Source of the DNA: Acidobacteriota bacterium
GTDB lineage: Bacteria > Acidobacteriota > UBA890 > WLXD01
DNA length: 64,000 bases
Reading direction: 5' to 3'
Assembly (NCBI GenBank): GCA_963666055.2
Contig: CAXWPH010000015.1
Coordinates: 288,001 to 352,000, forward strand
The position numbers and the translations under genes are program-made. Shown here in pieces: positions 1-64,000 of the stretch. Numbering within the stretch: the stretch's first letter is position 1; each line of letters begins with the position of its first letter. Under the pieces are notes generated by a model. It saw only the letters and a list, made by a program, of their open reading frames with translations, ran no database searches and was not told the DNA's origin.

Positions 1-288
1 CGGGCGCTCGGCCCGAATGAAGTCCGCCGCCTCGTCGACGTGCCGCGGTTGCGGATTGGGCGGCAGGCCGCCAAAGGTGCGGACGTTGCCCACCTCGCCC
101 AGCGCCTCGATCACCCGACCTAGTATTCCCTGGCGCTGCATGGCGCTGCCGCCGGTGAAGAGGCCGATTGTCGTTGCGGAGTCGGCGCCGGAATTCAACG
201 CGTCGACGCGGGCGGGAAGGTCGGCGAGCGCGCCGTCGCCGCAGATCACCCGGGTCCCGCGCCAGGTCCATTCCGCCGGCGAGGTCAT
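1..288 (-). CDS. Iron-containing (group III) alcohol dehydrogenase, N-terminal part; likely phosphonoacetaldehyde reductase (runs off window)
   Basis: Not in ORF track. Manual translation MTSPAEWTWRGTRVICGDGALADL...LFTGGSAM...FGGLPPNPQPRHVDEAADFIRAERP matches an Fe-ADH N-terminus (G.GAL, PNP); ATGA overlap with the ppd stop. Confidence 0.75.
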   Translation of the reverse strand, partial: MTSPAEWTWRGTRVICGDGALADLPARVDALNSGADSATTIGLFTGGSAMQRQGILGRVIEALGEVGNVRTFGGLPPNPQPRHVDEAADFIRAERP

Positions 289-1442
289 GCGCCGCTCCGC
301 GCCAGGTAGCGGCGCAGGCGCTCGGCTACCTCCGACGGATGCGTCGCCGGCCGTCCCAGCGGATGCACCGATCCCTCGAGGATGCGCACGTGCAGCAGGG
401 AAGGGCCCCGCCTCTCGAGGGCGGCACGAAGCTCGGTCTCCAGCCTCTCGCCGGTGACCAGGCTACGCGCGTAGCGGTAGCCCACCGAGCGCGCTACACC
501 GGTGAAATCGACGGTGTCCGAAAGCGTCTGTTGCCCACCGGTTGACTCGTGAGCGTTGTTGTCGAGGAGCACGTGCACCAGCCCTTCGGGACGATAGTGG
601 CCGACCGACACCATGGCCTCCAACCGCATCAGCGCTGCGCCGTCGCCGTCGATGACCACGGTCCGTAGCTCTGCCGCGCAGTGCCGAGCCAGCCCCAGGC
701 CAAGGGTGCTGGCGCAACCCATCGAGCCCACCATGTAGAGCTGATTCTCGGTGTCGCGCAGCGTGTAGAGCTCGCGCCCCGTCTTGCCGGTGGTAGCGAG
801 AATTGGGTGCGACTGCCCCACTACTTCAGCGATCCGCGCGATGCAGTCGTGGCGCCTCAGCTTCGGCTTTCCGGGTTCCGGCTCGATGCCAGCGTGATCC
901 CGCGGCGGTCGCGGCGCCCGGTTGGTGCTCTGCAGGTCATACGGTTCGATGGACCCCTTCTGCATGATCAACGCGAAAGATCGTCGCGCTTCTGCCAGGT
1001 AGCGCCGAGCGCGGCCCATCTGCGCGCTCAGCTCATCGAGGTCCTGGCAGAGCACCTCGGTTTCGAGCTCCATCGCCTCGAGCATCGTCCGTGTTGCCGT
1101 TCCCATGATCTCGTGCTGCGGTTCGTCGCCGATTCCCGGCTGCCCGCGCCAGGTGACCACCACCAGCAACGGGATCTGGAACGGCTGTGCCAGCGAGGTC
1201 AGCGGGTTGACGGCGTTGCCGAGGCCGGAGTTCTGGAACATCACCACCGGCTGCATGCCGGCGAGCTGGGCGCCGCACGCATAGGCGACCGCTTCGCCCT
1301 CGTTGTTGAGGGGGACGTAGGTGCCCGGCCGGTTGTCGATCAGGTAATTGACCACCGGCTTGAAGAGCGAGCACGGCACGCTGGTGTACAGGTCGAAACC
1401 CTGCGCTTCCATCTCGGCGACGAAGCCGGCCGCGGGTATCAC
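285..1442 (-). CDS. aepY: Phosphonopyruvate decarboxylase (ThDP-dependent)
   Basis: VPCS, NNEGEAVAYACG, QNSGLGNAVNPLTSL, DEPQH, TTGKTGREL, VGSMGCAS, DGDGAALM, NNAHESTGGQ motifs; GTG start at 1442 preferred over the ORF-track start. Confidence 0.9.
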   Translation of the reverse strand: MIPAAGFVAEMEAQGFDLYTSVPCSLFKPVVNYLIDNRPGTYVPLNNEGEAVAYACGAQLAGMQPVVMFQNSGLGNAVNPLTSLAQPFQIPLLVVVTWRGQPGIGDEPQHEIMGTATRTMLEAMELETEVLCQDLDELSAQMGRARRYLAEARRSFALIMQKGSIEPYDLQSTNRAPRPPRDHAGIEPEPGKPKLRRHDCIARIAEVVGQSHPILATTGKTGRELYTLRDTENQLYMVGSMGCASTLGLGLARHCAAELRTVVIDGDGAALMRLEAMVSVGHYRPEGLVHVLLDNNAHESTGGQQTLSDTVDFTGVARSVGYRYARSLVTGERLETELRAALERRGPSLLHVRILEGSVHPLGRPATHPSEVAERLRRYLARSGA

Positions 1443-1476
1443 CGGCGCCGGCTCGTTCCGGGAAGCGCGGCCGGCA

Positions 1477-1962
1477 TCAGAATTCCAGCGCGTCCGAGTA
1501 CTTCTCGATGTCGTCGATGTCGAGCCAGTTGCCGGCGATGTACGTGACCCGTACCTCGGCCCCCTCGGCAACCAGGTGGTTCAACAGCCGCGACATTCGC
1601 ATGGTTTCGAACCCTTCCGTCGAGCGCAGCTGCTCGAGAGCATGTCGCAGCGCGTTGGCACCGGTCTTCGTGAGCTTCATCAGGCCGATCGATTCACCGT
1701 CAGCGTTGTCCGGGTGGAGGTCCGGGTCCATCTTGTCCATCAAGACCGGCTCCTCGGTGTAGGCCGGCGTGTAGGGCCGCGATGCTTTGATGAACTCGGT
1801 GTATCGTGCTGGTGGCTCGGCAGCGGTGTTGGAGTCGACGACGATGACCACGTCGCCGGGCTCCCCCTGGAGCGCCTGCAGCACGTAGCGCTTGAAGATG
1901 ATGTCGCCGAACGAGATGTAGGTATCACCTCGGATATGCTCGGCGGCGCAGGCGAGCGAGGT
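1477..1962 (-). pseudogene. C-terminal NTP-transferase (LicC-like) domain of the type fused to PEP mutase; N-terminus missing, joined in-frame to asnB
   Basis: SLACAAEHIRGDTYISFGDIIF...IGLMKLT...WLDIDD directly upstream of ppd; no PepM EDKxxxxxNS motif in the window. Confidence 0.65.
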
Positions 1963-3648
1963 GTAGGCGGCGTCGACGCGTCCTCGGCGATCGGCTTCCA
2001 CGAGACGGCGAACCTCGTCGAACTCGAAAAGACCTCGCTGCGTCAGCGAACGTTTCGACAGCACCTCGCGGCGCAGCTCCACCAGATCGGAATGTAGCCA
2101 TTGGCGCAGGGGCGCCGCGAAGCCGCTCTTGGGCCGATAGATCACCTCTCGGGGTAGGTACGGCTCCATCGCCTTCTTGAACACGTGCTTTAGTGTGCCG
2201 CCGGCGATTTTCTGGTGGCTGGGGATCGCCGCCGCGAGGTCGACCACCTGCAGGTCCAGCAGCGGCACCCGCACCTCGACGCCGGCGTACATGCCGGTTT
2301 TATCGGTGTAGTTGAGGTTGTGGTCGGCGAGAAAGTGCTTGGCGTCGATATAGAGCATGCGCTCCAGCGGATCGGCGTCATTGCGCACACGGGCGAGCGA
2401 CTCGGCGAGCGGATGGGGAGGATCCTGGCGGTGGATCTCTGCCTGCACTGGAGGTGTCAGCAGAGCCCGCCGCCGCCATTCGGGCGTCCACTCCAGATAT
2501 GCGGCTATGCGCGCGTCGCCATCCAGGTTGGCGTGGGCGAACGTCTTCGCCAGTCGTCGCACGAGCGGCCGACGCATTCCGGGACCAGGAATAGCACCAC
2601 ACTGCAGGGCCCGGGAGGCGCCGGCGAGCGCGCCTCGTGCGGCGCGCGGCAGCCACGACCACAGCCGCTCCGAGCGTAGCGCCTGGTGACGCCGGTACCC
2701 GCCGAGGATGTCGTCGCCCCCCGCGCCGGACATCAGCACCTTCAATCCGTCTTTGGCGGCGCGCTCGCAGATCAACAGCGCGTTGATCGGCGCCGGGTCG
2801 GCCTGCGGCTCGTCCAGACACCAGAGCATGCGCTCGAGCTCGTTGATCATCTCGGGCCCGGCACGCACGATTTCCAGATCCACTCCTAGGTGGGCCGCCG
2901 CCTGGCGAGCGTAGGGCAGGTCGGCGGGGTTGCCCTCGATGCGGTCCGCCCCCTGAAAGTCCATCGTGTAGGCCACCGTGGGGCTGTTGGCGTCGGCACG
3001 GCGCATCATCGCGACGACGGCGCTCGAATCGAGGCCGCCCGACAGGAACGCTCCCACCGGAACGTCCGACAGCAGCTGCCGCCGGACGGCGGCTTCGACC
3101 TCCGACGCCAGCTGCGCTGCGACGCCGTTACCCTGAGCTACAGCGACGCGATGCCGGCGGCAGTCCTCGGCTTGCGGCAGTTCGTAGAAGATCCAGCTGC
3201 GCGTCACAGCACCACCGCGAAGCACGAGCGCCTCTCCAGGGCGCATCTTCTTGACCGTTCTCAGCGGCGTGCGAGGCGCCGGCGCCCACAGATAGGTCAG
3301 GTACTGGTCGATGGCGACCAGATCGAGGTCGCGGGGAACCTCCGAGCTCGCCAGGATCGCCTTGAGCTCGGAAGCGAACAGAACGCCGCCGCCGGCGTGC
3401 GCGAAGTAGAGCGGCTTGACGCCCAGGCCGTCCCGCGCCAGCAGCACGTCGCCGCTCTCGATGCCCTCACGCCGACCGCTGTGCCGGCCATCGTAGAGGG
3501 CGAGCGCGAAGATTCCGTTCAGCCGCTCGAGGAAGCCCGGGCCTTGTGTAGCGTACAGGTGCAGCAGCACCTCCGAATCGGATCGACTGGTGAAACGGTG
3601 GCCGTGCTCCTCGAGCTCGCGTCGGAGCGTCGGGAAGTTGTAGGTCTC
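1963..3648 (-). pseudogene. asnB: Asparagine synthetase (glutamine-hydrolysing) family amidotransferase, truncated at both ends
   Basis: ETYNF..SDSEVLL, ARDGLGVKPLY, FASELKA, FLSGGLDSS, SGAGGDD, EVRVPLLD, RPKSGF; lacks the N-terminal catalytic Cys and the last residues. Confidence 0.85.
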
Positions 3649-4934
3649 AGCTCTATCGATTCCTGGTGGGCCCGCTGTTCGTCGAGCGCGGCAAGCTCGT
3701 CTCGACGGAGCTCATCGGCGATCCGTCGATCCACCAGGACGGGCAGTGGGCTGCCGTCTTGCGACACGGCGCCATCCCGTTCGTGTCGTATCCATACGAG
3801 TGGCCGTTCGGCATGTTGCGCGATGCGGCACTTCTGCAGTTGGAGCTTGTGGCCGCCGCCCTCGACGAGAACATGACGCTCAAGGACGCCACCGCCTTCA
3901 ACGTGCAGTGGGATGGCTCGCAGCCAGTGTTCATCGACATTCCCTCGTTCGAGCCGCTCGATCCAGGCACCCCGTGGGTGGGCTACGAGCAGTTCTGTCA
4001 GATGTTCTTGTACCCGCTCATGCTGCAGGCGTACCGCGGCATTTCCTTTCATCAGCTACTGCGTGGTCGCCTCGATGGCATCGAGCCGTCGGACTGCTGG
4101 GGCATGCTCTCTCGGCGTGATCTTCTTCGCCCCGGGGTGCTGAAGCATGTGTTCCTGCAGTCGAAGGTGCAGGCGCGATTCCGGGACCGGGAGGGCGACA
4201 TCAAGGGCGAGCTGCGCGACGCTGGTTTCGGTGCCGAGATGATCAAGGCAAACATCCGGGGTCTGACCAAGGTCGTCGGCAAGCTCGATTGGACGCCCGC
4301 CGAGTCGGGGTGGGTGAACTACGGTCGCTGCACGCACTACGACGACCAGGCACGGCAGGCGAAGGGGACGTTCGTAGGCCAGGCGCTGGCCGCGCGCCAC
4401 TGGCCCATGGTTTGGGACCTGGGGTGCAATACCGGCAGGTATTCGCGTCTGGCTGCCGAGCACGCGGATCTGGTAGTGGCGATGGACGCCGATCACCAGT
4501 GTGTCGACCGACTTTACGAGAGCCAGCGCGGCGAAGGTTCGCGCCGCATCCTGCCGCTGGTGGCGAATGTCGCCGACCCCTCGCCCGCGCTCGGGTGGAG
4601 GGGGCTCGAGCGCAAGACGTTGGAGCAACGCGGCCGGCCCGATCTAGTCATTTGCCTGGCTCTGATTCATCATCTGGTGATCGGCGCAAACATCCATGTC
4701 GATGAGCTGGTGGGTTGGCTTGCCGACGTCGGCGCCGACCTGGTGATCGAGTTTGTTGAGAAGTCGGACCCGATGGTGCAGCGACTGCTACAGAACAAGG
4801 ACGACATCTACGACGATTACGACCGCGCCAACTTCGAGCGTGTGCTGGCGGCGTCGTTCGAGGTCGAGCGATCCGAGACCATCGCTGGGGGCACTCGGAA
4901 GCTGTTCTTCGCCCGCAATCGGGGTCGCAAATGA
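3648..4934 (+). CDS. NoeA-like class I SAM-dependent methyltransferase, probably 5'-truncated
   Basis: IPFVSYPYEW, LKDATAFNVQW, WDLGCNTG, LALIHHL; starts at a head-to-head junction with the asnB fragment. Confidence 0.75.
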   Translation, partial: QLYRFLVGPLFVERGKLVSTELIGDPSIHQDGQWAAVLRHGAIPFVSYPYEWPFGMLRDAALLQLELVAAALDENMTLKDATAFNVQWDGSQPVFIDIPSFEPLDPGTPWVGYEQFCQMFLYPLMLQAYRGISFHQLLRGRLDGIEPSDCWGMLSRRDLLRPGVLKHVFLQSKVQARFRDREGDIKGELRDAGFGAEMIKANIRGLTKVVGKLDWTPAESGWVNYGRCTHYDDQARQAKGTFVGQALAARHWPMVWDLGCNTGRYSRLAAEHADLVVAMDADHQCVDRLYESQRGEGSRRILPLVANVADPSPALGWRGLERKTLEQRGRPDLVICLALIHHLVIGANIHVDELVGWLADVGADLVIEFVEKSDPMVQRLLQNKDDIYDDYDRANFERVLAASFEVERSETIAGGTRKLFFARNRGRK

Positions 4935-7000
4935 GCCCGGCCGGCGTCTGGACCGAAGGTCAATCGACTGCATGGTCGCGGCGCGCGGTGGTCGTCGGGG
5001 CGGCCATGTTCACGCCCGGCGTGCTGTTCGTGCTGGTGTTCAATTCGATCCTGCTGGCCAACCTTGACGAGGTCGCGTACGACACCACTCTGGTGCTCAT
5101 ATTCTTCGGGCTGTTCGTAGGCACAACGACGGCGTGCGTGGCGATCTTCGCGGCAGGTCTGGGGTCGAAGAACTGGGCGCGGCTGGCCCGCGCCGTGGTT
5201 GCGGCCGGCGCCTTGGTGTTCGTGTTCGAGCTGCTGCGCCCGTTAACGGTAGCGGCGGCGGGCATCCGCGGAGCTTTCGGGATCGAGTTGGTCGCCGTGG
5301 TGGTGGTCGCGGCTCTGGTTCTCAAACCGAGCCTGCGTTCGATCTTCCTCGTTCTTGCGGTGGTCGCCCCCGTTCAGATTACGTCGGCCGTCTACCAACA
5401 CGTCACCACCGTCGCTGGCACGACCGCGTCGAGGCAGGCTCAGCGGGTCGCCCGGCTTCGGCTCGAGCCGGTAGGACTCATCTCTGATCCGCGTCCGGTA
5501 TTCCGTTGGCCCGAGTTCGGCGCCGGACACCGCTACGAGATCGAGGTCGTGGATGACGTTACCGGGGTTGCTGTGGTCCGGGAGGGCGTCGACGGTAATA
5601 GGCACCGGCTGGCCGCCGACTTGGAGGCAGGTCACCAGTACCGTTGGCGTTTCCGAACCCTGCCCAACGGCGAGCCAGACCGGTTTCGAGGCTGGGTGCG
5701 CTTCCGACTCAGCGACGCACGCCTCAGCCCGCATCCGGAGGGCGGGGAAGCTCTCGGCGCTTCGACTGCCCCCATGGATACTCCCAACGTCTATCTTGTC
5801 GTCCTCGATGCATACCAGTCGGAGAGCTACGAGTACCTGCGTGACACGCGGCCGGAGCTCACCGAGCTGCCGGTGACCTTCTTCCCGCAATTCCGGGTTA
5901 GCTCCGGCAAGACCTGGTCCTCGCTGACGGAGATGTTGCGTGGCGAGCACTATTTGCCCGACCATCAGATCGAGGAGTGGCGTGTTGCGGCGCCGGCAGA
6001 GGGTCTCCTGGGGGACCTGTTTCGCCATGGCGTGCAAGTGCATCAGTACCCGTACTATCGAAACGACTGCTACGAGTTCGCAGTGGCGTGCCGCGACACA
6101 GTGCGTTCCAAGAAGGAGTTTGCGGGTCGCTCGCATAGCATCGCCATCGTCGACCTGTGGTTTCTGAACACCATGCCAACGACCGTGCGCCGCACCATCC
6201 TCGGCGACGCTGCGGCCGCCGACGCAGCCAGCTGGGACTACGGCTTCTCGATCACCGATCTCCTGCTGGGCGAGACCGAGGGCCCGGCTGTCAGCCACAA
6301 CGCCTACTACTCGCTCAAGCAGTTCGAGCGTGTGCTCGACGAGGAGACACGTCGACCCGACAGCGGCCAGCTCGTATTCGCCCACATCATGCTGCCGCAT
6401 TCACCGTACGTCGTCGGCGCCGACTGCGAGTACCTCGGGCAGGTAGGGGAGGACGACGACGTCATTGACCGGCTGCTCGATCAGACAACTTGTGCCAACC
6501 ATCTACTCGGATCATTGTTTGATCGCCTCGAGGAGCTCGGGCGGCTCGATTCTTCGCTGGTGATGGTGATTTCCGACCACGGCACCTTCTGGCGCCCGAC
6601 CGACGACGAGCGCCTGCAGCCGTACCTGTCACTGGAGGCTACGATCCCGTTCCTCGACGTCGACGAGGTCGACAGCGCGACGTGGTCTTCCGACATGCTA
6701 GAGGTACGTTCTTCGGCCCTGATGCTGGTGAAATTTCCGCGCCAGCGCGAGTGGCAATCGTCGGCGCAGCCGGTGCAGATGATCGATGTGGCGCCCACGA
6801 TTGCGGCGCACTTCGGTGCCCCGGTGGAGCACTATGCCGGCCTGCCGATCGATCAGATCGGTCCGAACATGGAGCGCGAGACGCTGTTCTACGGCTTCAA
6901 TAAGATCCCGCGTGCTGGCGCGCCTGCGGTAATGTCGATTTATCGGCGAAACGGCGATGGTGACTGGCTGTACAGCCACGACATCGAGACGCTCCAATAG
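4931..7000 (+). CDS. Membrane-anchored sulfatase-like/alkaline-phosphatase-superfamily transferase
   Basis: N-terminal TM helices; NVYLVVLDAY, HIMLPHSPY, ISDHG, DVAPTI; ATGA overlap with the upstream gene. Confidence 0.7.
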   Translation: MSPAGVWTEGQSTAWSRRAVVVGAAMFTPGVLFVLVFNSILLANLDEVAYDTTLVLIFFGLFVGTTTACVAIFAAGLGSKNWARLARAVVAAGALVFVFELLRPLTVAAAGIRGAFGIELVAVVVVAALVLKPSLRSIFLVLAVVAPVQITSAVYQHVTTVAGTTASRQAQRVARLRLEPVGLISDPRPVFRWPEFGAGHRYEIEVVDDVTGVAVVREGVDGNRHRLAADLEAGHQYRWRFRTLPNGEPDRFRGWVRFRLSDARLSPHPEGGEALGASTAPMDTPNVYLVVLDAYQSESYEYLRDTRPELTELPVTFFPQFRVSSGKTWSSLTEMLRGEHYLPDHQIEEWRVAAPAEGLLGDLFRHGVQVHQYPYYRNDCYEFAVACRDTVRSKKEFAGRSHSIAIVDLWFLNTMPTTVRRTILGDAAAADAASWDYGFSITDLLLGETEGPAVSHNAYYSLKQFERVLDEETRRPDSGQLVFAHIMLPHSPYVVGADCEYLGQVGEDDDVIDRLLDQTTCANHLLGSLFDRLEELGRLDSSLVMVISDHGTFWRPTDDERLQPYLSLEATIPFLDVDEVDSATWSSDMLEVRSSALMLVKFPRQREWQSSAQPVQMIDVAPTIAAHFGAPVEHYAGLPIDQIGPNMERETLFYGFNKIPRAGAPAVMSIYRRNGDGDWLYSHDIETLQ

Positions 7001-7010
7001 CGAGCCCGCC

Positions 7011-8099
7011 GTGACGCAGCCGCTGCTCATCATCATTCTGGACGGGTGCGAGGCCGGCTACCTCGAACGGGCGAGTACCCCCCACCTGGATCGGCTGGCA
7101 TCTGGCGGCCAGCGCTTCGTCGCCAGCGCCGTCGTCCCCACGGTGACCAACGTCAACGTCACCTCGTTGCTCACCGGAGCCCCACCGTCGCAGCACGGGA
7201 TCACCGGCAACACCTATCTCCGCATCGATGACGGTGCCCTGGTTCCGATGAACGACCGGCGGCAGCTTCTGTGCTCCACCCTGTTCGCGCGCGCCCGCGC
7301 CGCAGGTGGGACGACGGCTTTCCTCTCCGCCAAGCGTAAGCTGCTGAGCTTGTTCGGGCCCGATCTCGACTTCGTCGGCTCGGTCGAGACACCCCCCGAT
7401 TGGGCTGTCGAGGCAATTGGCGAGCCTCCAGACATCTACCATCCGGACGCTAACCTCTGGCTCCTGAGGGCGGCCGCCTTGCTGCTCGAGCGCCGGTCGA
7501 TTGACCTGCTGGCGGTCTGCACCACGGATCTCGTGCCCCATCTACACCGACCAGAACATCCCGAGGCATGCGATCATTTCGAGCGCCTCGATGCGTTGAT
7601 CGGACGACTGAGCGAGCTCGCCCTGGATGCCGCGATGGTGATAACCGCCGACCACGGCATGCGCGACAAGCCGCGGATAGCCGACATTGGGCCCAGCCTC
7701 GAGACCTACGGTGCGCGCGTAGTGCCGGTAATCAAGGACCCCTACACGCTCCACCACGGCAACCTGGGTGGAGCCGCGTACGTCTACTTGGAGCAGCCCG
7801 AGCGAGCGCCCGAGGTCGCTACCGAGCTTTCAGCGGTCGAGGGTATCGAGCAGGTGTTGACGGCGGACGAGGCACACCGCGAGCTCGCGCTCGACCCGGA
7901 TCGGGTGGGTCATTTGGTGGTGCTAGGCGATGCGGATACCGTGCTTACATACGGGTCCCCGGAGCTGTCGGTGGACTCGCTCCGATCTCACGGTTCCGTT
8001 CACGAGCGTGCGGTCCCGGTGATCACCTCGAACCTGGAGCCGATCAGCGCGTCCCTCGCCTGGGAGGTCACCGCGACTGCTTTCGAGATGACGAGATAG
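7011..8099 (+). CDS. phnA: Phosphonoacetate hydrolase-like protein
   Basis: LDGC, PTVTNVN (Thr nucleophile), HGITGN, TTDLVPH, TADHGM, KDPYTLHHGNLG and LRSHG correspond to PhnA motifs. Confidence 0.75.
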   Translation: MTQPLLIIILDGCEAGYLERASTPHLDRLASGGQRFVASAVVPTVTNVNVTSLLTGAPPSQHGITGNTYLRIDDGALVPMNDRRQLLCSTLFARARAAGGTTAFLSAKRKLLSLFGPDLDFVGSVETPPDWAVEAIGEPPDIYHPDANLWLLRAAALLLERRSIDLLAVCTTDLVPHLHRPEHPEACDHFERLDALIGRLSELALDAAMVITADHGMRDKPRIADIGPSLETYGARVVPVIKDPYTLHHGNLGGAAYVYLEQPERAPEVATELSAVEGIEQVLTADEAHRELALDPDRVGHLVVLGDADTVLTYGSPELSVDSLRSHGSVHERAVPVITSNLEPISASLAWEVTATAFEMTR

Positions 8100-8206
8100 C
8101 CGATGCTACGATGCGATCTTGCGGTGTTTGACACCCGAGGGAGCGGCGGCGAGACTGCAGGCAGGCGCCCAACCCGCCGCGTGCTGAATCCCAGGAGGCC
8201 AAGCCG

Positions 8207-9550
8207 GTGAGTATTCCGAACGTGTCCCCGGAGCATGCCGGGCATCTGCTCAAGGACTGGAAAGAGGAGCTCAAGATCAGCAGCGCCGAGCTTGCCGAGG
8301 AGTCTGGTCTCGCCGAAGATACCGTGCGCGAGCTACTCGCAGGTGGCCGCGTCGGCACGTTTGATGAGTTGATCCAACTTGCCGGTGTTCTGAACCGCAG
8401 TTTGCGAGACCTGCTGCCCTACGAAGACGATCTCGTCGATGGCGTCAAAGTCCTGCGTCACGACAGTGCTCGTATGTTCCAGCAGGATCGCGGCGGCGGT
8501 TTGCAGTACACCTACTGGGCGCGCGCAACCTCGAGCGCGATTCCGGACTTCGTGCCGGTGGAGCTTGTCCTGCACATCAGCGACCCTGATCGGGTGGTGC
8601 CGAACCTGGGACACTTCTTCCACCAGTACACCGAGATCTTGGACGGTGGCCCGGTGACCGTGTTCTGGAAAGATACCGACGGTGAGACACACTCGTACAC
8701 CGGAACCGAGGGCGATACGTGGCTGATTCCTGGGTTCACCCCCCATTGGTTCACCTCACCCGACCCCGACAACCTCGGCAAGATCATCGCCTGCACGATC
8801 GGCCAGCACCTGACCGGCGATACACGGCAGGAGATCATCCTGTCTGGCGCCGAGAGATTCGCGGGGCGTTTCGAGAAGGGGTTGCAGGCTGGGTTGCTCG
8901 CTTCCCTGCGCCAGAACCGGCGCCTTTCACTGGCTGCGGCTGTGGGCCTGGCCGGCATCGAGACGGAACGCTTGACCGCGCTGGAGGCGGGGGAGGCGGA
9001 GCTCTCGGACGATGAGGTCGGCCGGCTGGCCCGTGCCTACAAAGTCAGCGAGCGCGACCTGATGCCGCAACACGATGACCTCGAGAACAAGCTGACGATC
9101 CTGCCTAAGGCCGAGGCGCATCACGAGCGCTTCGATTACGGGGAGCGCTACCAGCGTGTAGCGACGTCGCGGTTGCCCAACATCGTCGCCAGTGAGCTAC
9201 GGCTCAACGGCCAGGCCGATCCCGACTTCGTCGACTTCCCTGGACACACCTACCTCCAGGTATTGCGCGGACCCGACGTGGTCGTCGAGTGGACCGGTGA
9301 GGGTGGAGCGAATTCCGAAACCGCCGGCACCGGCGACACGTTCCTGATCTCGGCGTTCACGCCCTATCGTATCCGCCCGTCGGAGCCGGGGAGTCAGGGC
9401 CGCGTCCTGGAGCTCAGCATGGCCCAGCATCTTCTCAACGGCGATGCGTTGCGCGAGGCGGCGCTGGTCGGGTTCGACAACCTCGAGCGCCTGGTGAAGC
9501 CGATCTCGTACTACGCGCAGCGAGCTCCCGAGAGTGTCGAGGTCGAGTGA
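8207..9550 (+). CDS. Methylphosphonate synthase/HEP dioxygenase family non-heme Fe enzyme (tandem HTH-cupin repeats)
   Basis: Two HTH+cupin repeats in 447 aa; repeat 1 has NLGH136FFHQ140...I174PGFTPH180, repeat 2 lacks the metal ligands; RBS AGGAGG before the GTG. Confidence 0.8.
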   Translation: MSIPNVSPEHAGHLLKDWKEELKISSAELAEESGLAEDTVRELLAGGRVGTFDELIQLAGVLNRSLRDLLPYEDDLVDGVKVLRHDSARMFQQDRGGGLQYTYWARATSSAIPDFVPVELVLHISDPDRVVPNLGHFFHQYTEILDGGPVTVFWKDTDGETHSYTGTEGDTWLIPGFTPHWFTSPDPDNLGKIIACTIGQHLTGDTRQEIILSGAERFAGRFEKGLQAGLLASLRQNRRLSLAAAVGLAGIETERLTALEAGEAELSDDEVGRLARAYKVSERDLMPQHDDLENKLTILPKAEAHHERFDYGERYQRVATSRLPNIVASELRLNGQADPDFVDFPGHTYLQVLRGPDVVVEWTGEGGANSETAGTGDTFLISAFTPYRIRPSEPGSQGRVLELSMAQHLLNGDALREAALVGFDNLERLVKPISYYAQRAPESVEVE

Positions 9551-10311
9551 CGGGCATCATCGTCGGTGCCGGCCGAGGGGCCCGGCTCAAGCCGGCGACT
9601 AGCGAAGCCCCCAAGTGCCTCATGGATGGCCTGGGTGGACGTCGCTTGCTCGACTGGATACTTCAGGCGCTTCGCCAAGGTGGTGTCGACGACATCGTCT
9701 TCGTCGGTGGCTATCGGATGAAGATGGTACAGGCGCTGTATCCGGAGCTGCGCTACTACCGTAACGATCGCTGGCAAGACAACAACATTCTGGCCTCGCT
9801 GATGTACGCTGCGTCGGAGTTCGACACCGACGTGATGGTTTCCTATTCGGACATCGTCTATCGCGATTCGATCGTGCAACGTTTGCGCGAAACGTCGGGC
9901 GACGTGGCGTTGGCGGTGGATATCAACTGGCGCCAGTCGTACCTGGGGCGCGTTGGACACGCCGAGTCGGAGGCCGAGAACGTCACTCTCGAGGGCGGGC
10001 AGGTTCGGCGCGTCGGGAAGCACCTACACGCCGACGCTGCCGACGCTGAGTTCATCGGCCTGGCCTACTTCTGCGCCGCAGCGGCGCGCACCATGCGCGA
10101 TCGATACCAGGAGCTCGAGGCTGGCCAGCCCGGGCCCTTTCAGCAGGCCGAGATGCTCGAGAACGCCTACCTAACCGACATGCTGCAGGAGCTCATCGAC
10201 ATGGGGCTCGACGTCAGGATGGCTGCGGTAGACGGCCCCTGGTTCGAGCTTGATACTCCGCATGACTTGGAACGAGCCCGACAATCCCTCACGCCGCTCA
10301 AGCGCGAATGA
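9547..10311 (+). CDS. Phosphocholine/phosphonate cytidylyltransferase (LicC/PntC-like NTP transferase)
   Basis: GAGRGARL...PKCL, NNILASL, YSDIVY, AEFIGL, WFELDT; GTGA-coupled to the MPnS-like gene. Confidence 0.8.
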   Translation: MTGIIVGAGRGARLKPATSEAPKCLMDGLGGRRLLDWILQALRQGGVDDIVFVGGYRMKMVQALYPELRYYRNDRWQDNNILASLMYAASEFDTDVMVSYSDIVYRDSIVQRLRETSGDVALAVDINWRQSYLGRVGHAESEAENVTLEGGQVRRVGKHLHADAADAEFIGLAYFCAAAARTMRDRYQELEAGQPGPFQQAEMLENAYLTDMLQELIDMGLDVRMAAVDGPWFELDTPHDLERARQSLTPLKRE

Positions 10312-11987
10312 TCGGCGGGCTGAGCAGCGCGGCGATCACCGATATCGCCAGGATCACCAACCAAAGAGCACTCGATCGAGCCGAGAGAATCGCCGGGTAG
10401 ACACCCTCCAAGTCGATCCCTCTGGAGCCCTCGCGTTCGTCCTCTCCGGCCCAGTGAACCAGGAACAGGGCGAACCAGAAGACCACCTGGTACTCCACGA
10501 AGATCAGGAACGGGCCCCAGAGCAGAGCGAAGAACGACATCAGCGACGCCGTACCGGCCCCCAGGTACACGCCCAGCTTCATCGGGTGCAACGCACGCCC
10601 GAGCGGCCTGAGCAGAATTCGTCCGATCGCCAAACCCAGCACAAGCAACACTGCTACGCCGACAGTTCCCATCTCGGCGAACACCTGGAGATAGAAGTTG
10701 TGCGGCATGTCGAACCAGCGGTTCTCTGCTCCCGACAGCTGGTAGTAGTTGAGCAACTCCCAGGTGAACGATCCAAATCCGATTCCGGCGATCGGGTAGT
10801 CACGACCCATACGCAGAGCTTCCCGGGCCAGCACGTCGCGCCCCCCCCGCGAGGATCTCCTCCATCTGAGGAACCGTCACCAGCGCACGCACATAGCGCA
10901 TCAGCTCTGTCCCAGGCATCAACCACGTCGCGATGCCCAGCGTAATGACCACGCCGATCACGGTCACGGCGGCGAAGCGGAGCCAGAGATCGCGATCCGT
11001 CTCACCCCGCAGCGCACGCCCGGCAACCCAGCCCGCTCCCACCATGAACGGCGACAGCAGCATCGAGCCTTGCATGAGGCGCGACTCCAGGGGAATCGTA
11101 ATCAACGCCGTGAGCACCAACGCCGCGATCGAGACGGCTCGCAACAACCGGTAGCGCGAGAACACCGCCACAGCCAAGGCCAGCGGTATCAGCAACGCGA
11201 TCGTGCCGCCGAACACTGTAGCGTCCGTCATCAGCCCGGAAGGCCAACCGTTAGCCAGTGGAAGTCCGTGCTCGGGGGCATACGTCTGCACCAACGCCAA
11301 CGCCAGGCTCAGGCAGGCACCGGCAAGGAGGGCCGCGATTGCCTCGCCGATCGACCAACGGTCCGTCTCGGAGTCGACGTCGGCGTCGCCGTGGCCCGAC
11401 CTACCGACTCGCCTGGCCGCCAACGCGACGAATAGCAGCGGGCCCAGCAGCAGGTTCATGCTCGCGAACACGAACGACATGACGGTGGCGTACGAGGTGT
11501 GGACCCGGGTGAACTGTGCCAACGGCCCTGCAGCCAACAGTCGGGCGATCGTCGGGCTGTAGCGAGCGCCGGCAATGAGCCCCGAGACGACGGCCAGCGA
11601 TGCGAACACCAGCATCGCCCACAACAGCAGGCGGTCTAAGCCTGCCGCAAACTGCCAGATTCGGCGACGCTCGCGAAGCATGAGGCCTGCCAACGCAGCG
11701 TAGATGAGATACAGGTGCAGGATGGCGTCGTAGCCGAGCAGCGTCTTCAAGGGAATGGGCAAGACCGGTGCGAGAAAGAGCACCCCGAGCATGGCGATCC
11801 GCGGCCGGTAGTAGCCCAGCAGCGCGGACGCCGCGACAGCGCCGGCGGTCACAACCTGCAGCCAGCCGGCGCCTCGCGTCACGTAGAACGGGTAGCCGAG
11901 CCCAGTGAGTGTGAACCCGAGCGCCAGGAAAAGGATCCCGCCCAGCGGGAGATTGCGTTGCCGCAACAGCTCGTGGTCGAGGTTCAT
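10298..11987 (-). pseudogene. O-antigen ligase/Wzy_C family membrane protein, +1 frameshift at a C8 tract (10841-10848)
   Basis: Multi-TM protein; RDYPIAGIGFGSF and MPHNFYLQVFAEMGTVG in the second frame; C7 would restore one ORF. Confidence 0.7.
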
Positions 11988-12622
11988 GAAGGTCGCATCG
12001 CCGGTGCGCGGCTGACGTGGGGGTTTCCGCGTACGGAGAATCGCAGAGGCTCGTGTTGCCACTGTTGCGCGTAGCCGACACCGACGCGTGGCCCGATGGC
12101 AATCGCCGCCGCTCGCAGCAGACGATCGCGCCGTCGCTCGATGCACAGCGGCCCGGGCATGGTCAGGTCGACCCCGTCGAGCCGGCGGGTGATGCCGAGC
12201 GCTTGGCACAGCTTGGCAGGTCCGGAGCAAAGGTCGGTATCGTCACGGGCCCGCTGGCGGCGCGCGCGCATTTCGTTCATGCCCTCTTCCGGCTGCAGCG
12301 CTCGAATCAGCACGGCGATGGGCTCGCCAACTCGCCCGGCCACCGCGTTCACGCAATGGTGCATGCCGTAGACGAAGTAGACGTAGGCGTGGCCGCCATC
12401 GCCCCACATGCTCTCGTTGCGGGCGCTCCGCCGCCCCCCGTAGGTGTGCGCCGCCTTGTCCTGAACCCCGAGATAAGCCTCGGTCTCGACGATCACCCCC
12501 GACGTTCGTACCCCTCCGACGGCGCTTACGAGCCGCTGTCCGAGCAGGGCGCGCGCCAGCGTCGCCGCGTCGCGCCGAAAGAAGCGTTGTGACAGGTGCG
12601 CCGCTAAAGATCGTGTCGTCAT
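11984..12622 (-). CDS. DNA-3-methyladenine glycosylase (MPG/AAG family)
   Basis: IVETEAYLG, YVYFVYGMHHCVN, AVLIRAL, SGPAKLCQALGI, RVGV. Confidence 0.92.
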   Translation of the reverse strand: MTTRSLAAHLSQRFFRRDAATLARALLGQRLVSAVGGVRTSGVIVETEAYLGVQDKAAHTYGGRRSARNESMWGDGGHAYVYFVYGMHHCVNAVAGRVGEPIAVLIRALQPEEGMNEMRARRQRARDDTDLCSGPAKLCQALGITRRLDGVDLTMPGPLCIERRRDRLLRAAAIAIGPRVGVGYAQQWQHEPLRFSVRGNPHVSRAPAMRPS

Positions 12623-12652
12623 GGGCTCAGTCTAGCCGGCCGTGGTGGACGG

Positions 12653-14374
12653 CTAGTAACCTCTCGCGGTCCCCGCGCCACGACGGTCTGCGTGGCCGGC
12701 GAGATAGCCCTCTGGCGTGCGCACGATGCCGGCGGCCATCCCGATGGCGCTGCGTTCGCGGAGCTCGTAGCCCATTCTCCAAAGTTCGGTCTGCGTCTCG
12801 GCGGAGATGGCGAAGCGTTCGTGATAAATGACATCCGGGAGCCACTGGCTGTGGATGCGCTGGGCGTCGATGGCGTTCTGGATGTCCATGCCCCAGACGG
12901 TGACGTTCAGATAGATCTGCAACACTGTGTTGATGATCGTCGGGCCGCCCGGGCTCCCCATCGTCATGAAGAACTCGCCGTCTCGACGGATGATGGACGG
13001 GGTCATCGACGACAGCGGGCGTTTGCCGGGCTCGATGGCGTTGGCTTCCGCACCCAGCAATCCGTACTGGTTGGGAACGCCCGGCTTGGCGGAGAAGTTG
13101 TCCATCTGGTTGTTCCACAGGAACCCGGTGCCGGTGGCTACGGCGCCCATGCCGTAGCCGCTGTTGAGGGTCGTGGTGACGGCGGCGACGTTGCCCCACC
13201 GGTCGACGACGGTGTAGTGCGTCGTCTCTTCGGACTCCGCCTGCCCGTGCGCGACGCCGTCGCTGTCGCCGGCAAGGCCATCGGCCGGCAGCAGACGTCG
13301 GCGCCGTTCGATGTATCGGGACGAGGTCAAGCGTGCCACGGGGACGTCGAAGAAACTCGGGTCTCCTAGCCAGTAATTGCGGTCGGCGAACGCCAGCCGC
13401 TGCGCCTCGGTGATCATCGAGATCGCTTTCGAGGAGTGGTAGCCGGCCGCCTTCATCGTCGGCACGTGCAGCAGTCCGAGCATTTGCGCGATGGTCATGC
13501 CACCCGAGCTCGGCACTGGGTGGGTGATCCACTCGTAGTCGCCGTGCGTGAACAAGAGGGGCGCACGCCAAGCGGCGCTGTAGCTCTCGAGGTCTGCGTG
13601 GGTGATCAGCCCATCGTGAGCCTGCATGTCGGCGACGATGAGATCGGCGACGTGCCCCGAATAGAACCCGGCGCGGCCCTCTCGCGAGACCGTCTCCAGC
13701 GTGTTCGCCAAGTCGGACTGGACGAGCCCGGTACCCATTGGTGGCCCATCTCCATCCAACCCGAATGCGGCGACAGTTGCCGGAAACTGGCGCAGCTTGT
13801 CTGACCGCCGCAGGCTGCTGCTGAGCCGGTACGAAACCGGGAAGCCATCACGTGCCAGGGTGATAGCGGGGGCCAGCACTTGCTGGCGGCTCAAGTTGCC
13901 GTATTGCTCCACCAGCTTGAGCATGCCGTCGACGCTTCCAGGCACGCCGACGGCCTGGTGCGTGCGCGTGCTGAGCCCGTCGATCATCTCGCCGTCGGCG
14001 TCGAGATACATGTCGCGGGCGGCTGCCGACGGAGCCGCTTCGCGGAAGTCGAGCGCGAACGGCTCCGCGTCGGCCGGCAGGCCGACGAGGAAGCCACCGC
14101 CACCGATGTTGCCGGCACTGGGATAGGTCACCGCGAGCGCGAAATGCACCGCTGCCGTGGCGTCGAAGGCGTTGCCGCCCGCCTCGAGAATCGCTACCCC
14201 CACGTCGGTGGCGAAGGGCTCGGGCGAAGCCACCATTCCGTTGGCCGCGACGGTGGGGCCGGTTGGCAGCGCGGCCGGCGCCAACGCCACGCTTGCTGTC
14301 GTGATGACGAGCCCAAGCAGGGAGGCGTGAGCTATCACCTTGCAGCGATCAAATCGGAGCTTACGTGGGGTCAT
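12653..14374 (-). CDS. ggt: Gamma-glutamyltransferase
   Basis: Signal peptide; GGNAFDA, GNIGGGGF, DFREAAP, ETTHYTVVD, NNQMDNF, RPLSSMTP, GSPGG; start 14374 overlaps the upstream stop. Confidence 0.92.
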   Translation of the reverse strand: MTPRKLRFDRCKVIAHASLLGLVITTASVALAPAALPTGPTVAANGMVASPEPFATDVGVAILEAGGNAFDATAAVHFALAVTYPSAGNIGGGGFLVGLPADAEPFALDFREAAPSAAARDMYLDADGEMIDGLSTRTHQAVGVPGSVDGMLKLVEQYGNLSRQQVLAPAITLARDGFPVSYRLSSSLRRSDKLRQFPATVAAFGLDGDGPPMGTGLVQSDLANTLETVSREGRAGFYSGHVADLIVADMQAHDGLITHADLESYSAAWRAPLLFTHGDYEWITHPVPSSGGMTIAQMLGLLHVPTMKAAGYHSSKAISMITEAQRLAFADRNYWLGDPSFFDVPVARLTSSRYIERRRRLLPADGLAGDSDGVAHGQAESEETTHYTVVDRWGNVAAVTTTLNSGYGMGAVATGTGFLWNNQMDNFSAKPGVPNQYGLLGAEANAIEPGKRPLSSMTPSIIRRDGEFFMTMGSPGGPTIINTVLQIYLNVTVWGMDIQNAIDAQRIHSQWLPDVIYHERFAISAETQTELWRMGYELRERSAIGMAAGIVRTPEGYLAGHADRRGAGTARGY

Positions 14375-14667
14375 TCGGGAGCCTCCATGGTCGGTAGGAT
14401 GCGACCCACATCGCCGAGTTGGCGGAAGAACCAGAACATCCCGAGCACCATGGCGATCAGCGCCACCACCATGGCGACCAGCGAGATCTTGTTCCAGCGC
14501 GACAGCTTGATCGGCCCGGGGTGCGGCGCGTGCTCGCGAGCCGCTTCGATGAGGCGATCGGCGCAAGGCGGGCACTCCTTGCAGTGGGCGATGATGCGGG
14601 CCTTCTTGCGATCGCCGAGCTCGTCCCGCCCGAAGTTGACCAGATCCGATTCCGACAGGTGCGTCAT
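14371..14667 (-). CDS. Small zf-HC2 (anti-sigma-like) membrane protein
   Basis: H...AHCKECPPC (HxxxCxxC) followed by one TM helix. Confidence 0.6.
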   Translation of the reverse strand: MTHLSESDLVNFGRDELGDRKKARIIAHCKECPPCADRLIEAAREHAPHPGPIKLSRWNKISLVAMVVALIAMVLGMFWFFRQLGDVGRILPTMEAPE

Positions 14668-14762
14668 GCACCCCTTCATACCACTCGAGGCGCAACACCT
14701 CGACCGGATCTGTCGGCGAATTTTTTCTTGAAACAAGAAGAAAGATCGGCCGTACTCATGGC

Positions 14763-15089
14763 ATGAGCCGATCCACATCGTTGAACGAGATCGAGCAGTT
14801 CGTGCTGTTGTCGCTGGCGCGGCTGGGCGCCGATGCATACGGCGTCACCGTGCGCGAGGAGATAGAGGTACGGGCACGGCGGTCGGTATCGATGGCAGCG
14901 GTGTACGCGGCGCTCGATCGACTGCAGCGGCGCGGCTATGTGCAGGCCTGGCTGTCGGAGCCGATTCGTGAGCGCGGCGGACGGGCACGCAAGCACTTTC
15001 GCGTTCGCCCCGCCGGCGAACGCGCCCTGGCTGATGCTCACGAGGCCATGCAGCGCATGTGGGACGGCGTCGAGCTGGAATCGCGATGA
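14763..15089 (+). CDS. PadR family transcriptional regulator (acidobacterial type)
   Basis: AYGVTVREEI, VYAALDRLQRRG, RGGRARKHF; coupled to the ADOP gene. Confidence 0.85.
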   Translation: MSRSTSLNEIEQFVLLSLARLGADAYGVTVREEIEVRARRSVSMAAVYAALDRLQRRGYVQAWLSEPIRERGGRARKHFRVRPAGERALADAHEAMQRMWDGVELESR

Positions 15090-17779
15090 GCGCCCAGCCG
15101 CCGCGGATTGCCAGTGCCTTGCTTCGCCGCATGCTGGCGCCGAAGCACCGACAGTTCATCCTCGATGACCTCTCCGAAGACTATCGGCGACGATTGCAAC
15201 GCGGCGATCTCCCCGCCGATGCCGCGGCATGGTACTGGCGCGAGCTCGTACGCTCCATCGGCCCGAGCCTTCGCCATCGTGCCGCTATCTCTCGGCAACA
15301 TCCCTCCAACCAGATCGACGCGAGCTCACCCATGGAAAGCACGTTTGCTGCCTTGATTCAGGCAACCCGCAGATTGGTGAAGGCGCCCGGTTTCAGCCTC
15401 GCTACCGTAGTTACGCTTGGGCTCGGGATCGGCGCCAACGCCGCCATCTTCAGCCTAGTGCACGGCGTGCTCATACGGCCGCTGCCCTATGGGGCTGCGG
15501 ATCGTCTCGTTGCTCTCGAACATTCCGCGCCCGGGCTCGACCTACCGGTGATCGGGCTCTCGTACGGTACCTACGTTCATTACATGGAGCACACGCGGAC
15601 GCTGGAGAACGCCGCCTTCATCGTGGAGACGTCGGCCAACCTGTCAGGCGAGGGCGAGCCGCAGCGCGTCAGCGTGGTAGAGACCATCCCGCCGCTGCTC
15701 GACACCCTCGGGATACGACCGCTGCTCGGACGCGACTTCACCGACGCCGACAACGCCACCTCCGAGCCCAACACGGTGATTCTCAGCCACGGCTTTTGGC
15801 AGCGTCGCTACGGCGGCGATCCCGGGATTATCGGGCGCACCTTGCGGATCAACAGCCGCCCCCGCGAGGTAATCGGCGTGCTGCCACGCGGAGTCGATTT
15901 TCCGGGCCCCGGCGTCGATCTGTACACCACCACCAACCCGAGCCCCGACGATATCCGCTTCGGCGGGCTCTTCCGATCCGGCGTCGGGCGCATGCGGCCA
16001 GGCGTAACCCCGGCGCAGGTGAAGGCCGAGCTCGACGGGCTCATTCCGGCGTTATCGGAGGTCTACGGCGTGCCGCCAGAAATGATCGAGAGCAGCGGCC
16101 TTGCGCTTCTCGTCGAGCCACTCAAGGACCACTTCCTGGGCGGCATCGGCCGGGCGCTTTGGGTGCTGCTCGGCAGCGTCGGGCTGCTGCTGATGATCGC
16201 CTGCGCCAACGTAGCCAACCTGTTCCTGGTGCGATCGGAGAGCCGTCGTCGCGAGGTGGCGGTGCGCCTGGCGCTGGGGGCGTCGCGGGTGCAGCTGGCC
16301 CGTTACTTCCTGTCCGAGGCGCTGCTGCTGGCCGGTGCCGGGTGCCTTCTCGGCCTGGCGATCGCCTACGCGGGGGTCGGTGCAGTGGTGGCGTCTGAGG
16401 CCGGCATCCCGCGCCTGCACGAGGTGCGTATTAGCGGCGAGGTGATCGCCTTCACCGCCTTGCTCGCCGGACTCGCTGGCGTGGCGCTGGGGTGTCTGCC
16501 GATGATCCGCTACGGGCGGCCCGACCTGGCATCGGCACTCAAGGACGACGCTCGGTCGTCCACGGCCTCGCGCCAGCAACATCGTGGCCGCAATTTTCTG
16601 GTCGCCGCGCAGGTTGCGCTGGCCCTCACGCTGCTGGTGGGATCAGCACTGATGGTGCAGAGCTTCTGGCGTCTGCGCGATGTCGACCTCGGCTTTCGCT
16701 CCAGAGGTGTTCTCACCGTCCAGATCGTTGCGCCGCCCAACGACTATGTTGCTTCCGACGACGTGGTGCGCTTGCTCGACAGCATCATCGAGCGAGTGGA
16801 AGCAATCCCCGGCGTGCAGCGGGCCGGCGCGATCAGCGCGCTGCCGTTGACTCCAGGGGTGCGCTTCGATCCGCTCTATGTCGAGGGCGGCGAGCTGGAT
16901 CCCAACGTGTTGCCGCCAGTCGTTACGTTCAAGCACGTCACTGCCGGTTACTTCGACGTGATGGGGATTCCGCTGCTCGAAGGCGCGCTGGTCGATCGCC
17001 ACAACTACGATGCCGCCGGTCGCTCGGTGATGGTCAACGCTGCACTGGCCGCTCAGATGTGGCCACAGGAATCGGCGCTGCAGAAACGAGCCGGGCAGGA
17101 TCTGTCGGGCGGACCGGTTTTCCACGCCGTAGCCGGCGTGGTGGGCAGCGTTCGCGACCGCGACATCGCCGATGATCCCACCCCGATCTTCTACTACCCG
17201 ATGCTCGTAGGAGCGATCGACGACGACACGTTCTCGTACACCTCCAGCCTGGTTGTGCGCACGGACGGTGATCCGCTGGCGTTCGCGGGCTCGATACGGG
17301 AGGTGGTCGCGGCGGTCGACGCCAACCTGCCGATTGCCAGCGTCCGTACGCTCGAGAACCTTGTCGCCAGCGCGTCGGTGCGTACCAGCTTCACCATGAC
17401 GCTGCTCATCATTGCGGCGGCGGTAGCGCTGTTTCTCGGCACCATCGGTCTTTACGGCGTGATCTCGTATACCGTCAGCCAGCGCTCGCGGGAGATCGGT
17501 CTGCGCATGGCGCTGGGGGCGCGCGCCGGCGACGTGAGGCAGATGATCTTGCGTGAAGGCGCCGTGGTGACGCTGGCGGGGGTGTTGATGGGGCTGCTTG
17601 CCGCTTTCGCGGTCACGCGGGCGCTCGACAGCCTGTTGTACGAGATCAACGCTGGCGATCCGGTGACCTTTGTTGCCATGGCGTTGTTGCTGCTGTGCGT
17701 GGCACTGGCGGCGACATACTTGCCGGCGCGCCGGGCTGCGGCGGTGCACCCGGCCATCGGGCTTCGATCGGGTCAGTAG
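15086..17779 (+). CDS. ADOP family duplicated ABC permease (MacB/FtsX domains)
   Basis: TLGLGIGANAAIFS, IACANVANL, REVAVRLALGA, QVALALTLLVGS, REIGLRMALGA, PARRAA. Confidence 0.9.
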   Translation: MSAQPPRIASALLRRMLAPKHRQFILDDLSEDYRRRLQRGDLPADAAAWYWRELVRSIGPSLRHRAAISRQHPSNQIDASSPMESTFAALIQATRRLVKAPGFSLATVVTLGLGIGANAAIFSLVHGVLIRPLPYGAADRLVALEHSAPGLDLPVIGLSYGTYVHYMEHTRTLENAAFIVETSANLSGEGEPQRVSVVETIPPLLDTLGIRPLLGRDFTDADNATSEPNTVILSHGFWQRRYGGDPGIIGRTLRINSRPREVIGVLPRGVDFPGPGVDLYTTTNPSPDDIRFGGLFRSGVGRMRPGVTPAQVKAELDGLIPALSEVYGVPPEMIESSGLALLVEPLKDHFLGGIGRALWVLLGSVGLLLMIACANVANLFLVRSESRRREVAVRLALGASRVQLARYFLSEALLLAGAGCLLGLAIAYAGVGAVVASEAGIPRLHEVRISGEVIAFTALLAGLAGVALGCLPMIRYGRPDLASALKDDARSSTASRQQHRGRNFLVAAQVALALTLLVGSALMVQSFWRLRDVDLGFRSRGVLTVQIVAPPNDYVASDDVVRLLDSIIERVEAIPGVQRAGAISALPLTPGVRFDPLYVEGGELDPNVLPPVVTFKHVTAGYFDVMGIPLLEGALVDRHNYDAAGRSVMVNAALAAQMWPQESALQKRAGQDLSGGPVFHAVAGVVGSVRDRDIADDPTPIFYYPMLVGAIDDDTFSYTSSLVVRTDGDPLAFAGSIREVVAAVDANLPIASVRTLENLVASASVRTSFTMTLLIIAAAVALFLGTIGLYGVISYTVSQRSREIGLRMALGARAGDVRQMILREGAVVTLAGVLMGLLAAFAVTRALDSLLYEINAGDPVTFVAMALLLLCVALAATYLPARRAAAVHPAIGLRSGQ

Positions 17780-17858
17780 AAGACACGGCTGCCTGTCGCG
17801 ACCGTTCGGGCACGGGGCAGCCCGACAGGCGAGCAGGCGGTTCCGTTACCATGGCCTA

Positions 17859-19259
17859 ATGAGCCGCTTGAGGATCATTCTGAGCTTGACCCTGGTCACG
17901 GCAGGATGCGCTCCCGACCTCGCTGAGCCTCCTCGCCGCGGCGTTGCGGCTGCGAAGCAGCGCGATCTCGGTGCGTCCGATGCTCAACGCGTGCGAGGCG
18001 CGCCGGATTACCGATCGGATGCCGCGATCGAGCGCCTTCCGACACTGGGGCGCATTGCCGGCTGGGATCGCGAGCGACTCTGGAGTCCCCATGTCGACTG
18101 GGAGCCAGCGGTGGCGGCAGACGCTCACTCCGACTGGGTCTACCAGATGGCAAGTCGCTACTACGCGCCACCCTGTGAAGGATGCCCCGACCCGATCATG
18201 GTCTTCCGGCGATCGCCCGACGGCGGTGCTAGCTGGGAGGATGATCGCTACCCGTTTACCGACGGCGGTTGGCAGAACGACCCACAGCTTGCGGTTGCCG
18301 CAGACGGGACCGTGTTCGCCGCCTGGCTGCAGGACTGGAGGCCGGGGGTACGATTTTCACGCTCGACCGACAACGGCATCACCTGGAGCGAGCCGGTGCA
18401 CTTCACCGGCGAGCGACAGCCGCGGTGGTCGGATCACCCGCTCCTGTTGATCTCCGACGACGGTCAGGACGTATACGTTGCGTTCAGCAACGGCGACAGC
18501 TGGATTGCGGCGTCCCACGATGGCGGGCTGACGTTCGACCCGGCGGTACGCACCAACGATGACGATCGGTACTGGTTTCAGACGGGCGGCGTGGTAACCG
18601 CCAGCGGCGAGGTGGTCCTTGCCGCCGTCGACTACTCCCAGAGCTACGAGGGCGAGGCGCACCTCAACGTGGTGCGGTCTACCGATGGGGGCGGGTCATG
18701 GGCCAGTGCCCGCGTCGACACCTCGGCCGAGCCCCCCGCGTGTGATTGGGCGGAGGGCTGTTACTTCGGATTCCTGGGGCCGCGCGCCGACCTTGCGGTC
18801 GATGCCGGCGGCACCTTCATGCTGGTGTACAACGCCGGTGTCCGCGGCGGTCGTTCGCAGCGCCTCTGGTATAGAACTTCGACTGACGCGATCCGGTGGG
18901 GCCCGCGCCGGCCGTTTCCACGCCCTTCACCGTCGGTCGACTTTGCGTTCCCGGTGGTCGTGGCCGGTCCGGAAGCCGGAGACTTCCGCATCGCCTGGAT
19001 GGACGACCGCCAGACCCCACAGGCGCGGTGGAACACCTGGCTGGTGCGCACCGCCGATGCCGGTGTTACCTGGAAGGGCCGCGTACGCCTGTCTGGCGGG
19101 GGCCCGGAGACCAGCTACTCCGACCTTGATGGGTACGCCTTCCCCTACGGTGACTACTTCCAGCTCGCCGTCGACGGCGATGGGCGCAACCACATTGTCT
19201 GGGGTGCCGGCGAGAGCTACGACGGTAGCGGCGGCGTCTGGTACACGCGCGGCCGCTGA
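17859..19259 (+). CDS. Sialidase-like/BNR (Asp-box) repeat lipoprotein
   Basis: Lipobox-like TAGC; repeated SxDxGxTW boxes (SPDGGASW, STDNGITW, SHDGGLTF, STDGGGSW). Confidence 0.7.
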   Translation: MSRLRIILSLTLVTAGCAPDLAEPPRRGVAAAKQRDLGASDAQRVRGAPDYRSDAAIERLPTLGRIAGWDRERLWSPHVDWEPAVAADAHSDWVYQMASRYYAPPCEGCPDPIMVFRRSPDGGASWEDDRYPFTDGGWQNDPQLAVAADGTVFAAWLQDWRPGVRFSRSTDNGITWSEPVHFTGERQPRWSDHPLLLISDDGQDVYVAFSNGDSWIAASHDGGLTFDPAVRTNDDDRYWFQTGGVVTASGEVVLAAVDYSQSYEGEAHLNVVRSTDGGGSWASARVDTSAEPPACDWAEGCYFGFLGPRADLAVDAGGTFMLVYNAGVRGGRSQRLWYRTSTDAIRWGPRRPFPRPSPSVDFAFPVVVAGPEAGDFRIAWMDDRQTPQARWNTWLVRTADAGVTWKGRVRLSGGGPETSYSDLDGYAFPYGDYFQLAVDGDGRNHIVWGAGESYDGSGGVWYTRGR

Positions 19260-19284
19260 GTGTTACGTCGGCAGGAGGACTCCG

Positions 19285-19985
19285 ATGATTACGCCACAGA
19301 GACTCCGTTTCGGCGCCACCATCGCGCTCATCGTCTTGCTGACGTTGACTGCCACGGGGGCGCTCGATCGTCTTGCACAGGAGAGATCGGACGCGGTGTT
19401 TCGACGCGCCCTGATCACCTTCGCAGCGGCGCGCGCGCTCGACGGCGCGATCTCCCTGGCGCAGGGTACCGAGATCGCTTTGCAACCGGCGGGGATAGGG
19501 GTGACGGTCAGCGCCGGCGAGTTGCTCGACCCGGTGAACGATCTGGTGGAGCAGTTCTCATCGCTGATGCTCATCGCCACGACGTCGCTGGGGCTGCAGA
19601 ACATGCTCCTGCGCGTCAGCCAGTGGTGGGTGCTCGGCGTGCTGTTAGGGTTGCTCGCCGTCGCCCGGGTCGCCGTGCTCTGGTACCCGAAGGCGGTCGA
19701 CGAGCCGGCTCGCCAGCTCATTGCCGGCGCGTTCGTCGTGGCGCTGGTCTTGCGGTTTGCACTACCGTTCTACGCGCTCGGCTCCGGCCTCTTCTTCGAG
19801 CACTTCCTGGCTCCCACGCAAACTGAGGCTGTCGGAGCCATCGAGCAGACCAGCGGCGACATCCGCGAGCCCGAGCGACTGGGCGTCGAAGGCGATCTCG
19901 ACACCGATGCAACCTGGATGCAGCGCGTCTCGGCGTGGTTCGCCGATACCGTCCAGCGCCTCGATGTCCGCGAACGCATCCGCGC
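19285..19985 (+). CDS. Hypothetical membrane protein, apparently 3'-truncated
   Basis: RBS AGGAGG; several TM segments; protein-like character lost after ...LDVRERI (frame stays open to 20166). Confidence 0.5.
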
Positions 19986-20122
19986 CGGATTCCAACGCCG
20001 CGGCGGCCAGGCCGCACCTGCTGCCCTTCATGACGAGAAAGCTGCTACCCTGGCTCCCGGACGGGGTGCGTACAGCGTGCGTTCCCCTTGTTGCAGAATC
20101 GTTGGATGGGAGTGTTTGGTAA

Positions 20123-20395
20123 GTGAAGAAGATCTACGTTGGAAACTTGTCCTGGGGCACCGGTGACACCGAGCTGCGCGAGTTTTTCTCCGCCTACGGT
20201 GAGGTGCACTCCGCGGCTGTAATTACCGACCGCGACACCGGTCGCTCGCGCGGCTTCGGATTCGTCGAGATGGATGATGCCGACGCCGAAAAAGCGATCT
20301 CTCAAGCCGATGGCCAGGACATGGATGGCCGGAGGCTGCGGGTCAACGAAGCACAGCCGCGTGGCGAGCGCGGCGGCGGCGACCGACGTTGGTAG
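20123..20395 (+). CDS. RRM RNA-binding protein
   Basis: IYVGNL (RNP2), RGFGFVEM (RNP1), Gly/Arg tail. Confidence 0.92.
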   Translation: MKKIYVGNLSWGTGDTELREFFSAYGEVHSAAVITDRDTGRSRGFGFVEMDDADAEKAISQADGQDMDGRRLRVNEAQPRGERGGGDRRW

Positions 20396-20456
20396 TTTTA
20401 TAGCCGCCCTGCGGACGGCGTCGCGATTCGACGTCGGCCTACAGATGAAAGAAGGG

Positions 20457-20494
20457 AGCCGCGACGTTTCCCGCGTCGCGGCTTTCTTCTGTTT
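20457..20494 (+). terminator. Rho-independent terminator
   Basis: Stem AGCCGCGACG/CGTCGCGGCT followed by TTCTTCTGTTT, downstream of the RRM gene. Confidence 0.65.
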
Positions 20495-20689
20495 CGTGCC
20501 GCGCCGCGAAGAATCGGCAGATCAGACTCCTTGTTGCAATGCCCGACCCAGCAACGCGAATCCGAGTCCGCGGTTTCCGCCAAGAGCAGCGTGTCTGGGT
20601 CAGTTCGATCACAGCCGGAGTTCAATGTGAGGAGTTCCGACGATACATCGGAAGGCATCTCGCCATCTGGAAACGTGGCGGGACGTCTA

Positions 20690-21379
20690 GTGCGCAGCGA
20701 GAGCGTTCCCGCGCCTGTACAGACAGAGGCAACGATCGTTTTCTTCGGAGATTCGATAACGTTTGGGCAATACATCGATCCGAGGGTGCGATGGACAGCA
20801 CTTGTTGAAAGCTACCTCCGTCGCGCCGGCGAGAGCGAGCACACCTACTGCGTCAACCGAGGCGTGTCGGGAGAGACGACCCGCGATCCTCTCCTTCGCT
20901 TCGCGGTCGATGTACAACACCACGCCCCGGATCTCGTTACGATCCAGTTCGGTTTGAACGACTGCAACTGTTGGCAGACGGACCGGGGGCTCCCGCGGGT
21001 TTCCGAGCGCAGCTTCGAGGCCAATCTCCACGAGATGATCGACCGCACCCGTTGGTTCGGGTCCGAGGCGATCATTCTGTGCACCAACCACACCACGGCA
21101 CGCGAGACTGTTCAGCCTGACGGTCGTCCGTACGAGGCCAACAACCGCCGCTACAATGCGATCATACGGTGCGTTGCCGAGAGTGCCGGCGTGGTGCTGT
21201 GCGACATGGAACAGTCCTTTGCCCGATATGCTGGCGAGGATCTCGCCGCCCTGTTGTTGCCATACCCAGACCAGCTGCACCTCTCGGAGAGCGGCAACCG
21301 GGTGTATTTCAGGACGATATTGCCGTTCGTTGACGCGGCCCTCAGGCGACTCGCCGAGGCGGCGCGCAGAGAGGACTGA
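20690..21379 (+). CDS. SGNH/GDSL hydrolase
   Basis: FFGDSIT, NRGVSG, QFGLND, DQLH; start uncertain (20531-20690). Confidence 0.8.
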   Translation: MRSESVPAPVQTEATIVFFGDSITFGQYIDPRVRWTALVESYLRRAGESEHTYCVNRGVSGETTRDPLLRFAVDVQHHAPDLVTIQFGLNDCNCWQTDRGLPRVSERSFEANLHEMIDRTRWFGSEAIILCTNHTTARETVQPDGRPYEANNRRYNAIIRCVAESAGVVLCDMEQSFARYAGEDLAALLLPYPDQLHLSESGNRVYFRTILPFVDAALRRLAEAARRED

Positions 21380-21381
21380 AG

Positions 21382-22158
21382 TTGGAACGTGCCGGAGATT
21401 GGCAACACTGGGACGATCGTGCCGCCGCGGAAATCCCCGACGCGCACGTGAACATCCACGATGTCTTTCAGCGCGACCTCGAGCTCGAGTTTCTGCTGTC
21501 GAGTTTGGATCAATCCGACACGGTCCTCGAGGCCGGTTGCGGCAACGGCTTCTCAACCGAGAGGATTCGGCGCGTCGTGACGCACGTCGACGCCTTCGAT
21601 GTCTCGCCGCGAATGATCGACCGCGCGCGCCGGGCTCACGGCGAACGCAACAACACGTTCTTCCGAGCCGACGTGCTCGAGCCCATCGATACGGGTCGAT
21701 CCTACGACGCCGTGGTCTGTGTACGAGTGCTAATAAACCTGCCGGATCTCGAGGCGCAGCTACGAGCGCTAGAGAACCTGACCGGGGCGCTGAAGGACGG
21801 CGGCAGGCTCGTGCTGATCGAGGGATTCCGAGACGGATTCGAGGCTTTGAGCGCCGCGCGCGAGCAGCTCGAGATGCCGCCGCTAGAGCCCGCTGCGGTC
21901 AACTTCTATTCCTATTTCGACCAGATCGAGCACTATCTCGGCACTGTCTACGAGTCGGAGTCGACGTTCCACACCGGCGCGTACGACTACTACACTCGCG
22001 TGCTCTATCCGTTGCTGGTCGGGTCGGAGAACGTCGAAGCGGGCTCCGAGTACTCGCAGAAGCTCGCTCGCCTCGCCCGTGACTTCAGCCCGGACAGCTT
22101 CCGGCGCTTCTCGAGGTTGCGTGGGCTACTGCTTCGCAAGATACGCCGTAGGGGCTAG
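21382..22158 (+). CDS. Class I SAM-dependent methyltransferase
   Basis: LEAGCGNG, FDVS, RVLINL, GGRLVLIE; RBS GAGGA. Confidence 0.8.
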   Translation: MERAGDWQHWDDRAAAEIPDAHVNIHDVFQRDLELEFLLSSLDQSDTVLEAGCGNGFSTERIRRVVTHVDAFDVSPRMIDRARRAHGERNNTFFRADVLEPIDTGRSYDAVVCVRVLINLPDLEAQLRALENLTGALKDGGRLVLIEGFRDGFEALSAAREQLEMPPLEPAAVNFYSYFDQIEHYLGTVYESESTFHTGAYDYYTRVLYPLLVGSENVEAGSEYSQKLARLARDFSPDSFRRFSRLRGLLLRKIRRRG

Positions 22159-22177
22159 GAGCCGCCAGGTGGCATGC

Positions 22178-23578
22178 GATGAGTCCCGGTGAGGTAGTGG
22201 CGGGCTAACTACGTGACTACGGTCGCGACGTTCTGTTCCTGTGCGATGATCGCCGCTCCAACGTCCCCGCGCCCGCAAACCGGTGGGCAACCGGGTGACC
22301 AGGAGCTGCTGGAGAGAACGATTGTCGAGACACGAGCTCGGTAGCCATCTCAACGCGACTCCAGCAGGTAGCGAAGCTGGTGCGGATTCGGGAGGCGATC
22401 CAGATCACGGTGCAGGAGGAGCTGGCCGAGGCGTTGGGATGCGAGGCGTACGAGCGCAGCCACGAGCGCCGAGGGTATCGCAACGGCACCCAACGGCGGC
22501 GGGTGACGACGGCCAACGGGCTCCAGGAGTTGGACGTGCCTCGGGGGCGGCTGATCGACGAGGACGGCAATAGCCGGGAGTTCCGCAGCGCGATTCTGCC
22601 GCGCTACGCGCGCAGGACGCTGGAGGTCGACGAGGCGATCCTGGGCGCGTACTTGGCTGGGGCGAACACTCGGCGGATTCGCAAGGCGCTCTCGCCGCTG
22701 CTCGGTGAGGCGCATCTGTCCAAGAGCGCGATCTCTCGGGTGGTGGGCCGCTTGAAGGTGCAGTTCCAGCGATGGTGCGAGCGCGATCTGTCCGAGCAGC
22801 GGTTCAAGATCGCCTACCTGGACGGTTTCCACGTGAAGGTTCGCCCGGCGCGTCGGGTGGTGTCGGTGCCGGTGCTGGCCGCGATGGGAGTGGCGGAAGA
22901 TGGCCGTAAGGTCTTGCTGGCGTTGCGTTTGGCAGCCAGCGAGGCGGGTGTGCACTGGAAAGCGTTCATTGAGGATCTCAAGGACCGTGGGCTGTCTGCC
23001 CCGGAGCTCATCATCGCGGACGGCCACAAGGGGCTCGCCAAGGCGACGGAACTGTGGCCAGAGTCTCAAGTACAGCGCTGCACCCAGGACAAGTGGTAGA
23101 ACCTGGTGGCTCACTGCCCGGCACACGCACGCGCCGAGCACAAGCGGGACTGGGATCGGATCATCTATGCTGCCGATGGCAACGAAGCGCGGGGCGCCTA
23201 TCGGGACTTGCAGCGCAAATGGTCGATTCTCGTGCCGGCGGTGGCTCGCAGCCTCGAGGAAGCGGGGCTGCAGTTGCTGACCTTCTACGAGTTCCCCAAG
23301 TCGATGTGGAAGTCGCAGTGCTCCACCAACGCGCTGGAGAACCTGAACCGCGAGTTCCGTCGTCGCACCAAAACCCAGGGATCGTTCAGTACCGAGGCCG
23401 CGGCCGTCACGTTGCTCTGGGGTCTGATCGCCTTCGGGCAGATCCAGCCCCGGCGCATCGTCGGTTACAAGGACCTTCCCGCCATCACCACCCAGCCGGA
23501 CCAGGCAGCAGCGTAGGAGGTAGGATCAACGGCTAACTCGGAGAGCGTCACGAAAGTCCACAGCTAACGGGACACATC
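22178..23578 (+). mobile_element. IS256 family element; transposase (22380-23516) interrupted by an in-frame TAG at 23097
   Basis: YERS..R.GYRNG, VPR, YLDG, IADG, STNALENLNREFRRRT; imperfect IRs GATGAGTCCCG/CGGGACACATC. Confidence 0.8.
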
Positions 23579-23976
23579 CCGCGAGCCTCACTGGTTGGCC
23601 AAGAGTGCGGAGCGTGCGGCAGGGCGTTCAGTCCGATGGAACCCGTGTCGAGACGAAATTTTCGTGTGGGTGTCAGCTGTCTGGGGTCGAGCAACGACCA
23701 TGTCGAAGCGGACAATCCGTAGCCCTGGCACGTGATCGTCGACGGGTGGCCAGAACAACTTATTCGCCCAGGCTGCTGAAAAACGGCTCGGGCACGCCAT
23801 TTCGGGCTGGTTCGTCTCGATCAGGGTGAATTGGCGGGTCCCGCCTGGGTCGAGGCGATGGTTCGCCGGAATAAGCAGTCAGGGCGTTGCCCGGCGTTTC
23901 GAGAGCCGCGGCAGCCAGGCGGACAGCCTGCGGATCTCGGTCAGCAACGCGAGACGCCAGGCGACCAATTCGGGAG

Positions 23977-24438
23977 TCAGGTCAGTCTTTCGATGTCTTG
24001 CTGATCGATCGGGCGGCCCGACTCGCGCTTCATCTCGATCAGTGTCTCGAGCGTGACCAGCCACAGTTGCCGATCCTCGTGCTGAACTGCATGGCGTGAT
24101 GCGTATGCGGATGCATACGTGCCGCCGTCGGCGATCATGAGGTCCAAGGATAGCGGCTCCTCCCAGCCCTCATCGAGCTTCACAACACGGTACATTCGGT
24201 AGGCGCCGCCACAGAGCGGGATGATGCCGGAGTCGATCGTGAAGCCAGATGCGCGAGCTGCTTCGAGGGCGGCATCCAGATCCTCCGGTGCCACGAGGAG
24301 GTCGATGTCCTTGGTGAAGCGATCGGCACCATAGATGTTCGCCGCGAGGCCGCCACAGAGGGCGTACTGGACACCCGCGTTATCGAGTGCCACCAGCACA
24401 CCGCGGAGCTCGGCGACCAGGTCAGGGATGTTGCGCAT
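23977..24438 (-). CDS. Nucleotidyltransferase (MNT/AbiEii-like)
   Basis: YALCGGLAANIYG..RFTKDIDLLV; LIEMK..SGRPID..D. Confidence 0.7.
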   Translation of the reverse strand: MRNIPDLVAELRGVLVALDNAGVQYALCGGLAANIYGADRFTKDIDLLVAPEDLDAALEAARASGFTIDSGIIPLCGGAYRMYRVVKLDEGWEEPLSLDLMIADGGTYASAYASRHAVQHEDRQLWLVTLETLIEMKRESGRPIDQQDIERLT

Positions 24439-24521
24439 GCCGTCATTGTGCCCCACGAGGGTCATCTCCTGGAGCCAGGTACCTTTCTCATGCCAGTACG
24501 CAGCCATTCGAACACTGGCCG

Positions 24522-25105
24522 GTGCGACTGTTGCCCGAATACTCGTTCGTCGTCCCGATCTACGACGAGGAGAGCGGACTCCGTGAGCTCCATCGCCGCG
24601 TCGCCGACGTGATGGATCGCCTCGACGGGGAGTGTGAGGCAATCCTGGTTAACGACGGTAGCCGCGACGGCAGTGCGGCGTTACTGCCGAGATCCACCGC
24701 GGTGACACGCGGTTCAAGGTGTTGTATCTGTCGCGGAATTTCGGGCACCAGGCGGCGATCACCGCCGGAATCGATCATGCAGCTGGTTCCGCGGTCATCA
24801 TCATCGACGCAGACCTGCAGGATCCTCCGGAGGTTGTGCTCGATATGGCGGCCAAGTGGCGTGAGGGGTTCGATGTTGTGTACGGGATCCGCGAACAGCG
24901 TGACGGCGAGAGCTACTTCAAACGGACCACGTCCACTCTCTACTACCGGCTCCTGCGGAAGCTGCCCGAGGTCGAGATCCCGGCCGACGTGGAGGATTTC
25001 AGACTCGTGGACCGCGAGGTGGTCGAGGCCTTCCGGTCGATGCGCGAGTCCGACCGATTCGTCAGGGGGATGTTTGGCTGGGTGGGGTTTCGTCAGGCCG
25101 GGATT
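24522..25105 (+). pseudogene. GT2 glycosyltransferase (GtrB/ArnC-like), frameshifted near 24688 and 3'-truncated
   Basis: SFVVPIYDEE..VNDGSRD in one frame; LSRNFGHQAA, DADLQDPP, DFRL, RFVRG in the next. Confidence 0.8.
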
Positions 25106-25223
25106 CGCCGCTTCCGCCGGCCCGCTTACGGTGGCCAGGTGTGCGGCGGTAGCGCTCCGGGGACGGCGGCGACTCGAGAAGGCAGAAGCCCGACCCGATT
25201 GCCCCAGCCTCGGGACAGACCCG

Positions 25224-25676
25224 CTACCCGGCGGTCTCTCCCAGTTCCTCGAGGTCGGCCAGGTCTTTTGCGCGTGCGGCCGCTCGCTTGTTTTGCACCA
25301 GATGCTCGCGGCTGAGGAACGGAACCTCCAGCGCCTCCACGACGTGGACGACGCGTCGGTTCCAGGCCTCGCCGAAAGTCACGCCGGAGATCTCGGTCAT
25401 GACGTCGATTCGCCGCGGCGGCAGACCGATTTGGATCACGCGATCCGGCTGGCTGAAATCTGTGACGTCGAGGCCGATCGCTTCGACCGGCGCGCCGAAT
25501 TCGACGAGTGCAGACCAGACGTGAGCCGCATTCTGCGGACTCGCGTCGACCCAGACATCGAGATCACCGGTGGCCCGCGCCACACCGTGTACCGCAAGAG
25601 CGTGCGCGCCGACGACAAGAAACCGGGCCTTTGCGTCGATCATGGCCCGAAGCAGATCGAGGAAGTCGTCGTTCAA
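25224..25676 (-). CDS. Nucleotidyltransferase (MNT-like)
   Basis: FLVVGAHALAVHGVARATGDLDVWV; NKRAAARAKDLAD. Confidence 0.75.
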   Translation of the reverse strand: MNDDFLDLLRAMIDAKARFLVVGAHALAVHGVARATGDLDVWVDASPQNAAHVWSALVEFGAPVEAIGLDVTDFSQPDRVIQIGLPPRRIDVMTEISGVTFGEAWNRRVVHVVEALEVPFLSREHLVQNKRAAARAKDLADLEELGETAG

Positions 25677-25909
25677 GACCCGTACTGGAGGCCCGTTCGG
25701 AGCGAGACGATGCGGACCGGGGACTCACGGCGGGTGTATTCCTGCGCCGGCAGGTCGCCTAGCTGTCTGCAGGTGGCAGTTAGCTCCGCGACCGCTTGGA
25801 GCCGAGATGCCACGCATCCTGATACCAGGGCACGCTCTTGCTCCTTGAGGGAGCTCATGCGAATCGGCCAGTTGGCTCGGCGATTCTCGTCAATGGATGT
25901 GTCCCGCAT
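25673..25909 (-). CDS. Small hypothetical protein coupled to the nucleotidyltransferase
   Basis: 78 aa; stop overlaps the TTG start of the NTase by 4 nt. Confidence 0.55.
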   Translation of the reverse strand: MRDTSIDENRRANWPIRMSSLKEQERALVSGCVASRLQAVAELTATCRQLGDLPAQEYTRRESPVRIVSLRTGLQYGS

Positions 25910-25949
25910 TTCCCAATTATCTCACGGGGATACAGCGTGCGATCGCTTC

Positions 25950-26230
25950 CAGCTCCAGGGCAGTCCTATGAGGAGTGCCGCACCGGGCAGGGCGGTGCGG
26001 GCCCCGACCACGCTGCCTGCGCCAAGTCGTGCGCCAGCAACGGGCAGCCAGTAGCGCTCGTGACCGAGAGCGGCGATGTCTACAGGCTGGCGGGCACGGT
26101 CACCGACGACAACAACGCCGCCCTGGTGCCGCACATGAGCCACACGGTCGAGGTGACCGGCGAGCTGGGCGAGATGGACGGGATTCCGACCATCACGGCC
26201 GCGGCCGTCAAGCACGTCTCGGCCGGCTGA
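25950..26230 (+). pseudogene. 3' fragment of a conserved hypothetical protein (C...HxxCAxxC motif)
   Basis: ECRTGQGGAGPDHAACAKSCASNGQPVALVTESGDVY...VEVTG; no credible start. Confidence 0.45.
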
Positions 26231-26234
26231 GCGC

Positions 26235-26507
26235 ATGCACGTGAGGGCGTTCGCGTTCGCGGCGGTGCTGACCCTTGCAGTCGCCCCGCCGGTGTCGGCG
26301 CAGATCATGGAGATGAACGGGACCTGGGAGATGATTCCCGACAAGTGCCTCGGCTCCTGGCCAGATCAGGAGACCCTGGTGTTCAAGAGTGTCGAGGGCA
26401 TCCAACGCTACGCCGCGACGTGGATCGACGACGACCGCACCCTGATCTCGGTCGGTCGCAGTGCGACCGGGGAAGTTCGTTGGGTGCGGGTCTTCGAAAA
26501 ACAGTGA
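26235..26507 (+). CDS. Small secreted hypothetical protein
   Basis: Signal peptide ending VSA-Q; 90 aa. Confidence 0.5.
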   Translation: MHVRAFAFAAVLTLAVAPPVSAQIMEMNGTWEMIPDKCLGSWPDQETLVFKSVEGIQRYAATWIDDDRTLISVGRSATGEVRWVRVFEKQ

Positions 26508-26590
26508 GTCGGTCGGGCGCCGCATCGAGATGACGAGACGGTTGGACCGGACCGACCCCGCAATCAGAGTCCAGCACACGGGCCTCACGA

Positions 26591-26624
26591 GAAAAGCCGC
26601 GACACCGAGGCGCCGCGGCTCTTC
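26591..26624 (-). terminator. Hairpin/terminator adjacent to repeat copy 1
   Basis: GAAAAGCCGCG...CGCGGCTCTTC. Confidence 0.45.
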
Positions 26625-26786
26625 GAAGTAGCCCTAAAGGTCCCCAGTTGGAACCAGCTACACACCTGGCTAAAACGCTGGGAGAAACTGCGCCGTGGCG
26701 TTGCCTAGCAGCGAGTTACCGGGTCCGGATTGCCGCAGGGACCGCGCCCACACGCGCGCGCACATATCCCCTCGGAGAGTGGAACA
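26625..26786 (+). repeat. 162-bp diverged direct repeat, copy 1 (att-like)
   Basis: Same length as 28870-29031; first 84 bp align without gaps and read EVALKVPSWNQLHTWLKRWEKLRRGVA*. Confidence 0.8.
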
Positions 26787-26952
26787 AGAAAGAGCCTTCG
26801 CGAAAAGGCGCACGCATGCTCTACGAGCCGCATTAAACCCGTTGAGACCACCAAACTCGGCCGATCCGCTGTCTAACGGCCTCCCGTTGCGATGGCCACC
26901 CGGATATCCCGGCAAGCGTTCTGAGGCCTTACGATAGGCTCACAGACAGGAG

Positions 26953-28731
26953 TTGCTGATGCCGGCTGCCGCCTACGCTCACTTACAGGCCAAGTTCGCT
27001 GAGGATCAGTGTGTCGTTCTCGACGGGGGTGTTGCGACTGAGTTGCAGCGGCAGCAGGCGCTTGAGTTCCGGTTGAGTGACCGGGAGCACTGGGGTTTCG
27101 AGTCGCTCGAGCACATGCCGCAAGCGGTAGAGGCCGTGCACCACAGTTACGTTCTGGCGGGTTGCGATGTGGTCACGACCAACACCTACGGCATTCTTGA
27201 AGCCCCAGCCCCGGCAGGCCTGCAGCGACCGATTAACCTGCGCACTCGCCCATTGCACTGGATGGACCTGGCGCGGAGATCCGTTCGTCTGGTGCGCAGT
27301 GCCATCGAAACCGGCAACAAGCAGGACCAATGTGCCGTTGCCTTTAGCATCGGCGGAGACGTCACCACGAAGGATCAGCTGGAAACTATCGAGTTGGTCG
27401 TTCGAGCCCTCGAGCAAGAGCCACCCGACCTGGTGCTGTTCGAAACTCTGGTGATGCTGGAGGATGCGCACACGGTTCGCGCCATCGAGCTGCTGCTGGA
27501 AGCAGGCTTGCCGGTGTGGATGGCGTTTCGACGGTGCAGGCAAGGGCCGTGTGGGATTCACGGCCAGCTCTGGGGCGGTCCGGAGGGTGATTTCTTCGGT
27601 CGGCTGGCGCGCCGCCTGGAGGAGATCGGTGTTGGGGCGATCCTGATCAATTGCATGCCGTCTGACCTCATTTCGGGGACCATTCCTTGGCTGCGCGACT
27701 TTACCGATCTGCCCTTGGGGGCCTATCCGAATCTCGGCCGTTATTCGGACCCAGGTTGGCGATTCACTCATGTGAAGCCCGGCGACTACGCTGACGCGGC
27801 ACTCCGGTGGCGCACCGAAGGGGCTCAGATCCTGGGTGGCTGTTGCGGTGTGGAGCCAGAGCACATCGCTGCAATGGCACAGGCGCTCGAGGGCACGCAT
27901 GCGGGCACCGTCGCCGACAACTCCACTGCGATTGATCGCTCCGGGCGCGGTCTAGCCTCTGGCGATCCAGGCGAGGCGGAGTCCTCAGCCGCCGTCGGAC
28001 CCTGGCTCGACGCCAAGGGTCATCAGATCTATCCGCTGCCGTTGCCCGAGCTGACCTGTGACCCTGACGTCTTCGTGCCAACCCAAGGCAGCTATCTGAT
28101 GTGGAAACACTTGTACAACGAAGGCATTGGCAAGAACCAGCGATGCCTCGACATAGGCTGCGGAACCGGAATCCTTGCCGTGCAACTGGCGCTCAACGGG
28201 GCGAGGCACGTTACTGCGCTGGATATTCAGAAGGTCGCCGTCGCCAACACGCTGACCAACGCGTTCAGGAACGGTGTCGCCGATCAGGTCAGCGGCGAAG
28301 TGACCGACGTGTATGCCTTCGAACCCGAGGAAAAATACGACATCGTCGTGGCAAGCCTGTATCAGATGCCGACCGATCCTCTAGGCAATCTGAGCGGACA
28401 TCGTCCCATCGATTACTGGGGACGTAACCTGCTGGACCACTATCTGGCGGTGCTGCCGAGGATGCTGAAACCCGACGGACTCGGCTACTTCATGCAGATC
28501 TCCTTGCTGAGCCAAGAGCAAACGGAGTCCTTGCTTCGGCAGGCCGGTTTCCAGTCGCGCGTTCTAGATTTCGCCCTCTACCAGTTCACGCCGCTGTTCC
28601 TGGAGAATCTCGAGCACATCCTCCGGGTCGAGGGAATCAGCGACGCGTATCATTTCCGCTTCCGAGACCAGCAGGTGATGGTGATGTACCTGGTCGAAGC
28701 GAGCAGAAAGGACTACGCCTCGGCGACGTGA
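26953..28731 (+). CDS. Homocysteine S-methyltransferase family domain fused to a class I (PrmC/MTS-like) methyltransferase
   Basis: LDGGVATEL, TTNTY, FET, INC, YPN, GGCCG (Zn ligands); linker; then VFVPT, LDIGCGTG, LKPDG. Confidence 0.8.
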   Translation: MLMPAAAYAHLQAKFAEDQCVVLDGGVATELQRQQALEFRLSDREHWGFESLEHMPQAVEAVHHSYVLAGCDVVTTNTYGILEAPAPAGLQRPINLRTRPLHWMDLARRSVRLVRSAIETGNKQDQCAVAFSIGGDVTTKDQLETIELVVRALEQEPPDLVLFETLVMLEDAHTVRAIELLLEAGLPVWMAFRRCRQGPCGIHGQLWGGPEGDFFGRLARRLEEIGVGAILINCMPSDLISGTIPWLRDFTDLPLGAYPNLGRYSDPGWRFTHVKPGDYADAALRWRTEGAQILGGCCGVEPEHIAAMAQALEGTHAGTVADNSTAIDRSGRGLASGDPGEAESSAAVGPWLDAKGHQIYPLPLPELTCDPDVFVPTQGSYLMWKHLYNEGIGKNQRCLDIGCGTGILAVQLALNGARHVTALDIQKVAVANTLTNAFRNGVADQVSGEVTDVYAFEPEEKYDIVVASLYQMPTDPLGNLSGHRPIDYWGRNLLDHYLAVLPRMLKPDGLGYFMQISLLSQEQTESLLRQAGFQSRVLDFALYQFTPLFLENLEHILRVEGISDAYHFRFRDQQVMVMYLVEASRKDYASAT

Positions 28732-28869
28732 TCCGAGAGGGAGAGCTGGACTCCCAGTTCTCAAGCTCGAAATAGATCGAGAAGTAGAAAATAAGTGAAC
28801 GGCGCTGTTGGACAATGCCAGCAGCGCCGTTCTGTTCCGTTCAAGCCCTTGTTAGCCAAGGACTTCTCG

Positions 28870-29031
28870 GAAGTAGCCCCAAGGGCTCCGAGTTGGAACC
28901 AGCTGCAATCGTGGCTGAAACGATGGGAGAAGCTGCGCGATGTGGTCGCCTAGCAGTCGTGCACGGCGTCCGGATGCCTTGAGCGCATGCGCTAGCAAGC
29001 TTCGGACCGCATCCCATCGGGGAATGGAACA
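28870..29031 (+). repeat. 162-bp diverged direct repeat, copy 2 (att-like)
   Basis: Reads EVAPRAPSWNQLQSWLKRWEKLRDVVA*; preceded by hairpin AAGCCCTTG-TTAGC-CAAGGACTT. Confidence 0.8.
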
Positions 29032-29123
29032 GGTAGCTACAGCGATGAACGGTCGAGTGCCGGGGGTGCAGCTACGCTAGTGTTCCTTAGCGGTCAAGAG
29101 GCGGATCCCGACCAGCGCTGTCA

Positions 29124-30598
29124 TCAGCCGCCGAGTCGCAAGCTGACGTCAACTTGCCACGGGCCCTTCGAGACGTCGCCAACCTCCAGGGTGACTTGGA
29201 GGCGCAGCGGGCCAGCGGATAACCGGACGGCCTGGATGGTCAGCGAGTTGCTGCCGGCCGCCAGCTCGGCGCGATGCGTAGCCTCGTTGAGGCTGAGCGT
29301 CGCCGTTCCGTTGGCCGCGGTTGCCGGGAAGCGAAGATCGATGTCGTAATCACCGGGGGTAATGACCTCGAGCTCCCAATAGCCGTTGGAGTCCCGCCCC
29401 CACGGCCGTCCTTTCGTGTGACGCCAGTCTTGTCGGGTCAGTGTGGTGGGAGACTCGTAGGGTGTACCGATCGCGATCCGTGGGGGCAGGTAGTTGTCCG
29501 GACGCGTGTTGCCAACCCCGTCGAACCGAGTGTCGTAGGCGGCAGTTAGCTCTTCGACGATCTCCGGCTCTTTGTCGGCTACATCTTCTAGCTCCAGGGG
29601 GTCGGCCTCCATATCGTAGAGCTCGAACACCGGGTCGCCGTCGAAGCTCTCGCGACCAAAGCCGCTGGGGTGGACGAGCTTCCAGCGTTGATTACGCACC
29701 ATGAAGTTGTGAAAGCGTTGCGGAAGATCGCCCCGGTGAGCCTGTATGACGATGCTGCGATCGGGCCAGTCTGTCGTTTCGCCGGTCAACAGTGGCAGGA
29801 AGCTACGGCCATCGATCCCGATCCCTTCCGGGACCTCCAAACGTGCGGCGTCCAGCAACGTCGGCAGTACGTCGATGTGGGCAGCGACGCGATCCGAGGC
29901 GCGCCCAGCGGCGAGCCGGGCCGGCCAGTGAATAAAGAACGGTGAGCGAACGCCGCCCTCGTATACGTCTGACTTTTGTCCTCGCATGCCGCCCACATAG
30001 CGGCGACCGCTGGGCCCGTTGTCGACCAGAAAGACGACGATCGTATTGTCTGTCAATTCGAGCGAATCCAGGCGTTCGAAGAGCTTCCCGAGGTTGTCGT
30101 CGATGTTGGTGATCATCGCGAAGATGCGGGCGAGCCGGTCGGTATCCGTATCCTCCGGCAAGGGATGGCCTCGATCCTGCGGGAATGCAGCGGCGCTCAA
30201 ATTCATCTGGGAGTATTCGGCCAGCAGGTCCTCCGGAACATCGTGGAAGGGGCCATGCGGCGCGTTGGTGGCGATGTAGGCAAAGAAACTGTCGCCCCCG
30301 TCGTGCTGTTGCTCTATCCAATCCAACGCCCGGTCGAAGATGACGTCCGTGACGTACCCCACCGTCTGAACCGGCTCTCCATTGTGGAAAAGGATGGCGT
30401 CGGTGTATTTCCCTTCGCCGCCGGGCGGGTCCGAAGGTTGACCGATGCCGCCACCAAGGTGAACCAGGGCCTCTTGAAAGCCCTGGTCAACGGCTCGCAG
30501 CGGGAAGGCGTCGCCGAGGTGCCGTTTGCCGAAGATTCCGGTGCTGTAACCGGCGTCGCGCAGGATCTCGGCAATCGTTACTTCCTCCGGCTCCATCA
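29124..30598 (-). pseudogene. Arylsulfatase, N-terminally truncated
   Basis: GYSTGIFGKRHLG, NAPHGP, DNG, YEGGVRSP, DVLPT, ELYD..DP.E; catalytic CxPxR region absent. Confidence 0.85.
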
Positions 30599-30929
30599 TT
30601 GCGATGAGGAAGAAATGTATCGATTGCTCTCGGCGGTCACCCACGGGCACGATTGGGCGATTCGTGGGCTAGGCTTCAGCCCCGCGCTTGAAGGCGATCT
30701 CAGGCCAGCCGTTGGCGGGGTACCTGTGACTATGTTTAAGAAGGCTGTTGACGTCGACAAGCTGGCGTTGCTCGGATTGATCGCGGCGGAAGCGTTTGCC
30801 AAGCCGGTTTGGGACAAGTGCAATTATGCTGGGTGGGATAAAGAGCGGTTGATTGGTGTGCTCGACAGCACATTCGACAAACTTGGACTAAGAGCAAGCG
30901 AGCGTTTTTGGTGTCCACCGAAGGGGTGA
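30599..30929 (+). pseudogene. 3' fragment of a hypothetical protein
   Basis: Lower-GC open frame MYRLLSAVTHG...CPPKG* beginning at the sulfatase junction. Confidence 0.35.
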
Positions 30930-30950
30930 CCTTGCCACTTCGCGCTACCG

Positions 30951-31235
30951 CTAGCTGACTAATGCGGGATGCCCCGAAGTCGGAGGGATGGTAGGCAGCG
31001 AGGGTAAGAGGACCAGGAGTCCCGGAGCCGTCTCATAGTGCAGGTCCGGCCAAGCCAGCTTGATCTTCTTCAACTCGCGCAGCACCTTTTCACGGAAGCT
31101 GCGGACAGTAAATTTATTGTTAGCCTTGGCGGGGTCCGCCCCGAACTGGCGGTACACCTACCGCCAAGTGATCCTCACCGGGCGCGTCAACGCGAAGGTG
31201 CGGTAGGTGAGCCAGAGGTAGAGATCGAGGCCCGG
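30951..31235 (-). pseudogene. C-terminal fragment of a plasmid RepA (RepA_C-like) replication protein
   Basis: LDLYLWLTYRTFAL..PVRITW.Q...QFGA...FR....RELKKIKLAWP; cut at the IS3 end at 31240. Confidence 0.7.
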
Positions 31236-31898
31236 TGCCTGTCAACGCGGATGAGACGGTGGGTTTCGTAAATTAGTGAGCATTCTCCATGGTGGCGGGT
31301 TTGTTGATCCAGGCCACGGTGGGCACCGGCGGTGGTTGAGGCACGCTGTTGACGAAGCGCTCGGGCCGCGCGCGGAAGGCCGCCAGAAGAACTTCGGCGC
31401 GCTTGTGCTGGACCGCCTGGGCGAGGCCGTGGTGCATGGTCGCTGGAGTCACCAGGCCGATGCCGGAGTGACGGTGGCAGTGGTTAAACCAATGGAAGAA
31501 GGCGCGGCAGAAGCTGCGAGCCTGCTGGATGGAGTCGAACCGCGCCGGGAACTCCGGCCGGTACTTGAGCGTCCTGAAGTGAGCCTCCGAGTACGGATTA
31601 TCCGATGACGTATACGGCCTTGAGTGCGTCTTGGTGACGCCCAGATCAGCGAGCAGGAAGGCAACGGGCTTGGACCTCATCGAGCTGCCGCGGTCAGCAT
31701 GCAGGGTGAGTTGGCCAGGCGTGATCCGCTGTTACTCGATGGCCTGGCCGATGAGCTGCTCGGCGAGAGGACCGCTCTCGCGGTGTTGCACGCTCCACCC
31801 GACTACGTAGCGGCTGAACACGTCCAGCACTACGTACAGGTACAAGTAGGTCCACTTGCTGGGCCCCAGCAGTTTCGAGATGTCCCAGCTCCACAACT

Positions 31899-32605
31899 GG
31901 TGATAATGCACTTGATGGAACAGACGGTAATGTTCCAGTGGACTCAAGCCGGGGACGCCAATAGCATGCGGGGATGCGAAGACTCGTTAAAGCGATTGCC
32001 ATCGCTGTCGCATGCCTGGGAGCGTCCCACCTGATGGAGCCTCTGTTCCCATTGGGCGACTGGAGATGGGCGCTAGTAATCGTCGCTTCGCTCTTAGTAA
32101 TAGCGTTCACCGAGCGCCATGCGATACGGGATCGATTTTCAAATAATCGACGCTTGCGAGATAGAACGAAGGACGCTGGTAAGATTACGGGATCCCGAAC
32201 AGTGAAGTTCAAGCTACACGAAGCTGCGTGTTTGCTAGTTGATGAAGAGCCGCAGTGGCCCCTTCCGAGTATGCGGTCTAGGGAAGAGTACGATGGTCTC
32301 ATTAAAGCCGTAGAATCCGACAATCTGATGTATCTGACGAATGATAATGAAGGAAACCAGAAGCCCATTAATGAATTGCACGATGACTCAGAAACCCGCC
32401 TCATACTGTTAGGTTTACTTATTCTTCAGTATGAAAAAGACGGTGAGGACTTCTTTCAGACGATAGAGGTTGATCGAAAATCGCTTCGTGAATATATACA
32501 GTCACAGTCAAGTACGATACCTGGGTTTTTAAACGAGGATCCCGATGATTCCTAGTGTGGCTTACCGGTCAGGCTCCCCTACGTTCCGTCAAGTACATAA
32601 TCACC
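31899..32605. mobile_element. Non-autonomous IS1595-type cassette carrying a passenger gene
   Basis: 22-bp IRs (19/22) GGTGATAATGCACTTGATGGAA/TTCCGTCAAGTACATAATCACC; 8-bp TSD CCACAACT at 31891-31898 and 32606-32613. Confidence 0.85.
31974..32555 (+). CDS. Low-GC hypothetical membrane-anchored protein (cassette passenger)
   Basis: 193 aa; two N-terminal hydrophobic segments; fills most of the cassette. Confidence 0.65.
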   Translation: MRRLVKAIAIAVACLGASHLMEPLFPLGDWRWALVIVASLLVIAFTERHAIRDRFSNNRRLRDRTKDAGKITGSRTVKFKLHEAACLLVDEEPQWPLPSMRSREEYDGLIKAVESDNLMYLTNDNEGNQKPINELHDDSETRLILLGLLILQYEKDGEDFFQTIEVDRKSLREYIQSQSSTIPGFLNEDPDDS

Positions 32606-34023
32606 CCACAACTCGTTGGGTTGTTCAGCCAGCAACTCGGGCTTGTAGTAAGGTGGATGAACGAGCTGGTTGCGTCGCTTCCGTCCCTCGCCCTCGGCGG
32701 CGAGGATTCTGTACATCGTGCGCTCCGAGGCCAGGTAGCGGCCCTCGTCCAACAGCGTCGCCCATACCTGGGCTGGCGCGCAGTCCTGGAACCGCTCGCT
32801 GTGCAGCTCGGCCAGCACCTGCTCGCGCTCCGTGTCCGAGAGTGCCCTGGCAGGCTTCGCTCCAGGACGGCTCACTGTTGTCACGGGTGGCCGACGTCGT
32901 CGATACATCGTTGCTGGCGACACTCCCAGAGACCGGCATGCTGGGCGCGTCCCGATGATGGGCGTGAGCTCCTGGACGGTCTGCTCGATCATTTCTTGGT
33001 ACTCCCGTTCGCGCCCCTGGGATCGAGCAGATCCCCCAGAAGCGCGGAGACGTTTCCCTGCACTTGGATCACCCGCCGTGCTTTCTCGAGTTCCGCCTCG
33101 GTGCGCTCGAGGCGGCCGCGCAGGTTGGCGATCTTCGCGTCTCGGGGATCCGTCGCCGGTCGACCTCGCTTCTTGGTGAGCGCCACCAGCGCCCCGGCGT
33201 CACGTTGCTTGCGCCACTCCGACAGATGCGACGAGTACAGCCCTTCGCGGCGCAACAGCGAGCCGACCTCGCCGGCCTTGGTGCATCGATCCGCTTCGCC
33301 CACAACGCGAAGCTTGTACTCGGCGCTGAACTTGCGCCGACGCGGGCGTTCCACCAGTTCCGGATCCGGTATCTTCGAGGCGCGATCGTTGGATCTGCGT
33401 CTCCGGTCGCCTACGCGTCCCTCCGCCGCAGATCCAACGACCTGCTTACCTGTTCCGTTATTCTCCAACTCCAACATCTGTGCCACTCCGAGCCGCCCCG
33501 TGGGTCAGTAATTATCCAACTCCCATCGTCTCACCCCACGTTGGCAGAGAGGGCCCGCGCGGCGTCGTCCGCACCGGACACCCCAGCGATGGCCCGATCT
33601 TCCGCAACGACCGCACGCAGCGTCTCCACGATCGCTCTGTATTGCGGCGCCTTGAACAGCCTGTCGAACTCATACCAGCGACTGGGCTGCCCTGCGGCGG
33701 CGGTCACGAGCAGCTCGACGTGACTTGATGTCCATTCGCGAAGAAGCACTCCTGACCCTCTCGCTCGTGGGCCTCCTTTACCTCGCCGCGAGCTACACCA
33801 CATTCTGACGAGCGTCGTCACGCCGGTGCTCGGTGATCTCGAGCGACACGATGCCCGCGCCAACGCCGAGCCCATGCCAGCAGGCGCTCGAGATCGAGTA
33901 CAACGAACCCAGCCTTGGTCGGTGAACAACCAAACCGGTACGGTGATCTGCGCGTTGCGATTTTGAGCGCCGTAACGCCCGTTGGTTCGCTCCAACGGGC
34001 GCGCGGAAAGGAGGGGGGACAGC

Positions 34024-36992
34024 ATGACGCTCCATGCTGCACGATTCGTGTTCCTGATCGCAGGGTTGATGCTACCGACCACCGCGTTGGCGCGGAGCCA
34101 GGCAACGACCGGCATCATCGAGGGCGTCGTCAGTGATCCTGACGGAAGTCCGATCCCGGGCGCGACGGTCACGGTCACGAACACCGATACCGGCTTCACG
34201 CGGACGGTGTTCAGCCAACGCAACGGTCGCTTCTACGCGCCGCTGCTGCCGCTCGGGCCGTACACGCTCACGGTCACCGTCGACGGCTTCGCGGAGTTCA
34301 ACCGTGAGGGGCTGCGGGTAACGGTAGGCCAGCGCGTCGACATCGAGTCTCACTCGAGCTGGCGTCGGTACAGGAGACTGTCACCGTCGTTGCCCAGACC
34401 CCGCTCATCGAGACCATGAGTTCGAACCGATCCATGACGGTCGATGAGCGCGCGATCGAGGGACTGCCGAACAACGGCCGCAACTTCCTCGATTTCACGC
34501 TACTGACGCCCGGCGTTGCGATCGCTCAGGGGCCGGACGGCGACGTCTTGACGATAAACGGCCAGAAAGGCATCCAAAACAACATCAGCGTCGACGGCAA
34601 CGACTTCAACAACCCGTTCTTCGGCGAGCAGCGCGGAGGTCAGCGCCCGCCCTTCACGTTCAACCTCGACGCTGTCCAGGAAGTCGTGGTCGTCGCCAAC
34701 GGCGCCAACGCCGAGTTCGGGCGCTCCTCGGGCGGCTTCGTGCAGGTCGTCACCAAGTCGGGCACCAACCGCCTGCAGGGCTCGGCCCACGTCTTCTTCA
34801 CCGACGACGCGCTCACCGCCGCCGCCAAGCTGCCCGACGGTAGCAACGAGCCGGACTTCTCCGGCGACCGAGCCCAGGTAGGTTTCACCCTCGGTGGCCC
34901 GATCGAGCGCAACGAGTCGTTCTGGTTCATCGCCGGCGACTTCCAGGCCGCCAACACGACCAAACAAACGGAACCGGGCCGTATCGAGCAGCGTGTGGTC
35001 GACTTCCTCGCCAGCATCGGAATGCCCAATGAGAACGGGTCGATCGAGCGTACGGACGACGCCCGCGCGCTGCTCGGCAAGGTCGATTTCGCCGTCGACG
35101 ACCGGCACCAGGCCACGGTGCGGTACAACCACACGTGGTCGGAGCAAAAGAACGGCACCTTCGACGTCAACTCGTGGGGCGTAAGCGCCAACGCCATCGA
35201 GCGCGACTTCTCGAACGCCGCCAGCTTCCAGCTCAACAGCGCCTGGGACCGGATCTACAACGAGTTCCGCTTCCAGTGGGCGCGCGAGGACCGGCCGCGT
35301 ACGTACGAGGGGCCGACCAACCCGGCAACCGGACGGCCCTTCCCCGATACGGCCTTCGACTTCGCCAACCAATATCGCTTCGGGTTGCCCTTCTTCATCC
35401 CGGTCGAGTACCACGACACCCGCTGGCAGTTCACCGACAACGTCTCCATCGTCACGGGCGATCACTCGATCAAGGCGGGCGCCGAGTTCAACCGCACCAA
35501 CGCGAATCAGACGTTCATCGGCTTCGCCAACGGGCGCGTGATCTACAACTCCACCGACGGCTTCATCAACCATGCCAGCAACCCGAACTACGTCGAGTGC
35601 TCCGACGGCACGAGCAACACGACGGGCTCGTGTCCGGGCGGTGCCATCGTCGGTCCCGTGCTGCTGTACCTGCAGCAGGCCGGCGTCGGCGGGCTCTCGG
35701 TCGAGGAGGCGGGGACCCAGGACATCACGCAGAAAGAGCTGGCGGTCTTCGTGCAGGACTCCTGGCAGGTGTCGCCACGCGTCTTGCTCGATGTCGGACT
35801 TCGTTGGGAGGCACAGATCCAGCCGCCGCTGATCACGCCGATCCTTGAGCTGTTCTACTTCCCGTTCATCGGCCAGACGCGCGAGGGACAGGAGTTTCCC
35901 GCCGACGGCACCATGCCGTCGGACTGGACGATGTTCCAGCCCCGCTTCGGCCTCGCCTACGACATGACGGGTGACGGTCGCCGACTGCTGCGGCTGTCGG
36001 CCGGTGTGTTTAACGCCCGTATCCCGGGGCTGAACCTCGCCTCGTCCCGTTCGACCGACGGCAGCCGCGGGCAAACGCTGTTTCGCAACAGCGCCCTCAC
36101 CGACATCCTCGGACCGGTGCCGGCTTACGGCGAGCTGCTGGAGCCGCCCGACGGCGTGCCCTTCTTCCCGGGCGTGTTCGTGTTCGACAAGGACTTCCAG
36201 AACCTCGACACGTACTCCGCATCGGCAACGTTCGAGCAGGTGCTCGGCCGCGACTACGTGGTCGAGTTGACGGGTGCCTACGCCAAGACGACGCACATCA
36301 CGCGCTTTACCGACCAGAACGATCCGTTGCTGGGCTCGGTATGGTCTACGGGTCTCGAGCCCGACTCCATCAACGGCATCGGCACGCTGACGACCGTCGA
36401 GTCGACGGCGAAATCCGAGTACTTCGGCCTCACGTTTGCCGCGCGTAAGCGCTATTCTGATCGTTGGGGCTTCCAGCTCAACTACACGCTCGGCTTCGAC
36501 AAGTCCGACGACGACAACGAGCGCGACCCGTTTACGTTCCGCTACGCCAAGATCACCGATCTCGATGCCGAGTGGAGCTGGTCCGATCGCGACCAGCGGC
36601 ACCGCGCCAACTTCTACGTGGTGACTCTGCTGCCCGGCGACGTCAACTTCAACTCGCGGTTCTCGTACCGCTCGGCCACACCGGTATCGCTAACGGAGAC
36701 CGGCGAGATCGCGGCGACGCCGTCGGCACGGATCAACGCCGACGGCAGCGTCACGCAGCGCAACATGGGGCGCAAGGACAACAAGTTCCTGTCGTTGGAC
36801 GTCCGCGTCTCCAAGTTCTTCACCTTCGGCAGCAACCGGGTAGAGGTGATCTTCGAGGCGTTCAACGTGCTCAACAACGACAACTTCATCGCGCCGCAGA
36901 CCACCAACTTGGTCTTCAACTTCGACGGCACGATCCGCAGCGGCGCCGGTAACTCGAGGGTGGCACAGCTCGGTCTGAAGTACGTCTTCTAG
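34024..36992 (+). pseudogene. TonB-dependent receptor (Oar-like, CarboxypepD_reg N-domain), frameshift near 34350
   Basis: Signal peptide; G.I.G.V.DP.G..IPGATV; LP.NGRNFLDF; AEFGRSSGG...VTKSGTN; FQPRFGLAYD; C-terminal F. Confidence 0.85.
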
Positions 36993-37019
36993 CGGCACTC
37001 GAGGGCGCGGGACGTCGAG

Positions 37020-37160
37020 GCTCAGCCGGGTGTGCCGGCTCGATGTAGTCGATGCGCATCCGCACCGACCGTGAAGCCAGCCTCGGCGCAGGACGGCACA
37101 ACGGCTCGTCTCGGAGGATCGCGGCGCGCCACCGCTGATACCGGGCACTCGATCGCATCC
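37020..37160 (-). pseudogene. Degenerate phage HNH endonuclease remnant
   Basis: ARYQRWRAAILRDEPLCR...IDYIEP resembles a phage HNH N-terminus. Confidence 0.35.
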
Positions 37161-37330
37161 GGCGTTAGATCTCGGGGTCGATCGGCGGTTTTCGGTGAGT
37201 GTTCATTTCGAGGGCAATTTATGCCCCCGAAGAATTTTTCTTACAAACGGAAAGGCTGTGCGCGGTCTGGAAGAAACGGCGACTTCCCTCTCTCATGGAT
37301 TGTGGCTATGGCCGTAAGGCCATAGCACGA

Positions 37331-38161
37331 CTACTGCGACAGAGCCCAGATGGTCGGCCGGTAGGCCATAGCCGAGTAGAGCATGGCGAGCTGCTGGTCG
37401 TCGGTGAAATGGTCCACACACCGGTAGCCGGCGTACCCCATGAAATTCCGCACCGGATCCAGCCCTGGCGTCCTCTTGCTCTTGCAGCTATCCCGCCTTT
37501 CCGGGCACGTATTCAAAAACGGCTTGCGCTGCGCTGGCGTGTCGACGATCCAGTCGTTCGGATCCGTGCAGCCGCCTAGGAACGTGTGGAGTAGACCGAG
37601 ATAGTGGCCGAGCTCGTGCTCGAGGTACGGCCAGCCCTGCTCGTCTGCCAGCGTGATCCCGTGCCAGAAGGACCCCTCGGGATAATCCCACGGCAAGTAG
37701 GCCATGGCGACGGAGTTTTCCCGAGGCACCGGGTCGCAGGTGTAGATATTGAGCGTCGTGCGCGGATCCTCGCTGGCCATGCGCTGGAAGTCTCTGCGAA
37801 CCCGCCAGTGGGAAAAGCACTTGCGCATGTACTCCTGCACGAGCGGATCGGACGTGTCGTACCGCCGGATCCCCTTCAACTCCAACTGGAAGCCGAGCGG
37901 CTTGAATACCTTGTTGACGCGCTCGATCTCTCGGGTCACCTTGCTGTCGGGCACACTGGGGTTCGGGACGTGAACCACGGTCGGAAAGGTGATCTTGTTC
38001 GGCCAGGGTATGCGCAGTTCCTGGTGCATCTGTACGGCCGCTTCGATCTCTCGCACTGCTCGCCGCATTTGAGCGTTGGTGGGATCGAGGGTCCCACAGA
38101 GCTGGTCGGCCGGCACGCCGAGCGCCGTGACCATGAGGAAAGCAATGAAGTGGTTACCCAT
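37331..38161 (-). CDS. Secreted M43 (pappalysin/ulilysin-like) zinc metalloprotease
   Basis: HELGHYLGLLH, DTP, NFMGY Met-turn, FT..Q. Confidence 0.85.
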   Translation of the reverse strand: MGNHFIAFLMVTALGVPADQLCGTLDPTNAQMRRAVREIEAAVQMHQELRIPWPNKITFPTVVHVPNPSVPDSKVTREIERVNKVFKPLGFQLELKGIRRYDTSDPLVQEYMRKCFSHWRVRRDFQRMASEDPRTTLNIYTCDPVPRENSVAMAYLPWDYPEGSFWHGITLADEQGWPYLEHELGHYLGLLHTFLGGCTDPNDWIVDTPAQRKPFLNTCPERRDSCKSKRTPGLDPVRNFMGYAGYRCVDHFTDDQQLAMLYSAMAYRPTIWALSQ

Positions 38162-38516
38162 GCGGGCCCCCTCTCTGGTTGTGGGTGCAATTTCCGTCGT
38201 TGGTGAGACCTTTCATCAACACAGCGGTGTGAGCATTCATCATCGTGCGTCAGCCTCCGGTCACAATACGCCATCGGCTGCGATGACAAGGGAGATTCGG
38301 CGTCCCATCAGGGTGCCTCCTGGTGGATGCGTCCGGCGAACAGGCGCCGGGCCCTGCACACCACCAGAAAGGAGTAGGCGGTACCCGCGTATTCCCGCAC
38401 AAGTGCGCGGTCTTGTATTCAGCGGGAAGCCCGGCTCCAAGACGGGAGCCGTTCCTTTCTGGTGTTGTGCGGCGCCGAGACTAAGAAACGCCTCGGAGGG
38501 CGTCAACCCGAGCCAT

Positions 38517-39381
38517 CTAGGCAACCAGATCCTTGTACTCAAGCGGCTCGGTGTTCACGATGCGGGCCAGGGTGTCGCGGAAGATGTACGGGTTGTCGCG
38601 GTTGTTGAACCGCCACTCCAGCTGTTCGAGGTAGCGGTCCATGTGCTTGACCCTCATCTTGTGGAAGGTGCCCACGATGGAGCGCTTGAACAGCGACCAC
38701 ACACCCTCGATGTTGTTGGTGTGCACGTCTCCGACGACCCACTCCTCGGCCGAGTGGTTTACCGTCTCGTGGCGCGTGTCGTCGTCTCCGACGCCGATGT
38801 AGGAGGCGAGGTCGTCGGTGTAGATGGCCTCGGCCTTGTCGGCCACGGACCGATCGATGAAGTCGTGCAGCGTATGCTTGCGAACGTCGGGGATGCGCTC
38901 GATGGTGCCGGCGATCCAGTGCTTGTTGTCGCGCCAGTTGGGGCCACGTCGCTTGCCGCCGACCATCGTCTCGTCAACCTCGACGACGCTGACGAGAGTC
39001 GGGCCTGTGAGCGGGTCGTTGCCCATAGCCTCGCGGATGCGGTGGCACAGGTGCCAGGCGGTCTGGTAGGCGACGCCGAGGGAGCGCTTGAGCTGGTGGG
39101 CGCTCATGCCCTTCTTGGACTCGCACATCAGGTAGATGGCGAGGAACCATTTGCGCAGCGGAAGGTGGGAGCGGTGCATGATGGTTCCGGCCGTCACGGA
39201 AAACTGGTAGTCGCAGGACCTGCACATCCACTGTCCTCGTCCTCGGACTGGGTCGACGGAGGTGTCGCCGCATCGAATGCAGCAAACGCCGTCGGGCCAG
39301 CGAAGATCTTCCAGGGCCTCGCGGCATGATTCGTCGTCGTTGTAACTGTCCATCAGCGAAACAAAGGTTGATCTTTGTCAT
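38517..39381 (-). mobile_element. IS1595 family transposase (frameshift near start, probable short internal deletion)
   Basis: Zn ribbon RWPDG..C..C...C..C; EVDET, YTD, VNHS, HTNNIEG.WS.FKR, RFNNR; no IRs found. Confidence 0.85.
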
Positions 39382-39464
39382 AGATAGTTCTCGTGGGAGA
39401 CAGGGTAGTGGTTAAAGAATGCTCTCGGACACACCTAGTGACTGCTGTGCCTTCTGCACCGCCC

Positions 39465-39680
39465 GACGTCGACGAGCCGGGCTCAGAAGCTTCCCGACGA
39501 CACCTCTTTGAGGATGGCGTTGTCGAGCATCGTTTCCGCCAGCAACTTCTTGAGCCGGCCGTTGTCCCTCTCCAGCTTCTTGAGCCGCCGCGCCTGATCC
39601 ACCCTCAGGCCGCCCTACTCCTTACGCCACCGGTACTATGTGTTCTCGCTGATGCCCTGCTTCCGGCACACAGGCGCTGG
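39465..39680 (-). pseudogene. Degenerate IS3 (IS407-group) orfA remnant
   Basis: T*YRWRKE*GGLRVDQARRLKKLERDNGRLKKLLAE...GSF*, similar to the orfA at 45411-45689. Confidence 0.7.
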
Positions 39681-39855
39681 AGCAGCTGTCACTTGCCCTC
39701 CGGAAACTGGTCCAGCGTGAGTGTGAGTTCTCTGGGCTAGATTAGATTCCGCGAGCGCGGCGAGCGCCGCCCCTAACTCCGCCCCGAGTTGCGGGTAGTT
39801 TCACGCCCGCTTCCACCTTACCAAAGGGCGGCCCCTGTACCTGAGTGACACTGCG

Positions 39856-40797
39856 ATGAGAAAGAGTTGCTTAGTTGCCGCAGGCGTAGTGTTAGCGCTA
39901 CTCGTAACAACAGGCGCGCCTGTGGCGCAGAAGCCGGAGAGTCCACTTCCGCGCTCATCCATCCAAGCGTGGAATCGGAACCAACTCCCACCGGACATTG
40001 TGTTTGCCGATGGCAGCCGTGGTGTTCGCTGTGGCACGCAGCCCGTTGATGAGGAGGAAGCGGCGCTAGTGGACCAGCTTGTCGAGGCGAACCGAAGGCT
40101 TCGCGGTGACTTTCAGCCCCGGGGCAAGATCAACATCCCGATTGTTTTCCATATCGTCCGCGCCAGAAAGGGCAAGCAGTTCAATGTCACCGATCAGCAG
40201 GTGCGACAGCAGCTCGACGTGCTCAACGACGCGTTCAAGAGCAAAGGATTCAAGTTCTCGCTGCGGCAGCTGATTCGCTACAACGACAACAAGTTCGCCC
40301 GCAAGTGCGGAAACTACCCCGCCGAAAGACGCTTCAAGCGGAAGCACGCCATCGACCCGGCAACGACGCTCAACGTGTACAGCTGCAGAGCAAGGCAGGG
40401 GGGCTATGCACGGTTGCCGCAGAGCAGGCCGGAGGATCATTACCTGCACGGCGCGGTGGTTCATTACGCATTTTTTCTGGGCGGCGGTGCAAGTCCCTAC
40501 GACGAGGGCGATCTACTCGTGCACGAGGTGGGGCACTATCTGGGACTTTCCCACACGTTCCGAGATGGCTGCACCGGCAGGGGCGATCGGGTTGCGGACA
40601 CGCCACGGGAGGCCAGGCCGTCATTCCGTTGCGTAATCGGCCGCGACACCTGCCCAGACGATCCCGGAGTGGACCCCATCACCAACTTCATGGACTACTC
40701 ACCAGACGCCTGTACGGAGCGCTTCACGCCCGGCCAGAAGGAGCGGATGCTCGATCAGGTGGCTACCTTCAAGCCAACCCTGTGGGCGCAATCGTAG
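39856..40797 (+). CDS. Secreted M43 zinc metalloprotease
   Basis: Signal peptide; RCGT propeptide Cys; HEVGHYLGLSH; NFMDYS; FTPGQ. Confidence 0.88.
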   Translation: MRKSCLVAAGVVLALLVTTGAPVAQKPESPLPRSSIQAWNRNQLPPDIVFADGSRGVRCGTQPVDEEEAALVDQLVEANRRLRGDFQPRGKINIPIVFHIVRARKGKQFNVTDQQVRQQLDVLNDAFKSKGFKFSLRQLIRYNDNKFARKCGNYPAERRFKRKHAIDPATTLNVYSCRARQGGYARLPQSRPEDHYLHGAVVHYAFFLGGGASPYDEGDLLVHEVGHYLGLSHTFRDGCTGRGDRVADTPREARPSFRCVIGRDTCPDDPGVDPITNFMDYSPDACTERFTPGQKERMLDQVATFKPTLWAQS

Positions 40798-40867
40798 TGA
40801 CTGGAGTCAGAAGCGGCCCCGGGCAAGTAGGTCGAGGTGACCAGCTCCGGCCGTGCACACGAGAAAA

Positions 40868-41302
40868 CTAGCGGGGGACTTGTGCTCGCCATTCGCTGCG
40901 CGCCGGTTCGACCTCGTGAAGCAGGGGTGCGAACTTGATGGCAATTGTCTTGGCCGCATCGCCCTGCCGTGCCTGCGCAATGATCACCTGGTCATTCAGG
41001 ATGCGATCCAGCAAGTGCTCCAAGTCCCGCAACACTCCGCCCTCGTTCTGGATGGGAAGACTGCGACCCCGGAACTCGACGAGTGGGAACATCCGCGCCA
41101 GGCATTCGGTAAAGCTGCGTGCGGCGCGATGCCTGACGTAACGAGCGCTATCGGCACTGATCCCGACCTGCGGCTCGTAATAGTCGTCCCAACTTCGCTG
41201 GAGCGTTCCGATTCTGCTTCGTGGGCTTCGAGGCATTGTATTTAACAAGCGGACATTGTGTGGTATATCGCTGTGATTACTTTCCTTGAGATCAATGACC
41301 AC
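40868..41302 (-). CDS. Hypothetical protein or fragment
   Basis: Open frame of 144 aa leading out of an AT-rich patch; no recognisable motif. Confidence 0.3.
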   Translation of the reverse strand: MVIDLKESNHSDIPHNVRLLNTMPRSPRSRIGTLQRSWDDYYEPQVGISADSARYVRHRAARSFTECLARMFPLVEFRGRSLPIQNEGGVLRDLEHLLDRILNDQVIIAQARQGDAAKTIAIKFAPLLHEVEPARSEWRAQVPR

Positions 41303-41566
41303 GTATATACAACTCGGGGGTCACAAATGAAGCCTTCAAAGCGTTACACAACGCTATGAAAGTTAACGTAAGGCTTTTGTAATCTTTTTAACACGCGGTT
41401 TAGCGAAGAAAACCCCTTAGAGTGGTCCTCGGATCGGAACCGAATTCCTTGCGGATACCCCTACCCCCTGCACCTGTTGTTAGGTGCACCTGACCTGCCT
41501 CCTGGACCGGGGACGACCTCCGCAGCCCCGATGTCGTGGGTATGCATCACTGCACCCTCTTCGGGG

Positions 41567-42200
41567 CTAGGTACTCCGCGTTCCATCGGCATGTCCTGTA
41601 CAAGGCGAGATCCTTGTCATCGGGCTGCCACCGTGGCAGCCGGGACACGTCCGCATCGGCTCCGGTGGCTTCAGGCAGCCGATCGATAGGCTCCGGCGGT
41701 CATTCTGGAGTGCTTCGAGAATCTCGTCCTTGTGAACGCGGATGGCCTCGAGCAGCTCCGGGATCGGAGGGGAAGCAGCCCGAAGATGCAGCCTTCGCCC
41801 GCACACGTGCATGCTGACGCTTTCCGCATGGGCTCGTCGGATCAATCGCTCCGCGACACTCAAAGCAAAACACTTCACTCGGCGTCTGCCTGAACCGGTT
41901 CCGTGTTCGGGCCCGTTTTCTCGGCACTGTTCGCGGAAGGCATCCTTTCAACCGGTACATCCGGTACAAGCCCTGTCGGCCGGGCATGGTCTGTACCGGC
42001 TGTACCGCTTATACCGGATGAGTCAGCGCCGCTGGTATGGGTGCAACGGCTCTCCTTCAGGGACTCACCGAGATATCGGGCGTGACCGGGAGCCCGGCCT
42101 TGTAGAGATCGAACAGCCAAGGATCTCCGGTACCGTGCACGTAGTTCAGGATCGGAGACCAAGTCGTGCCCGCCGGCACCAGGTAGCCATCGTCCTATAG
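41567..42200 (-). pseudogene. Phage/satellite replication-region remnants
   Basis: SGISGTAGT...VPDVP tail followed by coupled ORF with GRRLHLRA...PELLEAIRVHKDEILEAL, patterns typical of primase-adjacent genes. Confidence 0.4.
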
Positions 42201-42560
42201 ATCGGCGCGGACCAACGATGAGATCCGTTGGAGCCCGATTCTCGCTAGCGCCTTCGTTAGCAGGTTCGGCCTCGCCCGTCAGATGTAGAGCTCGGTGAGC
42301 ACGTAGTCATGTGGGCTACGAACAATGATCGTTGCCTCCAGCGCTTCGATCTTCCTCCTTAAGCATCACGTCTGATATCTCTCTCTGCTAGCAGGGTGAT
42401 CCGAGTAGATAGCCACGGAGTGGCGCAGCGTGATCGTACGCTCGTCGTCGGCCTCGACGCCGCGCCAGCGCAGCGCGGACAGCACTGAGAACCGGTTCTG
42501 CTGCCTGGAACGGAAAAGCGGGAAACGGGTCGGGGTTTGGGGGAGCCTAGGCGGCCCGTT

Positions 42561-42773
42561 CTACGACCGGACCCGAATCACGACGCGGCGGTTCTGCGCC
42601 CGACCCTCCGGCGTGTCGTTCTGCGCCATCGGGCGATCCTCCCCGAAGCTCAGTACGTTCATCTTGTGCAGCGGCACGTTGTGCTGGTCGTACAAGTACA
42701 GCTTGACGCTCTCGGCGCGCTCCATGCCGAGCTGCATGTTTCTGTGCTTCGAGCCGGTCGAGTCCGCGTGCCC
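42561..42773 (-). pseudogene. OmpA-like peptidoglycan-binding C-terminal fragment
   Basis: GHADSTG...N..LG..RA..V..YL...SFGEDRP.A.NDT.EGRAQNRRV. Confidence 0.75.
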
Positions 42774-43090
42774 GCTCCACTCCGCTATGACCTCGTCTTT
42801 CGCGACGAGTTCCCCGGCCCGAACCTTGAGCGCCTGTTCGGCAAGGTGCCTCTGCGCCCGCTCTTTAAGCGCCCGTTCGCGTACCGCGTCGAGGAATTCC
42901 CCGGACGGCGCCTTATCCTCGCGTGACGCCATCCACGCCTCGACGTCCTCGAGTCGATAGGCGTGCGGCCGGCCACGAGAACCACGCCGCGCCACCGGCA
43001 TCCACCAGCTTCGGAATCCCCTTCGCGCTCCGGCCCAACGCCGCCGCGAGCTCAGCTCGCCCGAGTAGCTTTTCGACTCCCAGGATCTCA
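42774..43090 (-). pseudogene. Phage terminase small subunit (Nu1-like) remnant
   Basis: HTH-like RAELAAALG; Y.LEDVEAW; ERALKERAQRHLAE....RAGELV; frameshifted. Confidence 0.55.
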
Positions 43091-43162
43091 TCGGTGTGAT
43101 CACGCCCCAGGAACGAGCCACCTTCGAACCCCTCTCCCGGCCGTTGCAGCTTCCACAGATCT

Positions 43163-43600
43163 TCAACCCTGACGCGGCAGGTCGCCACCGGCGAATAGCG
43201 TGAAGTTCTCGAGGCGCTTGTTTTGATTCAAGTTCGCCGACGTCGTGTAGAGCACATCGAGCTTACCGCCCAGCACGAGCACAAACTTCGCATGGCTATT
43301 CCACACCCGGATAGCTTGATCGCCAAACAGATGACGCGCGCGCCCGCAGTAGCGCGGTTGCCTCGACTTGAACGAACGATCAACGAGCAGGCGAAGCGCC
43401 CTGATCCGCCCATCTTGCAGCAGCCGCTCCGCCCGCTCGATATCCGCATTCGCCGCGGTCCACGTCGACACCGTGACGTCGCTAGGACCGCACCGCTCGA
43501 GTAGCTCTTCGATCCCATCGATCAGCGACCACGTCCCGTCAGAGAGGCCATGAATCGAACAACCATCGGCGAACCCTTCGAAGGCTTCCGCAGGCCCACG
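43163..43600 (-). CDS. Phage PLD-like (HxK) protein, cut by IS3
   Basis: SMIDGIEELL...STWTA...NSHAKF...TSANLN.N.RLE. Confidence 0.5.
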   Translation of the reverse strand, partial: RGPAEAFEGFADGCSIHGLSDGTWSLIDGIEELLERCGPSDVTVSTWTAANADIERAERLLQDGRIRALRLLVDRSFKSRQPRYCGRARHLFGDQAIRVWNSHAKFVLVLGGKLDVLYTTSANLNQNKRLENFTLFAGGDLPRQG

Positions 43601-43611
43601 GGAGTTGCGAC

Positions 43612-44495
43612 TGGGCCTCCCCCGATTTCCCGGACACCTTTGGAAGCCCGATAATGGGCTCGGAGGTGAAGCATGGGGTCACGACGGCGGTACAGTCGCG
43701 AGTTCAAGATTGAGGCAGTGAGGATGGTGACGCAGCTGGGCCATCCGGTGTCTGAGGTGGCCCGGGATCTGGGTGTTGGCCGCGGCATGTTGACCAAGTG
43801 GCGCAAACAGCTCCAGGAGCAGGGGGTCACGGCGTTTCCGGGCGCGGGGAAGATGCCCGACCAGGACCTGGACGGGCAACAGCTACGGCGGGACCTGCGG
43901 CGAGTACGGCAGGAGCGCGACATTCTAAAAAAAGCGTTGGCGATCTTCTCGGAACGCCCGCGATGAAGTACCCGATCATCAAGCAACTGTCCGGCAAGTT
44001 CCCGGTGCGGCGGTTGTGCAAGATGCTCGAGGTGTCTCACGGCGGTTACTACGAGTGGCGAGGAAGGGGGCCGAGCCCGAGAGCGCGAGAAGATCGCCGT
44101 CTACGTGTGCAGATCAGAGCTGCATTCCGAGAGAGCCGCGACCGTTACGGAAGTCCGCGCATCCACAAGCAACTTCGGCAACGAGGGATCCGCTGCTCTC
44201 GCAAGCGGGTAGCTCGGCTGATGCGCCAGGAAGGACTTCGAGCTCGCCAACCCCGTCGGTTCCGGGTGACAACACGGCCCACACCTGGGCGGTCAGCGGC
44301 GCCCAACGTGCTGGCACGGCGCTTCACGGTGGATGCCGTGGACAGCGTCTGGGTGGGCGACCTGACATACCTGTGGACGCAGGAAGGATGGCTATACCTG
44401 GCCGTGCTGATGGATCTGTGCTCGCGACGGATCATCGGCTGGGCGGTGAGCGAGACGATGACGGACGATTTGACGCTGGCGGTCCTGGATCAGGC
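43612..44495 (+). mobile_element. IS3 family element copy A, truncated (orfA 43673-43966; partial orfB from 43963)
   Basis: IRL TGGGCCTCCCCCGATTTCCCGGACAC; RRYSREFKIEAV; YGSPRI; WVGDLTY, DLCSRRIIGW. Confidence 0.85.
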
Positions 44496-45755
44496 TGACC
44501 TGACCCCACGGTTAGTACCACGTCTTATCTCAGTAACTCGGTGCTGACAAGGGGTTGTTGAGGCCGGCGAAGCGGAGCGTAGCCGGCTTCAACAACAGCG
44601 CCTCCGGGGCCGGTGGTCGGTAGCCCAACGAGCTGTGCGGTCGCATGCGGTTGTACTGCTGCCTCCATCTCTCGATCAGAACCTTTGCCTCCTTGAGCGT
44701 GTAGAAGATCTCGCCGTTGAGCAGCTCGTCTCGGAGCTTGCCGTTGAAGCTCTCCACGTAGCCGTTCTCCCACGGCGAGCCCGGCTCGATGAACAGCGTG
44801 CCCACACCGAGCCTACCGAGCCAGTCGCGAACCGCCTCGGCGGTGAACTCCGGTCCGTTATCGGACCGGATGTGCTCAGGTATGCCCCGGTGCACGAACA
44901 ACCACCCGAGCCGCTCGAGCACGTCCTCACAGTTGAGCTTCCGTGCCACGTCGATCGCCAGGCTTTCTCGTGTGTACTCATCGACGATCGTCAGCAGCCT
45001 CATAGCCCGACCCTCGTGCGTCCGGTGATGGACGAAGTCATACGCCCAGACGTGATCTTTGCGCTGTGGTCGCAGCCGGATGCACGAGCCATCGCTGAGC
45101 CACAGCCGGGCTCGTTTGGGCTGCTTTGTCGGTACTTTCAGCCCCTCACGCCTCCAGATACGCTGCACTCGTTTGTGGTTCACCCACCAGCCCTCCATAC
45201 GCAACAACGCCGTCACTCGCCGATACCCGTAGCGCCCGTATTGTCGGGCTAGATCCACGATCCGCTCCGTCAACATCTGCTCATCGCCCGGTTCTGTTGG
45301 CATGTACCTGTGTGTCGTGCGTGGTTGTTTCAGTACCCGGCACGCCCGCCTCTCGGAGACGCCCAGCCGCCCCCGTACATGCGCCACCGCCTCGCGCCGT
45401 CGAGCTGGGCTCAGAAGTTTCCCTCCGCGACTTCCTTCAGGATCGACAGGTCGAACTCTTTCTCCGCCACCAGTTTCTTGAGCCGGGCGTTTTCTTTCTC
45501 CAGCTGCTTGAGCCTTCTGGCCTGGTTGACCTTCAGCCCCCCGTACTCCCGCCGCCACCGATAGTAGGTGTGCTCGGTGATCGCTAGCTTGCGGCAGGCA
45601 TCCTTGACCGTCCCGCCTTGCGCCAGCTCCACTTCAGCCTCCCGGAGCTTGCGCACGATCTGCTCGGCGCTGTGCCTCTTCGTCGGCATTCTGACCTCCC
45701 CTTTTCGACCCAGATCGTGAGATTACCTCTGGATCCGTTTTGGGGGGTCAGGTCA
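44496..45755 (-). mobile_element. IS3 family (IS407-group) element, apparently intact (orfA 45411-45689; orfB to 44530)
   Basis: IRs TGACCTGACCCC at both ends; GGC on both flanks (possible 3-bp TSD); GGGAAAC frameshift window; [21 protein letters not shown]. Confidence 0.9.
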
Positions 45756-45789
45756 GGCCGAGCTCAGCGCTTTAACCAAGCTGGCCCTG

Positions 45790-46556
45790 TCCGCGTGCCC
45801 CTGTGTCCGAATCAGGCGCAGTACTGTGATGATCAACATCGACCATGCCACGGCGGCCTGATCGGGGGTTTCGAGCACACTCGCCCGGAGGATGCTCTTT
45901 GCCGCTTGTTCGTCTCTCTCGCCCTCGCCCACTTCGATTGTCTCGACGTGAAGGAGGTTCAGGAGCTTGCGGACATCGTGGTCACTAGGGCGGGACCGGG
46001 TTGTCGCGCTCCAGGACGCCCGGATGTGGTGAGCAACAACGTCCAGGGCTTCTCTTCGCCGCTTGTGCCGAGCCCGTCACTGGGCAGCTCGTGGCCTGGG
46101 TGGTCGCGCACGCGCCCCAACGCCTCGCGGAGAGTCACACGAATGGTCGCGGGTGCGTCGACACCTACCGCCAAAACGAGGCGATCATGCGCGGCATCCA
46201 AAGGGTCCTCACCGCCCCCCGGTGCCGTTCTCCCTTGCAGGAACTGCCGAACGAATTGATCCACGGCCGAGGCAAACGGCGCGAGTTTCCCGGCGCGATG
46301 CCCAGCGCAGGAAAGGGAAACGGTCCGTTTTCACCTGTACATACGCGGTATGCCGGGTGCGCGTCGTGACGATCAGGTCATCGACTGGTTCGGGACTTTC
46401 GCAGGCGATTTGAGCTACAGGCGCCGCCAACCGGAATGGCGGTTCCGCATCCTCCTCCGCAAGCAGGTGCACCGCTACCCAGGCACTGACTCGCGCCTGG
46501 TAGTCCGCCCCGCCCCCCATCGCGGCTCCCCCCACGCTCGAGCGCCTACCCACCAC
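45790..46556 (-). pseudogene. Remnant of an N-terminal PD-(D/E)xK (Cap4-like) nuclease domain protein
   Basis: GGAAMGGGADYQARVSAW...ESPEPVDDL...YVQVK, then frameshifted DQFVRQFL...DRLVLAV. Confidence 0.5.
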
Positions 46557-47011
46557 TACTTTGAACCTTCATGAGGCCCCGCACCGTCCCCCCGGCCCTC
46601 CACCGCGGATCGGCGATGGCAGCGTCCGGCGCGCGTCCCAGTAGCACGTTGCCGCGAGCATTGTCGGGCAGTGCCTCGATGTCCGCAAGCACCTCCTCAA
46701 CGAGCCATGATCCCTTTCCGGGTATTCGACGAGATCGTGAGCCCGTCCGAGCCAGACGGACGACGCAATTTCCCGTAGACGCTGGCCGTGAAAGACCTGG
46801 TTCAGGTCGGTCGCTCCCGGTTCCATACAGAGCCCTTTCCATGATGCGTTCGATCTGGGTCCTCGAACGCTGCCGCGAGTGAAGCAAGCCCTAGATCGAA
46901 TAGCTGGACGATATCGAGCCTTGGTCGGTGCAAGCCCCGCCGCAAGCTGGGCACTCCCGGCCTCGAACAAACTCGGCTGGCAAGCCCCTCCGCACACGCA
47001 GCCAAGCTGTT

Positions 47012-47165
47012 TGACCCTGCCCCACTTTTCCGGACACTTAGTTAAGATCCATTGTCGTAGTGGTAGTAGCGGCTGTGGGAGCTGTTGGCAACGCGGAGCG
47101 TTGTCCGAGCGACGGTGGAAATCGGGAATCGATTTCCACGGGCGCATCAGCTTCCACAGCTGATT
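47012..47165 (+). mobile_element. Isolated IS3-type end
   Basis: TGACCCTGCCCCACTTTTCCGGACAC followed by nested palindromes (GTGGAAATCG...CGATTTCCAC). Confidence 0.5.
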
Positions 47166-47229
47166 GGCGGCTCTTGCCTGGCCGCCGCATTGCCGCCTCG
47201 AACTGAGCCGGACTCTGGTCTCCGATCGA

Positions 47230-48074
47230 TCTCGCTCACCGACCAGCCGATGATCCGTCGCGAGCACAGATCCATCAGCACGGCCAGGTAAAGCCACCCC
47301 TCCTGGGTCCACAGGTAGGTCATGTCGCCCAGCCAGACGGTATCGACGACGTCCACCGTGAAGCGTCGATCCAACAGGTTAGGCGCCGCCGGCCGCCCAA
47401 GCGTGGATCGTGTGGTTACTCGGAACCGACGAGGTTGGTGGGCTCGAAGTCCTTCCTGACGCATCAGCCGAGCTACCCGCTTGCGAGAGCAGCGTATGCC
47501 TCGTTGCCGAAGCTGCTTGTGGACACGCGGACTTCCGTACCGGTCGCGACTCTCCCGGAACGTAGCTCGGATCTGCACACGTAGACGGCGATCTTCTCGC
47601 GCTCTCGGGCTCGGTGCCCGTCCTCGCCACTCGTAATAACCGCCGTGAGACACCTCGAGCATCTTGCACAACCGCCGCACCGGGAACTTGCCGGACAGTT
47701 GCTTGATGATCGGGTACTTCATCGCGGGCGTTCCGAGAAGATCGCCAACGCTTTTTTTAGGATGTCGCGCTCCTGCCGTACTCGCCGCAGGTCCCGCCGT
47801 AGCTGTTGCGCGTCCTGGTCATGGTCGGGCCTGGCCCCCACTCCCGGAAACGCCGTGACGCCCTGCTCCTGGAGCTGTTTGCGCCACTTGGTCAACATGC
47901 CGCGGCCAACGCCCAGATCCCGCGCCACCTCTAGACACCGGATGGCCCAGCTGCGTCACCATCCTCACTGCCTCAATCTTGAACTCGCGACTGTACCGCC
48001 GTCGTGACCCCATGCTTCACCTCCGAGCCCATTATCGGGCTTCTAAAGGTGTCCGGGGAATCGGGGGAGGCCCA
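47230..48074 (-). mobile_element. IS3 family element copy B (close relative of copy A), orfA frameshifted, orfB truncated
   Basis: Same IRL and near-identical ORFs to 43612-44495, in inverted orientation. Confidence 0.85.
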
Positions 48075-48112
48075 CCCCTTGGAGGCCGTGAAAAAGGCAG
48101 AGGACGACCTGC

Positions 48113-49930
48113 CGCTCAACGAAGGCCGGGGCGTAGACCCCGGCGACACTTCTCCGACATCTGAGCACCAGTGAAATCCTTGATCGCTCAACGAAGGCCG
48201 GGGCGTAGACCCCGGCGACACGCGGGCTCTATTGAAGCAGCTCGACCAGATCACGCACGCTCAACGAAGGACGGGGCGTAGACCCCGGCGACACTTATCG
48301 TTGCTGCCACCCAGACGGCCGTTCACCTCGAACGCTCAACGAAGGCCGGGGCGTAGACCCCGGCGACACCGGCGCGATGTTCTGTTGCCCGCCAGCTATG
48401 CGGTAGCGCGCTCAACGAAGGCCGGGGCGTAGACCCGGCGACACCCGAGCGAGACCGGGAATGCCATCCCACCGTCAAACGCTCAACGAAGGCCGGGGCG
48501 TAGACCCCGGCGACACGTAGAGAAACGATAGGTATGTAGCAGCCTTTTCATCGCTCAACGAAGGCCGGGGCGTAGACCCCGGCGACACTACCCCAGATGC
48601 AGACCCAGCCGTACTCATCATCAGCGCTCAACGAAGGCCGGGGCGTAGACCCCGGCGACACCCGGCATCCTCGAAAGCTGCCTCCAGCGTGCGGCCAGCT
48701 CGCGCTCAACGAAGGCCGGGGCGTAGACCCCGGCGACACGAGGCTGAACGCCGCAAGCTGGAGGGCATGCCCCGGAAGCGCTCAACGAAGGCCGGGGCGT
48801 AGACCCCGGCGACACGCTTTATGCCACCTACGCCGCTAGCCCACGCGCCGATGTCGCTCAACGAAGGCCGGGGCGTAGACCCCGGCGACACACTGCCTTC
48901 AAGGCCGCGACCGTCGGAGCTGCCAGCGCTCAACGAAGGCCGGGGCGTAGACCCCGGCGACACCCGGCGGCGTGGAGGCGGCGGTAGCCCTGGCGGTGGA
49001 CGCTCAACGAAGGCCGGGGCGTAGACCCCGGCGACACCACGAGTCTGCCGGAAATGCCCTGTCAGCTGTTCCGCCTCGCTCAACGAAGGCCGGGGCGTAG
49101 ACCCCGGCGACACCGCAATATTGCCGGTCCCGATGGACGCGCATAATCACGCTCAACGAAGGCCGGGGCGTAGACCCCGGCGACACCGCAATATTGCCGG
49201 TCCCGATGGACGCGCATAATCACGCTCAACGAAGGCCGGGGCGTAGACCCCGGCGACACGCAGTTTGGGCGCCACCGTATCGGCAGCCGGTACATCCCCG
49301 CTCAACGAAGGCCGGGGCGTAGACCCCGGCGGCACGCCCTTCTTGATCGGCGCCTCGCAAGCCGGACAGATGCGCTCAACGAAGGCCGGGGCGTAGACCC
49401 CGGCGACACCCCTACGATCTGGCGCTGGTGGCAGCAATGGTTCACGGCGCTCAACGAAGGCCGGGGCGTAGACCCCGGCGACACCCCTACGATCTGGCGC
49501 TGGTGGCAGCAATGGTTCACGGCGCTCAACGAAGGCCGGGGCGTAGACCCCGGCGACACTCTGCAGACAAACAAGGTCTGCCGACTGCGGGCGGCGCTCA
49601 ACGAAGGCCGGGGCGTAGACCCCGGCGACACCTCCTCCCACACCCGGTAGATAGGGCCGCTCCCTTTCGCTCAACGAAGGCCGGGGCGTAGACCCCGGCG
49701 ACACTTGGCCACGAGTTTCCTCCACGCCTTGCACGGCCTCGACCGCTCAACGAAGGCCGGGGCGTAGACCCCGGCGACACCGGCAACGTGTGGGCCGGCC
49801 CGTTCCCGCCGTTTGTCGCTCAACGAAGGCCGGGGCGTAGACCCCGGCGACACCCGCTGTACAGGCGCACCTGACTACATCGGGCTGCTGCAGCGCTCAA
49901 CGAAGGCCGGGGCGTAGACCCCGGCGACAC
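48113..49930 (-). CRISPR. CRISPR array: 25 repeats of 37 bp (GTGTCGCCGGGGTCTACGCCCCGGCCTTCGTTGAGCG), 24 spacers of about 35-41 bp, plus one orphan spacer at 48076-48112
   Basis: Repeats counted directly; hairpin GCCGGGG/CCCCGGC; three single-base variant repeats (48258, 48409, 49299). Confidence 0.97.
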
Positions 49931-50150
49931 CGTTAACTGTACGAAAGAGTTTGCACCAAGGCGACACTGTACTGTCCAGTACGCAATAGAGGTGCCATTG
50001 TATCTTTGTTTGCTATTATTCAGTTTGTCTACGCAAAAAAGCGCATTGAGATCCAGTGTTACTCGGAAAGATCCATGGGATAGGCCAAGATTGCCTGCGA
50101 TGACCGCGCTTCGGGTGCGGCTGTCAAGAATCACTGAAGGTTCGCAGATG
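49931..50150 (-). promoter_or_regulatory. CRISPR leader
   Basis: AT-rich non-coding stretch between cas2 and the first repeat. Confidence 0.7.
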
Positions 50151-50152
50151 AC

Positions 50153-50443
50153 TTAGAGCACCCAAGGATCACCGAGTTCGTGATCTTGTCTTCGGCCTAA
50201 TCGTGATGTGGCGTCTTCGATCCTGCCGGGAAAGCGATACACAATCACGGAATCGAGTTGGCGGTCGATGACGTCTTCAATCTCACCGATCATGCGGGCT
50301 AGTCGGGCAGGCGAAAGCCTGCACTCGAAGACCGAGAGCTGTACTCGCTGGCCGTACTTCTCGCATACGTCGGCGATGCGCTTGAGCCGCGACGCCCCAA
50401 CCCCTCCCGTGTCAGCAATGTCGTACGTGACGAGGATGTCCAT
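50153..50443 (-). CDS. cas2: CRISPR-associated endonuclease Cas2
   Basis: MDILVTYDI, YGQRVQLSVFEC, DSVIVY. Confidence 0.93.
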   Translation of the reverse strand: MDILVTYDIADTGGVGASRLKRIADVCEKYGQRVQLSVFECRLSPARLARMIGEIEDVIDRQLDSVIVYRFPGRIEDATSRLGRRQDHELGDPWVL

Positions 50444-50447
50444 CCCT

Positions 50448-51464
50448 TCAAGGCAATACGAACGGGGGGTACGCTGGCAGATCACCGCGCAGGTGACGGG
50501 CGAGCAGCGTTGCCTGGACCGACGGTAGCGCCCAACGGCCAATCGGTCGGCCCAGAAGCTGGTGGTGGATTTCGGCGTCCTTGTGCTCTTCCCATGCCTT
50601 GATCACATGTGTTCGACCATCGTCGCTCAGGTAAACGCCACCGCCCGGCGTGTGGAGGAAGCTGTCGGGACCAACTTGGCGACGGCGAACCAAGGACACG
50701 ACGAATCGGTCGGTCAGCGCACGCATTTCCTCAGCAAGGTCAAGGGCGAGTGACGGCCGGCCTGAGCGCGGACGATGGAAGAATCCGATCTGATAATCCA
50801 GACCGACGCTTTCCGCTGCGCCGATACATTCGGTCACCAGTAAGCCGTAGCAGAATCCGAGCATGGCGTTGATGGGATCTCGGGGCGGCCGTCGAGTTCT
50901 CACCGAAAACTCGAAGTCACTTGATGCAACGGCCTGACGAATCGCACCGAAGTAGATTCTGGCTGCATCTCCTTCGATACCGCGGACATGGTTGGCGGTG
51001 TCGGCGTCGGCCAATCGAGCGATGCGTTCCCGAAGCTGTACACCTCGTGCCGCGAGCCGTTCAGCATCGTCTGGATTGTTTTCATCCCGCGACCACCGGT
51101 TGACGACCTTCCTGCTGTTCTGGAGCTTCGCCGCGACAATAGCCTTGGACAAAGCGAGCACCCGCGCATCGTCCATAGCCGCCGCAAACAGTGCGGTTCG
51201 CAAATGCACGTTGCCGTTAGTCGCGGCGTTGACGACGAACCGGACGGCACCATTCATCTGGAGCGCCGCCACGCGAACACCCCGCCGCACGCACGCTTCG
51301 AGAGCCTGCGTAGTGACCTGCGCGCCCCCCAGCAGAACCAAAGCGTCAATCGCTTCGAGTGGAATCCGCCGACTGCCATCCGGAGAAGAGACGAGGAGTG
51401 CCCCTCGGCGGTGCCGCACGCGGGCACGATGATTCCGAACGTATACGGTGCTCAGGTAGCGCAT
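50448..51464 (-). CDS. cas1: CRISPR-associated endonuclease Cas1
   Basis: RGIEGDAARIYF, RRPPRDPINAMLGFCY, GFFH, SLALDLAEE. Confidence 0.95.
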   Translation of the reverse strand: MRYLSTVYVRNHRARVRHRRGALLVSSPDGSRRIPLEAIDALVLLGGAQVTTQALEACVRRGVRVAALQMNGAVRFVVNAATNGNVHLRTALFAAAMDDARVLALSKAIVAAKLQNSRKVVNRWSRDENNPDDAERLAARGVQLRERIARLADADTANHVRGIEGDAARIYFGAIRQAVASSDFEFSVRTRRPPRDPINAMLGFCYGLLVTECIGAAESVGLDYQIGFFHRPRSGRPSLALDLAEEMRALTDRFVVSLVRRRQVGPDSFLHTPGGGVYLSDDGRTHVIKAWEEHKDAEIHHQLLGRPIGRWALPSVQATLLARHLRGDLPAYPPFVLP

Positions 51465-52069
51465 CCAAATACGACGTTAGCCATGTACCGGTTCACTTTG
51501 CTCGGGGCACTCGCAAGTTCAGGAAGGCAGTGATGAAGCAGCTGGCATTCCGCACAACGGCGGTCGTTGGGCGCCTCCGGTAGCTCGGCTGTCAGCATTT
51601 GTCCTCGGATTTGGCGGATGACCTCGTGCACCTCTCTGCGCAGCCCGGGCGTAAATTCAACCTGAACGCGACGTCTCGGTCCCCCGTACCACACATGGCC
51701 ATGCGGTATCGCGACATCGAGCATCTCTTCGAGACACATCGCCTGCGCGCACAGTTGAAGGTCCGCTGCCGCTCCGTGACGGACGCCCGACTTGTATTCC
51801 ACAGGACGGACGGCGCCACGTTCCATTTCGACTGCATCGGCACGGCCTGACAGTCCCAGCGCCTCAGACCAGAGCGGGATGGCCCGAAGCACCTGCCGCC
51901 CTCGTTCGCGGCGATGCTGCCCGCTGTCGACGCGCCGATGTGCACGGGTACCCCTTACTGTGTGGGCGTTGTCGTTCCATACGCCGTCACAATGAATGAG
52001 AGCGCACTGGCGCGGGCAGTATACGAAGTGCTCGATGGCGGAGATCGGAACGACGAGCTCGGCGCTCAC
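51452..52069 (-). CDS. cas4: CRISPR-associated exonuclease Cas4
   Basis: YCPRQ, GRADAVE, PVEYK, QLCAQAMCLEE, CAECQL...C. Confidence 0.92.
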   Translation of the reverse strand: MSAELVVPISAIEHFVYCPRQCALIHCDGVWNDNAHTVRGTRAHRRVDSGQHRRERGRQVLRAIPLWSEALGLSGRADAVEMERGAVRPVEYKSGVRHGAAADLQLCAQAMCLEEMLDVAIPHGHVWYGGPRRRVQVEFTPGLRREVHEVIRQIRGQMLTAELPEAPNDRRCAECQLLHHCLPELASAPSKVNRYMANVVFGCAT

Positions 52070-52965
52070 AATCGTTCGGCCCCAAACGCCCTCGTCGTGT
52101 CCGCTGAGCCCCTAGGTTCGAACCTGACGCTCCGCCACCCTGCGTGGACGCCCACTCGCGGCCATGTGGGCTTTTGTTCTGGGTTCCAGGCATCCATGAG
52201 CGCGTCGATGGCAGCGCTACCGAGCGGCTGATGCCACGCAGGCCAATGGAAACAGTACGCATTCGGACTCTCTGTGGTCTTTCGCCACCCTCTCTGCCTC
52301 CCTCTGACATCGGCGTGCGGGTTCGAGCGCCGGTCGGCTCCGCGACCACGTACAGGCAGCAAGGCGAGGCCGAAGAACGCGAGTTCCTCGACAACTGGAT
52401 CGATCCAGATCGATGTCCCGTCCGCGAGCGAGCCGAGTCTGGTTTGGTCAAATCCCAACCCGTTGTCTTTCACTCGGACGGCGCGACCAGCCAACGAATC
52501 TCGTATCCGCTCTGTCGAGGGTTCGAGTTGATCGTGAAGCTTCATCAACCGATGATGGAGCCACTTGATCGTCCCTGGGCCTGCGGGATCAAAAGGCGCA
52601 TGTGCTACCTCGCCGTTCCCGTCAACACACAGATCCGTCATCGTTGACGACAGCGTCCAGGAATACTGGTGGCTCCGTGCCGCTCTTGCTCGCGCAACAA
52701 ACGCCTCCACCGGGACCTTTCGCCGTAGCTTGCCGCCACCTTTCCAGTTTTCGGCGATCGGGAGGTCCTTCAGTAGCGCGGTATCCGGCCACGACTCGGC
52801 AAGCGCATCGACCGGGTTGACCTCCGCGGCAGAAAGTACAGCCAGGGGTGCGCCGTGTGTCGTCCAGTGCAGTCGGATCCTTGCATCCAACACCGTGGCA
52901 CCCACGGCCGCGAGCCAGCCGTTAATCCAGCTGGCAGGTAACCCGGGACATGTGACCTGTGTCAT
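52066..52965 (-). CDS. Type I-G (I-U) Cas8-like/Csb3-type subunit
   Basis: Coupled between cas3 and cas4; N-terminal GLPASWINGWLAAVG; ELAFFGLALLPV. Confidence 0.6.
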   Translation of the reverse strand: MTQVTCPGLPASWINGWLAAVGATVLDARIRLHWTTHGAPLAVLSAAEVNPVDALAESWPDTALLKDLPIAENWKGGGKLRRKVPVEAFVARARAARSHQYSWTLSSTMTDLCVDGNGEVAHAPFDPAGPGTIKWLHHRLMKLHDQLEPSTERIRDSLAGRAVRVKDNGLGFDQTRLGSLADGTSIWIDPVVEELAFFGLALLPVRGRGADRRSNPHADVRGRQRGWRKTTESPNAYCFHWPAWHQPLGSAAIDALMDAWNPEQKPTWPRVGVHAGWRSVRFEPRGSADTTRAFGAERL

Positions 52966-54377
52966 CGCGGCCTCTCTAGCGCCAGACTGGCTCCCGCAGA
53001 TACAGCATGGTCGGAGCGAATCAAGATAGCCTCAAGTAGCGCCAGTCCCCAGGGTCCGAAGCGGTCGCTGAGCCTTCTGAAGCGCGACGGCTGATCCCAG
53101 CCGACAATGCTAAGGTCGGCCGGTGCGCTGACCGACGCACCTGCCACCACCCCGGACACGGTCTCGAGCGTTCCGTCAGAGTGGCTCTTGGTCCGCAACC
53201 GGGGTACTTCTTTACGGGCTTCCACGACCTGCGGGGTCAGCGTCCCGATAAAGTCGGTCCAGTCTGACTGATCCCATCCGGGCGGCGTGCTTGCAGCCTT
53301 GACCACGGTCAGAATCTCCTTCACCGCTTCGTCCTGCTCCGCCTGGTCGATGTCTTCATCCTCGTCGTTGATCCCCAACGCCGTGTCAATGAGCCCGCCG
53401 AGCCCAACGCCACACAGGCGCTTGATCGCTCTCGCATCGAGCGGCAATCCCCGGCCGAAGAGGGATACGTCCACGACGGGATCAGAAGCAGTTGGATTCC
53501 AGCCGAACGCATCCAGCAAGCCTCGATCTGTCGGCAAGATGACCTGATCGCCCGGCCGAAGGTCTGAAACCGAAGTCGCTTCCACCGTATGGCCGTCAGA
53601 GGTCAAGCGGCACAGATCGTTGTCGCCCAGGACGTCGCGCACTTCGCCAATCGGAACTTCGACCGCTTCACGATCCGTGGCGCGGGGCCACAACCGCTGA
53701 CCCTCTTGCGGCACATGGACGCGCCAGATCAACGACACCGAGTATTGCGGACCGGCGATACCGCTGAAGTACGGCTCGACGGGAGCTTCGCCATCAGGTG
53801 GAGTGGTCGTCTTCGTCCATTCCCATAGAATCCCGGGCAAGACCTCCGGCGCCCGACCGGGGACATCGTTTGGCGGCCCCAAGACTTCGGCCACTCGCCT
53901 CGGCGACAGCTCCACGGTACCGGTCCCTTCGTCGCCGCAAGCATCCTGCAATCTCTTGAGGACGCCTGCAGCCTCGCTGCCGTAGACCGGCCAAGTGTCG
54001 GAATCCCCTCCGTGGGGCTTGCCGCCGCGCCGCAGCTTGGGGGGCGGCAGATGCACATAAACAGCTTGCGCATGCTCGTATCGTCCTAGCCGATTCAGTC
54101 TGCCCAGCCGCTGTGTGAGCGCCCGCACACCGCACGCCTCCGTGACCAGATATTCTGCGTCGATGTCCGCACCGACCTCCAGGGTCTGGGTGGCGACCAC
54201 GATCAGATGGCGTTGCCGGCCAAGGCTGGCGTCGCGCTTCGCGTCCATGCCGTGTTCTCGATCGAGGATCTTCGCGCGTATCCGGTTGGCTTCCCGTTCG
54301 CGCGTGAGCCCAGTCAAGAGCAGCACATCGGCCGCTGCCCCCGTCATCAACTTGCGTAGACGGCCGAAGGTCTCCCG
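52962..54377 (-). pseudogene. cas3: Type I-G Cas3, 5'-truncated and lacking the HD core
   Basis: VATQTLEVGADID, QRLGRLNR; I-G-type tail RFGPWGLALLEAILIRSDH; no Walker A/B, no HD motif. Confidence 0.8.
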
Positions 54378-54379
54378 CC

Positions 54380-55250
54380 ACCTGGTACTCGGCCGCCTCT
54401 CTGGGCGGGACGATCTGCCGAATGTCCAGCACGAGGCGCCCCGAGCGGCTCAAACGTGGCGTACGCTCGCCTTCCGCGGGGTGGTGGCTCAGGTATCTAC
54501 AGCCTTGATCTCGATGCTGGTGGACGTCGTATACCGCTCTACCGCTCCGGTACGGTCGCAACCTGGCCGGTGTGGAGTCCGGACGGAGAGTGGGTCGCTT
54601 TCGTTTCCGTCTCCGACACCGGTTACAACGTGTTTCGAGTCCGTGCCGACGGGAGCGGGGACGTGGAGCAACTGACGTCCGCGCGCAATGTTCGTACCAT
54701 TGCGAGCTCCTGGTCCGTTGACGGTGTTCTTGCCATCGAGCAGGGCCCCAACAATCAGAGGGACATTCTCCTGCTGCCGATGGGCAATGGCGAGGAACAT
54801 GGGCTGCAGGAATTCCTCGTCGGCGAGTACAACGAGCGCGGAGCGAAGTTCTCCCCGGACGGCCGATGGCTCGCTTACACCTCCGATCGTTCAGGGCTCG
54901 ATCAGATCTGGGTCGTCCCTTACCCGGAGGGCGGCGCGCCCGTGCTCGTTTCAATCGGTGGCGGCAAGGAGCCCGCCTGGTCGCGCGCCGGTGCGGAGCT
55001 GTTCTACCGGAACAGTGACGAAATGTGGGTCGTCCCCTATGAGGCTGGCGCGACCTTCAACCCGGGCGACCCCGAGCTACTTTTTCGCGGTGACTATAGC
55101 TATGGATATGTCGACTGGTCCTTCAACTACGACGTCTACCCGGATGGACAGAGGTTCCTGATGGTGAAGGACGGCCCGGTGCCGAAGCTGCAGGTTCTGG
55201 TCAACTGGTTCGAGGAGTTGAAGCGGCGCGTACCTACGGGCGGCTCCTGA
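54380..55250 (+). pseudogene. C-terminal PD40/TolB-like propeller fragment of a Ser/Thr kinase
   Basis: WSPDG, FSPDGRWLAYTSD, YDVYPDGQRFL, NWFEELKR. Confidence 0.8.
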
Positions 55251-57553
55251 TGGTCGGCAAGACGCTCGGTCACTACGAGATTCTGTCCCCGCTCGGTGAA
55301 GGCGGCATGGGGCAGGTGTACCGAGCACGAGACACGACGCTGGATCGTGATGTCGCCATCAAGGTGCTGCCGGAGGACTTCGCCAGCGACCCTGCCCGGC
55401 TTGCTCGGTTCGAGCGCGAAGCAAAGCTGCTTGCCTCGCTGAACCACCCCAACATCGCCACCATCTTCGGCTTTGAGGAATCCGACGGTGTGCACTTCAT
55501 CGCCATGGAGTTGGTCGAGGGGCAGAGCCTCGCCGAGCGGATTGAAGCCTCTGGACGCATAGATGTCGATGAGGCGCTGGAGACCGCTCGCCGGATCGCT
55601 TTGGCGCTGGAAGCGGCTCACGAGGCTGGTGTCATCCATCGCGACCTCAAACCCGCCAACGTCCAGGTTGCGCCGGATGGAACGGTCAAGGTGCTCGACT
55701 TTGGTATCGCCAAGGTCCAGGAGCCCGAGGGGTCATCGGATCTGAGCCAGTCGCCCACCGCGATGTTGCCCACGGCGACCGGCGTGATCATGGGCACGGC
55801 TCCCTACATGAGCCCGGAGCAGGCTCGGGGTCAGCCAGTCGATAAGCGTACCGACATCTGGTCGTTCGGCTGTGTGCTTTACGAGATGCTGACAGGAGAC
55901 AGAGCGTTCGAGCGCGGGACGCATGCGGACACACTTAGTGCCATCCTCGGGCATGACCCCGGTTGGGACGATCTGCCGGCGGACGTACCTACCACCGTTC
56001 GAACTCTTGTGATTCGAACGCTTCAGAAAAATGCTAACCGTCGCCTGCGGGATATTGGCGATGCGCGGTTGGAGATCGAGGATGCCATAGACCACCGGGT
56101 CGGCCTTCGAGTGGCACGGCCGAGCCGGGGAGGGGCTGGTGGCGCGGTGGACATGGACACGGGCCACATCGACTCCATCGCCGTACTGCCGCTGACGAAT
56201 CTCTCGAACGACATCGAGCAGGAGTACTTCTCGGACGGCATGACCGAAGCATTGATCACCGACTTGGCCAAGATTCGGGCGCTCAAAGTGATCTCCCGGA
56301 CCTCGGTGATGCGCTACAAGGGATCCGATAAGCCCCTGCCCGAGATCGCTCGGGAGCTGGGAGTCAAAGGGATCGTCGAGGGCTCGGTGCTGCGCGCAGG
56401 CGACCGGGTTCGGATCACCGCTCAGCTCATTGATGCCGCCTCAGACACGCACCTCTGGGCCGAGAGCTACGACCGTGAGCTCCGGAACATCCTTTCCCTG
56501 CAAGGCGAAGTCGCTCACGCCATCGCTCAGGAAGTCAAGGTTAAGCTGACGCCCCAAGAGGAGACACGGCTCGTCAGCAAGAGCACTGTCAACCCAGCCG
56601 CGCACGAGGCCTATCTCAAGGGCCGTTACTTCTGGAATCAGCGCGGACCAGGATTGAAGAAATCGATCGAGTTGTTCGAACGCGCATTGGTCCACGATGA
56701 GCACTACGCTCCTGCATATGCCGGCTTGGCGGATGCCTACGCCTTGCTGGGGTTTTATGCTTACGCCCCCCCGCGAGAGGTCATGCTCAAGGCCAAGGCG
56801 GCGGCACTCAAGGCGCTGGAGATTGACGAGCACTTGGCGGAGGCGCACGCCTCTCTCGGCTATATCTACATGACTTTCGAGTGGGAGCGGGACAAGGCGG
56901 TCAGGGAACTGCAACGAGCCCTCGAGCTCAACCCGAGCTATGGCCCAGCGCACATCTGGTATGGCGTTTGGCTCTGGTCGGCAGGTCGCCTAGAGGAAGC
57001 TGATGCGGAGTTCAGACGTGGCTTGGAGCGGGATCCTTTGTCCGCCGTTATTCATACCCATTTGGGCATTGGTCTCATGCTGGCACACAAGTACGCGGAG
57101 GCTTCCCAGCAACTGCTCCAGGGTCTCGAGTTGGACCCCGACGACGCTGTCGCCCGTGCTTCACTGGGGTTGGCTTATCATTTCCAGTCGCGATTCGAAG
57201 ACGGCATCCGCGAGCTTCAGCGGGCCGTGGACTCGTCTGGACGACGCGCCTGGCCCCTGGGCACCCTCGGGATGGTCTATGCGGCCAACGGATACGCAGA
57301 GGAGGCTCAGACGGTCCTGTCAGAGCTGAAAGACAGAGCGCAGAAGGAATACATCGACGCTGTGTGGGTGGCCTCCATTCATGCCTTGCTTGGTGAGAAA
57401 GACGGGGCCTTTGAGTGGCTCGAGAGAGCTCTCGACGAACGGTCTTCCTTCGTCGGCACGTTTCAATGGACGCAGCCTCTTTCGGCGTTCGGAAGTCTCG
57501 CAGACGATGCCCGCTTCCACGACCTCGTGCGCCGCATCGGTAGCGGAGGGTGA
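55250..57553 (+). CDS. Ser/Thr protein kinase with TolB-N and TPR domains
   Basis: GEGGMG, VAIK, HRDLKPAN, DFG, YMSPEQ; SIAVLPL; TPR repeats. Confidence 0.92.
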   Translation: MVGKTLGHYEILSPLGEGGMGQVYRARDTTLDRDVAIKVLPEDFASDPARLARFEREAKLLASLNHPNIATIFGFEESDGVHFIAMELVEGQSLAERIEASGRIDVDEALETARRIALALEAAHEAGVIHRDLKPANVQVAPDGTVKVLDFGIAKVQEPEGSSDLSQSPTAMLPTATGVIMGTAPYMSPEQARGQPVDKRTDIWSFGCVLYEMLTGDRAFERGTHADTLSAILGHDPGWDDLPADVPTTVRTLVIRTLQKNANRRLRDIGDARLEIEDAIDHRVGLRVARPSRGGAGGAVDMDTGHIDSIAVLPLTNLSNDIEQEYFSDGMTEALITDLAKIRALKVISRTSVMRYKGSDKPLPEIARELGVKGIVEGSVLRAGDRVRITAQLIDAASDTHLWAESYDRELRNILSLQGEVAHAIAQEVKVKLTPQEETRLVSKSTVNPAAHEAYLKGRYFWNQRGPGLKKSIELFERALVHDEHYAPAYAGLADAYALLGFYAYAPPREVMLKAKAAALKALEIDEHLAEAHASLGYIYMTFEWERDKAVRELQRALELNPSYGPAHIWYGVWLWSAGRLEEADAEFRRGLERDPLSAVIHTHLGIGLMLAHKYAEASQQLLQGLELDPDDAVARASLGLAYHFQSRFEDGIRELQRAVDSSGRRAWPLGTLGMVYAANGYAEEAQTVLSELKDRAQKEYIDAVWVASIHALLGEKDGAFEWLERALDERSSFVGTFQWTQPLSAFGSLADDARFHDLVRRIGSGG

Positions 57554-58426
57554 AACGCATGCCAACCGATCCTCTCCTTGCCCCCGAGTTCCTGGAGCGC
57601 GTGCTCGCGAAGCTCCGCCTTATGGAGCGGCCGCGGCTCGACCTCGCAGGGCTCAAGAGCCTGTACGCCGCCTTTTGCGGTCGCGTGCCAGACGACAACA
57701 TCCAGAAGCGAATCTGGTTCGCTTCGGACCAGGAGACGCCGGTCACGGGGGGGGGGGGGGGGGGGGGGGGGGGAGCCCCAGGAGTTCTTTGAGAACTGGT
57801 TAGCGCACGGAACAGGGGGCACCTGCTGGCCCCAGAGCGGTGCGCTCTGCACCTTGCTGCAATCGGTCGGCTTCGGCGCGCGCCGCATCGCCGGGCGGAT
57901 CGTTCTAGACGAATACCCCGGCATCAACCATGGGTCGGTCGTCGTCACCCTGGACGGCGCAGACTACCTGACCGACGGTCAGATGGCCTTCTTCAACCCC
58001 CTGCCGCTCACGCCCGGCGTCCCCTCCCGGAGCGGTGCTGGCTTTCATGACATCGGCGCTGAACCTGTTGGGAGAGGCTTCGAAGCCACCTTCTATCCCG
58101 GCGCGAAACGTGAGACGCCGTTTTGCTTCCGCACTGATCCGGATCACGATCCGGTTGACCACGCTTTCTTTCTCGGCGGCTACGACCGGTCCAGGCACTC
58201 CTCTCCGTTCAACGACGCCCTCTACGTCTCCCGCCACTTTCCTGATTCCATCGTCACTCTGTTTCGGCACATCAAGATTACGGTCGCCTCCGACAATACG
58301 GTAACGAAGACAGAGATCAGCGATGCAGAGCGCAAGAAGGTCCTCGTCGAGGAGCTCGGCATCTCCCAGGAGATGGCGGAAGGGTTGCCTCCCGACGAGT
58401 CGGGCGGAGATGACTTTCTTCTGTGA
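57550..58426 (+). pseudogene. Arylamine N-acetyltransferase family protein, frameshifted at a G27 tract
   Basis: VPDDNI in the first frame; GGTCW, NHG, TDG (Cys-His-Asp) in the second. Confidence 0.75.
57747..57773 (+). repeat. Poly-G tract (27 nt)
   Basis: Direct count. Confidence 0.9.
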
Positions 58427-58535
58427 CCTGCCCCAGGTGTTTGGATCACTTCGTAACCTCATGGAATCGGTCATGAAAAGAGGTTGTTGGAGCCGACGGA
58501 GCGACCAGGAGGTCCCCGGTATGATCCTCGTCACC

Positions 58536-58640
58536 AACTGGTTCGAGGAATTGAACCGGCTCGTGCCCACGGACGGCTCCTGATGGTCGGCAAGACGCTC
58601 GGCCACTACGAGATCCTGTCCCCGCTCGGTGCAGGCGGCA
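58536..58640 (+). repeat. 105-bp copy of the kinase tail/kinase head junction at 55203-55307
   Basis: NWFEELNRLVPTDGS* + MVGKTLGHYEILSPLGAGG; colinear with the first copy. Confidence 0.85.
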
Positions 58641-58644
58641 GCCG

Positions 58645-59712
58645 ATGAGAACTTGCGTCTTGTGCGCAGCTCTTGTGGTCGGCGGGCATGTGAGCGCGGC
58701 CGTTGCGCAGACTCTCGAGGTAGGCATCATCGACTTTTACGGGCTGCGCGAGGTCGCCGAAAAGGACCTCAGAGGGGCACTCGGGGTAAGCGAGGGCGCC
58801 CAGCTTGACCGAGAGGATTGGGCCGCTAGCAAGTCAGACGTGGTGGCACGGCTGGAGGCACTGACGAATGTCGTTGCGGCCCGGATTCAGGCGGTCTGTT
58901 GCGACGAAGGCAAGGTGACCCTCTACCTCGGCATTCAGGAAGACGCACGTACCGTCTTCGAGTTGCACCCGGCGCCGCAGGCCGACGTGGTGCTCCCGGA
59001 CGAGATTGTCGCGACCGGAGAACGCTTCGCGCAGGCGATGATGGAGGCAATTCAAGCCGGGGACAGCGGCGACGATATGTCGCAAGGCCACTCGCTGGTA
59101 TCGAATCCGGTCATGCGCGCCGAGCAGGAGAAGCTCCTCGTGTACGCCGAGGAGTATCGACAGATCATTCGGGACGTCTTACGGAAGGCTGCTGACGACG
59201 ACCAGCGGGCGATCGCAGCATGGACGCTCGGCTACGCGGCCGACAAGGCAAGCGTCGTTGATGATCTTCTGTACGCCGTGAGGGACTCCAACGAAGTCGT
59301 TCGCAACAACGCCACGCGCGCGCTCGCAGCGATCGCTCAACTCGGCCAAGCGCAACCGGCGCTCGGGATCGAGATTCCGTTCGAGCCGTTCATCGACATG
59401 CTCAACTCGATCGAATGGAGCGACCGCAACAAGGCGGGGTTCGTCTTGAGGACGCTCACGGAGACAGGCGATCCTGAGCTGCTTGAACAACTACGCGAGC
59501 GCACCCTCGAGTCGCTTGCGGAGATGGCGCAGTGGAAGAGTTCGGGTCACGCGATGGCGTACTTCCTGATCCTCGGGCGAATCGCGGGCATGTCGGACGA
59601 GGAGATCTTCGAAGCGTTCAGCACCGGTGGACGCGCGGAGGCAGTAAACGCCTTGCTCGAGCTGATTGGAGCCCACGGGCCTTTGAAACCGCGTCTGCGA
59701 CTGGCAAGGTAG
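58645..59712 (+). CDS. Secreted HEAT-repeat protein
   Basis: Signal peptide; QRAIAAWTLGY, D.NEVVRNNATRAL. Confidence 0.65.
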   Translation: MRTCVLCAALVVGGHVSAAVAQTLEVGIIDFYGLREVAEKDLRGALGVSEGAQLDREDWAASKSDVVARLEALTNVVAARIQAVCCDEGKVTLYLGIQEDARTVFELHPAPQADVVLPDEIVATGERFAQAMMEAIQAGDSGDDMSQGHSLVSNPVMRAEQEKLLVYAEEYRQIIRDVLRKAADDDQRAIAAWTLGYAADKASVVDDLLYAVRDSNEVVRNNATRALAAIAQLGQAQPALGIEIPFEPFIDMLNSIEWSDRNKAGFVLRTLTETGDPELLEQLRERTLESLAEMAQWKSSGHAMAYFLILGRIAGMSDEEIFEAFSTGGRAEAVNALLELIGAHGPLKPRLRLAR

Positions 59713-59720
59713 CCGTCATC

Positions 59721-62195
59721 GTGGTCGGCAAGACACTCGGTCATTACGAGATCCTCGCCCCGCTCGGTGCAGGCGGCATGGGGCAGGTGTACCGAGCACG
59801 CGACACAACACTGGATCGTGATGTCGCCATCAAGGTACTGCCCGAGGACTTCGCCAGCGATGCCGGTCGGCTGGCTCGCTTCGAGCGCGAAGCCAAGCTG
59901 CTCGCATCGCTGAACCACCCGAACATCGCCACGATCTTCGGGTTCGAGGAATCCGACGGTGTGCGCTTCATCGCCATGGAGTTGGTGGAGGGTCAGAGTC
60001 TCGCCGAGCGCATTGAAGGCTCCGGGCGCATCGAGGTTGATGAGGCACTGGAGATCGCCCGCCGGATCGCCCTGGCGCTAGAAGCCGCTCACGAGGCCGG
60101 AGTCATACATCGCGACCTGAAGCCGGCCAACGTGCAGGTGGCACCTGATGGCACCGTCAAGGTGCTCGACTTCGGGTTGGCCAAAGCCTACGAAGTGGAC
60201 GGCACGGAACCGTCGTCCGACGTGAGCCATTCGCCCACTGCGATGATGCCCACGGCCACGGGCGTGATCATGGGCACGGCTCCCTACATGAGCCCCGAAC
60301 AGGCGCGGGGCACCCCGGTCGATAGGCGGAGCGACATCTGGTCGTTTGGCTGCGTGCTCTACGAGATGCTCACAGGGAAGGCGGTTTTCGGCGGCAAGAC
60401 CGTGAGCGATGTCATCGCTGCCATCATCGAGCGTGAGCCGGATTGGAGCAGTCTGCCCGACCGTCTGCATCCAAGGCTGAGGGAATTGCTCGAGCGTTGC
60501 CTGGCGAAAGACCCACGAAGCCGATGGCACGATATTGCCGACGTCCGGCTGGATGTTGAAGGAGTCCAGAGAGATCCACACGGCACGGAGCAAAGGTTGA
60601 CGCCCTTCGACCGGGGCAAGAAAAGAACCTCGTCGGTGTGGGCGCTGGCTAGCTTCGTGTTGGGCGCGGTTGCGACGGGTGTGGTGATGTGGAGCCTGCC
60701 AGGCGCTGTCGATACGGATACTCGTACGGTGCGCTTCTCTTACTCGCTGCCGCAGACTCAGACGTGGACAGTTCGTTTCGGCAACCTCTTGGCCGTCTCG
60801 CCGGATGGGAGCAGGGTCGCATACGTAGCAGATCAACAGCTCTATCTACGCGGGCTGGATCAGCTCGAGGGCACACCGCTTCCCGGAACCGACGGTGCCT
60901 CCAGCCCGTTCTTCTCGCCGGATGGCAACTGGGTGGGGTTCGCGACCGAAGGCAGACTGAAGAGAGTCTCGGTCGCGGGAGGCGCTCCACTCGATATCTC
61001 GGTCGCCTGGGGGATAACGGGCGCGACCTGGGGAAGGAACGACACCATTGTCTTCGGAGGCGGGGTCGGTTCCGGTCTACTGCAAGTACCCGTGTCAGGA
61101 GGCATACCGCAGCCGGTGACTTTTCCGGATCCCGAAAAGGGCGAGGTCCACCATGGCCTTCCCCAGATGTTGCCCGATGGGAAGACGGTGGTGTTTACGG
61201 TTGCGACCGGGGAGGGGTCTCGTCTCGCGCTACTGTCGTTGGAAACGGGCAGCTGGCGGGAACTCATGCCTGCCGGCTCGGGGGCTCAGTACTTATCTGC
61301 CGGGTACTTGCTGTTTTCTGATGAAGGCAATCTGCGCCTCGTCCCGTTTGACCTCGACGATGGCGAGGTGAACGACTCCATCGTTCCTGTATTGGATGGC
61401 ATCGAGTGGGAGAACGCTGCCGGTTTGGAATTAGCTTCTTTCGCCGTGTCGCCCGCCGGTAACTTGGCGTACATTCCCGGCGATCTGCGGTTTCCCCTGA
61501 CAACCCCGGTGTGGGTCGACCGCAACGGGCGCGAAACGAGCATCGACGTCGATCCGGCACTGTACCTGGGAGCGTATATCTCACCCGACGGCCGGCGAGT
61601 CGCCTTCACCCGCGTCGCAGCAGACGGAAATGGAATCGGCGACGTGTGGGTTCTCGAGCTCGGCGCAAATCGAATGATTCCGGTCGTTCGCGAAGGGGCT
61701 GTCTACAACGCTATCTGGACGCCGGACGGCGCTATGCTCACCTTTACGCGCAACGGCAATCTGTTTGAGACGTTCGTGGACCGTGACGGCGCACCCACGA
61801 ATCTCCTGAGGCGCGAGAACTACCAGTTTTCTCGGTCGTGGTCTCCGAATGGGCAGTACCTGGCGTTTGTCGACCTGACGGCAGCCGGATTGAGTATCTG
61901 GATCTTGTCCCGCGAGGGCGATCTGTCGCCGCTAATGGATTCGAATTCCACCTCGAATTCCACCTCGCCCCGGTTCTCTCCCCAAGGCGGCTGGCTTGCG
62001 TATCTTTCTGACGAATCTGGACAGCCAGAAGTCTACGTTCGCCGTCACCCGGGCTCCGACCGAGGCCAGAGAGTGTCGAGCGAAGGAGGGCTGCAGCCGG
62101 TTTGGTCAGTCGACGGAAGGGAACTGTTCTACCGGAGTGGAGATCGGATGATGGCGGTGGCGATCACAACGGAACCGGATCTCTCGATCGGGACG
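59721..62195 (+). CDS. Ser/Thr protein kinase with TM and PD40 propeller, 3'-truncated
   Basis: Kinase motifs nearly identical to the kinase at 55250; SPDG repeats; homology ends at ...PDLSIGT (frame open to 62708). Confidence 0.85.
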
Positions 62196-62444
62196 GCTCG
62201 TTGTAGTCGCGGCCGTCAGTCATCGCTCGACCTCCACAAGACTGCTCCTATCACAGAGAACCGTCAGCAGATCCTCCATGCTCATGATCGCGAGCAACTC
62301 ACTCCCCCTCCGTCGGTGTGGCATCCGCCGCCGCCTGATCCTCGGCGGTCAGCAGAAGCCCCACTCGCGCTCCCCGCGCTTGCTCTTGCGCCGCCTCGTG
62401 GCTCCACTCATGCGACCCCCTCTCGCTCCGCACTGGAGTGCGTA

Positions 62445-63377
62445 TCACTCGTAAACCGAGCGCTCGATGCTCCCTTCCCGTTGCCCGGTGCGCAGCTCCC
62501 GCCGGCGCTCCTCCAGCGTAAGGACTTCGAGCGAGTACTCGAGGCACCAATAGCACCGAAGGTGACCGGCATGCCGATAGCTCGCGCCGTAAGGGCCGTA
62601 CTCCCCGAAGCAAGGCCAGCACATCAACGGCGGGCGCCAGACGCGCTCGGCGTTGAAGTAGCCGCTGTGGCTCACCCAACCGTCGAGGTGCTCCCACGGC
62701 TCGCCTGACTGGCGGATTCGCTCCTCCAGCTCCCGCCGCCGGTCGCAGCACGGGCGGATCGTTTGGTCTGTAGAGATCGCATCCCACGCGACTCCCGATG
62801 GGAATGCGTATTGGCTCCACTCCAGGCCGAGTAAGCCGGCCATTTTCTCTGCTTGCGCAAGGTGCGCGAGGTATATCTCCGCTGCTGCTACGCGTTCATT
62901 GCCGCAATTCGAAACGACGACCAGGTGGTTCCACGTCGCTTCTTCAAGTAGCACGGCCTCTGTCATCGCTTCGACGTAACAGAACTTGTCAGGGTCCGCC
63001 CCTCCGAGGTCGCTCACGATCCGCGAGCGCAGCGACAAGGCCCTACCAACTGGGAGCCGGACACCCGTCGGCAGCGGACGCGGCCAGCCGCAGAACTTGA
63101 CGAAGAGATCGTGGTCCAGGAGCGACGAGTCGTGGCGGAGCGCAATCTCGGCGTCAACCCCACACCCAACAGAAAAACGTTCCTGCTCCGTGAGTTGAAG
63201 CGATGCCAGGATAGCGTCGAACGGAGCCGGCTTATCCCTGTGTTCCAAGAGCGGGCCCGCGAAGGCTTCAATCTGCTCGACGGGCAATGCCGGGCCCTCC
63301 GTCGCATAGTCAACCTGCGCCTCGGCGAACGCTTGCCGCTTCTCATCGAGGTCGATTCGCATCTCTTTGTCCATCAT
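62445..63377 (-). CDS. Hypothetical phage-like protein with Cys-rich C-terminus
   Basis: RBS GGAGGAG; ATGA coupling; CWPC...CYWC. Confidence 0.55.
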   Translation of the reverse strand: MMDKEMRIDLDEKRQAFAEAQVDYATEGPALPVEQIEAFAGPLLEHRDKPAPFDAILASLQLTEQERFSVGCGVDAEIALRHDSSLLDHDLFVKFCGWPRPLPTGVRLPVGRALSLRSRIVSDLGGADPDKFCYVEAMTEAVLLEEATWNHLVVVSNCGNERVAAAEIYLAHLAQAEKMAGLLGLEWSQYAFPSGVAWDAISTDQTIRPCCDRRRELEERIRQSGEPWEHLDGWVSHSGYFNAERVWRPPLMCWPCFGEYGPYGASYRHAGHLRCYWCLEYSLEVLTLEERRRELRTGQREGSIERSVYE

Positions 63378-63904
63378 GTCGCTCCTCCTATGTGTTTACT
63401 GTCCGGGCCACCAACTTCGTCTTCGACGGCGCTCCCGGCCGCCTCGTCCTCGTGTTCCTCTTCAGTCTCTTGCGACCGCGTGGCGATGTACTGAGCGAGC
63501 GTTGGCACTGAAGCCGGCGTTCGCGCCAGCCCCACGATCCGCAACCCGGCCATCACGCGATCGAATACGGACTCCCAGCGCTGGTGTGCCCGTCGAACCC
63601 TCCCGTCGTCTGTCAACGGGCCGCCCAGCTCGCACACTCGTTGAGCAATCCCTTCCTCTAGCACCGAGGCGCGCGCTAGCGCGGCGACCGCGATGCGCAT
63701 GGCCATCGGCGCCTCCTCTGGGTCGCTTTGCCCCTGATCAGCCAAGATGGCCTCGTACCGCCCCCGCACCAGCGCGGCGTGCTCTTGCCAGAATGCCGCC
63801 GACCGGGCGCCGTGGATCAGTGCGAGCGTGTTGCCAGCGATCACGTGCCCACCGGCGCACCGGTCGTCGTGCTCGGGGTGAGGCCCGGCCCCGCAACGGC
63901 ACAC
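63374..63904 (-). CDS. Hypothetical phage-like protein (start may lie upstream)
   Basis: CRCG...GNTLALIHGARS motif as seen in phage packaging-region small proteins. Confidence 0.5.
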   Translation of the reverse strand: MCRCGAGPHPEHDDRCAGGHVIAGNTLALIHGARSAAFWQEHAALVRGRYEAILADQGQSDPEEAPMAMRIAVAALARASVLEEGIAQRVCELGGPLTDDGRVRRAHQRWESVFDRVMAGLRIVGLARTPASVPTLAQYIATRSQETEEEHEDEAAGSAVEDEVGGPDSKHIGGAT

Positions 63905-64000
63905 GGCCGCGCCGCTACCGGCTCCGCCGGACGGGCCAGAGTTGCCAGGATCGGTACTCTCCGACCCTCGGGTTATGAGCCCGACGAGCTTGCCGGAACT

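What the first reader, a model, noticed from the sequence alone, without database searches (positions are those of the whole stretch)
8207..9550. Divergent methylphosphonate synthase (MPnS)-like enzyme in a probable Acidobacterium
Seen: 447 aa with two HTH-cupin repeats. Repeat 1 has K23, R95, Y101, Y103, N133, H136-x3-Q140 and I174-x5-H180; repeat 2 has lost the metal ligands. Established: HppE/HEPD/MPnS enzymes share this fold; MPnS and class II HEPD use a 2-His-1-Gln iron site; Ile six residues before the last His is associated with MPnS and Gly with class II HEPD. As I recall the Nitrosopumilus MPnS (GHFMHQ...YITPFTPH...LTGD..QE; C-terminal GD..RE...VG..N..R), both repeats align, but the second diagnostic residue (Phe162) is Val152 and the N-terminal HTH looks HppE-like. 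Inference: either a methylphosphonate producer in an unexpected lineage (relevant to aerobic methane) or a new product outcome in this family. Automated annotation would probably call it an XRE regulator.
Basis: partly seen in the sequence, partly recalled or inferred. Interest (0 to 1): 0.88.

Follow-up and report, generated by a model that had tools for sequence, protein, structure and literature searches.

The report
Re-duplicated phosphonate oxygenase paired with hydrolase
This gene, labelled a transcription regulator in databases, is a doubled copy of an unstudied half-size relative of methylphosphonate synthase that likely oxidises 2-hydroxyethylphosphonate, most likely to the methane precursor methylphosphonate, yet it sits beside a predicted phosphonoacetate hydrolase, which hints at a different product.

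Summary
The 447-aa ORF and all ten named residues are real. The predicted fold matches MPnS and class II HEPD (TM 0.86-0.87). It is not a divergent member of their clade. Both repeats group with a family of single-repeat 231-255-aa His/Gln/His proteins (99/98 support), and placement of repeat 1 among MPnS/HEPD-II is rejected (p-AU 1e-4). So it looks like a separate tandem duplication. The half-size relatives sit in cytidylyltransferase-enzyme-pepM operons (pepM next door in 20 of 28 loci), which points to 2-HEP as substrate; this scan noted that family three times before. Ile174 is not MPnS-specific, because Psf4 HppE has it too. Odds for the product: methylphosphonate 0.42, phosphonoacetate feeding PhnA 0.25, HMP 0.13. 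De novo methylphosphonate production by this strain is unlikely.

The parts
8207..9550 (+). Two-repeat HTH-cupin protein, predicted non-heme Fe(II) phosphonate oxygenase (447 aa)
8207..8869 (+). Repeat 1 (about residues 1-221), with H136/Q140/H180 and K23, R95, Y101, Y103, N133, T142, T197; V152/I174 at the MPnS F162/I184 columns; 51% identical to half-size proteins
8870..9550 (+). Repeat 2 (about residues 222-447), ligands lost; 33-36% identical to half-size proteins, 24-27% to canonical C-repeats
7011..8099 (+). PhnA-like phosphonoacetate hydrolase homologue (362 aa from the GTG at 7011). Keeps D11, T46, K108/K110, D173, H177, D214, H215, H327; TIGR02335 209 bits, below the 408 cut-off
9547..10311 (+). 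PF12804 nucleotidyltransferase (PntC/LicC-like); its start overlaps the enzyme's stop by 4 bases; 52% identical to the congener's copy
4931..7000 (+). Membrane-anchored sulfatase-fold protein, candidate transferase onto surface glycan (inferred); orthologue in congener G018 lies directly next to the nucleotidyltransferase
10301..12230 (-). O-antigen-ligase-like gene, split by a one-base difference at 10841 that contigs of 3 of 4 runs lack (probably an assembly error)
285..1571 (-). Phosphonopyruvate decarboxylase (Ppd), TIGR03297 398 bits over the 312.5 cut-off (true start probably downstream of 1571)
1477..1960 (-). Remnant of pepM: only the last 160 aa of the fused cytidylyltransferase domain; the mutase domain is deleted (1,272 bp missing relative to G018)
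1961..3648 (-). asnB-type amidotransferase fragment, truncated at both ends and fused in frame to the pepM remnant
1..288 (-). 5' part of a PhpC-like Fe-alcohol dehydrogenase (continues to G000:C15:287023); best family TIGR03405, 239.5 bits, below cut-off

Best explanation
The gene is a tandem duplication of a half-size His/Gln/His HTH-cupin enzyme with only the first copy keeping its metal ligands, and it likely binds Fe(II) and uses O2 to cut 2-hydroxyethylphosphonate (2-HEP) to methylphosphonate, which the overlapping nucleotidyltransferase would activate for surface-glycan decoration. Shown: sequence, fold model, residue conservation, tree position, gene order and the pepM deletion. Inferred: metal binding; a dimer in which K23 completes the partner's site (by analogy with MPnS/HEPD, recalled); the substrate (from the operons of the half-size relatives and from T142/T197); and the product (Ile at the I184 column plus a residue that cannot hydrogen-bond at the F162 column, a rule recalled from Born et al. 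2017). Because the PepM mutase is deleted in this strain, 2-HEP would have to come from salvage, for example imported 2-AEP through the genome's PhnW and the PhpC-like reductase. The PhnA-like neighbour would clear phosphonoacetate formed as a side product.
For: Foldseek best hits are MPnS 6b9s/6b9t (TM 0.86-0.87) and SaHEPD 6b9r (0.86), ahead of PhpD (0.70-0.76). K23, R95, Y103, N133, H136 and H180 are invariant in a 99-sequence alignment. T142 and T197 match canonical MPnS/HEPD-II (91 and 94 of 95) and not the 3 HppE-like rows. The Tyr-Gly motif diagnostic of class II HEPD (PMC8976061, passage) is absent. Half-size relatives have pepM directly downstream in 20 of 28 loci and a nucleotidyltransferase upstream in 24 of 28, often followed by ppd and Fe-ADH. 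The gene overlaps a PF12804 gene, a family shown to activate phosphonates with CTP (PMC6697681, passages). Ppd and the Fe-ADH lie 7-8 kb away. G000 has PhnW over cut-off. Some half-size loci also lack pepM next door (L023, L025), so pepM-less arrangements recur.
Against: The Val/Ile pair occurs in 0 of 95 canonical proteins (F/I 66, Y/G 19) but does occur in Psf4 HppE. The barrel is repacked (I144 and W172 where canonical proteins mostly have Phe and a smaller residue), so the two-residue rule may not transfer. Repeat 1 is rejected from the MPnS/HEPD-II clade (p-AU 1.3e-4). The genome has no PepM, and its glycan locus looks decayed (asnB cut at both ends). Methylphosphonate synthesis does not explain why a PhnA-like gene accompanies this form and none of the half-size forms. 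Congener G018 has the same nucleotidyltransferase and sulfatase-fold genes without the enzyme, so the overlap may be secondary.
Confidence: 0.42

Rival explanations
1. Catabolic two-gene cassette. The enzyme would oxidise 2-HEP (or phosphonoacetaldehyde) with O2 to phosphonoacetate without breaking the C-C bond (2-HEP + O2 = phosphonoacetate + H2O, the same four-electron balance as the MPnS and HEPD reactions). The PhnA-like neighbour would then release acetate and phosphate.
For: PhnA-like homologues (73-76% identical) have longest contigs of 662162, 44888, 333459, 28578 and 6174 bp. These are the same lengths as for 5 of the 6 non-self records of the enzyme's cluster, covering three species-level groups including G000. 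PhnA is in 0 of 28 half-size loci and 0 of 10 of their host MAGs (positive control). The hydrolase keeps the nucleophile, the metal ligands and the Lys-x-Lys pair of PhnA (roles recalled). G000 has PhnW but no PhnX, no PhnJ and no PhnY over cut-off (best 398 of 636). The pair is present where pepM is deleted (G000) and absent where pepM is intact (G018). Known HEP catabolism runs through dehydrogenases to PhnX or PhnY-PhnA (PMC13576164, abstract and passages). An Fe oxygenase that makes phosphonoacetate has precedent in FzmG (PMC8942020, passage). V152 is specific to this lineage.
Against: P0158 and P0003 (2.3 and 2.5 kb contigs) have no matched partner. No phosphonate transporter was seen beside the pair. 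The enzyme is coupled to a biosynthetic nucleotidyltransferase, and 107 bp separate it from phnA. Ten aldehyde-dehydrogenase hits in G000 could supply PhnA without this enzyme. PhnA also occurs as an orphan in other genomes of the phylum (L062, L063, L065). The host MAGs tested are incomplete (1.7-5.3 Mb). No member of this superfamily is known to me to make phosphonoacetate as its main product.
Confidence: 0.25
2. HEPD-type outcome: 2-HEP + O2 would give hydroxymethylphosphonate (HMP) + formate, with HMP activated for glycan decoration.
For: SaHEPD is as good a structural match as MPnS (TM 0.86). 20 of 26 half-size relatives have Tyr at the F162 column, as class II HEPD does. Lockwood et al. 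note hepD neighbourhoods with cell-surface genes (PMC9381506, passage).
Against: It lacks both residues of the Tyr-Gly class II motif. No HMP-processing dehydrogenase pair was seen in the locus.
Confidence: 0.13
3. A different substrate or reaction, for example an HppE-like oxidation or epoxidation of a larger hydroxyalkylphosphonate admitted by the Val152 pocket, or action on a CMP-linked phosphonate.
For: Val/Ile match Psf4 HppE. The half-size parent folds closest to HppE (TM by target 0.80). A methyltransferase-like gene lies at 3666-4934 (weak Pfam hits).
Against: Gln rather than Glu as ligand. T142 and T197 are of the MPnS/HEPD-II type. HppE-like rows form their own clade (100/100). No B12 radical-SAM methyltransferase was seen next to the gene.
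Confidence: 0.15
4. A phosphonate-sensing XRE regulator or dead enzyme, as the automatic annotation implies.
For: Only HTH families are hit in Pfam and NCBIfam. The locus is decaying in this strain.
Against: Every catalytic residue is invariant in the 9 two-repeat and 26 half-size rows. Repeat 1 is more conserved than repeat 2 against P0003 (74% versus 57%). HppE, HEPD and MPnS carry the same HTH domain.
Confidence: 0.05

Closest known systems
Methylphosphonate synthase MPnS, Nitrosopumilus maritimus (PDB 6B9S/6B9T)
   Same: Two HTH-cupin repeats with only the first armed; His-x3-Gln...His; K/R/Y/Y/N/T substrate residues; Ile at the 184 column; TM 0.86-0.87.
   Different: 23-24% identical. The repeats come from a separate duplication. 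Val instead of Phe162. No intact pepM in the genome. A PhnA-like gene is next door.
Class II HEPD, Streptomyces albus (PDB 6B9R)
   Same: Same fold and His/Gln/His triad; TM 0.86.
   Different: Lacks the Tyr-Gly motif (Val/Ile instead); separate clade.
HppE / Psf4 epoxidases (PDB 1ZZ6-9, 5U55)
   Same: Single HTH-cupin unit like the parent family; K23 equivalent; Psf4 has Val/Ile at the two columns.
   Different: HppE has His/Glu/His and Asn197, is 190-198 aa and lacks the C-terminal helical tail; separate clade.
Class I HEPD PhpD (PDB 3G7D)
   Same: Two-repeat architecture; TM 0.70-0.76.
   Different: Weak sequence match (profile E 4e-6); different third ligand (Glu176, recalled).
Half-size His/Gln/His proteins of Omnitrophota, Nitrospinia and other MAGs
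   Same: 51% identical to repeat 1 and 33-36% to repeat 2; one clade with both repeats (99/98).
   Different: Single repeat; Tyr or Phe at column 152; beside pepM in 20 of 28 loci; never beside phnA.
Phosphonoacetate hydrolase PhnA (PDB 1EI6, 3SZY), for the neighbour
   Same: E 6e-48 and 2e-45 over the full length; nucleophile and metal ligands kept.
   Different: About 45 aa shorter; below the TIGR02335 cut-off; no phnY beside it.

Membership tests
HppE/HEPD/MPnS non-heme iron superfamily | HTH + cupin unit with matching fold | tested here: met
HppE/HEPD/MPnS non-heme iron superfamily | Phosphonate-binding Lys, Arg, Tyr, Asn and two His ligands | tested here: met
   K23, R95, Y103, N133, H136, H180 invariant in 99 rows
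HppE/HEPD/MPnS non-heme iron superfamily | Fe(II) binding and O2/H2O2-dependent turnover | not testable with these tools
MPnS | 2-His-1-Gln triad | tested here: met
   H136, Q140, H180 align with H148, Q152, H190
MPnS | Ile184 (rule recalled; Born 2017 not held) | tested here: met
   I174; also present in Psf4 HppE, so not specific
MPnS | Phe162 (rule recalled) | tested here: not met
   V152; V/I in 0 of 95 canonical rows
MPnS | Descent from the canonical two-repeat MPnS/HEPD-II clade | tested here: not met
   p-AU 1.3e-4 for repeat 1; 0.033 and 0.036 for repeat 2
MPnS | pepM-ppd-reductase supply of 2-HEP in the genome | tested here: not met
   ppd and Fe-ADH present, pepM mutase deleted
MPnS | Methylphosphonate as product | not testable with these tools
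   31P NMR assay needed
Class II HEPD | Tyr-Gly motif (PMC8976061) | tested here: not met
   V152/I174
HppE | 2-His-1-Glu, single unit of about 190-200 aa | tested here: not met
   Gln140; 447 aa; separate clade
XRE-cupin regulators | Grouping with regulators, no phosphonate-binding set | tested here: not met
   regulators match only the HTH; fold hits are the enzymes
PhnA (neighbour) | TIGR02335 cut-off | tested here: not met
   208.7 of 407.55 bits
PhnA (neighbour) | Thr nucleophile, two-metal ligands, Lys-x-Lys (roles recalled) | tested here: met
Acidobacteriota (host) | Expanded ADOP permease family with PadR | tested here: inconclusive
   36 loci over cut-off of 70 matches, 0 of 14 controls over cut-off; suggestive only, no marker-gene placement; one search gave no taxon names

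The most novel reading that the evidence does not exclude
After duplicating, a half-size phosphonate oxygenase swapped its second-sphere aromatic for Val and was recruited from biosynthesis to catabolism. It would oxidise 2-HEP with O2 straight to phosphonoacetate for the adjacent PhnA. That would be a fourth product for the HppE/HEPD/MPnS fold and a two-enzyme, NAD-free, methane-free route for mineralising 2-HEP in a marine bacterium that has lost pepM.
Probability: 0.25. Interest if true: 0.88.

Novelty: new variant of a known kind. Interest (0 to 1): 0.63.

Why it matters
How one iron site steers the same 2-HEP intermediate to methylphosphonate or to HMP is an open mechanistic question resting on very few enzymes. 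This lineage supplies natural variants (Tyr/Ile, Phe/Ile, Val/Ile) on a different scaffold and in both single and doubled form, so one 31P NMR panel tests the two-residue rule directly. It also indicates that the two-repeat, one-active-site design arose more than once from HppE-sized parents. If the product is methylphosphonate, surveys that need 60% identity to mpnS (PMC9381506, passage) would probably miss this group. If the product is phosphonoacetate, it is a new reaction and a new route of phosphonate breakdown.

Tried and rejected
Simple divergent MPnS: rejected by trees and AU tests. Ile174 as proof of MPnS: rejected. pepM loss as an assembly error: contigs of X1, X2 and X3 cross the junction without change, though these runs may include the source sample. 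pepM elsewhere in the genome: none by PF13714, TIGR02320 or motif (95.7% complete). An intact copy of this strain's pepM in the protein collection: best match to the remnant is 83%. Phage-borne copies: 0 of 26 pattern matches confirmed. Other copies in the class: only G000 of 26, the 5 other hits being HTH-only. The one extra phylum hit, G400, is a regulator-like HTH protein beside an acyl-CoA synthetase-like gene (my reading). Promoter/terminator scan: uninformative (0 promoters, 4 terminators versus 3.7 expected). No RNA holder was listed. Laying marine runs at 80% likeness gave only short, about 98% identical pieces; one bridges phnA-like and the enzyme (X11, 8054-8413). Taxon names through ribosomal-protein clusters: none returned. 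The complex prediction, VIA alignment and ESM Atlas were unavailable, so oligomer state and site geometry are untested. Born 2017, Metcalf 2012, Cooke 2012 and Kim 2011 were not held, so their residue assignments are recalled, and the Born 2017 supplement could already list such sequences.

Full report
Observation. Among solved structures the sequence matches MPnS (E 3.9e-31), class II HEPD (8.2e-26), HppE (1e-10) and Psf4 (2.5e-8). An AlphaFold model built on 99 sequences (pLDDT 91.2, pTM 0.86) superposes best on MPnS and SaHEPD (TM 0.86-0.87), then on PhpD (0.70-0.76). Repeat 2 has lost the metal and substrate residues. Pfam and NCBIfam see only HTH domains, and JGI calls its homologues XRE regulators.

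Relatives. Only 2 full-length close homologues were found among 7,992 scored candidates (90% and 64%). All are single-repeat proteins, 231-255 aa where complete, with the same His-x3-Gln motif. Record titles name Omnitrophota (4), Planctomycetia (3), Nitrospinia, Actinomycetota and Gammaproteobacteria (1 each) and 2 unnamed bacteria. The profile search of 1.84 billion representatives gave 276 hits at E<=0.001. The best non-self hit is a 241-aa protein (1.4e-66), well ahead of the about 450-aa proteins (1.8e-39 and weaker). Repeat 1 is 51% identical to the half-size proteins and 29-34% to canonical ones; repeat 2 is 33-36% and 24-27% respectively.

Tree. I cut two-repeat proteins into repeats. 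The quick tree used 68 rows: the two repeats of 25 of the 102 long proteins (query and P0003 included), 11 of 25 locus proteins, 4 other singles and 3 HppE-like rows. The careful mixture-model tree dropped 26 of these rows, long branches and rows thinned for run time. In both trees the query's two repeats join the half-size clade (98; 99/98), while canonical N-repeats (100/100) and C-repeats (97/90) form their own clades. AU tests reject repeat 1 among canonical N-repeats (p 1.3e-4) and, more weakly, repeat 2 among canonical C-repeats (0.036; 0.033 with the Gln-less group). The characterised enzymes themselves were not in the tree: P0011 carries the MPnS motif seen and P0006/P0019 resemble SaHEPD. 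The tests were run after the trees were seen, and repeat 2 is a long branch. The simplest reading is an independent tandem duplication with decay of the second site.

Active site. Of 95 canonical N-repeats, 66 have Phe/Ile and 19 Tyr/Gly at the MPnS 162/184 columns; none has Val/Ile. The 26 half-size rows have Tyr/Ile (20) or Phe/Ile (6). All 9 rows of the query group (four distinct lineages) have Val/Ile. The Tyr-Gly motif is called diagnostic of class II HEPD in PMC8976061 (passage); the Phe/Ile rule for MPnS is recalled, since Born 2017 was not held. Psf4 HppE also has Val and Ile there, so Ile174 alone proves nothing. T142 and T197 agree with MPnS/HEPD-II rather than HppE. I144 and W172 differ from the canonical set, which weakens any transfer of the rule.

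Context of the parents. In 28 half-size loci, pepM follows directly in 20, a nucleotidyltransferase precedes in 24, and phnA is seen in 0; several loci are too short to show neighbours. Family scans confirm PEP mutase, Ppd and Fe-ADH. These genes make 2-HEP, the MPnS substrate (PMC12619172, passages), and PF12804 enzymes activate phosphonates with CTP for surface tailoring (PMC6697681, passages). So 2-HEP is the inferred substrate of the family.

Context here. The gene order is sulfatase-fold membrane gene, phnA-like gene (7011-8099), the enzyme, and an overlapping nucleotidyltransferase. On the other strand lie an asnB fragment fused to a pepM remnant, ppd and an Fe-ADH. The genome (95.7% complete) has no PEP mutase domain. 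Congener G018 has the intact asnB-pepM-ppd-ADH run; G000 lacks 1,272 bp at window 1960/1961. Contigs from three runs of two studies cross that junction unchanged, possibly including the source sample. In G018 the sulfatase-fold gene abuts the nucleotidyltransferase, with neither phnA-like gene nor enzyme between them. Both genes occur in 1 of 26 genomes of the class. In a 401-genome sample of the phylum the enzyme occurs only in G000 and PhnA homologues in 8. The host is probably Acidobacteriota: 36 of 70 ADOP matches pass the cut-off, against none in 14 controls. Near-identical short pieces occur in marine and sediment metagenomes.

The PhnA partner. It matches PhnA structures over its full length (E 6e-48) and keeps the nucleophile, metal ligands and Lys-x-Lys (roles recalled), but scores 209 of 408 on TIGR02335. 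Its closest homologues (76% and 73%) have longest contigs of the same five lengths as 5 of the 6 non-self enzyme records. The sixth record and P0003 lie on 2.3-2.5 kb contigs without a match. This is indirect evidence and reflects one origin across three species-level groups. Ten host MAGs of half-size genes have no PhnA (the search rings in G000 and G254), but they are incomplete. G000 has PhnW but no PhnX, PhnJ or over-cut-off PhnY.

Mechanism. I commit to MPnS-like chemistry at 0.42: Fe(II) on H136/Q140/H180, O2, C-C cleavage of 2-HEP to methylphosphonate, and activation by the overlapping transferase, with substrate from salvage in this strain. The strongest rival (0.25) keeps the C-C bond and yields phosphonoacetate for PhnA. 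It has the same atom balance as the two known 2-HEP reactions and explains the partner gene, the Val and the coexistence with a deleted pepM, but it has no precedent in this fold that I know. Published HEP catabolism uses dehydrogenases (PMC13576164, abstract and passages); FzmG is an unrelated Fe oxygenase that makes phosphonoacetate (PMC8942020, passage). HMP (0.13), another substrate (0.15) and a regulator (0.05) follow.

Novelty. Eight literature searches listed no paper on single-repeat His/Gln/His enzymes or on an MPnS-like gene paired with phnA. I read passages, not whole texts, of PMC9381506, bioRxiv 2020.11.04.368217, PMC12619172, PMC13576164, PMC8942020, PMC8976061, bioRxiv 2022.10.21.513280 and PMC6697681. 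The library lacks the key Science and JACS papers and their supplements. This scan has reported the half-size family three times on other DNA, after I had found it here; it had no record of this sequence or of the phnA pairing. Verdict: a new variant of a known kind, directly testable, interest 0.63.

Noticed in passing
proteins P0005, P0009, P0010, P0022: A third two-repeat group (448-450 aa) with all phosphonate-binding residues and both His but Gly/Ala/Ser in place of the Gln ligand, Gly/Ala at the 162/184 columns and a Gln two residues earlier. It forms its own clades and may be a 2-His-only site.
   Followed up: partly
proteins P0025, P0042, P0065, P0078: Further single-repeat His/Gln/His proteins outside the main half-size clade, all with the Phe/Ile MPnS-type pair; P0042 is named from Ca. 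Omnitrophota.
   Followed up: partly
L011:765-1661, L014:7801-8646, L015:1511-2356, L023:10743-11591: In Nitrospinia-like loci a 282-299-aa gene lies with the half-size enzyme and the Fe-ADH where pepM-ppd normally sit; no Pfam hit for L011 and L014 and no NCBIfam hit for L023.
   Followed up: no
L021, L024, L028 and L025: Half-size operons with pepM and Fe-ADH but no adjacent ppd (L021, L024, L028), or with neither pepM nor ppd (L025).
   Followed up: no
L001:8829-9968, L008:1633-2760, L018, L022, L024, L028: The nucleotidyltransferase upstream of the half-size gene is often fused to an N-terminal XRE HTH domain (Pfam for L001 and L008; the others read from sequence).
   Followed up: no
G000:C7:65914-68493: phnW-like gene followed by a frameshifted membrane protein, with no phnX, whereas congener G017 has a phnX-MFS-phnW arrangement (phnX read from a recalled motif).
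   Followed up: partly
L064 (G254:C10:137000-151000): phnA - aldehyde dehydrogenase - Zn-alcohol dehydrogenase - MFS, which looks like the PbfG-type HEP catabolic cluster of PMC13576164 (labels from sequence reading).
   Followed up: no
L069, L070 (haloarchaeal plasmids): Short PhnA-like genes sit with tcuA, an MmgE/PrpD gene and an isocitrate-lyase/PEP-mutase-family gene, suggesting breakdown of a phosphono-polycarboxylate.
   Followed up: no
window 3648-3715: A second rearrangement point: the asnB 5' end is lost and a methyltransferase-like ORF (3666-4934) begins on the other strand; the congener has a long polysaccharide cluster here.
   Followed up: partly
window 50448-54350: cas1, cas4 and cas3-like ORFs of a CRISPR-Cas locus, and several IS transposases at 22380-23516, 38517-39353 and 43798-45558 (read from sequence).
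   Followed up: no
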